A DNA stretch of 64,000 bases from Octopus vulgaris (Eukaryota): NCBI GenBank assembly GCA_951406725.2, contig OX597840.1, positions 8,432,001 through 8,496,000 of the forward strand. The letters are read 5' to 3'. Every line of letters begins with the position of its first letter. Positions within the stretch are counted from its first letter, which is position 1. This document shows, one piece after another, positions 1 to 64,000 of this stretch. Made by a program: the position numbers and the translations under genes. The notes below the pieces were generated by a model, which was not told where the DNA came from, ran no database searches, and saw only the letters and a program-made list of their open reading frames with translations.

Positions 1-911
1 ACAAACAATGCATATATTACATGGAGAAATGTGAGCAAAAGAAATAATATTCTTAAGATTATAAACCTGGAAAAGTACAGAACAAGTTATTACATCTGGT
101 AAAATATGGAAGAAGAAAATTTTTACTTAAAATATTACAGCTAAGGATAAAACTTCAAATAATATATTTAGATTTAGAAAATATTAGCTTTTATTAAAAC
201 TGAAAATAATTCAATTAAAATATTTTTTGCATTTTACAAAAATTCATTTTTTCCATTATTATTGAATAATTAAATATACCTTTCGTAATACAGTTTATAA
301 TAATTTCAGACAATGCAAAATAATTTTCAGAAGCCATTCTACATTAAAATGTTAATGTAGGATAAACATGTAATGAGAGAAAAATATACTGTCACCAAAT
401 TGTTAAATATTCAAGCAATTTTTCTTGTTTATGAAAGGTATTTAAAAATTAGAAATTTGAAAATACGTAATAAAAATAATTAATTAGTACAATAATTAAT
501 ATAATACAAAAATTAGCTATATATTACAGTAAAATCTATCTATAACAACAAAATCACAGTAAAATTTGCTTGAGTTACTGCCAAAGTTATTGCCAAGTCT
601 TCACATTTTTAGTCTTGACACAATGCCTACTTTTTACATAATGAATTTACCTACCATATATACACTTCTACTTTGCATAAAACTTTAGCTATATTCATAC
701 TTCTGGTTCTCATTTTAAAAAATATTCAAGTGTATCAATATTTTGACAAAGTGATGGTACCTTTCTTTCTACAAATCTATTCTTTCAAATAACTATCACT
801 CTTTCTCCCTCAATTTAAAATTTTAATACAATATTTAAATCTAATCTATGAAGATATATAAAAAATATCGTCTTTTAAAACTTAATAGGATGTTAAATTC
901 TTATAATACAA

Positions 912-1426
912 CTAGCAGTATCGCCCGGCGTTGCTCAGGTGTGTAAGGGAAATAACTATATAAGCATTTTTAGAGAGTTACTTCCCTTATAGATGCCAAT
1001 TCGGGCTTTCTTAGCCATTTCTGTTTTGGTGTCTTCAAGCTATGAAGTCGTTGTTCTAAAAGAACGCTAGTCTCCTTGACAACGCTTTACGACGTTGATT
1101 TCCTTACACTCCCTTCCCCACAGCTTCACGAGGGAGGGAAGAAGGGGGAGAAGCAAACAGGTGCAGGTGTGACCGTGGACGCCAACTCTGCCGCCATCGA
1201 CACACGAAAAATTATGCATTAAAATGGAATAAAAAATGATGTTGAATTATTTTTAAAATCGTAGACTCATCGTAGACGCGCGCTAATACTCAGACGGGCT
1301 CAATATGAATCACGACTATAAGATAGCCGAATTTGGTTAAAGTGCACCGCAAAATGTGGGAGTAGTTAGGAATCTAAATCGAAGGCGACAGACACTCACA
1401 CAACTACAGTTTTATATATATATAGA
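912..1426 (-). mobile_element. Non-autonomous Helitron
   Basis: Minus strand starts TCTATATA...; it ends with a GC-rich hairpin (cctgagcaacgccggg; cccgagcaacgccggg in the paralog) followed by CTAG, in an A|T insertion context. Confidence 0.75.
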
Positions 1427-1526
1427 TTTATGAGTTGAAATGTTAAAACATTAAAATTATTTATATATACAGTAAATTATTTGAAAGTTGACATTTTGTT
1501 TAAAATATACTAAAATCATATTTTCT

Positions 1527-1940
1527 GTTCTCTTTTACTCTTTACTCTCTTTTACTTGTTTCAGTCATTTGACTGTGGCCATGCTGGAGCACTGCCTTTA
1601 GTCGAGCAAATCGACCCCGGGACTTATTCTTTGGATGCCTAGTACTTATTCTAACGGTCTCTTTTGCCGAACCGCTAAGCAACAGGGATATAAACACACC
1701 AGCATCAGTTGTCAAGCAATATTGGGAGGACAAACGCGGACACACAAACACACACACATATATATACATACATATATACGACGGGCTTCTTTCAGTTTCC
1801 GTCTACCAAATCCACTCGCAAGGCTTTGGTCGGCCCAAGGCTATAGTAGAAGACACTTGCCCAAGGTGCCACGCAGTGGGACTGAACCCGGGACCATGTG
1901 CTTGGTAAGCAAGCTACTTACTACACAGCCACTCCTGCGC
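1527..1940 (-). mobile_element. tRNA-derived SINE (family A, octopus-type) with internal (TA)/(TG) tract
   Basis: Minus-strand head ggcgcaggagtggctgtgtagtaag...ggttcagtccc (A/B-box-like), core ccttgggcaagtgtcttctactatagc, tail (gtaaaaga)n; more than 10 related copies in the window. Confidence 0.85.
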
Positions 1941-2209
1941 CTGTTGTTGACAATCAGTAAAAAATGAGGAGAGGAAAAGTGTCGTGGAGCAGCAGCAATC
2001 GTTCATGGGCCGGTGCTTCAGGTGCCAGGGACCACACAACAAGGGACTGCAAGGAGACAAAGCCTGAACCCATTTGCTACTGTTGCAGGCAGGCAGGGTA
2101 TATTGCTCGAAATTGACAGCAGGGAAAAGGCCATGGGGAAGTTGCTGCCCCTCAAACATACCCTGAGAGCAAGTAGAGGCTTTCATGTAGTCATGGCCCA
2201 TAGCTGAAA

Positions 2210-3548
2210 AGGTGGCAAGCTGGCAGAATCGTTCGCACGGCGGGTGAAATGCGTAGCCGTAGTTCGTCTGTCGTTACGTTCTGAGTTCAAATTCCGCCGA
2301 GGTCGACTTTGCCTTTCATCCTTTCGGGGTCGATAAAATAAAGTACCAGTTTCCAACTGGGGTCGATGTATTCGACTTAATCCCTTTGTCCGTTCTTGTT
2401 TGTCCCTTCTATGTTTAGCCCCTTGTGGGCAGTAAAGAAATAGGTATTTTGTCTGCCGTTATGTTCAGAGTTCAAATTCCGCCGAGGTCGACTTTGCCTT
2501 TCATCCTCTCGGGGTCGATTAAATAAAGTACCAGTTTCCAACTGGGGTCGATATAATCGACTTAATCCCTTTGTCTGTTCTTGTTTGTCCCTTCTATGTT
2601 TAGCCCCTTGTGGGCAGTAAAGAAATAGGTATTTTGTCTGCCGTTATGTTCAGAGTTCAAATTCCACCGAGGTAGACTTTGCCTTTCATCCTCTCGGGGT
2701 CGATTAAATAAAGTACCAGTTTCCAACTGGGGTCGATATGATCGACTTAATTCCTTTGTCTGTTCTTGTTTGTCCCTTCTATGTTTAGCCCCTTGTGGGC
2801 AGTAAAGAAATAGGTATTTTGTCTGCCGTTATGTTCAGAGTTCAAATTCCACCGAGGTAGACTTTGCCTTTCATCCTCTCGGGGTCGATTAAATAAAGTA
2901 CCAGTTTCCAACTGGGGTCGATATGATCGACTTAATTCCTTTGTCTGTTCTTGTTTGTCCCTTCTATGTTTAGCCCCTTGTGGGCAGTAAAGAAATAGGT
3001 ATTTTGTCTGTCGTTACGTTCTGAGTTCAAATTCCGCTGAGGCCAACTTTGCCTTTCATCCTTTCGGGGTTGATTAAATAAAGTACCAGTTTCCAACTGG
3101 GGTCGATGTAATCGACTTAATTCCTTTGTCTGTTCTTGTTTGTCCTTTCTATGCTTAGCCCCTTGTGGGCAGTAAAGAAATAGGTATTTTGTCTGCCGTT
3201 ATGTTCAGAGTTCAAATTCTGCCGAGGTCGACTTTGCCTTTCATCCTTTCGGGGTTGATTAAATAAAGTACCAGTTTCCAACTGGGGTCGATATAATCGG
3301 CTTAATCCCTTTGTCTGTTCTTGTTTGTCCCTTCTATGTTTAGCCCCTTGTGGGCAGTAAAGAAATAGGTATTTTGTCTGCCGTTATGTTCAGAGTTCAA
3401 ATTCCGCCTAGGTCGACTTTGCCTTTCATCCTTTCGGGGTCGATAAATTAAGTACCAGTTATGCACTGGGTTCGATGTAATCGACTTAATCCCTTTGTTC
3501 TTGTTTGTACCTTCTATGTTTAGCTCCTTGTGGGCAGTAAAGAAATAC
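2210..3548 (+). repeat. Tandem array of a tRNA-derived SINE (family B), 7 units of ~185 bp
   Basis: Anchor ttgtttgt(c/a)ccttct recurs at 2396, 2581, 2766, 2951, 3136, 3321, 3501; B-box-like gagttcaaattcc in each unit; A-box head tggcagaatcgtt only in the first. Confidence 0.9.
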
Positions 3549-3739
3549 ATTGCCCATAGTTAAATTCCTGGTTGGAGGAAAGGTGTTCAAAGCCCTCATG
3601 GATATGGGCTGTACAATGTCTCGCGTGAACCCAAGAGTAACAAAATAACGGAAGGGGATGAGTAGTGTCCCGGCAATCGAAGCAGTGAAATTGGATGTAA
3701 GAGAAGCAGCAAATTAGAAATAGCAGTTCAGAGCACAAC

Positions 3740-4156
3740 ATCATCGTCATTGTTCGACCGTGGTCAAGACAATGGAATTTACTATGTTACGCCAGACTTT
3801 ACGGTCCATCATAGCATTACGGAGGTCCTGTTGCTGGATGCCTGTATCCCTGGAGATTACATCAGGGTAGGAGAGTGTGCGCCCTCTGGTATCGCGAGCA
3901 GATGGCTTCCAGAGGAGAAGAGTAGAAATTGCCTTGTTTTCAGCTCTACAACAATATCCAGCAAACTGGACTCTTGTACCTTTCACAAGAGATGACACAG
4001 GTGGTAGTTTCCCATATATTTACATTTTGGTTGGATGACGCTTCCATGAGAGATTTTGAGCTCTCATAAGGAGGCGAGTGTAAGTTCCATCCAACCGCCT
4101 CTCGAGCTTCTTTGATAACGTCCAGGCTTCTGAGCCATATAGTAGATTTGGTTCGA

Positions 4157-4207
<51 letters not shown>

Positions 4208-4545
4208 CATCATCATTGTTCGCCCGTGGTTGAGACAATGGAATTTACTATGCTACGCCAGACTTCACGGTCCATCATAGCATTACGGAGGTCCTGTTGC
4301 TGGATGCCTGTATCCCTGGAGATTATTCAGGGTAGGAGAGTGTGCGCCCTTTGGTATCGTGAGCAGATGGCTTCAAGAGGAAAAGTGTAGAAATTGCCTC
4401 GTTTTCAGCTCTACAACAATGTCCAGCAAACTGGACTCTCCTACCTTTCACAAGAGATGATACAGGTGTAATTTCCCATATATTTTTACTTTGGTTGGGT
4501 GACACTTCCACGAGAGATTTTGAGCTCTCGTAAGGAGGCGAGTGT
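3740..4545 (-). mobile_element. Two adjacent 3' fragments of an RTE-like LINE
   Basis: Minus-strand translation LLYGSEAWTLSKKLERRLDGTYTRLLMRAQNLSW...VQFAGHCCRAENE, typical of RTE ORF C-termini; two copies separated by (TA)n; (GAT)n-like tails. Confidence 0.75.
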
Positions 4546-5050
4546 AGGCTGCGGGTAATTGTGATCGACCATGTGGTAGAATGAACTGATGTGGTGATGG
4601 GCATGGACGTAATCAACCACCTAGGAGGTGTCAGTGTTTGTGGAGACATGGTTTCATTTCGTGTTACAGGGGCATTATGCGCGATGTGTCTGCAACAGGA
4701 GAAAGGAAAGCACCATGGGGCAGAAAGGGCTGCTTACATCATTGAAGATAAAGATTTTCAGGCAGTGTTTGACGATCAGTGGTAGACTGTTGAGTGGCGC
4801 TGGAAAGGGGAGCCCTCAATGCTGAGAAACAGGCTAAGCTTTTGTCATCATACCTTGGAAGGAGATGCCAGGAGTGAGTTTGAAGGAGAAGTAGAGATGG
4901 ATCAAGGAGGGTATCCTTATCCTGTGGAAGGAAGAAGTGAAGAGCAGATTGCTCCGACTGATGGTAATGGTACAGCCAACAAAGGGCAAGGCCAGGACTG
5001 TACTGGACCTTCGAGAGATCAATGGTCATGTGTCGTGCCACACGGGTGGG
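4546..5050 (+). mobile_element. Degenerate Ty3/Gypsy-like pol fragment (protease end to RT start)
   Basis: DVVMGMDVI (protease C-terminal motif); the paralog at 54185 reads FEGEVERWIKEGIL...VQPTKGKARTVLDLREIN, matching the Gypsy RT N-terminus. Confidence 0.6.
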
Positions 5051-5449
5051 GGGCGGGGTAGGTGAGGTAGGTGTATATTAAGAAAATGGACATTCAAATG
5101 CAAAACGCGAACAGAACAACTAAATAGATACTCTCTTGCAGTCAAAAACTAAAAACGTTGTTGGTTAATTTAGAAAACTTTAGACCGTTTCATTTGGTAT
5201 TATGAGAAAAATACAAAAACTAAGCAGACTCCAGCTCGTGCCGAGGGATTTAGAAAGTAAATTTTTTAAGGCGGATTAAATTCAACAGCTTGAAATGCTA
5301 AAATGTTACTCACAAAATAATGCATATATACAAAAATACATACCAAATAGCTACAAGGAATTGATATACAGATAGCTCTGATGAATGCTTAATGATGTAA
5401 ATGTGCTAGAAAATTGTAAGTTGATTAAATAAAACCTGATAATATTTTT

Positions 5450-5948
5450 TTAAAATATGCCCTCCATGAGGCATTTGCCATATTCTGAACGCCTTACTTC
5501 CTTGGGCATGATACATTGAAACTCCGACGTCTGGCAGCTGACTTGGCAGACACCCATAAAATTATTAACCATCTTACAAACAATAACACTGAGCACCTTT
5601 TCAAACTCCACCCGTCTAACACCCGTGGGCATATTTACAAAGTCAGAAAACAGCACAGCTCCCATGACTTCAGGAAACATTTTTTCACGCTGAGAGTTGC
5701 TGAAGCATGGAACAAACTGCCGGCATCAGTTGTTAGTTGTCGGAGCACTGCATCCTTCAAAACTTCCATGCTTTCTGAGATTCGCCAACACTACACCTGA
5801 TTTTCTCCCCTCCATACACACGCAAGCATGTATCTGACTTATATACTGTTCACTTCCCAGACATTTGTACATTACTGCATATGCTTTATACGCCCTTTCT
5901 GACAAGTTGTGGTGCACCTGAGCACTGTATACAATAATTTCATTATTT
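5450..5948 (+). mobile_element. CR1-group LINE 3' fragment
   Basis: YSERL...LKLRRLAADL...NTRGHIYKV...RKHFFTLRVAEAWNKLP, the canonical CR1 ORF2 C-terminus, followed by 3' UTR and short (ATT) tail. Confidence 0.85.
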
Positions 5949-6053
5949 TAAATGGTAACTAAAATTACAGGAGGAATCTTAAAAATTATCAAGTAAAATT
6001 GAAAACTATAGATTTCAATAAAGTTTTGAAGGAAGAAAAAATATAATATTTAC

Positions 6054-6161
6054 CAGATTGGATTTCAATTTCTGCCTGAAGTCTTTGTCTAAGGAAAGTC
6101 TTGCGCGGTCAATGTGTTGAAGCAACTGCAACGGAATTCTGTTGAATTTGGTCTATTTATA
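6054..6161 (-). promoter_or_regulatory. Putative TATA box plus short non-coding first exon (paralog of 55418-55525)
   Basis: Minus strand TATAAATA at 6161-6154, Inr-like GCAGTT ~33 nt downstream, then donor CTG|GTAAAT at 6054/6053. Confidence 0.4.
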
Positions 6162-6298
6162 GGGTGGCAGTCAGAAATGTTTACACTTGCGGTTATTATA
6201 TTTTGAGATAAGAATCTGTGTGTGTGTATGGGGGAGTCTGTGTGCGTATGCAAGCTTTGCACATAATCTGTTATGCACTTAGTCACATATACATACAT

Positions 6299-6355
<57 letters not shown>

Positions 6356-6442
6356 TATTTATTTTAAATATATATATATATATATATATATAGTGTTGCA
6401 TATGTGTTACCGCTACTGTTTATAACTCGCTCTGAGATTTAT

Positions 6443-6477
<35 letters not shown>

Positions 6478-6481
<4 letters not shown>

Positions 6482-7810
6482 GTTTGTTAGCACATATTTC
6501 CGGGTTCAGTCCCACTGCGTGGCACCTTGAGCAGGTGTCTTCTACTATAGCCTCGGGCTGACCAAAGCCTTGTGAGTGGATTTGGTAGACGGAAACTGAA
6601 AGAAGCCTGTCGTATATATGTATATCTCTCTCTATATAAAAGGCACGTTGTCTGTCTTTGTGTCTGTCAGGTTGTACCCTCACCCTGACCACGGCTTTCA
6701 ACCGATTCTGATTAAACTTGACACACACATAGCCCAATGTCATAATTCAAAACTAACGCAGCGAAAATTTTGAAAAGTTCCCCCAGTTCTGAAGAAAAGC
6801 AATAAATTTGACATTAGGGTCGAGAATTTAAGCTTTTTATATGCAACACATTTTCTGTTGTAGTTTTCGCAACTTGCAATCGATTTTATCCAAACTCATG
6901 GTGAAGCTTAATGTTACCCTAAGAAATTTAATTCTGACGTTAGTTTTCTATGCAATACCTTACCATCAGAAAAAATCGATAAAATCATGCCATTTTGGGA
7001 AATCGCGTTCAAGTTCAAGATGACATATTTTCGACAATATCTTTAACAAATTGGCAGGAATTTTTTTAAAAATTCACAGCAAGCATCATGTCTGCTCCAA
7101 GGAGCTATATGGCCCTTTTTATTCCAATAGGATGCTTTATTACTGGAAAAAATCGGTTAATAAATCATATGTGGCACACATAGCAAACCGATTTGTGTAT
7201 TAAACACAAACCACAGACTGTGTAGGGGACGCAACTCGACCTTCTTTAACTCTTTTACTCCCCCAAATAACTTTCAAACAGCTATCGATAATCCAACCCA
7301 CAGGAGGAAATCTAGACTTAATCTTCAAGGTATCCCACATACAAACCAAAAGTTACATTGAAACCTCCAGACTAACCTAAGTTTTTGTGCACCAATTCCT
7401 ACCAGGAAGAAATTACATTCGAGACTTTACCCCCAACACCGCCACTTCAAGCAGTGAATGAGACAAAACATGTCCAGACAACATAACCTTGGTTTACTTC
7501 TGCTAATCGCTGCTGCAGCCGCCAGTGGTTGCCTACTAGGGGCTCTTACATACCCGGGCAACGCCGGGCTATGCTGCTAGTATATATATATATATATATA
7601 TGCGTGTGTGTATCTGTTTTTGTCACCTTAGCATTGCTTGACAACCGATGCTGGTGTGTTTATGTCCCCGTTACTTAGCGGTTCGGCAAAAGAGACTCAT
7701 AGAATAAGTACTGGGCTTACAAAAGAATAAGTCCCGGGATCGAGTTGCTCGATTAAAGGCGGTGCTCCAGCATGGCCGCAGTCAAATGACTGAAACAAGT
7801 AAAAGAGTAA
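6478..7810 (+). mobile_element. SINE family A split by a Helitron inserted in its TA tract
   Basis: SINE 5' part at ~6478-6612 and 3' part at ~7601-7810 flank the Helitron. Confidence 0.75.
6625..7580 (+). mobile_element. Non-autonomous Helitron
   Basis: 5' A|TCTCTCTCTATATAAAA; 3' hairpin CCCGGgcaacgCCGGG then gctgCTAG|T. Confidence 0.85.
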
Positions 7811-7830
7811 ATATATATATATATGTATAT

Positions 7831-8164
7831 ATATAAAATATTATTAGAGACAAAACCACTATTTTGCAAAACAAACAAGGAAAGACTTAATCAATACATA
7901 AAATTTTAATAAATAGTCATAATTTGAAACTGACTTATTGGAAGTCCACCTGAAGATTGTCGATCAAGACAAGAAACGATTGTAGTGGCGGTTTTTTTGA
8001 CTATTTATTAAAATTTTATGTATTGGTTAAGTCTTTCCTTGTTTGTTTTGCAAAATAGTGGTTTTGTCTCTAATAATATTTTATAATATTTTACTATAAA
8101 ATTGGATTTAATCCTAAATCTGATTTTTTTCCCTGTAAATTTGGATTTATTCCCTAATATTTAT

Positions 8165-8168
<4 letters not shown>
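7831..8168 (+). mobile_element. Penelope-like element remnant (inverted ~90-bp arm plus pLTR-like end) in a TA microsatellite
   Basis: 7831-7919 is the reverse complement of ~7998-8086; the spacer holds a hammerhead motif; absent from the paralogous cassettes near 18180 and 63685. Confidence 0.65.
7946..7988 (+). ncRNA. Minimal type I hammerhead ribozyme
   Basis: ccac-CTGAAGA-ttgtc(gatcaa)gacaa-GAAAC-gatt-GTA-gtgg: stems I, II and minimal III plus a complete catalytic core. Confidence 0.8.
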
Positions 8169-8211
<43 letters not shown>

Positions 8212-8214
<3 letters not shown>

Positions 8215-8455
8215 CATAGGAGTGGCTGTGTGGTAAGTAGCTTGCTAACGAACTACATGGCTCCGGGTTCAGTCCCACTGTGTGGCACCTTGGGCGAGTG
8301 TCCTGTACTATAGCCTTGGGCTGACCAAAGCCTTGTGAGTGGGTTTGGTAGACGGAAACTGAAAGAAGCTTGTTGCATATATGTGTATATATATATATAT
8401 ATAATATGTATGTGTGTATATGTTTGTGTGTCTGTTTTTGTCCCCCCAACATCGT
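8212..8455 (+). mobile_element. SINE family A (3'-truncated)
   Basis: ggcataggagtggctgtgtggtaag head and core. Confidence 0.8.
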
Positions 8456-8669
8456 TTTCACGGAAGCATGCTGTTCCTTTGTTTCAGCCTTTGCAAAAAT
8501 CAACGAATAGGGAAGAAGCACTGCGAAACAGAGATGTACCACGTGGCAGTAGGACTAGACTTGTTGATGCCAGACAGCAGACTGATGCCTGAGGGTCGCA
8601 TCAAGTGACTTCTAGCAGCGGAAGCCTGAGCTTCAAGAGGCTTTTCTTTCACAGAGAATGTTTCTTATT

Positions 8670-9027
8670 TTGTATTACCCTCAAGGGTCTAAACACAGAG
8701 AGGACAATCAAGGACAGACAAAGGGATTAAGTCGATTACATCGACCCCAATGCATAACTGATACTTAATTTATCGACCCTGAAAGGATGAAAGGCAAAGT
8801 CAACCTTGGTGGAATTTGAACTCAGAATGTAACGGCAGACGAAATACCTATTTCATTACTACCCACAAGGGGATAAACACAGAGGGGACAAACAAGGATA
8901 GACAAATGGATTAAGTCGATTACATCGACCCCAGTGCATAACTGATACTTAATTTATCGACCCCGAAAGGATAAAAGGCAAAGTCAACCTCGGCGGAATT
9001 TGAACTCAGAATGTAACGGCAGACGAC
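8670..9027 (-). mobile_element. SINE family B, tandem dimer, reverse orientation
   Basis: Reverse complement of the 185-bp unit at 2210-3548; paralogs at ~18697-19040 and ~57120-57425. Confidence 0.8.
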
Positions 9028-9316
9028 ATACTGCTGAGCATTTCACAGGCATACAAACGCTTCTGCCAGCTCACCACATCACAGAGAACGTGTCTGGTGA
9101 CTTTTGTGTAGCCCTTGTATGTATACATGCAAACACAGAGAAAGCAAACACTGCAGATTTTCGCATCATGAATGTTTACGTATAAATTTGGGTTAACCAT
9201 AAATATTCGTATATATACACAATACACTATCATTTTAAGCCATTTACTTCCCTCTGGTATTTGTGTATCAAATTATGCTGTCGTATCGAATTTGCTTATC
9301 TGCATAATTGTTCCCA

Positions 9317-9347
<31 letters not shown>

Positions 9348-9444
9348 ATGTATGTATGTATGTATATATGTAAGAATGTATGTAAGAATGTATGTATGTA
9401 TGTATGCATGTATGTATGTAAGAATGCATGTATGTATGTATGTA

Positions 9445-10015
9445 AATCTTTAAATCCTTAAAAATGTTTTAGCCCGAAGGCCGCGGCCATGCTGGGGTAC
9501 CACCGCTGAATGAGCTACACTAATTTGTGAATCCACCTCTGATACGTGGCACTTGATCAACAAGGGAGTTCGATGCTGCTGCCCGCATCTGTGTCTCCTG
9601 TCGTGAGGTAGGTTCATCTGGGACACCCGACAAGAAGAGATCCAGTTTAGTTTTAAAGAAACCCACATCCACACCATGTAAGTCTCTCAGGCATTTAGGG
9701 AGGATGTTAAAGAGCTGTGGTCCTCTGAAACCCAAGCTGATTCAGTATCTGGACCTGTATTTTGATGGTGATGTTGGAATCTTTGGCACCATGCAGTGGC
9801 GCCCCGTTGTGCGGTTGGGGTAACTTTGAATGCCAAAGTTTAGGACAAGACCCTCCAGGATTTTCCAGATGTATATCACTGCATATCTCTCCCGCCTCCG
9901 CTCTAGGGAGAAGAGGTTTAATACCTTCAGTCTTTCCCAGTCGCTGATATTTTGCATTGAGACGATTTTCTTTGTGTAGCTTCTCTGAATTGCTTCGAGT
10001 TCTGCTGTTAGTTTT
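9445..10015 (-). mobile_element. CR1-group LINE 3' fragment inserted in (TATG)n
   Basis: ELEAIQRSYTKKI...ERLKVLNLFSLERRRERYAVIYIWKILEG...GPQLFNILPKCLRDL. Confidence 0.8.
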
Positions 10016-10253
10016 ATATTGTGTGTATGTATGTATGTATGTATGTATGTAAGAATGCATGTATGTATATATGTATGTATGTATTTATGTATGTATGTAT
10101 GTAAGTAAGAATGCATGCATGCCAGTCAATTTATTTCAAGATTTCTTGCCAATAAAGAAAGAGCCACTTTCTAACCTAGATCCTAGACTCATTCATTGGA
10201 ATTTGAACATCAACAAGCTATCTATCTATCTACCTACCTACCTATCTATCTAC

Positions 10254-10307
<54 letters not shown>

Positions 10308-10391
10308 GTATCTATCTACCTATCTATCTATCTATCTATATATCTCTCTAGCTATCTATCTACCTACCTACCTATCTACCTACCTATCTAC

Positions 10392-10462
<71 letters not shown>

Positions 10463-10730
10463 CCTACCTACCTATCTCTCTATCTATCTATCTATCTATC
10501 TATCTACTCTCACAATGGACGGACGATAGTCATATCGGCTCCACGTAAGTTGGCCACTTTTACATGTTTAAAACTCCTTGTTGTCAAATATTTTGTTTTA
10601 ATCGTTGTGCAAGTTCATTCACTAAAAAACCTGAGAATTATTCACGTAGAATTCCACCCCTGTATGGGCGAAATTACCAAAAACTTTCAAAACTTTCGTT
10701 GGTTCTTTTTAGCCATTTTTCATTTTAAAA

Positions 10731-12719
10731 ATGGCAACAAGAAACCACGTGGCTAGCCCGCCAGTCATGCAGAACGTTAGCGAAACACTATTGCTACCAC
10801 TAGCTGCTAAACCTCGCAGCTTGAACACCACTGTCACCACCAACAACAACAACAGCAAAACTAACATCGCAAAACCATTCACCATCGCCGCGACCGAAGA
10901 CATTAACTTAGATTTCCCCCCACTCCCTACATCACTTGGCGATGATAAAAGGACGGAGAAAGGGATTTCAAAAATGAATACAGACGAAAACATGAATGCC
11001 AGCACCACCACCATCACCACCAACAACAACAACAACGAAATGGGCACAAAGCCGCCTACCAAAGACAACACCGCCAACACCAACACCACTACTACGACTT
11101 CAACTGCTACAACTAACCCTTCTGCTGCTAACACTGCCAACACCAACACCACTACCACGACTTCAACTGCTACAACTAACCCTTCTGCTGCTAACACCGC
11201 CAAATTTAAAACGAATTTTGCGGATGTGACAAAACAAAAACGAACAATTGTAAAATTCACCACACAGGAAATAAACCGCACAAAAGCACTCTTCACCAAA
11301 GAAGGAGACAAATTGCACCTTCACATTCCACAACACATCGTGGAAAACACACAAAAAAAAAACAATAATTTATAAAGTAATAAACAAGAAAACAAGAAGA
11401 ACAGAAAATGCACCGCAGGAAAAATTGAAAAATGCCTTCGTCCTGCATGGGACTCCAAGGAATATATCAGTTGGGGAAATAAATTTGGCACAGTCCAAGT
11501 ACGTTTCCTCAATGAAAATTTAGCAAAACGTTTTTCCACATTGGAGCTGCATTCGGACGACTTGGTAATGATACCAATCTATGTAAACCAGAGAGTGACG
11601 AAAGTCCAAATAAAAAATGTACCCCCTGAAGTCGAAACACAATGGTTAGTCTCTGCCATCTGCTTTGAAATGGCAGAGACAAACATCCTTGAAATCGCTG
11701 TTCTAGGACAGAAAGACTATGTGGGAAAATCAATCCAATTCCTTCTTCAATTGGTTGAAACAGCAAGAGAAAAGATACCCACCACTATAGAACTGCCAGG
11801 AGGCTACAAACTTTATGTAGTGGTAGAGGGCAGGCGACCACGCTACTATTTGTGTGGAAGCGAAGCACACTTGAAAAAGACGTGCCCAACCACTGTACAC
11901 CAAGAGCAACAACAACAACCACTACCACAACCAAAACACGCAGGAAAAAAAGCTCTACTACCCACACCACCATCAACACAGAAGACGACAAGAGAAGCAC
12001 ACCAAGCTAATCCGTCATCAACCAAAAACCACTCAACACCTGAAAAAATACCAACACCACCAACAACAGCAAGAACCAAAGGAACAGAAAAACAAAGAAA
12101 ATACACAAAAACTGATTCCCCATCCCTTATACTGCACTCACCACACACAAACACTCAACAACCAACAGCAAAGAAAACAACAGCACAACCACTTACACAG
12201 ACATACATAGAAGCCTACAACATACTCCTACCCCCTACTGATTCCTCCGAAATTTCGTTGGAAGACGAAACAAGTGAGGAATGGCAAATAGCTACAAAAA
12301 GAAGGAAAATAAAGAGCAGCAACTCAACCAAACCAAATGCAAACACGAACAAAGCAGGAGGAAATACATCTCCCGAAGACATTTCAAAAGCCAACACAAA
12401 CAACAGCCACACCAACACCACAAAAATATATACAGCAAACATGCTCACAGCTATAGACACCAAAAACACAAATTTGATGGAATACATCAAATCAAAAACA
12501 AACATAACAGAAGATGACATAAAAACAAACAATCACCCATACACAACACCACCAGACCACATCAAAATATTACACATCTCCAAAAGTCTGCACCACACAC
12601 TCAAAGGCATTTTCCCCAGTGCGGTTGGTAAATGCCAAAAATATCTCACAAAGAAACTGTACTGGGATCTCCTCGGGGACAAACCAAAGGAGGAGAAAGC
12701 AAAAACTTTCGAGCAGTAA
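10731..12719 (+). pseudogene. Tx1 #1 ORF1 (gag-like) with an in-frame stop at 11373-11375
   Basis: ORFs 10731-11375 and 11541-12719 share a frame; degenerate knuckle YYLCGSEAHLKKTC; homologous to ORF1 of element #2. Confidence 0.8.
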
Positions 12720-12763
12720 GTAACCCTCTGTTCCTTTCACTTGTATTCTAATTCATTAGGATT

Positions 12764-15700
12764 ATGATCAAGATTGGTTGTGTAAATGCGCATGGCTTGG
12801 GGTCCCCTTGGAAACAAGGGAACCTCTTAAATGACATAAAGTCACATAAGTTAGAAATCATAGCCATAAGTGAGACCAGACTCCACAATCCACGGGCCCT
12901 AAAGACCATGTTTGGCGGACAGTTCAACATTTATTTTTCCCCCTGTCTGCCAAGAATGGGCGGTAGTGGCACCGCGGTACTTTTTCGCAAGAGTCTGGAT
13001 CTCAAAGTAAAGACAATATTTGTAGACCCAGAGGGTAGACTGGTCGTCCTGGATGTCGACGGCAGTAGTAGGCGCGCTTTTCGATTCGTATCAGTCTACG
13101 CACCGCCTTTAGTAGGTCGGGCGGATTTCTTTCAACGTCTAGAAGTATTCTTGGGAACGTCTCGTCCTTTACTCTTAGTGGGGGGTTGGAATGCTACCTT
13201 GGACATGCATGTAGACTACGTGGGTAGAGATAGGAATAGACGGGGATGCAAATGCCTCAGAGATCTGCTCAGACGCTTTCAACTGTCTGACAGGTTCCGA
13301 CTAGACCGCCTGAATGCGCCAACGTGGACATGGAGCAACCGCATCGGGTCTTTGAGATCGTATCTAGATAGGATACTGTGTAGGACAGTAGATAGAGATA
13401 GCTTAGGATGTCCACAATTCCACATAGTCAGCTACACGGATCACAAACTTGTGACATGTACGCTAGACTTAGGTAAGACACTTAGGCAGGGTCCCGGATA
13501 CTGGAAACTAAACGCGTCTTTCCCATCGAGACAGGTTTTCAGAGACTGGATTAGCACACTCGTAAAGAGGGCTTTGACGGGAGCCATCATCAACAACAAA
13601 TGGAGCAGTAAAAGAAGAAGCGATTAGGTACAGCAAAACACTAGCCATAGATAGAAATAGAGTAGAGGGTGAGCTAGTTAAGAAGCTAGAAGAGGCAATT
13701 AGAAGCGGCATCGCAACAAAGCCACCATTCGGTCTCTGGTAGATGAACAGGAGCGCGAATTGATCGAGCCAAGAAAAATGTGTGAGGCCTTTCAACAGCA
13801 TTTTGCCCGACTGTTCGGGACGAGTGGAGGGCAAGAACGTAGGGTGGACTTCAGTGCCTACCTACACAGCCTACCACGACTCTCGACAAGAGAGGCAGGG
13901 TGCTGCGAAGGTGCCATCATGGCGGCGGAAGTGCAGGACGCGATGGCAGAATGCTCGAGGGACAAATCACCGGGTTTGGATGGTCTACCCTACGAGTTTT
14001 ACAATTGTATGCCAGACTTGTTTGGAACATCCATGACAACCTCCACCTGATGCGCTACATCATAGACAGGGTAGTTAACGAACCTGGCATGGGTGGGGCG
14101 CTGATCAATTTCTTGCCACGACTCTCAGCAAGAGAGGTGGAGTCTTGTGAAAGGCCTATCACGTACAGGATGCGATGGAGGGCTGCGCGAGAGACAAGTC
14201 ACCAGGCTTGGATGGTCTGCCCTACGAACTTTATTTTCATATGCCAGACTTGTTTGGAGGCGTCTTGGCAGCTGTCTACTGCAACTGGCAGCAAAACGGG
14301 AGTATCCCTGCTTTTGTAAAGCGAGGAGCAGTGGCACTGATTAAGAAAGACCCAAACAAGGGGGGACGTCATAGATAATTTCAGGCCCATCACACTGCTC
14401 AACGCAGATTTGAAAATTTTGGCCAAGGTGTTAGCCGAGAGGTTGGCGCTTGTCATCAAGAAACTGGTCGACAAGGCGCAAACATGCGCCGTGCCGGGTA
14501 GAAGTATTCATGATAACCTCCATCTGATGCGCTACATCATAGACAGGGTAGTCAAGAATCCTGGCATGGGTGGGGCGCTGATCAATTTGGATCAATCAAA
14601 AGCTTTTGATAGGGTGGACCATCGATACTTGGAGGCAGTCCTCAGAGCGGCTGGTTTCTGTCCCGTCTTCCGCGGCTGGATAGCCGCTTTGTACAGAGGC
14701 ATCCATTCGGTAATTCACGTAAATGGACATCTATCGAGACCCTTCGACATCGCACGTTCGGTCCGTCAGGGATGCCCCCTCTCGTCGCATCTATACGTAT
14801 TGACTTTCGAGCCATTATTGCGGAAGCTGGCAACTTTGAGGGGCATCCCGCGAGAACTGGAATGCGGGACGAGTGTGACTGCATACGCGGACGACGTCAC
14901 CGTCATAGTGTCTAGCCACGAGCACATCGAGCTGGTCGGCGAGACACTGAAAAACTACGAAGCGGTGACAGGAGCGAAAATCAATCGGGAAAAGTCAGTG
15001 GGCTTGCGACTAGGCACCTGGAGAAGCAAGCCCATGCCGTCCACCAGCGCCTCCGTCGTGGGACGCTGGACCGATGGCCCGGTCGAGTTGCTCGGGGTCT
15101 GGTTTGGTCTGGACCTCCAAGTGGAGAAGAACTGGAACGAGATAACGAGTAGGGTGGTCACTCTCGCCCAGCAATGGGCCGAGAGGAAACTGTCCCTAAA
15201 AGGTCGGGCGGAGGTGGCAAACACGTACATCGCGTCCGTCATCTACTACCGCCTGACCGTCGTGCCTTGTCCCGACCCGACCCTCACCAAACTAGAACGC
15301 ATTCTCTTTCGCTTCTTGTGGAAAGGATGCGTCCCGATGGTCAGGCGATCCATTTGCTGTCAACACCCGTTAAAAAGAGGACTGGGCATGCCGTGGTTCA
15401 TGATGCGCAGACACGGGCTGAGACTGCGACATCTCAGGCTCTTCGTAGACAACGGTGAACAGGTGTGGTCGCCGTTTGTGAGGCACGCTTTCCCGCAGAT
15501 CGTCTCCATGACTGAACTGCAGTCGTGGATCAAAAAGAGGCCGAGGAAGGGTGAATGGCACCGCGAGTGTCGCGTTACTCTCAAGCAACTCTGCCATCCT
15601 GGGTCGACCTTGAGTGACTTCATCACAACCAAAGCATTCTATAGGTGATTAGTGGAGGGGAGGTACGATGACGAGCTCGGGGCGAACCTGGACGTCGACG

Positions 15701-16269
15701 AGGAGTACCTGACCCACCTGTTCGGGACGACTTTCGGGCCAGGGCCCATGGACAACTTCCAGAGATCCCTGGCCTGGCAGTGCTACCAAGAAGCGCTACC
15801 CGTTCGGGATAAGCTCTAAAGACACAGCTCAAGAAGCATGGGGCCGACCTGCCCGAGATGCGGTCAGAGCGACGAAACCGTTCTGCACGCACTCGTGCAG
15901 TGTCCAACAATTTCCGACCTGTGGGCTTATGTCGAACAACTGCTGTCACGTGTGGGATGAGTCGGTTTATCAGCTGAGTCTATCGTCAATATTGTCACGC
16001 CTCCTTCCTTCAAACGGGAAGGAAGAGCTATTTTCATCATCCTTGTGGCTATGGCGAAAGAATGTATCTGGTGGACGCGCCTGAAAGGATTAGAGACAAA
16101 CACTTTCCTCTCTGGTCAATCTCTCATCAACTTCTCAAAGAATCACTTGAAAAGGAAAGTGAGAGTAGAGAGGCAAGTTTTGTGTAGTGAATGTTTTAAA
16201 AAAAGATGGGTGAATGTAGCAAGGATGGCACGTATGAATGACGAAGCCACCTTGAGCATAATCCTATGA
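12764..16269 (+). pseudogene. Tx1 #1 ORF2 (APE endonuclease-RT-zinc finger), disrupted
   Basis: CVNAHGL, ISETRL, YLDRIL, YTDHK (APE); KSPGLDG, FRPITLLN, DQSKAFDRVDH, VRQGCPLS, AYADD (RT); frameshifts, stops and an internal rearrangement. Confidence 0.92.
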
Positions 16270-16708
16270 ACCCAGAAATTGAAAACAGAGGGTTACCCAC
16301 TTGCAAACAAATGTGGTAACATATAACAATATTGACCAAGGTTACCGTGGTCTTTTCCATAGGATTTTCTTCACACGGATAAACCTTACTTGCTTTCTCC
16401 TTTACACCATACATCATAACACTGTGATACACGATCCCTATTGATCGATTTTTTCCTCTTCCCTTTTTTTCTTCTTTTTTTCATTTCTCTTTTCTTTTCT
16501 TCTTTTTCATTTTCTTCTTTTTTTATTTTTTTAAATGTTTAAACATTTTTTGTTCTTTTTTTTCCTTTTACGATCCCTTTTGATCGAAATCCTACGCCAC
16601 CTTTTTTTGTTTCTTTTGTTTTTTTTGTTTTTTTCATCCCCCAGAAGAAAAGCTCTACCTTGTAACTTGTCCAATCTGTGTGCAGCCCTGTGTGGCCAAT
16701 AAAGAAAC

Positions 16709-16758
<50 letters not shown>

Positions 16759-16840
16759 GTCTATATATCTATCTATCTATCTATCTATCTATCTACCTAC
16801 CTAACTACCTACCTACCTACCTACCTACCTACCTACCTAC

Positions 16841-16879
<39 letters not shown>

Positions 16880-17080
16880 CCTACCTATCCACCTACCTAC
16901 ATACCTACATACCTGCCTACCTACCTAACTACCTACCTATCTATCTATCTATCTATCTGCGTGGTAATTTGGGCAAGTGTCTTCTACTATAGCCTCGGGC
17001 TGACGAAAGCCTTGTGAGTGGATTTGGTAGATGGAAACTGAAAGAAGCCCGTCGTATATATGTCTATATATATATATATA

Positions 17081-17750
17081 TCATCATCATCATCATCATC
17101 ATTTAGCATCCGCTTTCCATGCTAGCATGGGTTGGACGGTTAAACTGGGGTCTGGGAAGCCTGGAGGCTGCATCAGGCCCAGTCTGATCTGGCAGTGTTT
17201 CCACGGCTGGATGCCCTTCCTAACGCCAACCACTCCGTGAGTGTAGTGGGTGCTTTTTATGTGCTACCTGCACAGGTGCCAGATGGGGCTGGCAAATGGC
17301 CACAGATGGATGGTGCTTTTTACGTGCCACCGGCACGGGGGCCAGGAAAGTCTGGCAACGGCCATGATCGGATGGTGCTTTTTATGTGCCACCGGCACGG
17401 AGGCCAGTCGGGGTGGCGCTGGCAACGGACACGGTCGGGTAGTGCTTTTTATGTGCCACCGGCACAGAGGCCAGTCGGGGCGGTGCTGGCAATGGACACG
17501 GTCGGATGGTGCTTTTTACGTGCTACCGGCACGGGGGCCAGGCAAGGCTGGCAACGGCCACGATCAGATGGTGCTTTTTATGTGCCACCGGCACAGAGGC
17601 CAGTCGGTGCGGTGCTGGCTACGGACACTATCAGATGGTATGCTTACGTGTCACTGGCACTGGTATCACAGCAGCAATTTCCATTGATGTTGATCGACTT
17701 CGATTTTGGTTCTGATTTCTGATTTGATTTGATTTCATTTGATTTTGATT
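17081..17750 (-). mobile_element. 5'-truncated copy (3' UTR only) of the RTE family at 58197-62598
   Basis: Aligns to 58197-58740, including the (GAT)n tail and ~50-60-bp GC-rich subrepeats. Confidence 0.85.
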
Positions 17751-17751
17751 C

Positions 17752-18180
17752 TGGGCATGGCTGTATTGTTAGGGAGCTTGCTTCCTAGCTACATGGTTTC
17801 GGGTTCAGTCCCACTGCGTGGCACTTTGGTTAGGTGTCTTTCACTATAGCACCTAGCTGACCGGAGATTTGTGATTGTATTCGGTAGGTGGAAGTTACTG
17901 CTGTGTTTGTATGTGTGCGTATAGCTGCTCAGTGCCTCTCCGAAAGAGAGAGAGGGGATATATATGCGTGTGTGTGTGTGTTTGTTCCCCTAGCTTGACA
18001 ACCGATGCTGGTGTGTTTATGTCCCCGTTACTTAGCGGTTCGGCAAAAGAGACTCATGGAATAAGTACTGGGCTTACAAAAGAATAAGTCCCGGGGTCGA
18101 GTTGCTCAATTAAAGGCGGTGCGCTCCAGCATGGCCGCAGTCAAATGACTGAAACAAGTAAAAGATTAAAAGAGAAAGAG

Positions 18181-18249
<69 letters not shown>

Positions 18250-18482
18250 CATAGGAGTGGCTGTGTTGTAAGTACCTTCCTAACGAACCACATGGCTCTG
18301 GGTTCAGTCCCACTATGTGGCAACTTGGGCAAGTGTCTTCTACTTTAGCCTTGGGCTAACCAAAGCCTCGTGAGTGGATTTGGTAGACGGAAACTGAAGA
18401 AGCCTGTTGCATATATGTGTATATATATATAATATGTATGTGTATATATGTTTGTGTGTCTGTGTTTGTCCCCGCAACATCG
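17752..18482 (+). mobile_element. Cluster of SINE family A pieces (older head, 3' part, second 5' part)
   Basis: Similar to the other family A copies; paralogous to 7601-8455 and 63460-63952. Confidence 0.7.
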
Positions 18483-19321
18483 CTTTCACGGAAGTTCCTT
18501 TGTTTCAGCCTTTGCAAAAATCAAAGAACAGGAGAGAAGCACTGTGAAGCAGAGAAGTACCACGTGGCAGTAGGACTAGACTTGTTGATGCCAGACAGCA
18601 GACTGATGCCTGAGGGTCGCATCAAGTGACTTCTTGCAGCGGAAGCCTGAGCTACAACAGGCTTTTCTTTCACAGAGAATGTTTCTTATTTTGTATTGCC
18701 CACAAAGGGCAAAACATAGAGGGGACAAAAAAGGATAGACAAATGGATTGAGTCGATTACATCGACCCCAGTGCGTAACTGGTACTTAATTTAACGACCC
18801 TGAAAGGATGTAACGACCTTGGCGAAATTTGAACTCAGAACATAAAGACGGACAAAATACCTATTTCTTTACCACCCTCAAGGGTCTAAACACAGAGAGG
18901 ACAATCAAGGACAGACAAAAGGATTAAGTTGATTACATCGACCCCAATGAATAACTAATACTTAATTTATCGACCCAGAAAGGATGAAAGGCAAAGTCAA
19001 CCTTGGTGGAATTTGAACTCAGAACGTAACGGCAGACGACATACTGCTGAGCATTTCACAGGCATACAAACGTTTCTGCCAGCTCGCCACATCACAGAGG
19101 CCGTGTCCGGTGACTTTTGTGTAGCCCTTGTATGTATACATGCAAACACAGAGAAAGCAAACACTGCAGATTTTCGCATCATGAATGTTTACGTATGATT
19201 TAGGGTTAAGCATAAATATTCGTATATCTACAATAAACTATCATTTTCAGCCATTTATTTCCGTCTGGTATTTGTGTATCAAATTCAGGCTGTCATATTG
19301 AATTTAACTGCATAATTGTTC

Positions 19322-19406
19322 CCATGTCTGTCTGTCTATCTGTCTGTCTGTCTGTCTGTCTGTATGTATGTATGTATGTATGTAAGAATGTATGTAAGAA
19401 TGCATG

Positions 19407-19437
<31 letters not shown>

Positions 19438-19848
19438 GGATGCCCGTATGTATGTATGTATGTATGTATGTATGTATGTATGTATGCATGCATGCATGCA
19501 TGCATGCATGTATGTATGTATGTATGTATGTATGTATGTATGTATGTATGTATGTATGTGAATGCATATATTTATGTAAGAATGTATGTATGTATGTATG
19601 TATGTATGTAAGAATTCATGTATGTATGTATGTATGTCAGAATGCATATATGTATGTACGTATGTATGTATGTATGTATGCATGTATGTATGTATGTATA
19701 TGTGTATGTCTGTATGTATGTAAGAATGCATGTATGTATATATGTATGTAAGAATGCATGTATGTGTGTATGTATGTATGTATGTATTTATGAATGTATG
19801 TATGTATGGAAGATTGTATGTATGTATGTATGTAAGAAGGCATGTATG

Positions 19849-19879
<31 letters not shown>

Positions 19880-20338
19880 GAATGCATATATGTATATAGG
19901 CTTGAATATTTGTAAGAATGCTTGTATGTATGTATGCATGTATGTATGTATGTATTCTTGTATGTATGCATGTATGTATGTATGTATGTATGTATGTATG
20001 TATGTATGTATGTATGTATGTATGTATGTATGTATGTATGTGAATGCATATATTTATGTAAGAATGTATGTATGTATGTATGTATGTATGTAAGAATTCA
20101 TGTATGTATGTATGTATGTCAGAATGCATATATGTATGTACGTATGTATGTATGTATGTATGCATGTATGTATGTATATGTGTATGTCTGTATGTATGTA
20201 AGAATGCATGTATGTATATATGTATGTAAGAATGCATGTATGTGTGTATGTATGTATGTATGTATTTATGAATGTATGTATGTATGGAAGATTGTATGTA
20301 TGTATGTATGTAAGAAGGCATGTATGTATGTATGTATG

Positions 20339-20369
<31 letters not shown>

Positions 20370-20786
20370 GAATGCATATATGTATATAGGCTTGAATATT
20401 TGTAAGAATGCTTGTATGTATGTATGCATGTATGTATGTATGTATTCTTGTATGTATGTATGTATGTATGTATGTATATAAGAATGCATGTATGCATGTA
20501 TGTATTCTTGTATGTATGCATGTATGTATGTATGTATGTATGTAAGAATGCATGTATGCATGCATGTATGTATGTATGTATGTATGTGTGTATGTATGTA
20601 TGTAAGAATGCATGTATGTATGTATGTATGTATGTCTGTATGTATGTAAGAATGCATGTATGTATATATGTATGTACGTTTGTATGTAAGAATGCATGTA
20701 TGTATGCATGTATGTAAGAATGCATCTATGTATGTATGTATGTATGTATGTATGCTTGAATATTTGTAAGAATGCTTGTATGCATG

Positions 20787-20817
<31 letters not shown>

Positions 20818-20850
20818 GAATGCATGTATGTGTGTATGTATGTATGTATG

Positions 20851-20881
<31 letters not shown>

Positions 20882-21774
20882 GAATGCATGTATGCATGTA
20901 TGTATGTATGTATGTATGTATATATGTATCTAAGAATGCATGTATGTATGTATGTAAGAATGCATGTATGTATGTATATGTGTATGTCTGTATGTATGTA
21001 AGAATGCATGTATGTATATATGTATGTATGTAAGAATTCATGTATGTATGTATGTATGTATGTATGTATGTATGTATTCTTGTATGTATGCATGTATGTA
21101 TGTATGTATGTATGTATGTGTGTAAGAATGCATGTATGTATGTATGTATGTATGGATGCATGTATGTATCTAAGAATGCATGTATATATGTATGTAAGAA
21201 TGCATGTATGTATGTATATGTGTATGTCTGTATGTATGTAAGAATGCATGTATGTATATATGTATGTACGTTTGTATTTAAGAATGCATGTATGTATGTA
21301 TGTAAGAATGCATGTATGTGTGTATGTATGTATGTATGTATTTATGTATGTATGTATGTATGTAAGAATGCATGTATTTATGTATGTAAGAATGCATGTA
21401 TGTATGTATGTAAGAATGTATGTATGTATGAATGTAAGAATTCTTGTATGTATGTATGTATGTATGTATGTATGTATGTATGTATGGAAGATTGTATGTA
21501 TGTATGTAAGAAGGCACGTATGTATGTATGTATGTATGTAAGAATGCATATATATATGTATGCTTGAATGTTTGTAAGAATGCTTGTATGTATGTATGTA
21601 TGTATGTATATAAGAATACATGTATGTTTGTATGTAAGAATGCATGTATGTGTGTATGTATGTATGTATGTATGTATGTATGCATGTATGTAAGAATGCA
21701 TGTATGTATGTATGTATTCTTATATGTATGTATTCTTGTATGTATGTATGTATGAAAGAATGTATGTATGTATG

Positions 21775-21805
<31 letters not shown>

Positions 21806-22064
21806 GAATGCATATATGTATGTATGCATGAATATTTGTAAGAATGCTTGTATGAATGTATGTATGTATGTGTGTATGTATGTAAGAATGTATGTAAGAA
21901 TGCATGTATGTATGCATGTATGTATGTATGTAAGGATGCCCGTATGTATGTATGTATGTATGTATGTATGTATGCATGCATGCATGCATGTATGTATGTA
22001 TGTATGTATGTATGTATGTATGTATGTATGTATGTATGTGAATGCATATATTTATGTAAGAATG

Positions 22065-22095
<31 letters not shown>

Positions 22096-22330
22096 GAATT
22101 CATGTATGTATGTATGTATGTCAGAATGCATATATGTATGTACGTATGTATGTATGTATGTATGTATGCATGTATGTATGTATATGTGTATGTCTATGTA
22201 TGTAAGAATGCATGTATGTATATATGTATGTAAGAGTGCATGTATGTGTGTATGTATGTATGTATGTATGTATTTATGAATGTATGTATGTATGGAAGAT
22301 TGTATGTATGTATGTATGTAAGAAGGCATG

Positions 22331-22361
<31 letters not shown>

Positions 22362-22790
22362 GAATGCATATATGTATATAGGCTTGAATATTTGTAAGAA
22401 TGCTTGTATGTATGTATGCATGTATGTATGTATGTATTCTTGTATGTATGCATGTATGTATGTAAGAATGCATGTATGCATGCATGTATGTATGTATGTA
22501 TGTATGTATGTATGTATGTATGTATGAATGCATGTATGTATGTATGTATGTATGTCTGTATGTATGTAAGAATGCATGTATGTATATATGTATGTACGTT
22601 TGTATGTAAGAATGCATGTATGTATGCATGTATGTAAGAATGCATCTATGTATGTATGTATGTATGTAAGAATGCATGTATGTATGTATGTATGTATGTA
22701 TGTATGTATGTATGTATGTATGTATGTATATAAGAATGCATGTATGTATGTATGCTTGAATATTTGTAAGAATGCTTGTATGCATGTATG

Positions 22791-22821
<31 letters not shown>

Positions 22822-23906
22822 GAATGCATGTTTGTGTGTATGTATGTATGTATGTATGTATGCATGTATGTATGTAAGAATGCATGTATGTATGTATGTA
22901 TTCTTGTATGTATGCATGTATGTATGTATGTATGTATGTATGTATGTATGTACGTATGTAAGAATGCATGTATGCATGTATGTATATATGTATGTATGTA
23001 TATATGTATCTAAGAATGCATGTATGTATGTATGTAAGAATGCATGTATGTATGTATATGTGTATGTCTGTATGTATGTAAGAATGCATGTATGAATATA
23101 TGTATGTATGTAAGAATTCATGTATGTATGTATGTATGTATGTATGTATGTATGTATTCTTGTATGTATGTATGTATGTATGTATGTGTGTAAGAATGCA
23201 TGTATGTATGTATGTATGTATGTAAGAATGCATGTATGTATGTATGTATGTATGTATGTATGCATGCATGTATGTATGTATCTATGAATGTATGTATGTA
23301 TGTAAGAATGCATGTATGTATGTATATGTGTATGTCTGTATGTATGTAAGAATGCATGTATGTATATATGTATGTACGTTTGTATTTAAGAATGCATGTA
23401 TGTATGTATGTAAGAATGCATGTATGTGTGTATGTATGTATGTATGTATTTATGTATGTATGTATGTATGTATGTAAGAATGCATGTATGTATGTAAGAA
23501 TGCATGTATGTATGTCTGTAAGAATGTATGTATGTATGTATGAATGTAAGAATTCTTGTATGTATGTATGTATGTATGTATGTATGTATGTATGTATGGA
23601 AGATTGTATGTATGTATGTAAGAAGGCACGTATGTATGTATGTATGTATGTAAGAATGCATATATATATGTATGCTTGAATGTTTGTAAGAATGCTTGTA
23701 TGTATGTATGTATGTATGTATGTATATAAGAATACATGTATGTTTGTTTGTAAGAATGCATGTATGTGTGTATGTATGTATGTATGTATGTATGTATGTA
23801 TGTATGTATGCATGTATGTAAGAATGCATGTATGTATGTATGTATTCTTATATGTATGTATGTATTCTTGTATGTATGTATGTATGAAAGAATGTATGTA
23901 TGTATG

Positions 23907-23937
<31 letters not shown>

Positions 23938-24185
23938 GAATGCATATATGTATGTATGCATGAATATTTGTAAGAATGCTTGTATGTATGTATGTATGTA
24001 TGTGTGTATGTATGTAAGAATGTATGTATGTATGTATGTATGTATGTATATAATAATACATGTATGTATGTATATATGTATGTATGTAAGAAGCATCTAT
24101 GTATGTATGTATGTATGTTTGTATTTAAGAATGCATGTATGTGTATGTATTTATGTATGTATGTATGTATGTATGTGAGAATGCA
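19322..24185. repeat. Complex (TATG)n satellite with TAAGAATGCA interruptions and higher-order repeats
   Basis: ~4.9 kb of TATG; rare variant blocks recur (e.g. tgtgaatgcatatatttatg at ~19557, ~20039, ~22037). Confidence 0.95.
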
Positions 24186-24279
24186 TGCATGCCAGTCAAT
24201 TTTATTTCAAGATTTCTTGCCAATAAAGAAAGAGCCACTTTCTAACCTAGATTCTAGACTCATTCATTGGAATTTGAGG

Positions 24280-24405
<126 letters not shown>

Positions 24406-24420
24406 CCTACCTACCTACCA

Positions 24421-24565
<145 letters not shown>

Positions 24566-24763
24566 CGGACGTGTTGTCAACCTCGGCTCCGAAGGTAATC
24601 GTTTATTTTGACTATTTATAGCCCATATTTTGTGTACATTTTTGTATATAAGGTGTGTAAGGCACCCAACTTTCGTTTGAGTGCTTTTCCAAGGGAGGAA
24701 TTCGCCCCTAGTGGCAGTTTCAACCCTATTTAATTTGTGTAATTTTCTTCTCAACATTAAAAA

Positions 24764-26712
24764 ATGATGAGAAATGTTATTGTAGAACGCTGGTCGCGTT
24801 CCTTTATGGACCAGCATTTTCCTAGACTTGAAACGCTAGGAGAAAAAAAGTACTTATGCATGCAAAATGCAAATCTGAATGACGGGGTAGTGAACGCTGC
24901 AACCACTTGCGGTAACAGCCCTGTCACCACCACCACCACCACCACAAACAACAACAACAACGAGACTACTACTGCTACCACCACCACCACCACCACCACC
25001 ATGACCAACATAAATGATAAAAATGAAACTCACGTGAATACTGTTAACAAAGGCAACAACAACAAGAAGAACAACAATAAAAATGAAATAAATATCTTAC
25101 CATCTAAGAGTTAAGATGTTAATACAACAGAATCAACAGCAGCTGTAAAAGCCACGTACAAGAATATTTCGGATACAACAACAACAGAAACACACAATGA
25201 CAACAACAACCAGAATATAACAGTAAGTTTCGCTGACGCCCTGCGTCAGAAAAAAGAAATTACAAAATTCACAAATGAAGAGTTAATAGAAACGACAAAA
25301 CTCTCTACAACCCAAGGGCAAGATTTAGTGCTGCATACACCTGAACACATAAAGGAACAAATAGAAAATAAGACAATTATATTTAAAATTATAAGAAAAA
25401 ACAAAAAACGAAATGAACAGATTACAAAAACGGACATAGAAAAGTGTTTAAAAAACATAATGAAAAAAAAGAATATATAAACTGGGGTCCCCAGTTTAAT
25501 ACAGTGGTGGTCCACTTCCCTAACTAGGAAGTGGCAAAAGCTCACTCTACGGAGTCTTTGCAAAATGATGAAATCATCATGGTACCATATTACAAAGGTC
25601 AGAGAGAGAGTAGAATTAGCATTAAAATGTACCCCCCGAGATACCTAACAAATGGATAACAGGGGCAATCTGTTACCATTTGAAAACGATAAACATATTA
25701 GAAACCGCTGTGTACAAAAACGACAATTGGGGTGGTAAAACAATAGTAGTGACCATCAAGATTGAGGGGTCCTCTATCGAGAACCTACCTGATAGGATCC
25801 ATTTAGAAAATGGGCAAAGACTATATGTTGTAGCAGAAGGCAAAAAGCCTAGATGCTACAACTGTGGCAGCCCAGAACATTTAATTGCCAAGTGTGCTCT
25901 GGCACAGAAAAAACAAGAAAGAACAAATCAGAAAACAAATAAAAAACCCTTGTTGCCAACACCAACACCAACACACTCAATTATGGAACAATGCCAAGAA
26001 AGACAACAAACCAGCAAGCAAACCCCAACAACATCACCAAGAAAAGAAACAGCACCAACACAATCACCGTTGACGTCGCAACCAATTCAACATACTGAAC
26101 AAACAAAAGATAGACCAACACCAACACCGAGGACGACAATTAAAAAGACAGAGAACAGTGACGAGAAGACAAATTCTACCCTTAACACCACAACAACACA
26201 AACACCGCACAAAACATCAAAAATTTCTACAAGCATAGATATTAAAGCAAATGCTTTGCCTTTACCCCTTCTGATTCGTCGGACCATGAAAGTTCAACGA
26301 AAGTTCGACGGAATGGCAAATAGCCACAGGGGGTAAAAGGAAAAGATCAAAAAAGCCCACCAAACAAGTAAGTAAAGCAGAGAGATATTTAACTCCGGAC
26401 AGCATCCCCCTAGACAATAAAAAAATCAATGAACCTGCAAAACCACACACACAACTAACTGCAATAGACACAGACAATAAAAAATTAATGGATTACATTG
26501 CATCCAACACGAACATCTGTGAACATGACTTTAAAACAAATAATCATCCGCGCACCACACCACCGAAACACATTAGAATTGTACACATAACACAAACACA
26601 ACACCATACACTGAATTCAATATTTCCAAATGCTGTAGGCGGGTTTCAACGATACCTCTCAAAAAAACTATACAAACACCTCCTCAAAGACACTACAAAA
26701 CTTTCGAAATGA
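24764..26712 (+). pseudogene. Tx1 #2 ORF1, disrupted
   Basis: Fragments 24764-25114, 25680-26336 (CCHC knuckle) and 26488-26712 are homologous to ORF1 of element #1. Confidence 0.75.
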
Positions 26713-26786
26713 GTAAGTGACCTTCCCTCTTGCCTCTTGTCTCTTCCAATGTAGTGTGTGAAACACAATTTTCGTAAACGTCAATT

Positions 26787-29700
26787 ATGCTTAAATTAGG
26801 TTGTGTGAATGCGCGTGGCTTGTCGTCGGCTTCGAAGCAAGGTTACCTTCTAAACAACATCAAGTCACTGAACGTGGATATAGTAGCTATCAGTGAAACC
26901 AGACTCAGCAAGCCGCGGGCCCTCGCATCCATGTTTGGCGATCAATTCCATATTTATTTTTCTCCCTGTCTGTCGAACATGGGTGGTGGAGGTACTGCGG
27001 TGCTTTTTCGAAAGAGTCTAAATGTAAAAGTAAGAACAATATTCGTAGACCCGGAGGGTAGGCTGGTTGTCTTGGACGTGGATGGCAGAAATGGGTGTGC
27101 ATTCCGTCTGATGGAAGTTTATGCACCGTCCTTAACAGGTAGGGCGGATTTCTTCAGATGTCTAGAGGATTTCCTGGGTATGTCTAGACCTTTACTATTA
27201 GTAGGGGATTGAAACGCTACCTTGGACACGCATCTAGATTATGTGGGAATGATTAGGAATAGAAGGGGGTGTAAGTGCCTCAAAGACCTACTCAGACATT
27301 TCCATTTGTCTGACAGGATCCGACTTGACCATCCGAACGTGCCAACGTGGACTTGGACATACCGCATCGGATCGTCGAGATCTTATCTAGATAGAATTCT
27401 ATGCAGGACAGCGGATAGGGATAGTGTAGGATGTCCACAATTTAAAATAGTCAGCTACACAGATCACAAATTTGTGACGTGTACGCTCGACTTAGATAAG
27501 ACACATAGACAGAGTCCCGGTTACTGGAAACTGAACACGTCACTCTTAGCGTGACAGGTTTACAGGAACTGGATTAGCGAGTTAATTAAGAGGGTGCTGA
27601 CGGGAGCCGTTGTTAACAACCGCTGTTTATTCACCCTGAAAATGGCAATAAAATCGGAATCAATTAGGTTTAGCAAGGAATTAGCGATAGATCGAAAGAG
27701 AGTAGAGGGAGACCTGGTTAAGAAACTAAAAAGGCACTTACCACTGGCAGCGCAACCAATGTGCTGGCTGCAAGGATGGCTCTCAACCAACACCTCAACG
27801 CCAAGCACGAAAGTTGCGTCGTCAGAGCTAAAATGCGTGCATTAAGGAACGAAGGGATTGAAGCTGCGCGAGAGGCCCGGGTAGCGGAGGCGCAGCGTGG
27901 CAACAGAGCCACCATTCGGTCTCTAATAGATCAACAGGGATGCAGTTTACTCGAACCCGAAAGGATGTGTGAGGCCTTTCAACAGCACTTTGCTCGACTG
28001 TTTGGTGCGAGTGGTGGGTCGGAACGCGGGATGGATTTCAGTGCCTACCTGACCAACCTGCCGCGGCTCTTGGCAAGAGAAGCGGAGTGTTGTGAAAGTC
28101 CCATCAAAGCCGCTGACGTGCGGGATGCAATGGCGGGCTGCGCGAGGGATAAGTCGCCTGGATTGGATGGTTTACCCTATGAGCTATATTGTCAAATGCC
28201 AGACCTGTTTGGTGACCTCTTGGCATCAGTCTACTGCAACTGGCAACAAAACAGGAGAATCCCGGTTTCGTGAGCCGAGGTGCAGTGATATTGCTGAAGA
28301 AAGACCCAAACAAGGGGAATTTTATAGATAATTTCAGGCCCATCACTCTCCTCAACGCAGATTTGAAAATTTTGGCCAATGTAATAGCCGTCATTGGTGC
28401 TTGTCATTGATAAACTGGTCGACAGGGCGCAAACATGACAACCTCCATCTGATGCGCTACATTGTGGACAGGGTAGTTAAGGATCCTGGCATGGGTGGGG
28501 CGCTGATCAATTTGGATCAGTCTAAAGCCTTCGATAGGGTCGACCATCGGTACTTGGCGGCTGGCTTCGGTCCCGTCTTCTGCAGTTTGATCGCTGCCTT
28601 GTATAGCGGCATCTGATCGGTGATTTGGGTGAACGGTCACCTGTCGAAACCGTTTGACATCACGCGTTCGGTCCGTTAGGGGTGTCCCCTGTCGGCGCTT
28701 CTGTATGTATTGACCCTCAAGCCGCTACTGCGGAAGCTGGCGACTCTGAGGGGCATCCCACGGGAATTGGGTTGCGGGACAAGCGTGTCGGCATATGCTG
28801 ACGATGTCACTGTCATAGTGTCGAGCGACAAACACATCCAGATGATAGGTGAGACACTCAGAAAATACGAAACGGTGATGGGAGCGAAGATTAACCCGGA
28901 AAAGTCAGTGGGTTTGCTACTCGGCACCTGGAGAAGCAAGCCCATGCCGTCTGACTGCGGCTCAGTAGTGGGACGCTGGACAGACGGACCGGTTAAATTG
29001 CTCGGGGTCTGGTTCAGTCCCAACCTCCAAATGGATAAGAACTGGGACGAGATCACGAGTAGAGTGGTCGCTCTCAGCCAAACATGGGCCGAGAGAAAGC
29101 TGTCTCTAAAAGGTCGGGCGGAGGTTGCGAACGAGTACATCGCATCCGTCATCGATTACCGCCTGACTGTCATGCCTTGTCCCGACGCCACCATCACCAA
29201 ACTGGAGCGCATACTCTTCCTCTTCCTGTGGAAAGGGTGGCGTTCCGATGGTGAGGAAGTCCATTTGCTGTCAACATCCGTTGAATGGAGGAATTGTTGA
29301 TGATGCGCAGGCATGCGCTGAGACAGCAACATCTCTGGAACTTCATTGACGACGGTGAACAGGTGTGGGCGCCGTTTGTGAGGCACACCTCCCCGCAGCT
29401 CGTCTCACTGACCGAACTGCAAATGTGGATCAAGATGAGACCAAAACTGGGCGAGTTGCACCGAGAGTGTTGACAAGCTCTACAGCAGCTCTGCCGACCG
29501 GGGTCAAACTTGTGCAACTTACAAATGAATAAAGCGTTCTATAGAGGACTAGTGAAGGGCAGGTCCGATGACACACTCGGGGAAACCTGGGCGTCGACGA
29601 GAAATTCCTAACCCACCTGTTCAGGACGACATTCGGGCCGGGGCCTATGGATAACTTCCAGAAATCCCTGGCTTGGCAATGCTATTGAGACGCACTACCT

Positions 29701-30320
29701 GTTCGAGAGAAGAGCTACAGGCACGGTTCGAAAACCATCACCGGACCGACCTGCCCGAAATGCGGTCAGAGCGACGAAACCATTCTACACGCACTCGTGC
29801 AGTGTCCAGACATTTCAGAGTTGTGGACCTTCGTCGAACAGCTGTTGTCGCGTGTAGGACGGGCCCGCTTATCGGCCGAGTCTATCGTGAATATTGTTCC
29901 ACCACCTTGGTTGTTCCACCACCTTGGGGTTTATTTCACAGGAGATCTAAATGATTAGGCACAGTAGGTAAGTGCTTTAACGGATTGCTAGGGTTATAAG
30001 GTTACAGCCGACACGGTACTTATGGAGCCGTTGAAGATTTCTGATATAGCGGGTATTTAATGGTTAAAGAGAACAACAAACGGTTTTCGTAACGCTGATG
30101 GCTATGGCGAAAGAATGTGTGGTGGACGCGTTCGAAAGGACTGCAAACAAACACCTTCCGCTCTGGTCAGTCTCTCGCCAACTTTTTCAAGTACCACTTG
30201 AAAAGGAGGATGAGAATAGAGAGGAAGGCTTTGTTGAACGAATGTTTTAATAAAAAGTGGGTAAAAGTGGCAAAAATGGTCAGTATGAAAAACGACTCTA
30301 TTTTAAGCGTAAATCTGTAA
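26787..30320 (+). pseudogene. Tx1 #2 ORF2 (APE-RT-zinc finger), multiple stops and frameshifts
   Basis: Colinear homology to 12764-16269; motifs SETRL, YLDRIL, YTDHK, KSPGLDG, KAFDRVDH, YADD. Confidence 0.9.
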
Positions 30321-30436
30321 CCAAAAGAAACAACGAGATGTAAGGTGACTTACTCATGTGTTCATTTTCAAACTGTCTAAGGTGACCTTGGTCTTTTTTG
30401 TAGGTTTTTCTTTCCAAGGCTACACCTAAACTGTGA

Positions 30437-30477
<41 letters not shown>

Positions 30478-30652
30478 CTTTTTTATACACCACACAACCC
30501 ACAGATCCCTATTGATCAAACGTTTTTTTTTTGTGCCCCACCCATCCCACCTCGAAAAGAAAAAATTCTACATTGTATTTCGTCCATTTTTATTCTGTGT
30601 TTAGCCCTGTGTGGCTATAATAAAATGTTATCTAACTATCTACCTACCTACA

Positions 30653-30731
<79 letters not shown>

Positions 30732-30735
30732 CTAC

Positions 30736-30778
<43 letters not shown>

Positions 30779-30807
30779 CCTAACTACCTACCTACCTACC
30801 TACATAC

Positions 30808-30858
<51 letters not shown>

Positions 30859-31105
30859 CCTACATACCTATCTATCTATCTATCTATCTATCTATCTGTC
30901 TATCTATCTATCTATCTATCTACCTACCTACCTACCTACCTACCTACCTACCTACCTACCTACCTACCTATACAGGTTATCTCAGTTTCTCTAGGAGTCC
31001 CTTTTTAAATTAGAAGAAATAGCTAAAATTTTTGGGCTGCTATTTCTAAACTTTGGTATGTGGTAAAGCAAATCTTTGCTGAACCCTTTTAATAAATATA
31101 TATAT

Positions 31106-31271
31106 AGGCATTGGAGTGGCTGTGTGGTAAGTAGCTTGTTTACCAACCACATGGTTTCTGGTTCAGTTCCACTGCGTGTTAACTTGGGCAAGTGTCTTCT
31201 ACTATAGCCTCAGGCCGACTAAAGCCTTGTGAGTTGATTTGTTAGATGGAAACTTAAAGAAGCCCGTTGTG

Positions 31272-31272
<1 letters not shown>
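31106..31272 (+). mobile_element. SINE family A 5' part
   Basis: ggcattggagtggctgtgtggtaag head and core; paralog of 63277. Confidence 0.8.
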
Positions 31273-31329
<57 letters not shown>

Positions 31330-31427
31330 TGTATGTATGCATGTATGTATGCATGTATGTATGTATGAATGTATGTTTGTATGTATGTATGTAAGAATGC
31401 ATGTATGCATGTATGTATGTATGTATG

Positions 31428-31458
<31 letters not shown>

Positions 31459-31607
31459 TAATGTATGTATATATGTAAGAATGCATGTATGTATGTATGT
31501 AAGAATGTATGTATGTATGTAAGATTGTATGTATGTAAGAATGCATGTATGTATGTATGTATGCATGTATGTATGTAAGAATGTATGTATGTATGTATGT
31601 ATGTATG

Positions 31608-31990
31608 TGGAGGTGCAATGGCCCCGTGGTTAGTGCAGCGGACTCGCGATCGTAGGTGCGCGGTTTCGATTCCCAGACTCGGCATTGTGAATGTTTATGA
31701 AGCGAAAACACCTAAATCTTCACAAGGCTCCTGCAGGGATGGTGGTGATCCCTGCTGTACTCTTTCACCACAACTTTCTCTAACTCTTACTTCCTCTTTC
31801 TGTTGTACCTGTTATTTCAAAGGGCCGGCCTTGTCACTCTCTGTGTCACGCTGAATATACCCGAGAACTACGTTAACGGTACATGTGTCTGTGGTGTGCT
31901 CAGCCACTTACACGTTAATTTCACAAGCAGGCTGTTCCGCTGATTCGGATCAACTGGAACCCTTGTCGTCATAACCAACAGAGTGCTTCC
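31608..31990 (+). mobile_element. tRNA-derived SINE (family C)
   Basis: Head ggtgcaatggccccgtggttag...ggtttcgattccc (A and B boxes) followed by ~300 bp of non-tRNA body; inserted after (TATG)n. Confidence 0.7.
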
Positions 31991-32322
31991 ATTCCATATA
32001 TATACACTAAATATAGGGGTTTAGTTCACAGGTGATATAAACGATTAATTATACTATTTAAGTACTGTAATGGATTACTGGGACTTCAAGGTTATATATA
32101 TACATATATACATACACACACAAAATATGGGGGTTTATTTAACAGGTGATCTAAATGATTAGGCACGGTAGGTAAGTGCTTTAACGGATTGCTAGGGCTA
32201 TAAGGTTACAGCCGACACGGTACTTATGGAGCCGTTGAAGATTTCTGATATAGCGGGTATTTAATGGTTAAAGAGAACTACAAGCATGAAGGCAAGGCAA
32301 ATATCTCAAGTCATGCATGTCA

Positions 32323-32564
32323 TTACTCTTTACTCTTTACTCTTTTACTTGTTTCAGTCATTTGACTGTGGCCATGCTGGAGCACCGCCTTTAGTCGAGC
32401 AAATCGACCCCAGGAATTATTCTTTGTAAGCCCAGTACTTATTCTATCGGTCTCTTTTGCCGAACCGCTAGGTGACGGGGACGTAAACACACCAGCATCG
32501 GTTGTCAAGCAATGCTAAGGGGACAGATACAGACAAACAAACACATACAGAACACACACATATG

Positions 32565-32622
<58 letters not shown>

Positions 32623-32778
32623 TATGACAGGCTTCTTTCAGTTTCCATCAACCAAATCCACTCACAAGGCATTGGTCGGCCCGGGGCTATAGCAGAAGAC
32701 ACTTGCCCAAGGTGCCACGCAGTGGGACTGAACCCGGAACCATGTGGTTGGTTAGCGAGCTACTTACCACACAGCCAC
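32323..32778 (-). mobile_element. SINE family A
   Basis: Near-complete minus copy; an empty-site version (tctcaagtcatacatgttattattggaaaa) is visible at ~33430-33460. Confidence 0.85.
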
Positions 32779-32796
32779 GGAAAAAAAATTTTCAAA

Positions 32797-32852
32797 GTCT
32801 TACAGCTGTTTCTGATAAATATCAGAGTATGGGATATTCCATCATCAGAGAC
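32797..32852 (-). ncRNA. Type I hammerhead ribozyme
   Basis: Minus: gtct-CTGATGA-tggaatatc(ccatactct)gatatttatca-GAAAC-agct-GTA-agac; palindromic stem III acagctgt. Confidence 0.8.
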
Positions 32853-33472
32853 AAATTGGGAAAATGAGAAGGGTGTACACATTCACACAAATGTAGTTTA
32901 AAGAAGGTCGTTGTGTAAGGCTGGAAGAAGGCAAAAAGTTACAATGTAAACTGCAAAAAGAAAGGAAACAGAACACAGGTGTTTATCTTGATTTTCAATA
33001 TTCCTGGGGTGAAGACGCCTTCTTCAGGATAAAGTGTTAGTTGGAAAAGGTCGTTGCTGAGATTGTGTGTTTGAGAGGGAGACAGGGAAGAAATGTATGT
33101 AAGGTATGTAAAAATTGAATACAAGTTTTCTCTTTATCAAAACAATTTATTTTTCAATAATTAACTTAATACATCGTTAGCACTTATTTATAAAACAATA
33201 TTCACATTTTTAAGTATCATTACATCATATATATAAATAATTTAAATAAATTTATTTTAATAAGATTTGACTGCTATTTTTAGCAGATGTAGCTACTATG
33301 TAACTTCATTAACTCACAAACTCGTAGAGTACATTGAAGAATGTTACAACAATAATTGTTAGTGTATAGAATACAATGTAAGTGAAGCAGGTTCAATTCC
33401 TAAGTGAAGCCAGTAACAATAGCAACAACATCTCAAGTCATACATGTTATTATTGGAAAAAAAATATTCAAA

Positions 33473-33528
33473 GGCTTATAGCTGTTTCTGAGATATCCCA
33501 GAGTATGAGATGTTCCATCATCAGAGAC
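33473..33528 (-). ncRNA. Degenerate hammerhead ribozyme copy
   Basis: Same motif, but GTA is changed to ATA and stem I has a mismatch (gtct/agcc); lies in a local duplicate of 32780-33050. Confidence 0.55.
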
Positions 33529-33759
33529 AAATAGGGAAAATGAGAAGGGTATACACATTCACACAAATGTATTTTAAAGAAGGTCGTTGTGTAAGGCTGG
33601 AAGAAGGCGAAAAGTTACAATGTAAACTGCAAAAAGAAAGGAAACAGAACACAGGTGTTTATCTTGTTTTTCAATATTCCTGGGGTGAAGACGCCTTATT
33701 CAGGATAAAGTGGTAGTTGGAAAAGGTCTTAGTAACAATAGCAACAACAGACCTTAATA

Positions 33760-34630
33760 TTGGGCTGTCCAGAAAGTTCTTGCCGATTTTTAAAGGAAAA
33801 AGGTCAATAAATATTTGCCATTACAATTTTAATTAACCACATGTGAACCATTTTGTTGCACAATGTGTCTCTGTCTTTCCTTTAACTTGAAAATACCCTC
33901 TTCCCAGAATTGAGGGGGTTTCATGGCAAAGAATTCATCAAGGTATGATTTTACGTCATCCAAGGAATTGAAATTTTTACCATTTAGACTATTCTACAGA
34001 AACCTGAATAAGTGGAAATCCGAAGGAGCAATATCTGGTGAATATGGAGGGTGGGGTAACACATCCCAGCCAAGCTGCAGCAATTTTTGTCTGGTTCCCA
34101 AAGCATCAAGTGCCAAAAATGAACTTTCTTATCTTCCATTTTAAAGGGTTACAGAATTAACACAGGTTATAGGAACATAAACCTTCTTCCATGAAAAGAT
34201 AGCTTAAACTGTTCTCTAAATGGAGGTGTAGTCAAACCCTATTTTATGGACTCAACATCATCATCATCATCATCGTTTAACGTCCGTTTTCCATGCTAGC
34301 AAAGGTTGGACAGTTCAATTGGGGTCTGGGAAGCCAGAAGGCTGTGCCAGACCCAGTCTGATCTGGCAATGTTTCTACGGCTTGATGCCCTTCCTAACGC
34401 CAACCACTCCATGATTGTAGTGGGTGTTTTTTACGTGCCACCTGCACAGGTGCCAGACGAGGTTGGCAAACAGCCATGATTGGATGGTGCTATTTACGTG
34501 CCACTGGCACGGGGGCCAGACGAGGCTGGCAACGGCCACAATCGGATGGTGCTTTTTACGAAGGCCATGTTTTAAAACAAGTCGAAACGTAAGCTACTAT
34601 AAATTGGCATGAACTTTCTGGACAACCCAA
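33760..34630 (-). mobile_element. Internally deleted mariner with both TIRs, interrupted by an RTE 3'-UTR insertion (34256-34560)
   Basis: TA|TTGGGCTGTCCAGAAAGTT...AACTTTCTGGACAACCCAA|TA; transposase motif PHPPYSPDIAPSDFHLF on the minus strand. Confidence 0.88.
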
Positions 34631-34645
34631 TATATATGAGAACGT

Positions 34646-37600
34646 TTATCTTTGATAATGGAAGAAAGCAAAAGACTGGCGTCCTGCAATAATTCCAAAA
34701 ACCATGAAAGAATTGTCTGAAATATGAAAACCAAGCACTTGGAAGACTTCGTTATCATCATCCCTGAGTAATAAGTATTTATGAATATCTTCTGATGTTT
34801 GGTGTGGAATATGTCCAGGTATTTGATAAATATTGTTAAGCCTGTCTGTTACATAAACATAGTCACCAAGTGTGGTTAGACAGGGTCTGTGTATAAAATT
34901 ATGGTAATTTCTACATTTTGGCAGGCATATACTATTGACTAACGATTTTTCCCTGTACCACAAGACAACGACATCCTGACTATCATTCTTCCACTTCACA
35001 ACAACAACATCACCACTAGATGTCACTGCTATATCCAACACACCCAATCCTACCTCCTTCCCCATCCGTCTCCACTTCCACCCCTCCCGCATCTTCACCA
35101 CCTCACTATATAATTCATTCTTATGTTCACATGTCCCATTATCAATATCAACATCAAGTACATCTACATAGACACAGAAACCTTCCCTTCTACAACACAC
35201 CAGTTGATTCTCATTGTATTTACAAATCCTGCTGTAGTATTTCTCAGTGTTGATGGTTTTTAAACAGCAGAGATCCCTGTTGAAGACCATCAGTTCATTA
35301 CCAAAGGCGACTATGAAACGTTCATCTGTCCACCGACATATATCTAGTGATGGTCGTTGTGGTAGTGGTTTATGCTGAAGTATGTCACCTGTTGTTGTGC
35401 AGATTAATGTAACTGTGTCTCTAAACATGAACACACTGAAATTGTCATACAACTTAATTAATTTACTATGGTTACTGTCATATTGATAAAGATAATCAAT
35501 AGGTTCTTCCATCGTAGGAATGGAAAGAGGAACCATTGCTGTTCTATATGGCAGTTTCTTCACAGATACTTCCTCAATTCCTGACATACTCTCCGCTATG
35601 TAATTACCACATCGCACCTTTAATCTACCTTTACTAATTATTTCATTTGATTTACCTTTTCTTCCTTCTCCATCTCCCCAACTCTGTTCCAGATTATTAA
35701 TCAATTCAATACTGAATATTTCTTTGTTCATCTGAGATGTAATGAAAGGGAAATGAAGACCAGAATCAAGATTTAATAACGACAAACATTCCAGAACCTT
35801 CAGTTGGTCACCATCAATCTTTATGCAATGATATTCAATTAAGTTAATATGGACACACCAATAAATATTTGCCACTGCTCTCCATATTACACCATAAGGT
35901 ACGTGACTTTGCCAAACTTTATATTTCTCCAGATCTTGTTGCTTCAGTTGAAATATTTCTTGTCGTTTAGGAATTGTAACCATTATGTCCTTTTCGTCTG
36001 TAAAACACACACCACCAACTAAACTTCTAACATCCTTGTGACAAAGCATCAGCCCATCTCTATCAAATATTTTAACAATTCCATTATTGGCTTTCTCACA
36101 CACGACCGTTTTTCCTTCATCAGAGATATCAATATCTTTTACTTGAACAGGACATTTGTCTGTTAGCAAACGAGAAACGGGGAAGATTTCTCGCTTAACT
36201 TGAAACAAACCTTCAACATACAATTTATTTATGTTTGAACAGCTTCCAACAAACCTTGGTCCTTTACAGTTTATGCTACTGAAATTTACTTCATCTTTAT
36301 AAATTCTGTCATTCAAAAATCTTCTGCTGTATTCACCAGTTTGTGTGAAACACAAAATGTTATTATATTTGTTGCCACCAAAATATCTTTCCCACTGACC
36401 ATGGACATACAAATAACAGTTATCAGTTGTCATGGTGTTAGAAATACTGGAATAATCCATATAGTGTCTAACTGAATGTAGATGTTCACCATCAGTGTTG
36501 AAGAAAACAAAGTACCTGTTATTGTTGACAATGATGACATCATTAGCATCAGTTATAATATCATGGACGTTATCTATGCCTGTCTCTATTAGTATCCCAC
36601 CTGCATCCAATTTTTTTATTCTATTCACAGTCAAAAATTCTTCATCAATTTCAAGGACATACAAAGTACCTGCTTCTCCCCGTCTATGACACGCCAGTTG
36701 ATTGTTTGACAAAGAAGTGATAAATTCATATTCATTTTCAGTTTGGTAAATTGTCAACAACGATGGAAATTCCACTTTTAATGTCAACAGTTGGTATTTA
36801 TTATATTTATCACCAGTCGTAATAATCAATGTATTTGACTGCCATCGACACATATTTATATTGGACTTAAACTCGGAACTAACTCCCAACTTGATAAAGT
36901 CCAGAAGTTGACCGTCAAATGTCAATAACTTAATGTTTCCATTTTCACTGTCATACACTGCTATCAGGTTATTTTCAGTAATAACCAGACAATGAATCCT
37001 TACTAATTTTTCATCTCCAAAACCTGGAGGGACAATAACGTGTCTAGCTTTATCAGAAACTGTCAGATCCTGTACATATAATGTAGAAGACCACATCTCA
37101 CCGACACATATGTTTCTAGAAAATACATCTAGTAGGTCGATGTACAAGATAAGTTGATTATTCATGATGTGGTCTCTCCCCACCAAGTTATGGTCATTTA
37201 TAGCAAGCACACGGCTGTTGCCTATCAGATACACAAACATTTTATCAATACATCCTCCAGAGAAATTAAGGGAGTGTTTCACTCCGGACAGGAAATCCCT
37301 GGGGATCATCTTAATACTGTTTCTACAACTATGGCCAACACTATCAATAGAAGTGTTGTACTGAAATACTTTTATTCCTAGTAACAATTAATAGATTTAG
37401 AGTTTCATTTTCTATTTCTAATGATTTTACTACAAAAGGGATATTAATTCTACGAATCATTTCAACCTGATTATAATTTTTAAAGGCTAAAATATCTAAT
37501 TGAGATGGTTTATCAGAATAACAAACGATGTGACCTTTACTCAGCTTACACACCTTTACATAAGCGTGACTTAACGATATGGTTCTAACTGTCTTTGATA

Positions 37601-39091
37601 GGTTTCCAATCACCTGTAATTGTTTCTCTAGGGGTAATGTGACACCTATCTGATTACAATCCCATCGACATATATCTGTAGCTGTCGATGGCAGAGATAA
37701 TCTAGACACAATCTCTCCTTCGTTAGAAATGTATAACAAGCAATCACTGTTTATGTCAGATACCACCAGCTGTCCATTTACTAGATAGCATATTTCGACA
37801 ATCAGAGTTTTTTTGTCATTCTCTTTTTCTTTAAGTCGTATATTCAGGTTTCTTATGTAAGGAGTTTTTATGTGTAAATGACAGCTGGACTGGTCATAAT
37901 ACTCGTAAAGAAGAACCCTGTTGTGTTCAATGTCCGGCACGTAAACAGTTCCTTGGAAAATAGCAATGTGAGGGTGAACAGGGAAAGGTAGCTTCCATTG
38001 CCATTTAATTTCTCCATGTATATTATAACATATCACAACAGACTCTTTTTTGAAGAAAACATAAAAATAAATATTGTCCGAGTGGATGTGATGGGGGTAG
38101 CCGTAGAATTGAAGGTATTTTTCAAAAAGTTTTTCACTAGATGCGGAATAAAATACCAGTTTATTTTTCTTTCTGTCTAGGACTACAAAATTAATTGGAG
38201 TTGCAGCAATGGTAACATTATCATGTTCCAGAGAAATTCTTTCAATGATATCAACTTTGTCTTCCTTAATCAATAGAATATGTATCTCCTGTTTATTATC
38301 ACTGGTAGTCAGAGCTAAACACCTGTTTGATACCATATGACATATTTTAATATAATCAGAGTGACCTTTATTAAAGGGCCTTTGTTTAGTTCAGGACATG
38401 TGATATACTGAAGTCTTTTCATTTCACGATGAAAGACCAGAAAGCTGTTTGAGTTCAGTCTACAAATTATAGAAGGAGAGAAATCAAAAGTTAAATTATT
38501 TTGGCTAATTTTCCCTCCAATATCGGTGAAAAATATAACTTTTATATTCTTGTAGATGATCAGTATAGAAGATGTTGTCATAGGTAGAATATTTGTGATA
38601 TTGTTGCAATCCTCAGTATAGATATAGTTGTTCAAACTATGGCTATGTAGCTGATGGCTGTATGACAACCTGGACCAGAAGTCTTTGTTTGTCTTAATAG
38701 TATGAGGAAAACACAAATAATCAATCAAGAAAATGGTATCTTTGCCAACAGAAATATACCGACATCTCCTGCCAATTTCTCTCTTTGAAACAGCACCTGT
38801 AGCTGAAATTCTGTAAATAATATGTCCCTGGAGGACATAAAAATGGTTTTGATACACAGCGATGTTGGTTGGAAGGTCCAGAGAATGAACCTCTACCTCA
38901 AATAACTGCTGGCCATTGAGATTGTAACAAATAACTCTGTTAATATTGGTAAAGGATATTAACAGATTATTCTGTGATCCTACAGCAATATCTGCTGGTA
39001 ACTCTTTCGCAATGAATTGTTCGATAATTTCATTATCATCCCAGTCAACAAGGTATATGGTTTTACCAAACATTTCTACACCTATAAATGT
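34646..39091 (-). pseudogene. 5'-truncated, twice-frameshifted paralog of the multi-beta-propeller gene
   Basis: ORFs 38315-39154, 37344-38336 and 34646-37387 align to aa ~450-1935 of the 43494-49301 protein; 1-bp deletion at ~38361 and 1-bp T insertion at ~37371. Confidence 0.88.
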
Positions 39092-39324
39092 ACAACTTTT
39101 GAATAAAGAGTTATTGAACTCAAATATAAGAATACAAAATTGGTTGAAGTACATCAGATAATGGGACCTTTCATAGCTTTAAACAATAAACGGCAAACAT
39201 GTTACTCAGGGACACCATCTGCATTAAGATTCATAGCCTAGTCACTTGTTACCATAAATAACGTTGTCAGAATTATAAAATCTACATATATGGATGTGTG
39301 TGTGTCTATATATATATATATATA

Positions 39325-39600
39325 TCATCATCATCATCATCATCATCGTTTAGCGTCCGCTTTCCATGCTAGCATGGGTTGGACGGGTCAACTGGGGTCT
39401 GTGAAGCTGGAAGGCTTCGTCAGGCCCAGTCAGATCTGGCAGTGTTTCTACGGCTGGATGCCCTTCCTAACGCCAACCACTCCGCGAGTGTAGTGGGTGT
39501 TTTTTACGTGCCACCTGCACAGGTGCCAGACAGAGCTGGCGAACGGCCACGAACGGATGGTGCTTTTACGTGTCACTGGCACGGGGCCAGGCGATGCTGG

Positions 39601-39603
<3 letters not shown>
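39325..39603 (-). mobile_element. RTE 3'-UTR fragment with (GAT)n tail
   Basis: Matches 58197-58480. Confidence 0.85.
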
Positions 39604-39630
<27 letters not shown>

Positions 39631-39637
<7 letters not shown>

Positions 39638-40000
39638 TAGAAAAAAACCACCTTAATAATTAAATTACACCATCTAGAAAATTATATATAATAGAAAAGT
39701 TAAAATTAAAAGAACAATTAATAAGTAAAGATTAAGTAAATTACAAAAATAATATAATGTGTATAATAGGTATTATATATAATACCTATTATATACATTA
39801 TATTATTTTTGTAATTTACTTAATCTTTAACTTTTCTATTATATGTAATTTTCTAGATGGTGTAATTTAATTATTCATTTTGAATTGATAAAAGGTGTTT
39901 TTTCCTAATTTTTTTATATATATTATTTGTGGAATTTGATTTAGTATTTCTTAGTTGAATTCTATTTCCTTGTAAGTTTGGATTTTATTCCTTCAAATAA

Positions 40001-40005
<5 letters not shown>
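39631..40005. repeat. Long AT-rich palindrome (Penelope-like foldback remnant)
   Basis: Arms ~39655-39776 and ~39781-39875 are reverse complements apart from an indel; the 3' end resembles 8128-8168. Confidence 0.7.
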
Positions 40006-40049
<44 letters not shown>

Positions 40050-40052
<3 letters not shown>

Positions 40053-40435
40053 TTATATAAAATCTGTTCTGTCTGTGTGTGTGTGTCTTCTAGGATCTCG
40101 GACATCCTCCATCCAATTGCGCTCAAATTTGATATGTAGATACCAACGGTATCAGGGCGTGTATAAGTCTTGAAAAAATTACAAAAATCGATTCCAGGTG
40201 AGAATGCGATCGATAAAGCCGTGGGAACGTGCCTTTGTAAAATCGTTTTTCTTGGAATAGAAGAAAAGTCCATCTATATTTCTTCTTTTGCTGGTGTCTC
40301 AAATTTAGGTTAAATCAGTGTTTCTCAAAGGGGAGGCCTTTGGGACGGTTGGACAAGTTGTTTTGAGAAAATTTGGTTTAAATGTTTGACAACTCAGCAC
40401 TGTCTATTGGACGGGGGCGGGGACGCGTTTTGCTC

Positions 40436-40438
<3 letters not shown>
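40050..40438 (+). mobile_element. Probable non-autonomous Helitron-like element
   Basis: Starts tatataaaatctgttctgtctgtgtgtg, like the other Helitron 5' ends; GC-rich 3' end with degenerate CTCGT. Confidence 0.4.
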
Positions 40439-40476
<38 letters not shown>

Positions 40477-40658
40477 ATCATCATCGTTTAACGTCTGTTT
40501 TGCATGTTGGCATGGGATGGAGGGTTCAGTCATTTTACTGCAGCCATGCTGGAGCACCACCCTTAAAGGGTTATTAGTTGAAGAAATTGAGCCCAGGGCT
40601 TATTCTTTGTAAGCCTAGTACTTTTTCCATTGGTGTCTTTTGCCAAACTGCTAAGTTA

Positions 40659-40737
<79 letters not shown>

Positions 40738-40770
40738 TTTATTTAAAGCGGCAGAAAATTCAACAAAACC

Positions 40771-40806
40771 TGTTACTCTGAGTTTCCCGTTGCCGTTCCT
40801 CGGACA
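40771..40806 (-). ncRNA. Degenerate minimal hammerhead motif (core mutated)
   Basis: Minus: tgt-CCGAGGA-acg(gcaa)cgg-GAAAC-tcaga-GTA-aca; U4 is changed to C and stem II is imperfect. Confidence 0.45.
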
Positions 40807-40902
40807 ATTTTTGCTAGAAAATCTTTAAATAAAGCATATTACTCTACCACTGGTATTTGAGTACTCTTTTTCCACCTTGTTACACATTTATGTGCTTACT
40901 CC

Positions 40903-40957
<55 letters not shown>

Positions 40958-41167
40958 GTATGTACGTGTATGTATATATATATGTATATGTATGTATGTG
41001 TATGTATATATATGTATGTATGTATATGTATATGTGTATACATATATATGTATGTATATGTATGTGTGTATACAGATATATGTATGTATGTGTATATATG
41101 TATGTGTATATATATATGTATGTATGTGTATATGTGTATGTATGTGTGTATATATATATGTATGTAT

Positions 41168-41209
<42 letters not shown>

Positions 41210-41361
41210 TGATAATTTTCTCATTAATTCCGAAATTGAATCGGCAGTTTATATTTGCTGCCGATAAGTTGGCGCGAGTACGATGATTTTGAAAATTTTA
41301 GGTCAGATATTACCTAGGCATGGAGGTAGCTGCCTCGTGTAATTTCTGTCCCTTCTGGCTC

Positions 41362-41472
41362 CTTTACTGATGAGCGTGTTGGCCTTTTGGAAGATTGACT
41401 TGATTAAGTTTAATTTAATTTAATCAGGCTGGTTTACCATTAAAAACCGCCGAAACAATGCATTGTCTAAAG
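41362..41472 (+). ncRNA. Type I hammerhead ribozyme with extended stem II
   Basis: cttta-CTGATGA-gcg...(78 nt, internal cttgattaa/ttaatcagg hairpin)...cgcc-GAAAC-aatgcatt-GTC-taaag; perfect palindromic stem III acaatgcattgt. Confidence 0.72.
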
Positions 41473-41940
41473 AAGAACAGGGTCAATGTTTTTTTAATTT
41501 TTACTTAGATTTCGGAATTACTACTATTTGCGGTTGGAGTCCTGGCTGCTATTTTTAGTGGGTCGAACGGCCTATTGTAGCCGTTCCTCAATTGTTGTTG
41601 TATATATATATATATATATATATACTAAATATAGGGGTTTAGTTCACAGGTGATATAAACGATTAATTATACTATTTAAGTACTGTAAGGGATTACTGGG
41701 ACTTCAAGGTTATATATACACATATATACATACACAAACAAAATATGGGGGTTTATTTCACAGGTGATCTAAATGATTAGGCACGGTAGGTAAGTGCTTT
41801 AACGGATTGCTAGGGCTATAAGGTTACAGCTGAGACAGTACTTATGGAGCCGTTGAAGATTTCTGATATAGCGGGTATTTAATGGTTAAAGAGAACAGCA
41901 AGCATTAAGGCCAGGCAAATATCTCAAGTCATGCATGTCA

Positions 41941-42145
41941 TTACTCTTTTACTCTTTTACTTGTTTCAGTCCTTTGACTGTGGCCGTGCTGGAGCAACCG
42001 CCTTTAGTCGAGCAAATCGACCCCAGGACTTATTCTTTGTAAGCCCAGTACTTATTCTATTGGTCTCTTTTGCCGAACCGTTAAGTGACGGGGACGTAAA
42101 CATACCAGCATCGGTTGTCAAGCAATGCTAGGGGGACAAACACAT

Positions 42146-42228
<83 letters not shown>

Positions 42229-42383
42229 TACGACAGGCTTCTTTCAGTTTCCATCTACCAAATCCACTCACAAGGCATTGGTCGGCCCGGGGCTATAGCA
42301 GAAGACACTTGCCCAAGATGCCACGCAGTGGGACTGAACCCGGAACCATGTTGTTGGTTAGCAGCTACTTACCACACAGCCAC
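41941..42383 (-). mobile_element. SINE family A
   Basis: Paralog of 32323-32778. Confidence 0.85.
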
Positions 42384-42401
42384 GGAAAAAATATATTCAA
42401 A

Positions 42402-42457
42402 GTCTTACAGCTGTTTCTGATAAATCCCAGAGTATGGGATGTTCCATCATCAGAGAC
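42402..42457 (-). ncRNA. Type I hammerhead ribozyme downstream of the intact gene, in sense orientation
   Basis: Minus: gtct-CTGATGA-tggaac-atccca(tactc)tgggat-ttatca-GAAAC-agct-GTA-agac; predicted cleavage between 42406 and 42405. Confidence 0.82.
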
Positions 42458-43047
42458 AAATAGGGAAAATGAGAAGGGTATACACACTCACACACAAATG
42501 TAGTTTAAAGAAGGTCGTTGTGTAAGACTGGAAGAAGGCGAAAAGTTACAATGTAAACAGCAAAGAGAAAGGAAACAGAACAAAGGTGTTTATCTTGATT
42601 TTCAATATTCCTGGGGTGAAGACGCCTTCTTCAGGATAAAGTGGTAGTTGGAAAAGGTCTTTGCTGAGATTGTGTGTTTGAGAGGGAGACAGGGATGAAA
42701 CGTATGTAAGGTATGTAAAAATTGAATACAAGTTTTCTCTTTATCAAAACAATTTATTTTTCAATAATTAACTTAATACATCGTTAGCACTTATTTATAA
42801 AAAAATATTCACATTTTTAAGTATCATTACATCATATATTTAAATAATTTAAATAAATTTATTTTAATAAGATTTGACTGCTATTTTTAGCAGATGTAGC
42901 TACTATGTAACGTCATTAACTCACAAACTCGTAGAGTGCATTGAAGAATGTTACAACAATAATTGTTAGTGTAGAGAATACAAAGTAAGTGAAGCAGGTT
43001 CAATTCCTAAGTGAAGCCAGTAACAATAGCAACAACAGACCTTAATA

Positions 43048-43478
43048 TTGGGCTGTCCAGAAAGTTCTTGCCGAATTTTAAAGAAAAAAGGTCAATAAAT
43101 ATTTGCCATTACATCTTTAATTAACCACATGTGAACCATTTTGTTGCACAATGTGTCTCTGTCTTTCCTTTAACTTGAAAATACCCTCTTCCCAGAATTG
43201 AAAGGGTTTCATGGCAAAGAATTCATCAAGGTATCTTTTTACGTCATCAAAGGAATTGAAACTTTTATCATTAAGACTATTCTGCAAACACCTGAATAAG
43301 TGGAAATCCGAAGGAGCAATATCTGGTGAATATGGAGCTTTTTATGTGCCACTGGCACGGAGGCCAGGCGAGGCTGGCAACGGCCACAATCGGATGGTGC
43401 ATTTTGCGAAGACCATGTTCTAAAATAAGTCGAAAGGTAAGCTACTATAAATCGGCATGAACTTTCCGGACAACCCAA
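43048..43478 (-). mobile_element. Internally deleted mariner with both TIRs
   Basis: TA-flanked TIRs; paralog of 33760-34630 with a further internal deletion. Confidence 0.88.
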
Positions 43479-43493
43479 TATTTATGAGAACGT

Positions 43494-46400
43494 TTATCTT
43501 TCATAATGGAAGAAAGCAAAAGACTGACGTCCTGCAATAATTCCAAAAACCATGAAAGAATTGTCTGAAATATCAAAACCAAGCACTTGGAAGACTTCAT
43601 TGTCATCGTCCCTGAGTAATAAGTATTTATGAATATCTTCTGATGTTTGGTGTGGAATATGTCCAGGTATTTGATAAATATTGTTAAGCCTGTCTGTTAC
43701 ATAAACATAGTCACCAAGTGTGGTTAGACAGGGTCTGTGTTTAAAATTCAGGTAATTTGTACATTTTGGCAGGCATATACTATTGACTAACGATTTTTCC
43801 CTGTACCACAAGACAACGACATCCTGACTATCATTCTCCCACTTCACAACAACAACATCACCACTAGATGTCACTGCTATATCCAACACACCCAATCCTA
43901 CCTCCTCCCTCATCAGCATCCACATCCACACACCCACCTCCTCCCACTCCCGCATCTTCACCTCACTATACATTTCATTCTTACGTTCACACGTCCCATT
44001 ATCAATATCAATATCAAGTACATCTACATAGACACAGAAACTTTCCCTACTAGAAGAAATACCACCACACACCAGTTGATTCTCATTGTATTTACAAATC
44101 CTGTTGTAGTATTTCTCAGTGTTGATGATTTTTAAACGGCAGAGATCCCTGTTAAAGACCACCAGTCGTTTATCATAGACGACTATGAAACGTTTATTTG
44201 TCCACCGACATATATCTAGTGGTGATGGTTGTGGTAGTTGTTTATGCTGAAGTATGTCACCTGTTGTTGTGCAGATTAATGTAACTGTGTCTCTAAACAT
44301 GAACACACTGAAATTGTCATACAACTTAATTAATTTACTACGGTTACTGTCAAAATCATAAAGATAATTAACAGGTTCTTCCACCGTAGGAATGGAAAGA
44401 GGAACCACTGCTGTTCTATATGGCAGTTTCTTCACTGATACTTCCTGAATTCCTGACATACTCTCCGCTATGTAATTACCACATCGCACCTTTAATCTCA
44501 CTTTACTACTTATTTCATTTGATTTACCTTTTCTTCCTTCTCCATCTCCCCGACTCTGTTCCAGATTATTAATCAATTCAATACTGAATATTTTTTTGTT
44601 CATCTGAGATGTAATGGAAGGGAAATGAAGACCTGAATCAAGATTTAATATCGACGAAGATTCCAGAATGTTCACTTGGTCCCCATCAATCTTTATGCGA
44701 TGATATTCAATCAGGTTAATATGGACACACCAATAAATATTTGCCTCTGTTCTCCATATTACACCATAAGGTACGTGACTTTGCCAAACTTTATATTTCT
44801 CCAGATCTTGTTGCTTCAGTTGAAATATTTCTTGTCGTTCAGGAATTGTAACCATTATGTCACTATCTCCTGTAAAACACACACCACCAACTAAACTTCT
44901 AACATCTTTGTGACAAAGCATCTGCCCATCTCTATCAAATATTTTAACAATTCCATTATTGGCTTTCTCACACACGATCGTTTTTCCTTCATCAGAGATA
45001 TCAATGTCTTTTACTTGAACAGGACATTTGTCTGTTAGCAAACGAGTAACGGGGAAGATTTCTCGCTTAACTTGAAACAAACCTTCAACATACAATTTAT
45101 TTATGTTTGAACAGCTTCCAACAAACCTTGGTCCTTTACAGTTTATGCTAGTGAAATTTACTTCATCTTTATAAATTCTGTCATTCAAAAATCTTCTGCT
45201 GTATTCACCAGTTTGTGTGAAACACAAAATGTTATTATATTTGTTGCCACCAAAATATCTTTCCCACTGACCATGGACATACAAATAACAGTTATCAGTT
45301 GTCATGGTGTTAGAAATACTGGAATAATCCATATAGTGTCTAATTGAATGTAGATGTTCACCATCAGTGTTGAAGAAATCAAAGTACCTGTTATTGTTGA
45401 CAATGATCACATCATTAGCATCAGTTATAATATCATGGACGCTATCTATGTGTCCCTCTAATAATATCCTACCTGCATCCAATTTTTTTATTATATTCAC
45501 AGTCAAAAATACTTCATCAATTTCAATGACATACAAAGTACCTGCTTCTCCCCGTCTACGACACGCCAGTTGATTGTTTGACAAAGAAGCGATAAATTCA
45601 TATACATTTTCAGTCTGGTAAATTGTCAACGACAATGGAAATTCCACTTTTAATGTCAACAGTTGGAATTTAGTCGTAATAATCAGTGTATTTGACTGCC
45701 ATCGACACATATTTATATCGGACTTAAACTCGGAACTAACTCCCAACTTGATAAAGTCCAGAAGTTGACCGTCAAATGTCAATATCTTAATGTTTCTATT
45801 TTCACTGTCATACACTGCTATCAGGTTATTTTCAGTAATAACCAGACAATCAATCCTTACTAATTTTTCATCTCCAAAACCTGGAGGGACAATAACGTGT
45901 CTAGCTTTATCAGAAACTGTCATATCCTGTACATATAATGTAGAAGACCACATCTCACCGACACATATGTTTCTAGAAAATACATCTAGCAGGTCGATGT
46001 ACAAGATAAGTTGATTATTCATGATGTGGTCTCTCCCCACCAAGTTATGGTCATTTATAGCAAGCACACGGCTGTTGCCTATCAGATACACAAACATTTT
46101 ATCAATACATCCTCCAGAGAAATTATGGGAGTGTTTCACTCCGGACAGGAAATCCCTGGGGATCATCTTAATACTGTTTCTATAACTATGGCCAACACTA
46201 TCAATAGAAGTGTTGTACTGAAATACTTTATTCCTAGTAACAATTAATAGCTTTAGAGTTTTATTTTCTATTTCTAATGATTTTACTACAAAAGGGATAT
46301 TAATTCTACGAATCATTTCAACCTGATTATAATTTTTAATGGCTAAAATATCTAATTGAGATGGTTTATCAGAATAACAAACGATGTGACCGTTACCCAG

Positions 46401-49301
46401 CTTACACACCTTTACATAAGCGTGACTTAACGATATGGTTCTAACTGTCTTTGATAGGTTTCCAATCACCCGTAATTGTTTCTCTAGGGGTAATGTGACA
46501 CCTATCTGATTACAATCCCATTGACATATATCTGTAGCTGTCGATGGCAGAGATAATCTAGACACAATCTCTCCTTCGTTAGAAATGTATAACAAGCAAT
46601 CACTGTTTATGTCAGATACCACCAACTGTCCATTTACTAGATGGCATATTTCGACAATCAGAGTTTTTTTGTCATTCTCTTTTTCTTTAAGTCGTATATT
46701 CAGATTTCTTATGTAAGGAGTTTTTATGTGTAAACGACAGCTGGACTGGTCATAATACTCGTAAAGAAGAACTCTGTTGTGTTCAACGTCCGGCACGTAA
46801 ACAGTTCCTTGGAAAATAGCAATGTGAGGGTGAACAGGGAAAGGTAGCTTCCATTGCCATTTAATTTCTCCATGTATATTATAACATATCACAACAGACT
46901 CTTTTTTGAAGAAAACATAAAAATAAATATTGTCCGAATGGATGTGATGGGGGTAGCCGTAGAATTGAAGGTATTTTTCAAAAAGTTTTTCACTAGATGC
47001 GGAATAAAATACCAGTTTATTTTTCCTTCTGTCTAGGACTACAAAATTAATTGGAGTTGCAGCAATGGTGACATTATCATGTTCCAGAGAAATTCTTTCA
47101 ATGATATCAACTTTGTCTTCCTTAATCAATAGGATATGTATCTCCTGTTTATTATCACTGGTAGTCAGAGCTAAACACCTGTTTGATACCATATGACATA
47201 TTTTAATATAATCAGATTGAACCTTTATTAAAGGGCCTTTGTTTAGTTCAGGGCATGTGATATACTGAAGCCTTTTCATTTCATGATGAAAGACCAGAAA
47301 GCTGTTTGAGTTCAGTCTACAAAATATAGAAGGAGAGAAATCAAAAGTTAAATTATTTTGGCTAATTTTCCCTCCAATATCGGTGAAAAATATAGCTTTT
47401 TTATTCTTGTAGATCATCAGTATAGAAGATGTTGTCATAGGTAGAATATTTGTGATATTGTTGCAATCCTCAGTATAGATATAGTTGTTCAAACTATGGC
47501 TATGTAGCTGATGGCTGTATGACAACCTGGACCAGAAGTCTTTGTTTGTCTTAATAGTATGAGGAAAACACAAATAATCAATCAAGAAAATGGTATCTTT
47601 GCCAACAGAAATATACCGACATCTCCTGCCAATTTCTCTCTTTGAAACAGCACCTGTAGCTGAAATTCTATAAATAATATGTCCCTGGAGGACATAAAAA
47701 TGGTTTTGATACACAGCGATGTTGGTTGGAAGGTCCAGAGAATGGACCTCTACCTCAAATAACTGCTGGCCATTGAGATTGTAACAAATAACTCTGTTAA
47801 TATTGGTAAAGGATATTAACAGGTTATTCTGTGATCCTACAGCAATATCTGCAGGTAACTCTTTGGTAATGAATTGTTCGATAATTTCATTATCATCCCA
47901 GTCAACAAGGTATATGGTTTTACCAAACATTTCTACACCTATAAATGTAGAATGTTGTAAATACGAAACCATATAAAAACCCAGGGGAAGTGTTTTCAGT
48001 TTTAAACTAGAAGGATTGATAATAAGAATCATTTGTCTAAAGGGGAGTGTAGCCAGAACAGACTTTTGACCAATTCTGGTAAAATCAGTTACAGAAGACG
48101 GGCAATGAACCTCATTTCTGCCTTTATCTGATGTCGCACAACATATTGTCTTAAAAAGTTCGGAATACGTTACCACCGCATCTTGTAAGACAATAATTTT
48201 TGATATAATATTGCACACGTCTTCCCCTGATTCTTCAATCTTTGCTTCTCTGGTTCCAACCGGACAAACAGAACGAAATTTGTCTATCTTCGGTACACCA
48301 ATGGTCTTGTATGAATTGCTGGTCACAAAGGTGTCATAAAGATTCTTTTGAAACAATTCAAGGTCCTGTTCAATAGAAATATCTTGATTTTTCATATGTT
48401 TCTGCGAGATTCTGTCTTCTTCGATAACTAAATCTTGCCTAAACGCTTTGAATCTTTTAACAGACCAGCTAGTACTTTTATGTCCTTCGTCACTTGATCC
48501 GGAACCATCATCTCTCTCATTTCTCCGTTTTTTCTTTTCAACTCTTTCGTCACTTTTTGTTGCTGGATCACGGGAAACACTTTTCTGAGTAGTAGATGTT
48601 CTTGGAGTATTTTGCAAAGTGGAATTGGTACTTAATCCCGAACATTCGAAGTAGTTGCTCTCCTTAATTATATCTTGCCTAAACTCCTTGCTGCAGCAAT
48701 CTTGAGAATCAATTCTGTGTTGTTCAGCTTTTTGCTGTTGTTTCTTTTCTGTTTCCTTTCTGCTTCCTTTGCCTTTATATGCTTTGAATCTTTTAACAGA
48801 CCAGCTAGTACTTTTATGTCCTTCGTCACTTGATCCGGAACCATCATCTCTCTCATTTCTCCGTTTTTTCTTTTCAACTCTTTCGTCACTTTTTGTTGCT
48901 GGATCACGGGAAACACTTTTCTGAGTAGTAGATGTTCTTGGAGTATTTTGCAAAGTGGAATTGGTACTTAATCCCGAACATTCGAAGTAGTTGCTCTCCT
49001 TAATTATATCTTGCCTAAACTCCTTGCTGCAGCAATCTTGAGAATCAATTCTGTGTTGTTCAGCTTTTTGCTGTTGTTTCTTTTCTGTTTTCTTGCTTCT
49101 TCCTTTGCCTTTATATGCTTTGAATCTTTTAACAGACCTGCTAGTACTATCATGTCCTTCGTCACTTGATCCGGAACCTTCATCTCTCTCATTTCTCCAT
49201 TCTTTCTTATCAACTCTTTCATCACTTTTTGTTGCTGGATCATGGGAAACACTTTTCTGAGTAGTAGGAGTTCTTGGAATATTTCCTTTTGGGTCGTCCA
49301 T
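43494..49301 (-). CDS. 1935-aa uncharacterised protein: 112-aa N-terminal repeats plus ~6 NHL/SGL-like beta-propeller domains, single coding exon
   Basis: 5.8-kb uninterrupted ORF; blade motifs PADIAV, PTNIAV, VYVPDVEHNRVLLY, LVVSDINSDCL, DICQW...VTLP, VYVTD; conserved paralog at 34646-39091; no TE motifs. Confidence 0.88.
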   Translation of the reverse strand: MDDPKGNIPRTPTTQKSVSHDPATKSDERVDKKEWRNERDEGSGSSDEGHDSTSRSVKRFKAYKGKGRSKKTEKKQQQKAEQHRIDSQDCCSKEFRQDIIKESNYFECSGLSTNSTLQNTPRTSTTQKSVSRDPATKSDERVEKKKRRNERDDGSGSSDEGHKSTSWSVKRFKAYKGKGSRKETEKKQQQKAEQHRIDSQDCCSKEFRQDIIKESNYFECSGLSTNSTLQNTPRTSTTQKSVSRDPATKSDERVEKKKRRNERDDGSGSSDEGHKSTSWSVKRFKAFRQDLVIEEDRISQKHMKNQDISIEQDLELFQKNLYDTFVTSNSYKTIGVPKIDKFRSVCPVGTREAKIEESGEDVCNIISKIIVLQDAVVTYSELFKTICCATSDKGRNEVHCPSSVTDFTRIGQKSVLATLPFRQMILIINPSSLKLKTLPLGFYMVSYLQHSTFIGVEMFGKTIYLVDWDDNEIIEQFITKELPADIAVGSQNNLLISFTNINRVICYNLNGQQLFEVEVHSLDLPTNIAVYQNHFYVLQGHIIYRISATGAVSKREIGRRCRYISVGKDTIFLIDYLCFPHTIKTNKDFWSRLSYSHQLHSHSLNNYIYTEDCNNITNILPMTTSSILMIYKNKKAIFFTDIGGKISQNNLTFDFSPSIFCRLNSNSFLVFHHEMKRLQYITCPELNKGPLIKVQSDYIKICHMVSNRCLALTTSDNKQEIHILLIKEDKVDIIERISLEHDNVTIAATPINFVVLDRRKNKLVFYSASSEKLFEKYLQFYGYPHHIHSDNIYFYVFFKKESVVICYNIHGEIKWQWKLPFPVHPHIAIFQGTVYVPDVEHNRVLLYEYYDQSSCRLHIKTPYIRNLNIRLKEKENDKKTLIVEICHLVNGQLVVSDINSDCLLYISNEGEIVSRLSLPSTATDICQWDCNQIGVTLPLEKQLRVIGNLSKTVRTISLSHAYVKVCKLGNGHIVCYSDKPSQLDILAIKNYNQVEMIRRINIPFVVKSLEIENKTLKLLIVTRNKVFQYNTSIDSVGHSYRNSIKMIPRDFLSGVKHSHNFSGGCIDKMFVYLIGNSRVLAINDHNLVGRDHIMNNQLILYIDLLDVFSRNICVGEMWSSTLYVQDMTVSDKARHVIVPPGFGDEKLVRIDCLVITENNLIAVYDSENRNIKILTFDGQLLDFIKLGVSSEFKSDINMCRWQSNTLIITTKFQLLTLKVEFPLSLTIYQTENVYEFIASLSNNQLACRRRGEAGTLYVIEIDEVFLTVNIIKKLDAGRILLEGHIDSVHDIITDANDVIIVNNNRYFDFFNTDGEHLHSIRHYMDYSSISNTMTTDNCYLYVHGQWERYFGGNKYNNILCFTQTGEYSRRFLNDRIYKDEVNFTSINCKGPRFVGSCSNINKLYVEGLFQVKREIFPVTRLLTDKCPVQVKDIDISDEGKTIVCEKANNGIVKIFDRDGQMLCHKDVRSLVGGVCFTGDSDIMVTIPERQEIFQLKQQDLEKYKVWQSHVPYGVIWRTEANIYWCVHINLIEYHRIKIDGDQVNILESSSILNLDSGLHFPSITSQMNKKIFSIELINNLEQSRGDGEGRKGKSNEISSKVRLKVRCGNYIAESMSGIQEVSVKKLPYRTAVVPLSIPTVEEPVNYLYDFDSNRSKLIKLYDNFSVFMFRDTVTLICTTTGDILQHKQLPQPSPLDICRWTNKRFIVVYDKRLVVFNRDLCRLKIINTEKYYNRICKYNENQLVCGGISSSRESFCVYVDVLDIDIDNGTCERKNEMYSEVKMREWEEVGVWMWMLMREEVGLGVLDIAVTSSGDVVVVKWENDSQDVVVLWYREKSLVNSICLPKCTNYLNFKHRPCLTTLGDYVYVTDRLNNIYQIPGHIPHQTSEDIHKYLLLRDDDNEVFQVLGFDISDNSFMVFGIIAGRQSFAFFHYER
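48445..49280 (-). repeat. Coding tandem repeat, 336 bp (112 aa) x ~2.5
   Basis: PRT(P/S)TTQKSVS...VKRFKA occurs three times; side ORFs 48668-48916 and 49004-49252 are offset by exactly 336 bp. Confidence 0.95.
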
Positions 49302-49308
49302 AATGATT

Positions 49309-49335
49309 CTATAATGAAATATAAGGAAAATATTT
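49309..49335 (-). promoter_or_regulatory. 3' splice acceptor 7 nt upstream of the ATG
   Basis: Minus: ttttccttatatttcattatAG|AATCATT-ATG. Confidence 0.65.
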
Positions 49336-49350
49336 AGCTCTAAGAGAATA

Positions 49351-49896
49351 TTGGGTTGTCCAGAAAGTTCGTGCCAATTTTTAAAGGAAAGAAAAAGGTC
49401 AATAAATACTAGCCATTACATTTTTAATCAATCAAATATGAACCATTTTGTTGCACAATGCGTCTCCATCTTTCCTTTAACTTGAAAGTACCCTCTTCCC
49501 AGAATTGAGGTGGTTTCATGACAAAGAATTCATCAAGGTATCTTTTTATGTCATCCAAGGAATTGAAATTTTTACCATTAAGACTATTCTGCTGAGACCT
49601 AAATAAGTGGAAATCTGAAGGAGCAATATCTGGTGAATATGGAGGGTGGGGTAACACATCCCAGCCAAGCTGCAGCAATTTTTGTCTGGTTCCCAAAGCA
49701 TCAAGTGCCGAAAATGAACTTTCTTATCTTCCATTTTAAAGGGTTACAGAATTAACACAGGTTATAGGAAAAGATAGCTTAAATTGTGCTCTATATGGAG
49801 GTGTAATCAAATCCTATTTTACGGACTCAACCATGTCCTAAAATAAGTTGAAAGGTAAGCTACTATAAATTGGCACGAACTTTCCGGACAACCCAA
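49351..49896 (-). mobile_element. Internally deleted mariner (mellifera-like) with both TIRs
   Basis: TA|TTGGGTTGTCCAGAAAGTT...AACTTTCCGGACAACCCAA|TA; N-terminus MEDKKVHFRHLML joined to C-terminus LGWDVLPHPPYSPDIAPSDFHLFRS...QQNGSYLID. Confidence 0.92.
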
Positions 49897-50853
49897 TATT
49901 ATAGTTTGAGGGAGGAAATGTTCATTTCATTACTTTAAAAACACAAACAATGCATATATTACATGGAAAAATGTGAGCAAAAGAAATAATCTTCTTAAGA
50001 TTATAAACCTGGAAAAGTACAGAACAAGTTATTACATCTGGTAAAATATGGAAGAAGAAAATTTTTACTTAAAATATTACAGCTAAGGATAAAACTTCAA
50101 ATAATATATTTAGATTTAGAAAATATTAGCTTTTATTAAAACTGAAAATAATTCAATTAAAATATTTTTTGTATTTCACAAAAATTCATTTTTTTCATTA
50201 TTATTTAATAATTAAATATACCTTTCGTAATACAGTTTATAATAATTTCAGACAATGCAAAATAATTTTCAGAAGCCATTCCACATTAAAATGTTAATGT
50301 AGGATAAACATGTAATGAGAGAAAAATATACTGTCACCAAATTGTTAAATATTCAAGCAATTTTTCTTGTTTATGAAAGGTATTTAAAAATTAGAAATTT
50401 GAAAATACATAATAAAAATAATTAATTAGTACAATAATTAATATAATACAAAAATTAGTTATATATTACAGTAAAATCTATCTATAACAACAAAATCACA
50501 GTAAAATTTGCTTGAGTTACTGACAAAGTTATTGCCAAGTCTTCACATTTTTAGTCTTGACACAATGCCTACTTTTTACATAATGAATTTACCTACCATA
50601 TATACACTTCTACTTTGCATAAAACTTTAGCTATATTCATACTTCTGGTTCTCATTTTTTAAAATATTCAAGTGTATCAATATTTTGACAAAGTGATGGT
50701 ACCTTTCTTTCTACAAATCTATTCTTTCAAATAACTATCACTCTTTCTCCCTCAATTTAAAATTTTAATACAATATTTAAATCTAATCTATGAAGATATA
50801 TAAAAAATATCGTCTTTTAAAACTTAATAGGATGTTAAATTCTTATAATACAA

Positions 50854-51366
50854 CTAGCAGTATCGCCCGGCGTTGCTCGGGTTTGTAAGGGAAATAACTA
50901 TATAAGCATTTTTAGAGAGTTACTTCCCTTATAGATGCCAATTCGGGCTTTCTTAGCCATTTCTGTTTTGGTGTCTTCAAGCTATGAAGTCGTTGTTCTA
51001 AAAGAACGCTAGTCTCCTTGACAACGCTTTATGACGTTGATTTCCTTACACTCCCTTCCCCACAGCTTCACGAGGGAGGGAAGAAGGGGGAGAAGCAAAC
51101 AGGTGCAGGTGTGACCGTGGACGCCAACTCTGCCGCCATCGACACACGAAAAATTATGCATTAAAATGGAATAAAAAATGATGTTAAATTATTTTTAAAA
51201 TCGTAGACTCATCGTAGACGCGCGCTAATACTCAGACGGGCTCAATATGAATCACGACTATAAGATACCCGAATTTGGTTAAACTGCACCGCAAAATGTG
51301 GGAGTAGTTAGGAATCTAAATCGAAGGCGACAGACACTCACACAACTACAGTTTTATATATATAGA
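50854..51366 (-). mobile_element. Non-autonomous Helitron (paralog of 912-1426)
   Basis: TC 5' end; hairpin plus CTAG 3' end on the minus strand. Confidence 0.75.
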
Positions 51367-52148
51367 TTTATGAGTTGAAATGTTAAAACATTAAAATTAT
51401 TTATATATACAGTAAATTATTTGAAAGTTGACATTTTGTTTAAAATATACTAAAATCATATTTTCTGTTCTCTTTTACTCTTTACTCTCTTTTACTTGTT
51501 TCAGTCATTTAACCGTGGCCATGGTGGAGCACCGCCTTTAATCGAGCAAATCGACCCCGGGACTTATTCTTTGGATGCCTAGTACTTATTCTAACGGTCT
51601 CTTTTGCGGAACCGCTAAGTAACAGGGATATAAATACACCAGCATCAGTTGTCAAGCAATATTGGGAGGACAAACGCGGACACACAAACACACACACATA
51701 TATATACATACATATATACGACGGGCTTCTTTCAGTTTCCGTCTACCAAATCCACTCGCAAGGCTTTGGTCTGCCCGAGGCTATAGTAGAAGACACTTGC
51801 CCAAGGTGCCACGCAGTGGGACTGAACCCGGGACCATGTGGTTGGTAAGCAAGCTACTTACTACACAGCCACTCCTGCGCCTGTTGTTGACAATCAGTAA
51901 AAAATGAGGAGAGGAAAAGTGTCGTGGAGCAGCAGCAATCGTTCATGGGCCGGTGCTTCAGGTGCCAGGGACCACACAACAAGGGACTGCACGGAGACAA
52001 AGCCTGAACCCATTTGCTACTGTTGCAGGCAGGCAGGGTATATTGCTCGAAATTGACAGCAGGGAAAAGGCCATGGGGAAGTTGCTGCCCCTCAAACATA
52101 CCCTGAGAGCAAGTAGAGGCTTTAATGTAGTCATGGCCCATAGCTGAA

Positions 52149-52937
52149 AAGGTGGCAAGCTGGCAGAATCGTTCGCACGGCGGGTGAAATGCGTTGCCAT
52201 ATTTCGTCTGTCATTACGTTCTGAGTTCAAATTCCGCCAAGGTCGACTTTGCCTTTCATCCTTTCGGGGTCGATTAAATAAAGTACCAGTTTCCAACTGG
52301 GGTCGATGTATTCGACTTAATCCCTTTGTCTGTTCTTGTTTGTCCCTTCTATGTTTAGCCCCTTGTGGGCAGATAAAGAAATAGGTATTTTGTCTGCCGT
52401 TATGTTCAGAGTTCAAATTCCGCCGATGTCGACTTTGCCTTTCATCCTCTCGGGGTCGATTAAATAAATTACCAGTTTCCAACTGGGGTCGATGTAATCG
52501 ACTTAATTCCTTTGTCTGTTCTTGTTTGTCCCTTCTATGTTTAGCCCCTTGTGGGCAGTAAAGAAATAGGTATTTTGTCTGCCGTTATGTTCAGAGTTCA
52601 AATTCCGCCGATGTCGACTTTGCCTTTCATCCTTTCGGGGTCGATTAAATAAATTACCAGTTTCCAACTGGGGTCGATGTAATCGACTTAATTCCTTTGT
52701 CTGTTCTTGTTTGTCCCTTCTATGTTTAGCCCCTTGTGGGCAGTAAAGAAATAGGTATTTTGTCTGCCGTTATGCTCAGAGTAGTTGAAATTCCGCCGAG
52801 GTCGACTTTGCCTTTCATCCTCTCGGGGTCGATAAATTAAGTACCAGTTATGCACTGGGTTCGATGTAATCGACTTAATCCCTTTGTTCTTGTTTGTCCC
52901 TTCTATGTTTAGCTCCTTGTGGGCAGTAAAGAAATAC
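52149..52937 (+). repeat. SINE family B tandem array, 4 units
   Basis: Anchors at 52336, 52522, 52707, 52890. Confidence 0.9.
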
Positions 52938-54814
52938 ATTGCCCATAGTTAAATTCCTGGTTGGAGGAAAGGTGTTCAAAGCCCTCATGGATATGGGCTG
53001 TACAATGTCTTGCGTGAACCCAAGGGTAACAAAACAACGGAAGGGGATGAGTAGTGTCCCGGCAATCGAAGCAGTGAAATTGGATGTAAGACAAGCAGCA
53101 AATTAGAAATAGCAGTGCAGAGCACAACATCATCGTCATTGTTCGACCGTGGTCAAGACAATGGAATTTACTATGTTACGCCAGACTTCACGGTCATCAT
53201 AGCATTACAGAGGTCCTGTAGCTGGATGCCTGTATCCCTGGAGATTACATCAGGGTAGGAGAGTGTGTGCCCTCTGGTTTCGTGAGTAGATTGCTTCCAT
53301 AGGAGAAGAGTAGAAATTGCCTTGTTTTCAGCTCTACAACAATATCCAGCAAACTGGACTCTTGTACCTTTCACAAGAGATGACACAGGTGGTAGTTTCC
53401 CATATATTTACATTTTGGTTGGATGACGCTTCCATGAGAGATTTTGAGCTCTCATAAGGAGGCGAGTGTAAGTTCCATCCAACCGCCTCTCGAGCTTCTT
53501 TGATAACGTCCAGGCTTCTGAGCCATATAGTAGATTTGGTTCGACTATATATATATATATATATATATACAATCATCATCATTGTTTGCCCGTGGTTGAG
53601 ACAATGGAATTTACTATGCTACGCCAGACTTCACGGTCCGTCATAGCATTACGGAGGTCCTGTTGCTGGATGCCTGTATCCCTGGAGATTATTCAGGGTA
53701 GGAGAGTGTGTGCCCTCTGGTATCGTGAGCAGATGGCTTCAAGAGGAAAAGTGTAGAAATTGCCTCGTTTTCAGCTCTACAACAATGTCCAGCAAACTGG
53801 ACTCTCCTACCTTTCACAAGAGATGATACAGGTGTAGTTTCCCATATATTTGTACTTTGGTTGGATGACACTTCCACGAGAGATTTTGAGCTCTCGTAAG
53901 GAGGCGAGTGTAGGCTGCGGGTAATTGTGATCGACCATGTGGTAGAATGAACTGATGTGGTGATGGGCATGGACGTAATCAACCACCTAGGAGGTGTCAG
54001 TGTTTGTGGAGACATGGTTTCATTTCGTGTTACAGGGGCATTATGCGCGATGTGTCTGCAACAGGAGAAAGGAAAGCACCATGGGGCAGAAAGGGCTGCT
54101 TACACCATTGAAGATAAAGATTTTCAGGCAGTGTTCGACGATCAGTGGTAGACTGTTGAGTGGCGCTGGAAAGAGGAGCCCTCAATGCTGAGAAACAGGC
54201 TAAGCTTTTGTCATCATACCTTGGAAGGAGATGCTAGGAGTGAGTTTGAAGGAGAAGTAGAGAGATGGATCAAGGAGGGTATCCTTATCCTGTGGAAGGA
54301 AGAAGTGAAGAGCCGAGTGCTCCGACTGATGGTAATGGTACAGCCAACAAAGGGCAAGGCCAGGACTGTACTGGACCTTCGAGAGATCAATGGTCATGTG
54401 TCGTGCCACACGGGCGGCGGGGTAGGTTAGGTAGGTGTATATTAAGAAAATGGACATTCAAATGCAAAACGCGAGCAGAACAACTAAATAGATACTCTCT
54501 TGCAGTCAAAAACTAAAAACGTTGTTGGTTAATTTAGAAAACTTTAGACCGTTTCATTTGGTATTATGAGAAAAATACAAAAACTAAGCAGACTCCAGCT
54601 CGTGCCGAGGGATTTAGAAAGTAAATTTTTTAAGGCGGATTAAATTCAACAGCTTGAAATGCTAAAATGTTACTCACAAAATAATGTATATATACAAAAA
54701 TACATACCAAATAGCTACAAGGAATTGATATACAGATAGCTCTGATGAATGCTTAATGATGTAAATGTGCTAGAAAATTGTAAGTTGATTAAATAAAACC
54801 TGATAATATTTTTT

Positions 54815-55312
54815 TAAAATATGCCCTCCATGAGGCATTTGCCATATTCTGAACGCCTTACTTCCCTGGGCATGATACATTGAAACTCCGACGTCTGGCA
54901 GCTGACTTGGCAGACACCCATAAAATTATTAACCATCTTACAAACAATAACTCTGAGCACCTTTTCAAACTCCACCCGTCTAACACCCGTGGGCATATTT
55001 ACAAAGTCAGAAAACAGCACAGCTCCCATGACTTCAGGAAACATTTTTTCACGCTGAGAGTTGCTGAAGCATGGAACAAACTGCCGGCATCAGTTGTTAG
55101 TTGTCGGAGCACTGCATCCTTCAAAACTTCCATGCTTCCTGAGATTTGCCAACACTACACCTGATTTTCTCCCCTCCATACACATGCAAGCATGTATCTG
55201 ACTCATACATTGTTCACTTCCCAGACATTTGTACATTACTGCATATGCTTTATACGCACTTTCTGACAAGTTGTGGTGCACCTGAGCACTGTATACAATA
55301 ATTTCATTATTT
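54815..55312 (+). mobile_element. CR1-group LINE 3' fragment
   Basis: Paralog of 5450-5948; TRGH...HFFTLRVAEAWNKLP. Confidence 0.85.
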
Positions 55313-55417
55313 TAAATGGTAACTAAAATTACAGGAGGAATCTTAAAAATTATCAAGTAAAATTGAAAACTATAGATTTCAATAAAGTTTTGAAGGAAGA
55401 AAAAATATAATATTTAC

Positions 55418-55525
55418 CAGATTGGATTTCAATTTCAGCCTGAAGTCTTTGTCTAAGGAAAGTCTTGCGCGGTCAATGTGTTGAAGCAACTGCAACGGAA
55501 TTCTGTTGAATTTGGTCTATTTATA
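55418..55525 (-). promoter_or_regulatory. Putative TATA promoter and non-coding exon 1 of the 1935-aa gene
   Basis: TATAAATA (55525-55518), Inr-like GCAGTT and donor CTG|GTAAAT (55418/55417) in a non-TE island; same strand as the orphan acceptor at 49309. Confidence 0.45.
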
Positions 55526-55665
55526 GGGTGGCAGTCAGAGATGTTTACACTTGCAGTTATTATATTTTGAGATAAGAATCTGTTGTGTGTATGGGGGAGT
55601 CTGTGTGCGTATGCAAGCTTTTCACATAATCTGTTATGCACTTAGTCACATATACATACATACAC

Positions 55666-55716
<51 letters not shown>

Positions 55717-56013
55717 TATTTATTTTAAATATATATATATATATATATATATAGTGTTGCATATGTGTTACCGCTACTGTTTATAACTCACTCTGAGATT
55801 TATCATTATATATGTATATATATATATATATATATATAGGCATAGGAGTGGCTGTGTGGTAAGTAGCTTGCTAACGAACCACATGGTTTCGGGTTCAGTC
55901 TCACTGCGTGGCACCTTGAGCAAGTGTCTTCTACTATAGCCTCAGGCTGACCAAAGCTTTGTGAGTGGATTTGGTAGATGGAAACTGAAAGAAGCCCGTC
56001 GTATATATGTATA

Positions 56014-56970
56014 TCTCTCTATATATAAAAGGCAGGTTGTCTGTCTTTGTGTCTGTCAGGTTGTACCCTCACCCTGACCACGGTTTTCAACCGATTCTGA
56101 TGAAACTTGACACACACATAGCCCAATGTCATAATTCAAAACTAACGCAGCGAATATTTTGAAATTTCCCCTAGTTCTGAAAAAAATCAATAAATTTGAC
56201 ATTAGGGTCGAGAATCTAAGCTTTTCATATGCAACACATTTTCTGTTGTAGTTTTCGCAACTATCAATCGATTTTATCCAAACTCATGGTGAAGCTTAAT
56301 GTTACCCTAAGAAACTTAATTCTGACGTTAGTTTTCTATGCAATACCTTACCATCAGAAAAAAATCGATAAAATCATGCCATTTTGGGAAATCGCATTCA
56401 AATTCAAGATGACATATTTTCGACAATATCTTTAACAAATTGGCAGGAATTTTTTTTTAAATTCACAGCAAGCATCATGTCTGCTCCAAGGAGCTATATG
56501 GCCCTTTTTATTCCAATAGGATACTTTATTACTGGAAAAAATCGGTTAATTAAATCATATGTGGCACACATAGCAAACCGATTTGTGTATTAAACACAAG
56601 CCACAGACTGTGTAGGGGACGCAACTCGAACTTCTTTAACTCTCTTACTTCCCCAAATAACTTTCAAACAGCTATCGATAATTCAACCCACAGGAGGAAA
56701 TCTAGACTTAATCTTCAAGGTATCCCACATACAAACCAAAAGTTACATTGAAACCTCCAGACTAACCTAAGTTTTTGTGCACCAATTCCTACCAGGAAGA
56801 AATTACATTCGAGACTTTACCCCCAACACCGCCACTTCAAGCAGTGAATGAGACAAAACATGTCCAGACAACATAACCTTGGTATACTTCTGCTAATCGC
56901 TGCTAAAGCCGCCAGTTGTTGCCTACTAGGGGCTCTTACATACCCGGGCAACGCCGGGCTATGCTGCTAG
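56014..56970 (+). mobile_element. Non-autonomous Helitron inside SINE A (paralog of 6625-7580)
   Basis: TC start; CCCGG/CCGGG hairpin plus CTAG|T. Confidence 0.85.
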
Positions 56971-57970
56971 TATATATATATATATATATATGCGTGTGTG
57001 TATCTGTTTTTGTCCCCCTAGCATTGCTTGACAACCGATGCTGGTGTGTTTATGTCCCCGTTACTTAGCGGTTCGGCAAAAGTGTCCGATAGAATAAGTA
57101 CTGGGCTTACAAAGGAATAAGTCGATTACATCGACCTCTGTGTGTAACTGGTACTTAATTTATTGACCCTGAATGGATGAAAGGCAAAGTCGACCCTGGC
57201 GGAATTTGAACTCAGAATGTAACGGCAGACAAAATACCTATTTCTTTATTGTCCACAAGGGGCTAAACACAGAGTGGACAAACAAGGACAGACAAATGGA
57301 TTGAGTCGGTAAGGACAGACAAATGGATTGAGTGCGTAACTGGTACTTAATTTATCGACCCCGAAAGGATGAAAGGCAAAGTCGACCTCGGCGGAATTTG
57401 AACTCAGAACGTAACAGCAGACAACATACTGCTGAGCATTTCACAGGCATACAAACACTTCTGCCAGCTTGCCACATTACAGAACCCGTGTCTGGTGACT
57501 TTTGTGTAGCCCTTGTATGTATACATGCAAACACAGAGAAAGCAATTTTCACATCATGAATGTTTACGTATGATTTTAGGTTAAGCATAAACAACCGTAT
57601 ATATACACTAAACTATCATTTTCAGTCATAATTAACTAACTAACTAACATCTACATCTGGCTATAAACACATGTATTTTGCTTATCAAATTGAGGCTGTC
57701 GTATTGGACTTCTTTATCTGCATAATTGTTCCCATGTCTGTCTGTATGTATGTATGTAAGAATGTATGTATGTATGTATGTATGTATGCATGCATTAATG
57801 TATGTATGTATGTGTGTGTATGTATGTATGTATATATGTATGCATGTATGTATGTAAGAATGTATGTATGTATGTATGTATGTTTGCATGAATGTATGTA
57901 AGAATGTATGTAAGAATGTATGTATGTATGTATGTATGTATGTATGTATGTATGTATGTATGTATGTATG

Positions 57971-58001
<31 letters not shown>

Positions 58002-58006
58002 GAATG

Positions 58007-58037
<31 letters not shown>

Positions 58038-58196
58038 GAATGTATGTATGTATGTATGTATGTATGTATGTATGTATGTATGTATGTATGTATGTATGTT
58101 TGCATGTATGTATGTAAGAATGTATGTAAGAATGTATGTATGTATGTATGTATGTATGTAAGAATGCATGTATGTATGTATGTATGTATGTATGTA

Positions 58197-61100
58197 TCAT
58201 CATCATCATCATCATCGTTTAACGTCCGTTCTCCATGCTAGCATTGATTGGACGGTTCAACTGGGGTCTGTGAAGCCAGAAGGCTGCATCAGGCCCAGTC
58301 TGATCTGGCAATGTTTCTATGGCTGGATGCCCTTCCTAACGCCAACCACTCTGTGAGTGTAGTGGGTGCTTTTTACGTCCCACCTGCACAGGTGCTAGAC
58401 GGAACCGGCAAACGGCCATGGACGGATGGTGCTTTTTACATGCCACCGGCACGGGGGCAATCGAGGCTGGCAACGGCCACGAACGGATGGTGCTATGGGC
58501 CACCGGCACGGTGGCCAGGCAAGGCTGGCAACGGCCATGAACTGATGGTGCTTTTTACGTGACAGTGGCACGGAGGCCAGTCAGGGCTGCGCTGGCAACG
58601 GCCACGATTGGATGGTTCACTTCCTTGGCACCGGCACTGGTATCACAGCTGCAATTTCCATTGATGTTGATCGACATCGATTTTGGTTCTGCTTTCTGAT
58701 ATCAGATTTGATTTGGTTTAATTTTGATTTTGATTTTCACTTGCCTCAACGGGTCTTCACAAGTAGAGTTTTGTGTCCCAAGAAGGAAAGGTATGTATAA
58801 GTCGACTGGCTACATACCAGGTAGAGGCCACGGGTTATGGTCTCACTAGTCTTGCCGGGTCTTCTCACGCACAGCATACTTCCATAGGTCTCGGTCTCTG
58901 GTCATTTCCTTGGTGAGACCTAAAGTTCGAAGGTCGTGCTTCACCACCTCGTCCCAGGTTTTCCTGGGTCTACCTCTTCCACAGGTTCCCTCAACTGCTA
59001 GTGTGTGGCACTTTTGCACACAACTATCTTCAGCTATTCTCGTCACATGACCATACCAGCGCAAACGTCTTTCTTGCACACCACAACTAATGCTTCTTAG
59101 GTCCAACTTTTCTCTCAAGGTACTTACACTCTGTCGATTATGAACACTGACATTACACATCCATCGGAGCATACTGGCTTCATTTCTTGCGAGCTTACGC
59201 ATATCCTCAGCAGTCACAGCCCGTGTTTCACTACCATGTAGCATGGCTGTTCATACACATGCATCATACAGTCTGCCTTTTACTCTGAGCGAGAGGCCTT
59301 TTGTCACCAGCAGGGGTAAGAGCTCTCTAAACTTCGCCCAGGCTATTCTTACTCTAGCAGGTACACTTTCAGCACACCCACCCCCACTACTGACTTGGTC
59401 ACCTAGGTAGCGGAAGCTATCAACTACTTCTAGTTTTTCTCCCTGGAACGTGGTAGAAGTTGGTCTCTGCACATTTTCAGTGTTTATTGCTCCTGAGCGT
59501 CTGCCACAGACAAAAACTATTTTCCTAGTTAGCCTTCCTTTGACATTGCTACACCTCTTATGTGTCCATGGCTTACACTTGGTGCACCTTATAGAGTTTC
59601 TACCTACACCTTTTTTACAGATCGAGCAGGGCCATCTACCTGAAGGCGTTTGTGATTGGTCTACCTTCCTACTTATTAGGACTTTGGTTTTGGCTAGGTT
59701 GATTCTAAGGCCCTTTGATTCTAAACCTTGCTTCCGCACCTGAAACTTCTCCTCCAGTTCTGATAGTGACTCAGCAATTAGAGCAAGGTCATCAGCATAG
59801 AGGAGCTCCCAGGGGCATCCTGTCTTGATTTCCTCCGTTATTGCCTGGAGGACTATAATAAATAAGAGGGGACTGAGAACTGAACCTTGGTGGACCCCAA
59901 CCTCTACCCAGAATTCTTCACTGTACTCGTTGCAAACCCTCACCTTACTAGCAGCGTCTCTGTACATGGCTCGCACAGCTCTCACTAACCATTCATCTAT
60001 CCTTAGTTTCCTCATTGACCACCAGATAAGGGATCGGGGACCCTGTCGAAGGCTTTCTCCATGTCAACAAAAGCCAGGTACAGGGTCTTATCTTTGGCTA
60101 GGTATTTCTCCTGCAGCTGTCTTACCAGGAATATAGCATCAGTAGTACTTTTCCCTGTCACGAACCCAAACTACATCTCATCTAAGCTAACTCTCTCTCT
60201 AATTAGTTCGGCTATAACCCTCTCCGTAACCTTCATTACCTGATCCAGCAGCTTGATGCCCCTGTAGTTATTTGTATCTAGGGCGTCACCTTTACCTTTG
60301 TAGCAGTTGACTATTATGCTGCTACACCAGTCATTGGGTATGACTCCTTCGTGTATCACCTGGTTAACTATACAGGTGACTAGGCTATAGCCAACACTAC
60401 CAGATATTTTGAGCATCTCTGCAGTAATTCCTGATGGGCCTGGGGCTTTCCCTGTTTTCTTGCTTGTAATTGCCTTAACTACTAAGGAAATGTCAACTCG
60501 GATTGCTGGTCCCTCTGTTGGGTCAACATTCGGCAGACTCTCTTTATCCCATTCATTTTCCTCATTCAGTAACCTTTCATAGTGGCGTCTCCAAACCTCT
60601 CTCTTTGCATCCTCATTTAGTGCAAGTGAACTGTCAACCTTGCGAACACATTTCTCTCCTACCACGTCAAGATTCTCTCTCACACACTGTCTTGCAATAC
60701 GAAATACCTCAAGTCTTTCATCCTCACGGTGCAGGACATTGGCAAATTATTTCTTATCTGCTTCCCCTCTGGCTAAATACACCTGCCTCCTAGCTTCCCT
60801 TCTGGCAGTCTGATACACTTCCCTGCTACCACCGTTCTTCCAGTCCTTCCAAGCCTGTTTCTTTTGTCTAATAGCCCTGTCAACTATATTGTTCCACCAC
60901 CATGTTAGTTTGGGTCTTGAGGGGACTTTGCACCAGCCACAGATCTGGTCAGTGGCTTTCAGCAGGTTGTCCCTTAGAAGCGTCCAGTTGTCTTCTACCC
61001 CATGTGTAGCTATACCCCCTTCTATTTCGTCAAAGGCTTCAAGTAACATGTCCCTAAATCTCTGTCCATTTGCAAGGTCTTTAAGCTTCCAGACCCTTCT

Positions 61101-62598
61101 TCTCCATGTTGGTCGTCTTCTAGTCGTCCTCTTAGTCCTGATCCTAAAGTCACTAACTACCAGTCTATGTTGTGGGGTACATTCTTCGCCTGGGAAAGTT
61201 TCGGCATTTATAAGCAGCCATCTTTCCCTTTTTCTGGTAAGGATGTAGTAGATTTGGCTAGTATGCCGGCCCGATCGGTAGGTGACCAGGTGGCTTGTCG
61301 GTTTCCTGAAGTTAGTGTTGCAAACCATAAGACTATTCGCATCGCAGAACTCCAGCAGCCTGGTTCCCTCCTCGTTGCAGGAACCATAGCCGTAGCCTCC
61401 ATGTACACCATGGAAGCCCCCAGCATATCGTCCAACATGCCCATTGAAGTCACCAGCCACAAAGAGAAGGTCCCTGTCGTTCGTCAATGAGGTGGTCTGC
61501 AGAAGGGTGTCATAGAAACGGTCTTTCTGTCCATCGGGTAGCCCTGGCTGAGGGGCATAGGCCGATATAATGGTTGCTAAACTATGATGAAGCACTAATC
61601 TAATCTTAAGTATTCTGTCACATACTCTGACTACCTCGGTTACCTTATCTACCCATTTTTCGGCAATAAGTATACCCACACCCCGACCCCATCAGTATTC
61701 CAAGCCCAGAAAATCTTGTACCTCTGTCCTTTGCCTGTGAGGAACCTAGCAGAACCTCCTCTCCACCTCACTTCTTGAATGCAGCATATATCAACACACC
61801 TCCGTTCAAGCAATTCAACGATCTCGCCAGACCTGCCTTTCAGTGTGCCAACGTTGAGGGTGCCAACCCTGAGGGTGTGGGAGGTATTGGCCCTAGTAGC
61901 GTCATGAACCTGAAAAGAAAACTCACGTTTGGCAGGATTCATAGACAAACAATAAAACTCAAGTTCCAACCGCGTACACTACACTAACATATCTTGCAAT
62001 GAATGACCACTACCTTTTATGGAAGGAGGTGGGGGTGGCGTAAGACTTTGAAGTGTACAAGGGAGACAACAAGGATGAGAAAATTTAGGACTTCCTGTAC
62101 CGGTGGAGGGGGTGGGAAGGCGGGTGCACCGTGAATACTAGCAGCCATGTACGCCATTCCTTTCTTGGAAAGGAATTACTTATTAGTAGGTATAAAATAC
62201 CTAAATTTGCGAGAGAGATATTTTGCCTATCTATGGGAAATGCGTGAGCTATATTTATCTTAGTGATAAGGAGCTATAAAATTATAAATATATTTATTCT
62301 ATATTTAACGAGACGTGAGGATGATCAATAAGATTAGGGGTCGAGCTATAGGATTATATATATATTTAACACAAGACATGAGACATCGATATATTGAGAT
62401 GAACTATAGAATTATATATATATATATAACACGAGGCGTGAGGCTGAAATAGACAAAGTCATAACAGAATAGAGATAAAACAGGGGTAACGAAAGATCAC
62501 AGAAATATTTCTGGTAGGTATGGGCTGAATGAAATTAATATTGCTTAGCCTGAATTCATTTTTTGGACGAAGTTGACAGCAACAGTTTGAATCAAAAA
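58197..62598 (-). mobile_element. Near full-length RTE-clade LINE, frameshifted, inserted in (TATG)n
   Basis: APE (TLNVGTL, CIQEVRW, AGDFNGHVG, PQHRLV), RT (KAPGPSGI, NYRGIKLL, HQGSVLSP, LYADDL), C-terminal RLRWYGHV...GRPRKTW, 3' UTR, (GAT)n tail. The 5' boundary is inferred from the resumption of TATG at ~62599. Confidence 0.92.
58846..61969 (-). pseudogene. RTE APE-RT ORF with stops and frameshifts
   Basis: Consecutive ORF pieces 61649-61969, 60747-61679, 60171-60683, 59251-60015, 58846-59244. Confidence 0.9.
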
Positions 62599-62810
62599 GT
62601 ATGTATGTATGTATGTATGTAAGAATGTATGTATGTATGTATGTATGTATGTATGTATGTATGTATGTATGTATGTATGTATGTATGTATTTATGTATGT
62701 ATGTATGTATGTATGTATGCATGCCAGTCAATTTTATTTCAAGATTTCTTGCCAATAAAGAAAGAGCCACTTTCTAACCTAGATTCTAGACTCATTCATT
62801 GGAATTTGAG

Positions 62811-63022
62811 GTATCTATCTATCTATCTATCTGTCTACCTACCTACCTACCTACCTATCTATCTGTCTATCTATCTATCTACCTATCTACCTACCTATCT
62901 ATCTGTCTATCTATCTATCTACGTACGTACCTACCTACCTACCTATCTATCTATCTACCTACCTACCTACCTATCTGTCTGTCTATCTATCTATCTACCT
63001 ACCTACCTACCTACCTACCTAC

Positions 63023-63061
<39 letters not shown>

Positions 63062-63140
63062 CCTACCTACCTACCTACCTACCTACCTACCTACCTACCT
63101 ACCTACCTACCAACCTACCTACCTACCTACCTACCTACAT
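62811..63140. repeat. (TATC)n/(TACC)n microsatellite; empty paralog of the Tx1 insertion sites
   Basis: Left flank equals 24185-24279; right flank (caggttat...ctaggagtccc) equals ~30972 onward. Confidence 0.9.
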
Positions 63141-63276
63141 AAACAGGTTATTTTGGTTTCTCTAGGAGTCCCTTTTTAAAGTAGAAGAAATAGCTAAAAT
63201 TTTTTGGCTGCAATTTCTAAACTTTGGTATGTGGTAAAGCAAATCTTTGCTGAACCCTTTTAATAAGTATATATAT

Positions 63277-63865
63277 AGGCATTGGAGTGGCTGTGTGGTA
63301 AGTAGCTTGTTTACCAACCACATGGTTTCTGGTTCAGTTCCACTGCGTGGTACCTAGGGCAAGTGTCTTCTGTTATTGCCTCGGGCCGACCAAAGCCTTG
63401 TGAGTGGATTTGGTAGATGGAAACTTAAAGAAGCCCGTTGTATATATATATATATATATATATATGCATGTGTATCTGTTTTTGTCCCCCTAGCATTGCT
63501 TGACAACCGATGCTGGTGTGTTTATGTCCCCGTTAATTAGCGGTTCGGCAAAAGAGACTGATAGAATAAGTACTGGGCTTACAAAAGAATAAATCCCAGG
63601 GTCGAGTTGCTCGATTACAGGTGGTGCTCCAGCATGGCAGCAGTCAAATGACTGAAACAAGTAAAAGATTAAAAGAGAAAGAGTAATATATATATATATA
63701 GGCATAGGAGTGGCTGTGTGGTAAGTAGCTTCCTAACAAACCACATGGTTCCGGGTTCAGTCCCACTATGTGGCACCTTGGGCAAGTGTCTTCTACTATA
63801 GCCTTGGGCTGAACAAAGCCTTGTGAGTGGATTTGGTAGATGGAAACTGAAAGAAGCCTGTTGCA

Positions 63866-63899
<34 letters not shown>

Positions 63900-63952
63900 A
63901 TATGTATGTGTGTATATGTTTGTGTGTCTGTGTTTGTCCCCCCAACATCGCT
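63277..63952 (+). mobile_element. Two SINE family A copies; start of another cassette repeat
   Basis: Full copy at 63277-63684 and 3'-truncated copy at 63701-63952, followed by the same unique flank as at 8456. Confidence 0.85.
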
Positions 63953-64000
63953 TTCACGGAAGCATGCTGTTCCTTTGTTTCAGCCTTTGCAAAAATCAAC

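What the first reader, a model, noticed from the sequence alone, without database searches (positions are those of the whole stretch)
43494..48250. Giant single-exon protein built from ~6 beta-propellers arranged as (A-B)x3
Seen: motif A (D-x-x-W/R...VT[LI]P-x-x-x-x-I/L) recurs at aa ~415, ~935 and ~1480; motif B (CR[LW]-x-x-x-x-F/L-I/L-V/I) at ~660, ~1200 and ~1700, giving a ~500-550-aa period. Known: similar blades form the NHL-like C-termini of expanded molluscan TRIM/B-box proteins. I see no RING, B-box, signal peptide or transmembrane helix in this ORF. Inference: an uncharacterised intracellular multi-propeller family in a dynamic tandem array, a candidate lineage-specific recognition or RNA-binding system.
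Basis: partly seen in the sequence, partly recalled or inferred. Interest (0 to 1): 0.72.

Follow-up and report, generated by a model that had tools for sequence, protein, structure and literature searches.

The report
Octopus six-propeller diversifying sensor family
This is one of more than 100 copies of an unnamed octopus gene whose protein strings together six propeller-type repeats related to TRIM-NHL proteins; two of the six evolve under strong positive selection, on what is predicted to be the binding face, so the family is likely a repertoire of sensors working inside the cell.

Summary
It has one coding exon plus a spliced non-coding first exon (6.1-kb GT-AG intron, seen in two studies). 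It holds six homologous units, each aligning in register with the C-terminal propeller of cephalopod TRIM-NHL proteins. The modelled unit 4 matches solved TRIM-NHL domains best; unit 5 is only partial. (A-B)x3 is not supported: motifs A and B are two halves of one blade. The family has at least 104 places in this genome (82 on one contig), about one third unbroken, and was found only in Octopus and Argonauta. Copies are mosaics. Units 4 and 6 are under strong positive selection (2ΔlnL 429 and 230; other units 0.5-17), also among this gene's nearest copies. None of 36 selected unit-4 sites lies in a bottom loop. The selected positions are not electropositive, so protein ligands are likelier than RNA. 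An immune-sensor role is inferred, untested. This scan noted single-propeller analogues in oyster and sea star, and an ankyrin-RING-headed sister subfamily in this genome. I found no description in print.

The parts
43494..49301 (-). Coding sequence, 1,935 aa, wholly within one exon that begins at 49308
   Evidence: acceptor shown by spliced contigs
55418..55681 (-). Non-coding first exon.
49309..55417 (-). 6,109-nt GT-AG intron in the 5' UTR
   Evidence: runs X6 and X16 (two studies) leave the window at 49309 with the same 30 letters, which match 55419-55448 exactly; run X18, taken as DNA from its size, reads through
48285..49301 (-). N-terminal region (aa 1-339): charged low-complexity tail plus a ~75-aa conserved module, helical by its pattern, that is scrambled in this copy
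48445..49284 (-). 336-bp tandem duplication, 2.5 copies, in frame; absent from the closest intact paralog; its junction is in a contig of run X1
47517..48269 (-). Unit 1 (aa 345-595), predicted NHL-type propeller, purifying selection (omega 0.34)
   Evidence: (P 97.3; not folded)
46731..47516 (-). Unit 2 (aa 596-857), predicted six-bladed propeller, conserved (omega 0.55)
   Evidence: (24 strands)
45912..46730 (-). Unit 3 (aa 858-1130), predicted propeller with 18 strands modelled and a low-confidence end, conserved (omega 0.50)
   Evidence: (P 99.3)
45072..45911 (-). Unit 4 (aa 1131-1410), predicted complete six-bladed NHL propeller, hypervariable and positively selected (omega 1.72)
44418..45071 (-). 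Unit 5 (aa 1411-1628), partial propeller (three confident blades), most homogenised unit
43494..44417 (-). Unit 6 (aa 1629-1935), predicted propeller, hypervariable, acidic, positively selected (omega 1.26)
   Evidence: (P 97.9; not folded)
34646..39109 (-). Second copy: 5'-truncated (starts inside unit 1), 95.5% identical, two 1-bp frameshifts (38363, 37373); likely pseudogene fragment
6055..6084 (-). Copy of the first-exon end belonging to the neighbouring paralog just left of the window (L043); window 1-7733 duplicates 49943-57123

Best explanation
This gene is one expressed member of an octopod family of more than 100 six-unit proteins derived from the TRIM-NHL propeller, and it likely acts inside the cell as a diversified sensor, with propellers 4 and 6 predicted to bind variable foreign (pathogen or parasite) proteins on their top faces. 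Shown: the family size, the origin of all six units from the TRIM C-terminal propeller, mosaic exchange between copies, and positive selection concentrated in units 4 and 6. Predicted: the propeller fold (units 2-5 modelled, 1 and 6 by homology) and the top-face position of the selected sites. Inferred: units 1-3 and 5 form a constant scaffold that binds host partners; having no RING or B-box, the protein would signal or recruit a ubiquitin ligase in trans, whereas a sister subfamily is predicted to carry an ankyrin-RING head in cis. Duplication, gene conversion and loss renew the repertoire.
For: 104 places match at E<=0.001 in this genome: 82 on C28, 8 on C27, 7 on C31, 7 single (lower bound, 104 of 214 candidates scored). 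All six units align with a profile of 13 cephalopod-type TRIM propellers at P 96-99, E<=3.4e-9. The best eukaryotic relative outside the family is a cuttlefish RING-B-box-NHL protein (E 8e-8); a bacterial-type repeat protein scored higher (7e-12) through many short stretches. The top 11 structural matches of the model are TRIM-NHL domains, over unit 4 (Brat Z 23.1, rmsd 3.2, 248 aligned). Site models on 14 close intact copies: M2a vs M1a 2ΔlnL 429 (unit 4; omega 13 on 16% of sites) and 230 (unit 6; omega 9.7 on 15%), against 0.5, 17, 15 and 13 for units 1, 2, 3, 5. In the 7 C27 copies that include this gene: 25 and 41 for units 4 and 6, 3-5 for units 2, 3, 5. IQ-TREE gives the same M0 values and 6 of 6 null simulations give 2ΔlnL<=1.3. 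By hand against the modelled strands: 27 of 36 unit-4 sites lie in b-c or d-a loops, 9 in strands (mostly at the ends next to those loops), 0 in a-b or c-d loops; b-c and d-a loops form the ligand-binding top face of NHL domains (PMC4015489, passages). Unit trees are incongruent, and units 4 and 6 co-vary (rho 0.91) across unit 5 (0.62-0.66). Splicing is seen in two studies.
Against: No ligand, tissue or infection data. 68 of 100 fetched loci have a broken frame; I could not tell true pseudogenes from assembly errors in most. Pooled pairwise pN/pS in units 4, 5 and 6 is 0.96-0.98, not above 1, when more divergent pairs are included. Recombination inflates site tests, and units 2, 3 and 5 are nominally significant too. 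The likelihood code is my own, uses NEB rather than BEB, and the null simulations had no recombination. The model has mean pLDDT 68.6 and pTM 0.40, so inter-domain packing is unknown. This copy's N-terminal module is scrambled, so this copy may be impaired. Positive selection fits reproductive or intragenomic conflict as well as immunity.
Confidence: 0.55

Rival explanations
1. The family is an arms-race RNA-binding repertoire: as in Brat and TRIM71, the propellers bind RNA, and they diversify to track transposon or viral RNAs.
For: Closest solved folds are RNA-binding NHL domains; unit 3 has a net positive charge in all 14 copies (+3 to +8) and Arg is enriched at selected unit-4 positions (14% vs 5%); the locus is rich in retrotransposon ORFs.
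Against: Net charge at the selected positions is -3 to +4 in unit 4 and -10 to -2 in unit 6, and whole unit 6 is -9 to -20, whereas RNA-binding NHL tops are electropositive (PMC4015489, passages). Some copies have poly-Asp expansions in a unit-4 loop.
Confidence: 0.14
2. The family serves germline or reproductive conflict (gamete competition, segregation distortion or its suppression), which also yields ampliconic arrays with gene conversion and positive selection.
For: Ampliconic, conversion-homogenised array on a small contig with many broken copies; TRIM-NHL proteins act in the fly germline (Mei-P26, PMC9070667, search-listing abstract).
Against: No tissue labels were available. The gene is held by 17 RNA-like runs of six studies, which is broad for a gonad-only gene, but the run types are guesses.
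Confidence: 0.15
3. The proteins are substrate adaptors for a host ubiquitin ligase with diversified endogenous targets (for example in neurons), not immune sensors.
For: TRIM ancestry. In a sister subfamily, ankyrin-like and RING exons lie upstream of the giant exon on the same strand at L097, and a database model joins them (P0108).
Against: Endogenous targets seldom drive omega near 10 (general knowledge). This gene's first exon is non-coding, and only 2 RING matches fell on C28 (150 of 251 candidates scored).
Confidence: 0.09
4. The array is a passive product of segmental duplication in repeat-rich DNA, mostly decaying, and the omega>1 signal is an artefact of recombination and misalignment.
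For: 68 of 100 loci broken; pairwise ratios near 1 in units 4-6; strong mosaicism.
Against: Units 1-3 are under purifying selection (omega 0.34-0.55); the strong signal is confined to two units, recurs in a second subfamily, survives removal of gapped columns and their neighbours, and avoids bottom loops. Two divergent members have intact counterparts in three Octopus species.
Confidence: 0.07

Closest known systems
TRIM-NHL proteins (Marín subfamily C: Brat, Mei-P26, TRIM2/3/32/71) and the cephalopod RING-B-box-NHL TRIMs (e.g. CAE1315789.1, Sepia pharaonis)
   Same: Homologous propeller; several octopus TRIM-NHL genes also have the whole frame in one exon.
   Different: Six units instead of one; no RING or B-box, and no match to the TRIM coiled coil; selected positions not electropositive; more than 100 copies.
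TRIM-like proteins that lost RBCC parts (Malin/NHLRC1, Brat, Wech; PMC3503706, passages)
   Same: Derived from TRIMs by duplication and domain loss.
   Different: Those keep a RING or B-boxes and a single propeller; here the whole RBCC is undetectable and the propeller is multiplied.
Diversifying intracellular recognition arrays: vertebrate TRIM5/finTRIM B30.2 arrays and fungal HET-WD40 proteins (recalled, no call); oyster and sea-star TRIM-NHL arrays noted by this scan (e1-9913536, e1-9981644, e1-8604936; unreviewed)
   Same: Tandem birth-and-death, constant framework, hypervariable binding face under positive selection.
   Different: One binding domain per protein there; here two variable propellers co-vary inside a six-unit chain with four constant ones and no effector domain.
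Published coleoid gene clusters (protocadherins, C2H2 zinc fingers, S-crystallins; PMC9068888, PMC9795677, passages)
   Same: Multi-megabase lineage-specific arrays with duplication and conversion.
   Different: Those are Pfam-detectable and described; this family has no Pfam hit at curated cut-off and is named only 'uncharacterized' or 'hypothetical'.

Membership tests
TRIM (RBCC) family | N-terminal RING finger | tested here: not met
   No Pfam hit in the ORF; first exon non-coding; no RING match listed between C27 8.37 and 8.69 Mb (lower-bound list)
TRIM (RBCC) family | One or two B-boxes | tested here: not met
   N-terminal alignment of 28 members shows no Cys/His pattern
TRIM (RBCC) family | Coiled coil homologous to that of TRIMs | tested here: inconclusive
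   A conserved ~75-aa module exists, but profile comparison with the TRIM B-box/coiled-coil region gives P 0.4; it was not folded
NHL six-bladed propeller of TRIM-NHL type | Sequence homology to TRIM-NHL C-terminal domains | tested here: met
   All six units P 96-99 against the cephalopod TRIM profile; reciprocal hits
NHL six-bladed propeller of TRIM-NHL type | Six four-stranded blades per domain | tested here: met
   Met in the model for units 2 and 4 (24 strands each; unit 4 Z 23.1, rmsd 3.2, 248 aligned to Brat); unit 3 has 18 strands and unit 5 has 12 confident strands; units 1 and 6 not folded
NHL six-bladed propeller of TRIM-NHL type | Pfam NHL repeat PF01436 above cut-off | tested here: not met
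   No hit in this protein or in 21 aligned members; sub-threshold in the divergent member P0053; Atlas features point to NHL at 0.91
RNA-binding TRIM-NHL (Brat/TRIM71 type) | Electropositive top face that binds RNA | tested here: inconclusive
   Selected positions of units 4 and 6 are neutral to acidic; no surface electrostatics computed; units 2-3 are net basic
   Exons present upstream of L097, but this gene splices to a non-coding exon
Diversified innate immune receptor | Positive selection on the binding surface, gene conversion, birth-and-death | tested here: met
Diversified innate immune receptor | Binds non-self ligand and triggers a response | not testable with these tools
   needs expression and binding experiments
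Transposon-borne ORF | Shared termini or transposase/RT linked to all copies | tested here: not met
   Flanks are shared only within subfamilies; C27 copies share the distant first exon, as segmental duplicates do

The most novel reading that the evidence does not exclude
Octopods have an undescribed, germline-encoded intracellular 'antibody-like' repertoire: about 100 genes on one small chromosome, in which a constant four-propeller framework presents two co-evolving hypervariable propellers (4 and 6) that form a composite binding site, shuffled between copies by gene conversion and coupled to ubiquitin ligases in trans or, in a sister subfamily, in cis.
Probability: 0.3. Interest if true: 0.9.

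Novelty: new variant of a known kind. Interest (0 to 1): 0.72.

Why it matters
Cephalopod immunity has few identified recognition molecules (my knowledge), and published expansion lists rest largely on Pfam, which misses this family. A cluster of more than 100 genes, similar in size to the octopus protocadherin cluster (149 of 168 genes on one chromosome, PMC9068888), with two defined hypervariable domains and a list of selected positions, makes the question 'what do octopus cells recognise inside the cell, and with what' directly testable. It also shows a TRIM sensor domain multiplied sixfold and split into constant and variable modules.

Tried and rejected
Single-sequence folding of aa 340-1138 failed (pLDDT 33.9). 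Pfam and PDB sequence searches gave nothing significant. A search for shorter homologues with a divergent member returned one octopus fragment only (8,000 candidates scored). The Atlas gave no usable hit for the N-terminal module (best 0.80). Foldseek on the whole model listed only generic multi-propeller proteins with TM-scores near 0.2. No RNA holder was listed on record; run types are guesses, so expression rests on the splice junction. Upstream single-copy stretches had no cover in four runs, which is not counted as evidence. A TRIM with an 1,836-aa frame on C21, a possible intermediate, has a low-complexity tail and no propellers by eye. An ankyrin-RING head for this gene was tested and rejected. 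The (A-B)x3 grouping was not supported; the order in which the six units arose is unresolved. A formal codon test partitioned by propeller face was not run; the face assignment is by hand for unit 4 only. No complex was predicted. Bacterial WD40 and delta-60 hits were set aside as generic repeat matches.

Full report
Observation. The window holds an open frame at 43494-49415 (-), 1,935 aa from the ATG at 49301. The first ~340 aa are charged and include a 336-bp in-frame duplication of 2.5 copies. Pfam gives no family at E<=1, and self-BLAST gives no internal repeat. A second copy at 34646-39109 is 95.5% identical, starts inside the first unit and has two 1-bp frameshifts.

Gene structure. A polypyrimidine tract and AG lie 7 nt before the ATG here and in 14 of 34 long-frame paralogs. 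Contigs of two runs from different studies leave the window at exactly this place with the same 30 letters, while a large run taken as DNA reads on. Those letters match 55419-55448 without mismatch and are followed by a GT donor. The gene therefore has a 6,109-nt intron in front of one giant coding exon. Contigs of 4 of 4 runs laid cover most of the ORF in pieces. These may come from any of the close C27 copies, but one contig of run X1 spans the duplication junction, which I saw only in this copy; that run may be the same animal. The tool marks run types as guesses, so splicing is the evidence for RNA.

Family. All 46 proteins found by the word-based search are from Octopus vulgaris, O. sinensis or O. 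bimaculoides, 44-95% identical and named uncharacterized or hypothetical. In this genome a 400-aa probe matched 104 places: 82 on C28, 8 on C27, 7 on C31 and 7 single ones (a lower bound). A divergent member on C2 and three more C28 places appeared later. Of 100 loci fetched, nearly all span the whole six-unit region without introns and 32 have it in one unbroken frame. A profile search of 1.84 billion representatives gave 40 hits. Six-unit hits that I named were Octopus or Argonauta hians (I did not look up every fragment). Two divergent members (P0053, P0043) have counterparts in all three Octopus species on large contigs and are candidates for the old, stable copies. Flanks are shared only within subfamilies, so this is segmental duplication, not a mobile element.

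Origin and fold. The best eukaryotic hit outside the family is a cuttlefish RING-B-box-NHL protein (E 8e-8). It finds several octopus TRIM-NHL genes with the whole frame in one exon, and also unit 4 of family members, which explains the intronless giant exon. A profile of 13 such propellers aligns in register with each of the six units at P 96.1-99.3. A-A unit pairs score 40, 6 and 1, while the best five of nine A-B pairs score 84-96 and the three B-B pairs 83-97. Trees do not group 1-3-5 or 2-4-6 (p-AU 0.04 and 0.05, weak). AlphaFold2 with 55 sequences on aa 590-1640 (pLDDT 68.6, pTM 0.40) gives 24 strands for units 2 and 4, 18 for unit 3 and 12 confident ones for unit 5. The eleven best structural matches, all over unit 4, are NHL domains of Brat, TRIM2, Mei-P26, TRIM3, TRIM71, Thin and Lin41 (Z 21.5-23.1, rmsd 3.0-3.5). 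Units 1 and 6 were not folded. A ~75-aa N-terminal module, helical by its pattern, is conserved across 28 members but matches neither the TRIM coiled coil nor an Atlas cluster; in this copy it is scrambled by the duplication.

Evolution. Copies are mosaics: each unit's data prefer their own tree and reject most others, unit 1 varies independently of units 4 and 6 (rho 0.04 and 0.00), and units 4 and 6 co-vary (rho 0.91) across the homogenised unit 5. Pooled over 12 close pairs, pN is 0.099 and 0.084 in units 4 and 6 against 0.027-0.041 elsewhere, though pN/pS there is only 0.96-0.98. I fitted codon site models per unit to 14 of the 33 intact copies, leaving out near-identical and divergent ones and dropping gapped columns with their neighbours. 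M0 omega is 0.34, 0.55, 0.50, 1.73, 0.65 and 1.27 for units 1-6; M2a improves on M1a by 2ΔlnL 0.5, 17, 15, 429, 13 and 230. IQ-TREE reproduces the M0 values, and 6 of 6 null simulations give at most 1.3. The 7 C27 copies, which include this gene and several broken ones, repeat the pattern: 25 and 41 for units 4 and 6, 3-5 for units 2, 3 and 5 (unit 1 not tested). Read by hand against the modelled strands, 27 of 36 selected unit-4 sites lie in b-c or d-a loops (about 88 residues), 9 in strands, and none in a-b or c-d loops (about 45 residues). The b-c and d-a loops form the top, ligand-binding face of NHL propellers (PMC4015489, passages). The small signals in units 2, 3 and 5 probably show the level that recombination alone can produce.

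Mechanism. Constant framework, variable top face, conversion and frequent loss are the marks of a recognition arms race (inference). There is no signal-like or clear membrane segment, so the site is likely the cytosol. Selected positions are neutral in unit 4 and acidic in unit 6, unlike the electropositive tops of RNA-binding NHL domains, so protein ligands are likelier. Without a RING, output would need a partner. I put the immune-sensor reading at 0.55, reproductive conflict at 0.15, RNA tracking at 0.14, endogenous adaptor at 0.09 and artefact at 0.07.

What is known. Nine full-text searches for the family, its locus names or its features found no description (listings only). Passages read: PMC9068888 (no 'NHL'), PMC7656900 (no 'NHL' or 'propeller'), PMC10700109 (no hits), PMC9795677 (no 'NHL'), PMC9334734 (22 Aplysia TRIMs), PMC3503706 (TRIM-like definition), PMC4015489. 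I read no supplements; orthogroup tables there may list the family, and most subscription journals are not in the library. This scan has noted single-propeller NHL arrays with similar selection in oyster and sea star (seen after my tests; unreviewed). The family is not a TRIM by definition, works like a diversified TRIM-type sensor by inference, and differs from all of these in its six-unit, two-variable-module design: a new variant of a known kind.

Noticed in passing
window 43044-43482 and 49347-49900: Two related short elements with 37-nt terminal inverted repeats flank the giant exon on both sides; they look like Tc1/mariner-derived MITEs (label recalled). The upstream one ends 39 nt from the splice acceptor.
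   Followed up: partly
L097 with L191-L193 (G000:C28:8151318-8187699); L096, L099-L102, L105, L120, L169: Sister subfamily whose giant exon starts just before unit 1; ankyrin-like and RING exons lie upstream of L097.
   Followed up: partly
G000:C29 and C31: Dozens of near-identical RING (PF13920) exons are clustered on these two small contigs: another large expansion, probably the MIB2-like family.
   Followed up: no
L147/L165 (G000:C2) and L114 (G000:C9): Divergent dispersed members (about 32% and 50% identity over units 2-5) with intact counterparts in three Octopus species; candidate ancestral copies.
   Followed up: partly
L162-L164, L174-L177, L179, L180: A set of dispersed octopus TRIM-NHL-like genes with the whole frame, or most of it, in one exon; some lack a canonical RING.
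   Followed up: partly
L161:1977-7484: An intronless 1,836-aa RING-B-box-coiled-coil protein with a very long low-complexity tail.
   Followed up: no
L028, L031 (unit 4); L076, L078, L085, L086 (units 3-4): Poly-Asp expansions in a unit-4 loop and in-frame insertions of 60-150 aa in some copies.
   Followed up: no
window 11376-15648, 25626-29300, 59251-61691: Broken non-LTR retrotransposon ORFs (endonuclease and reverse-transcriptase-like by eye; labels recalled).
   Followed up: no
window 19341-24176: A 4.8-kb (TGTA)n-type microsatellite of about 1,200 units.
   Followed up: no
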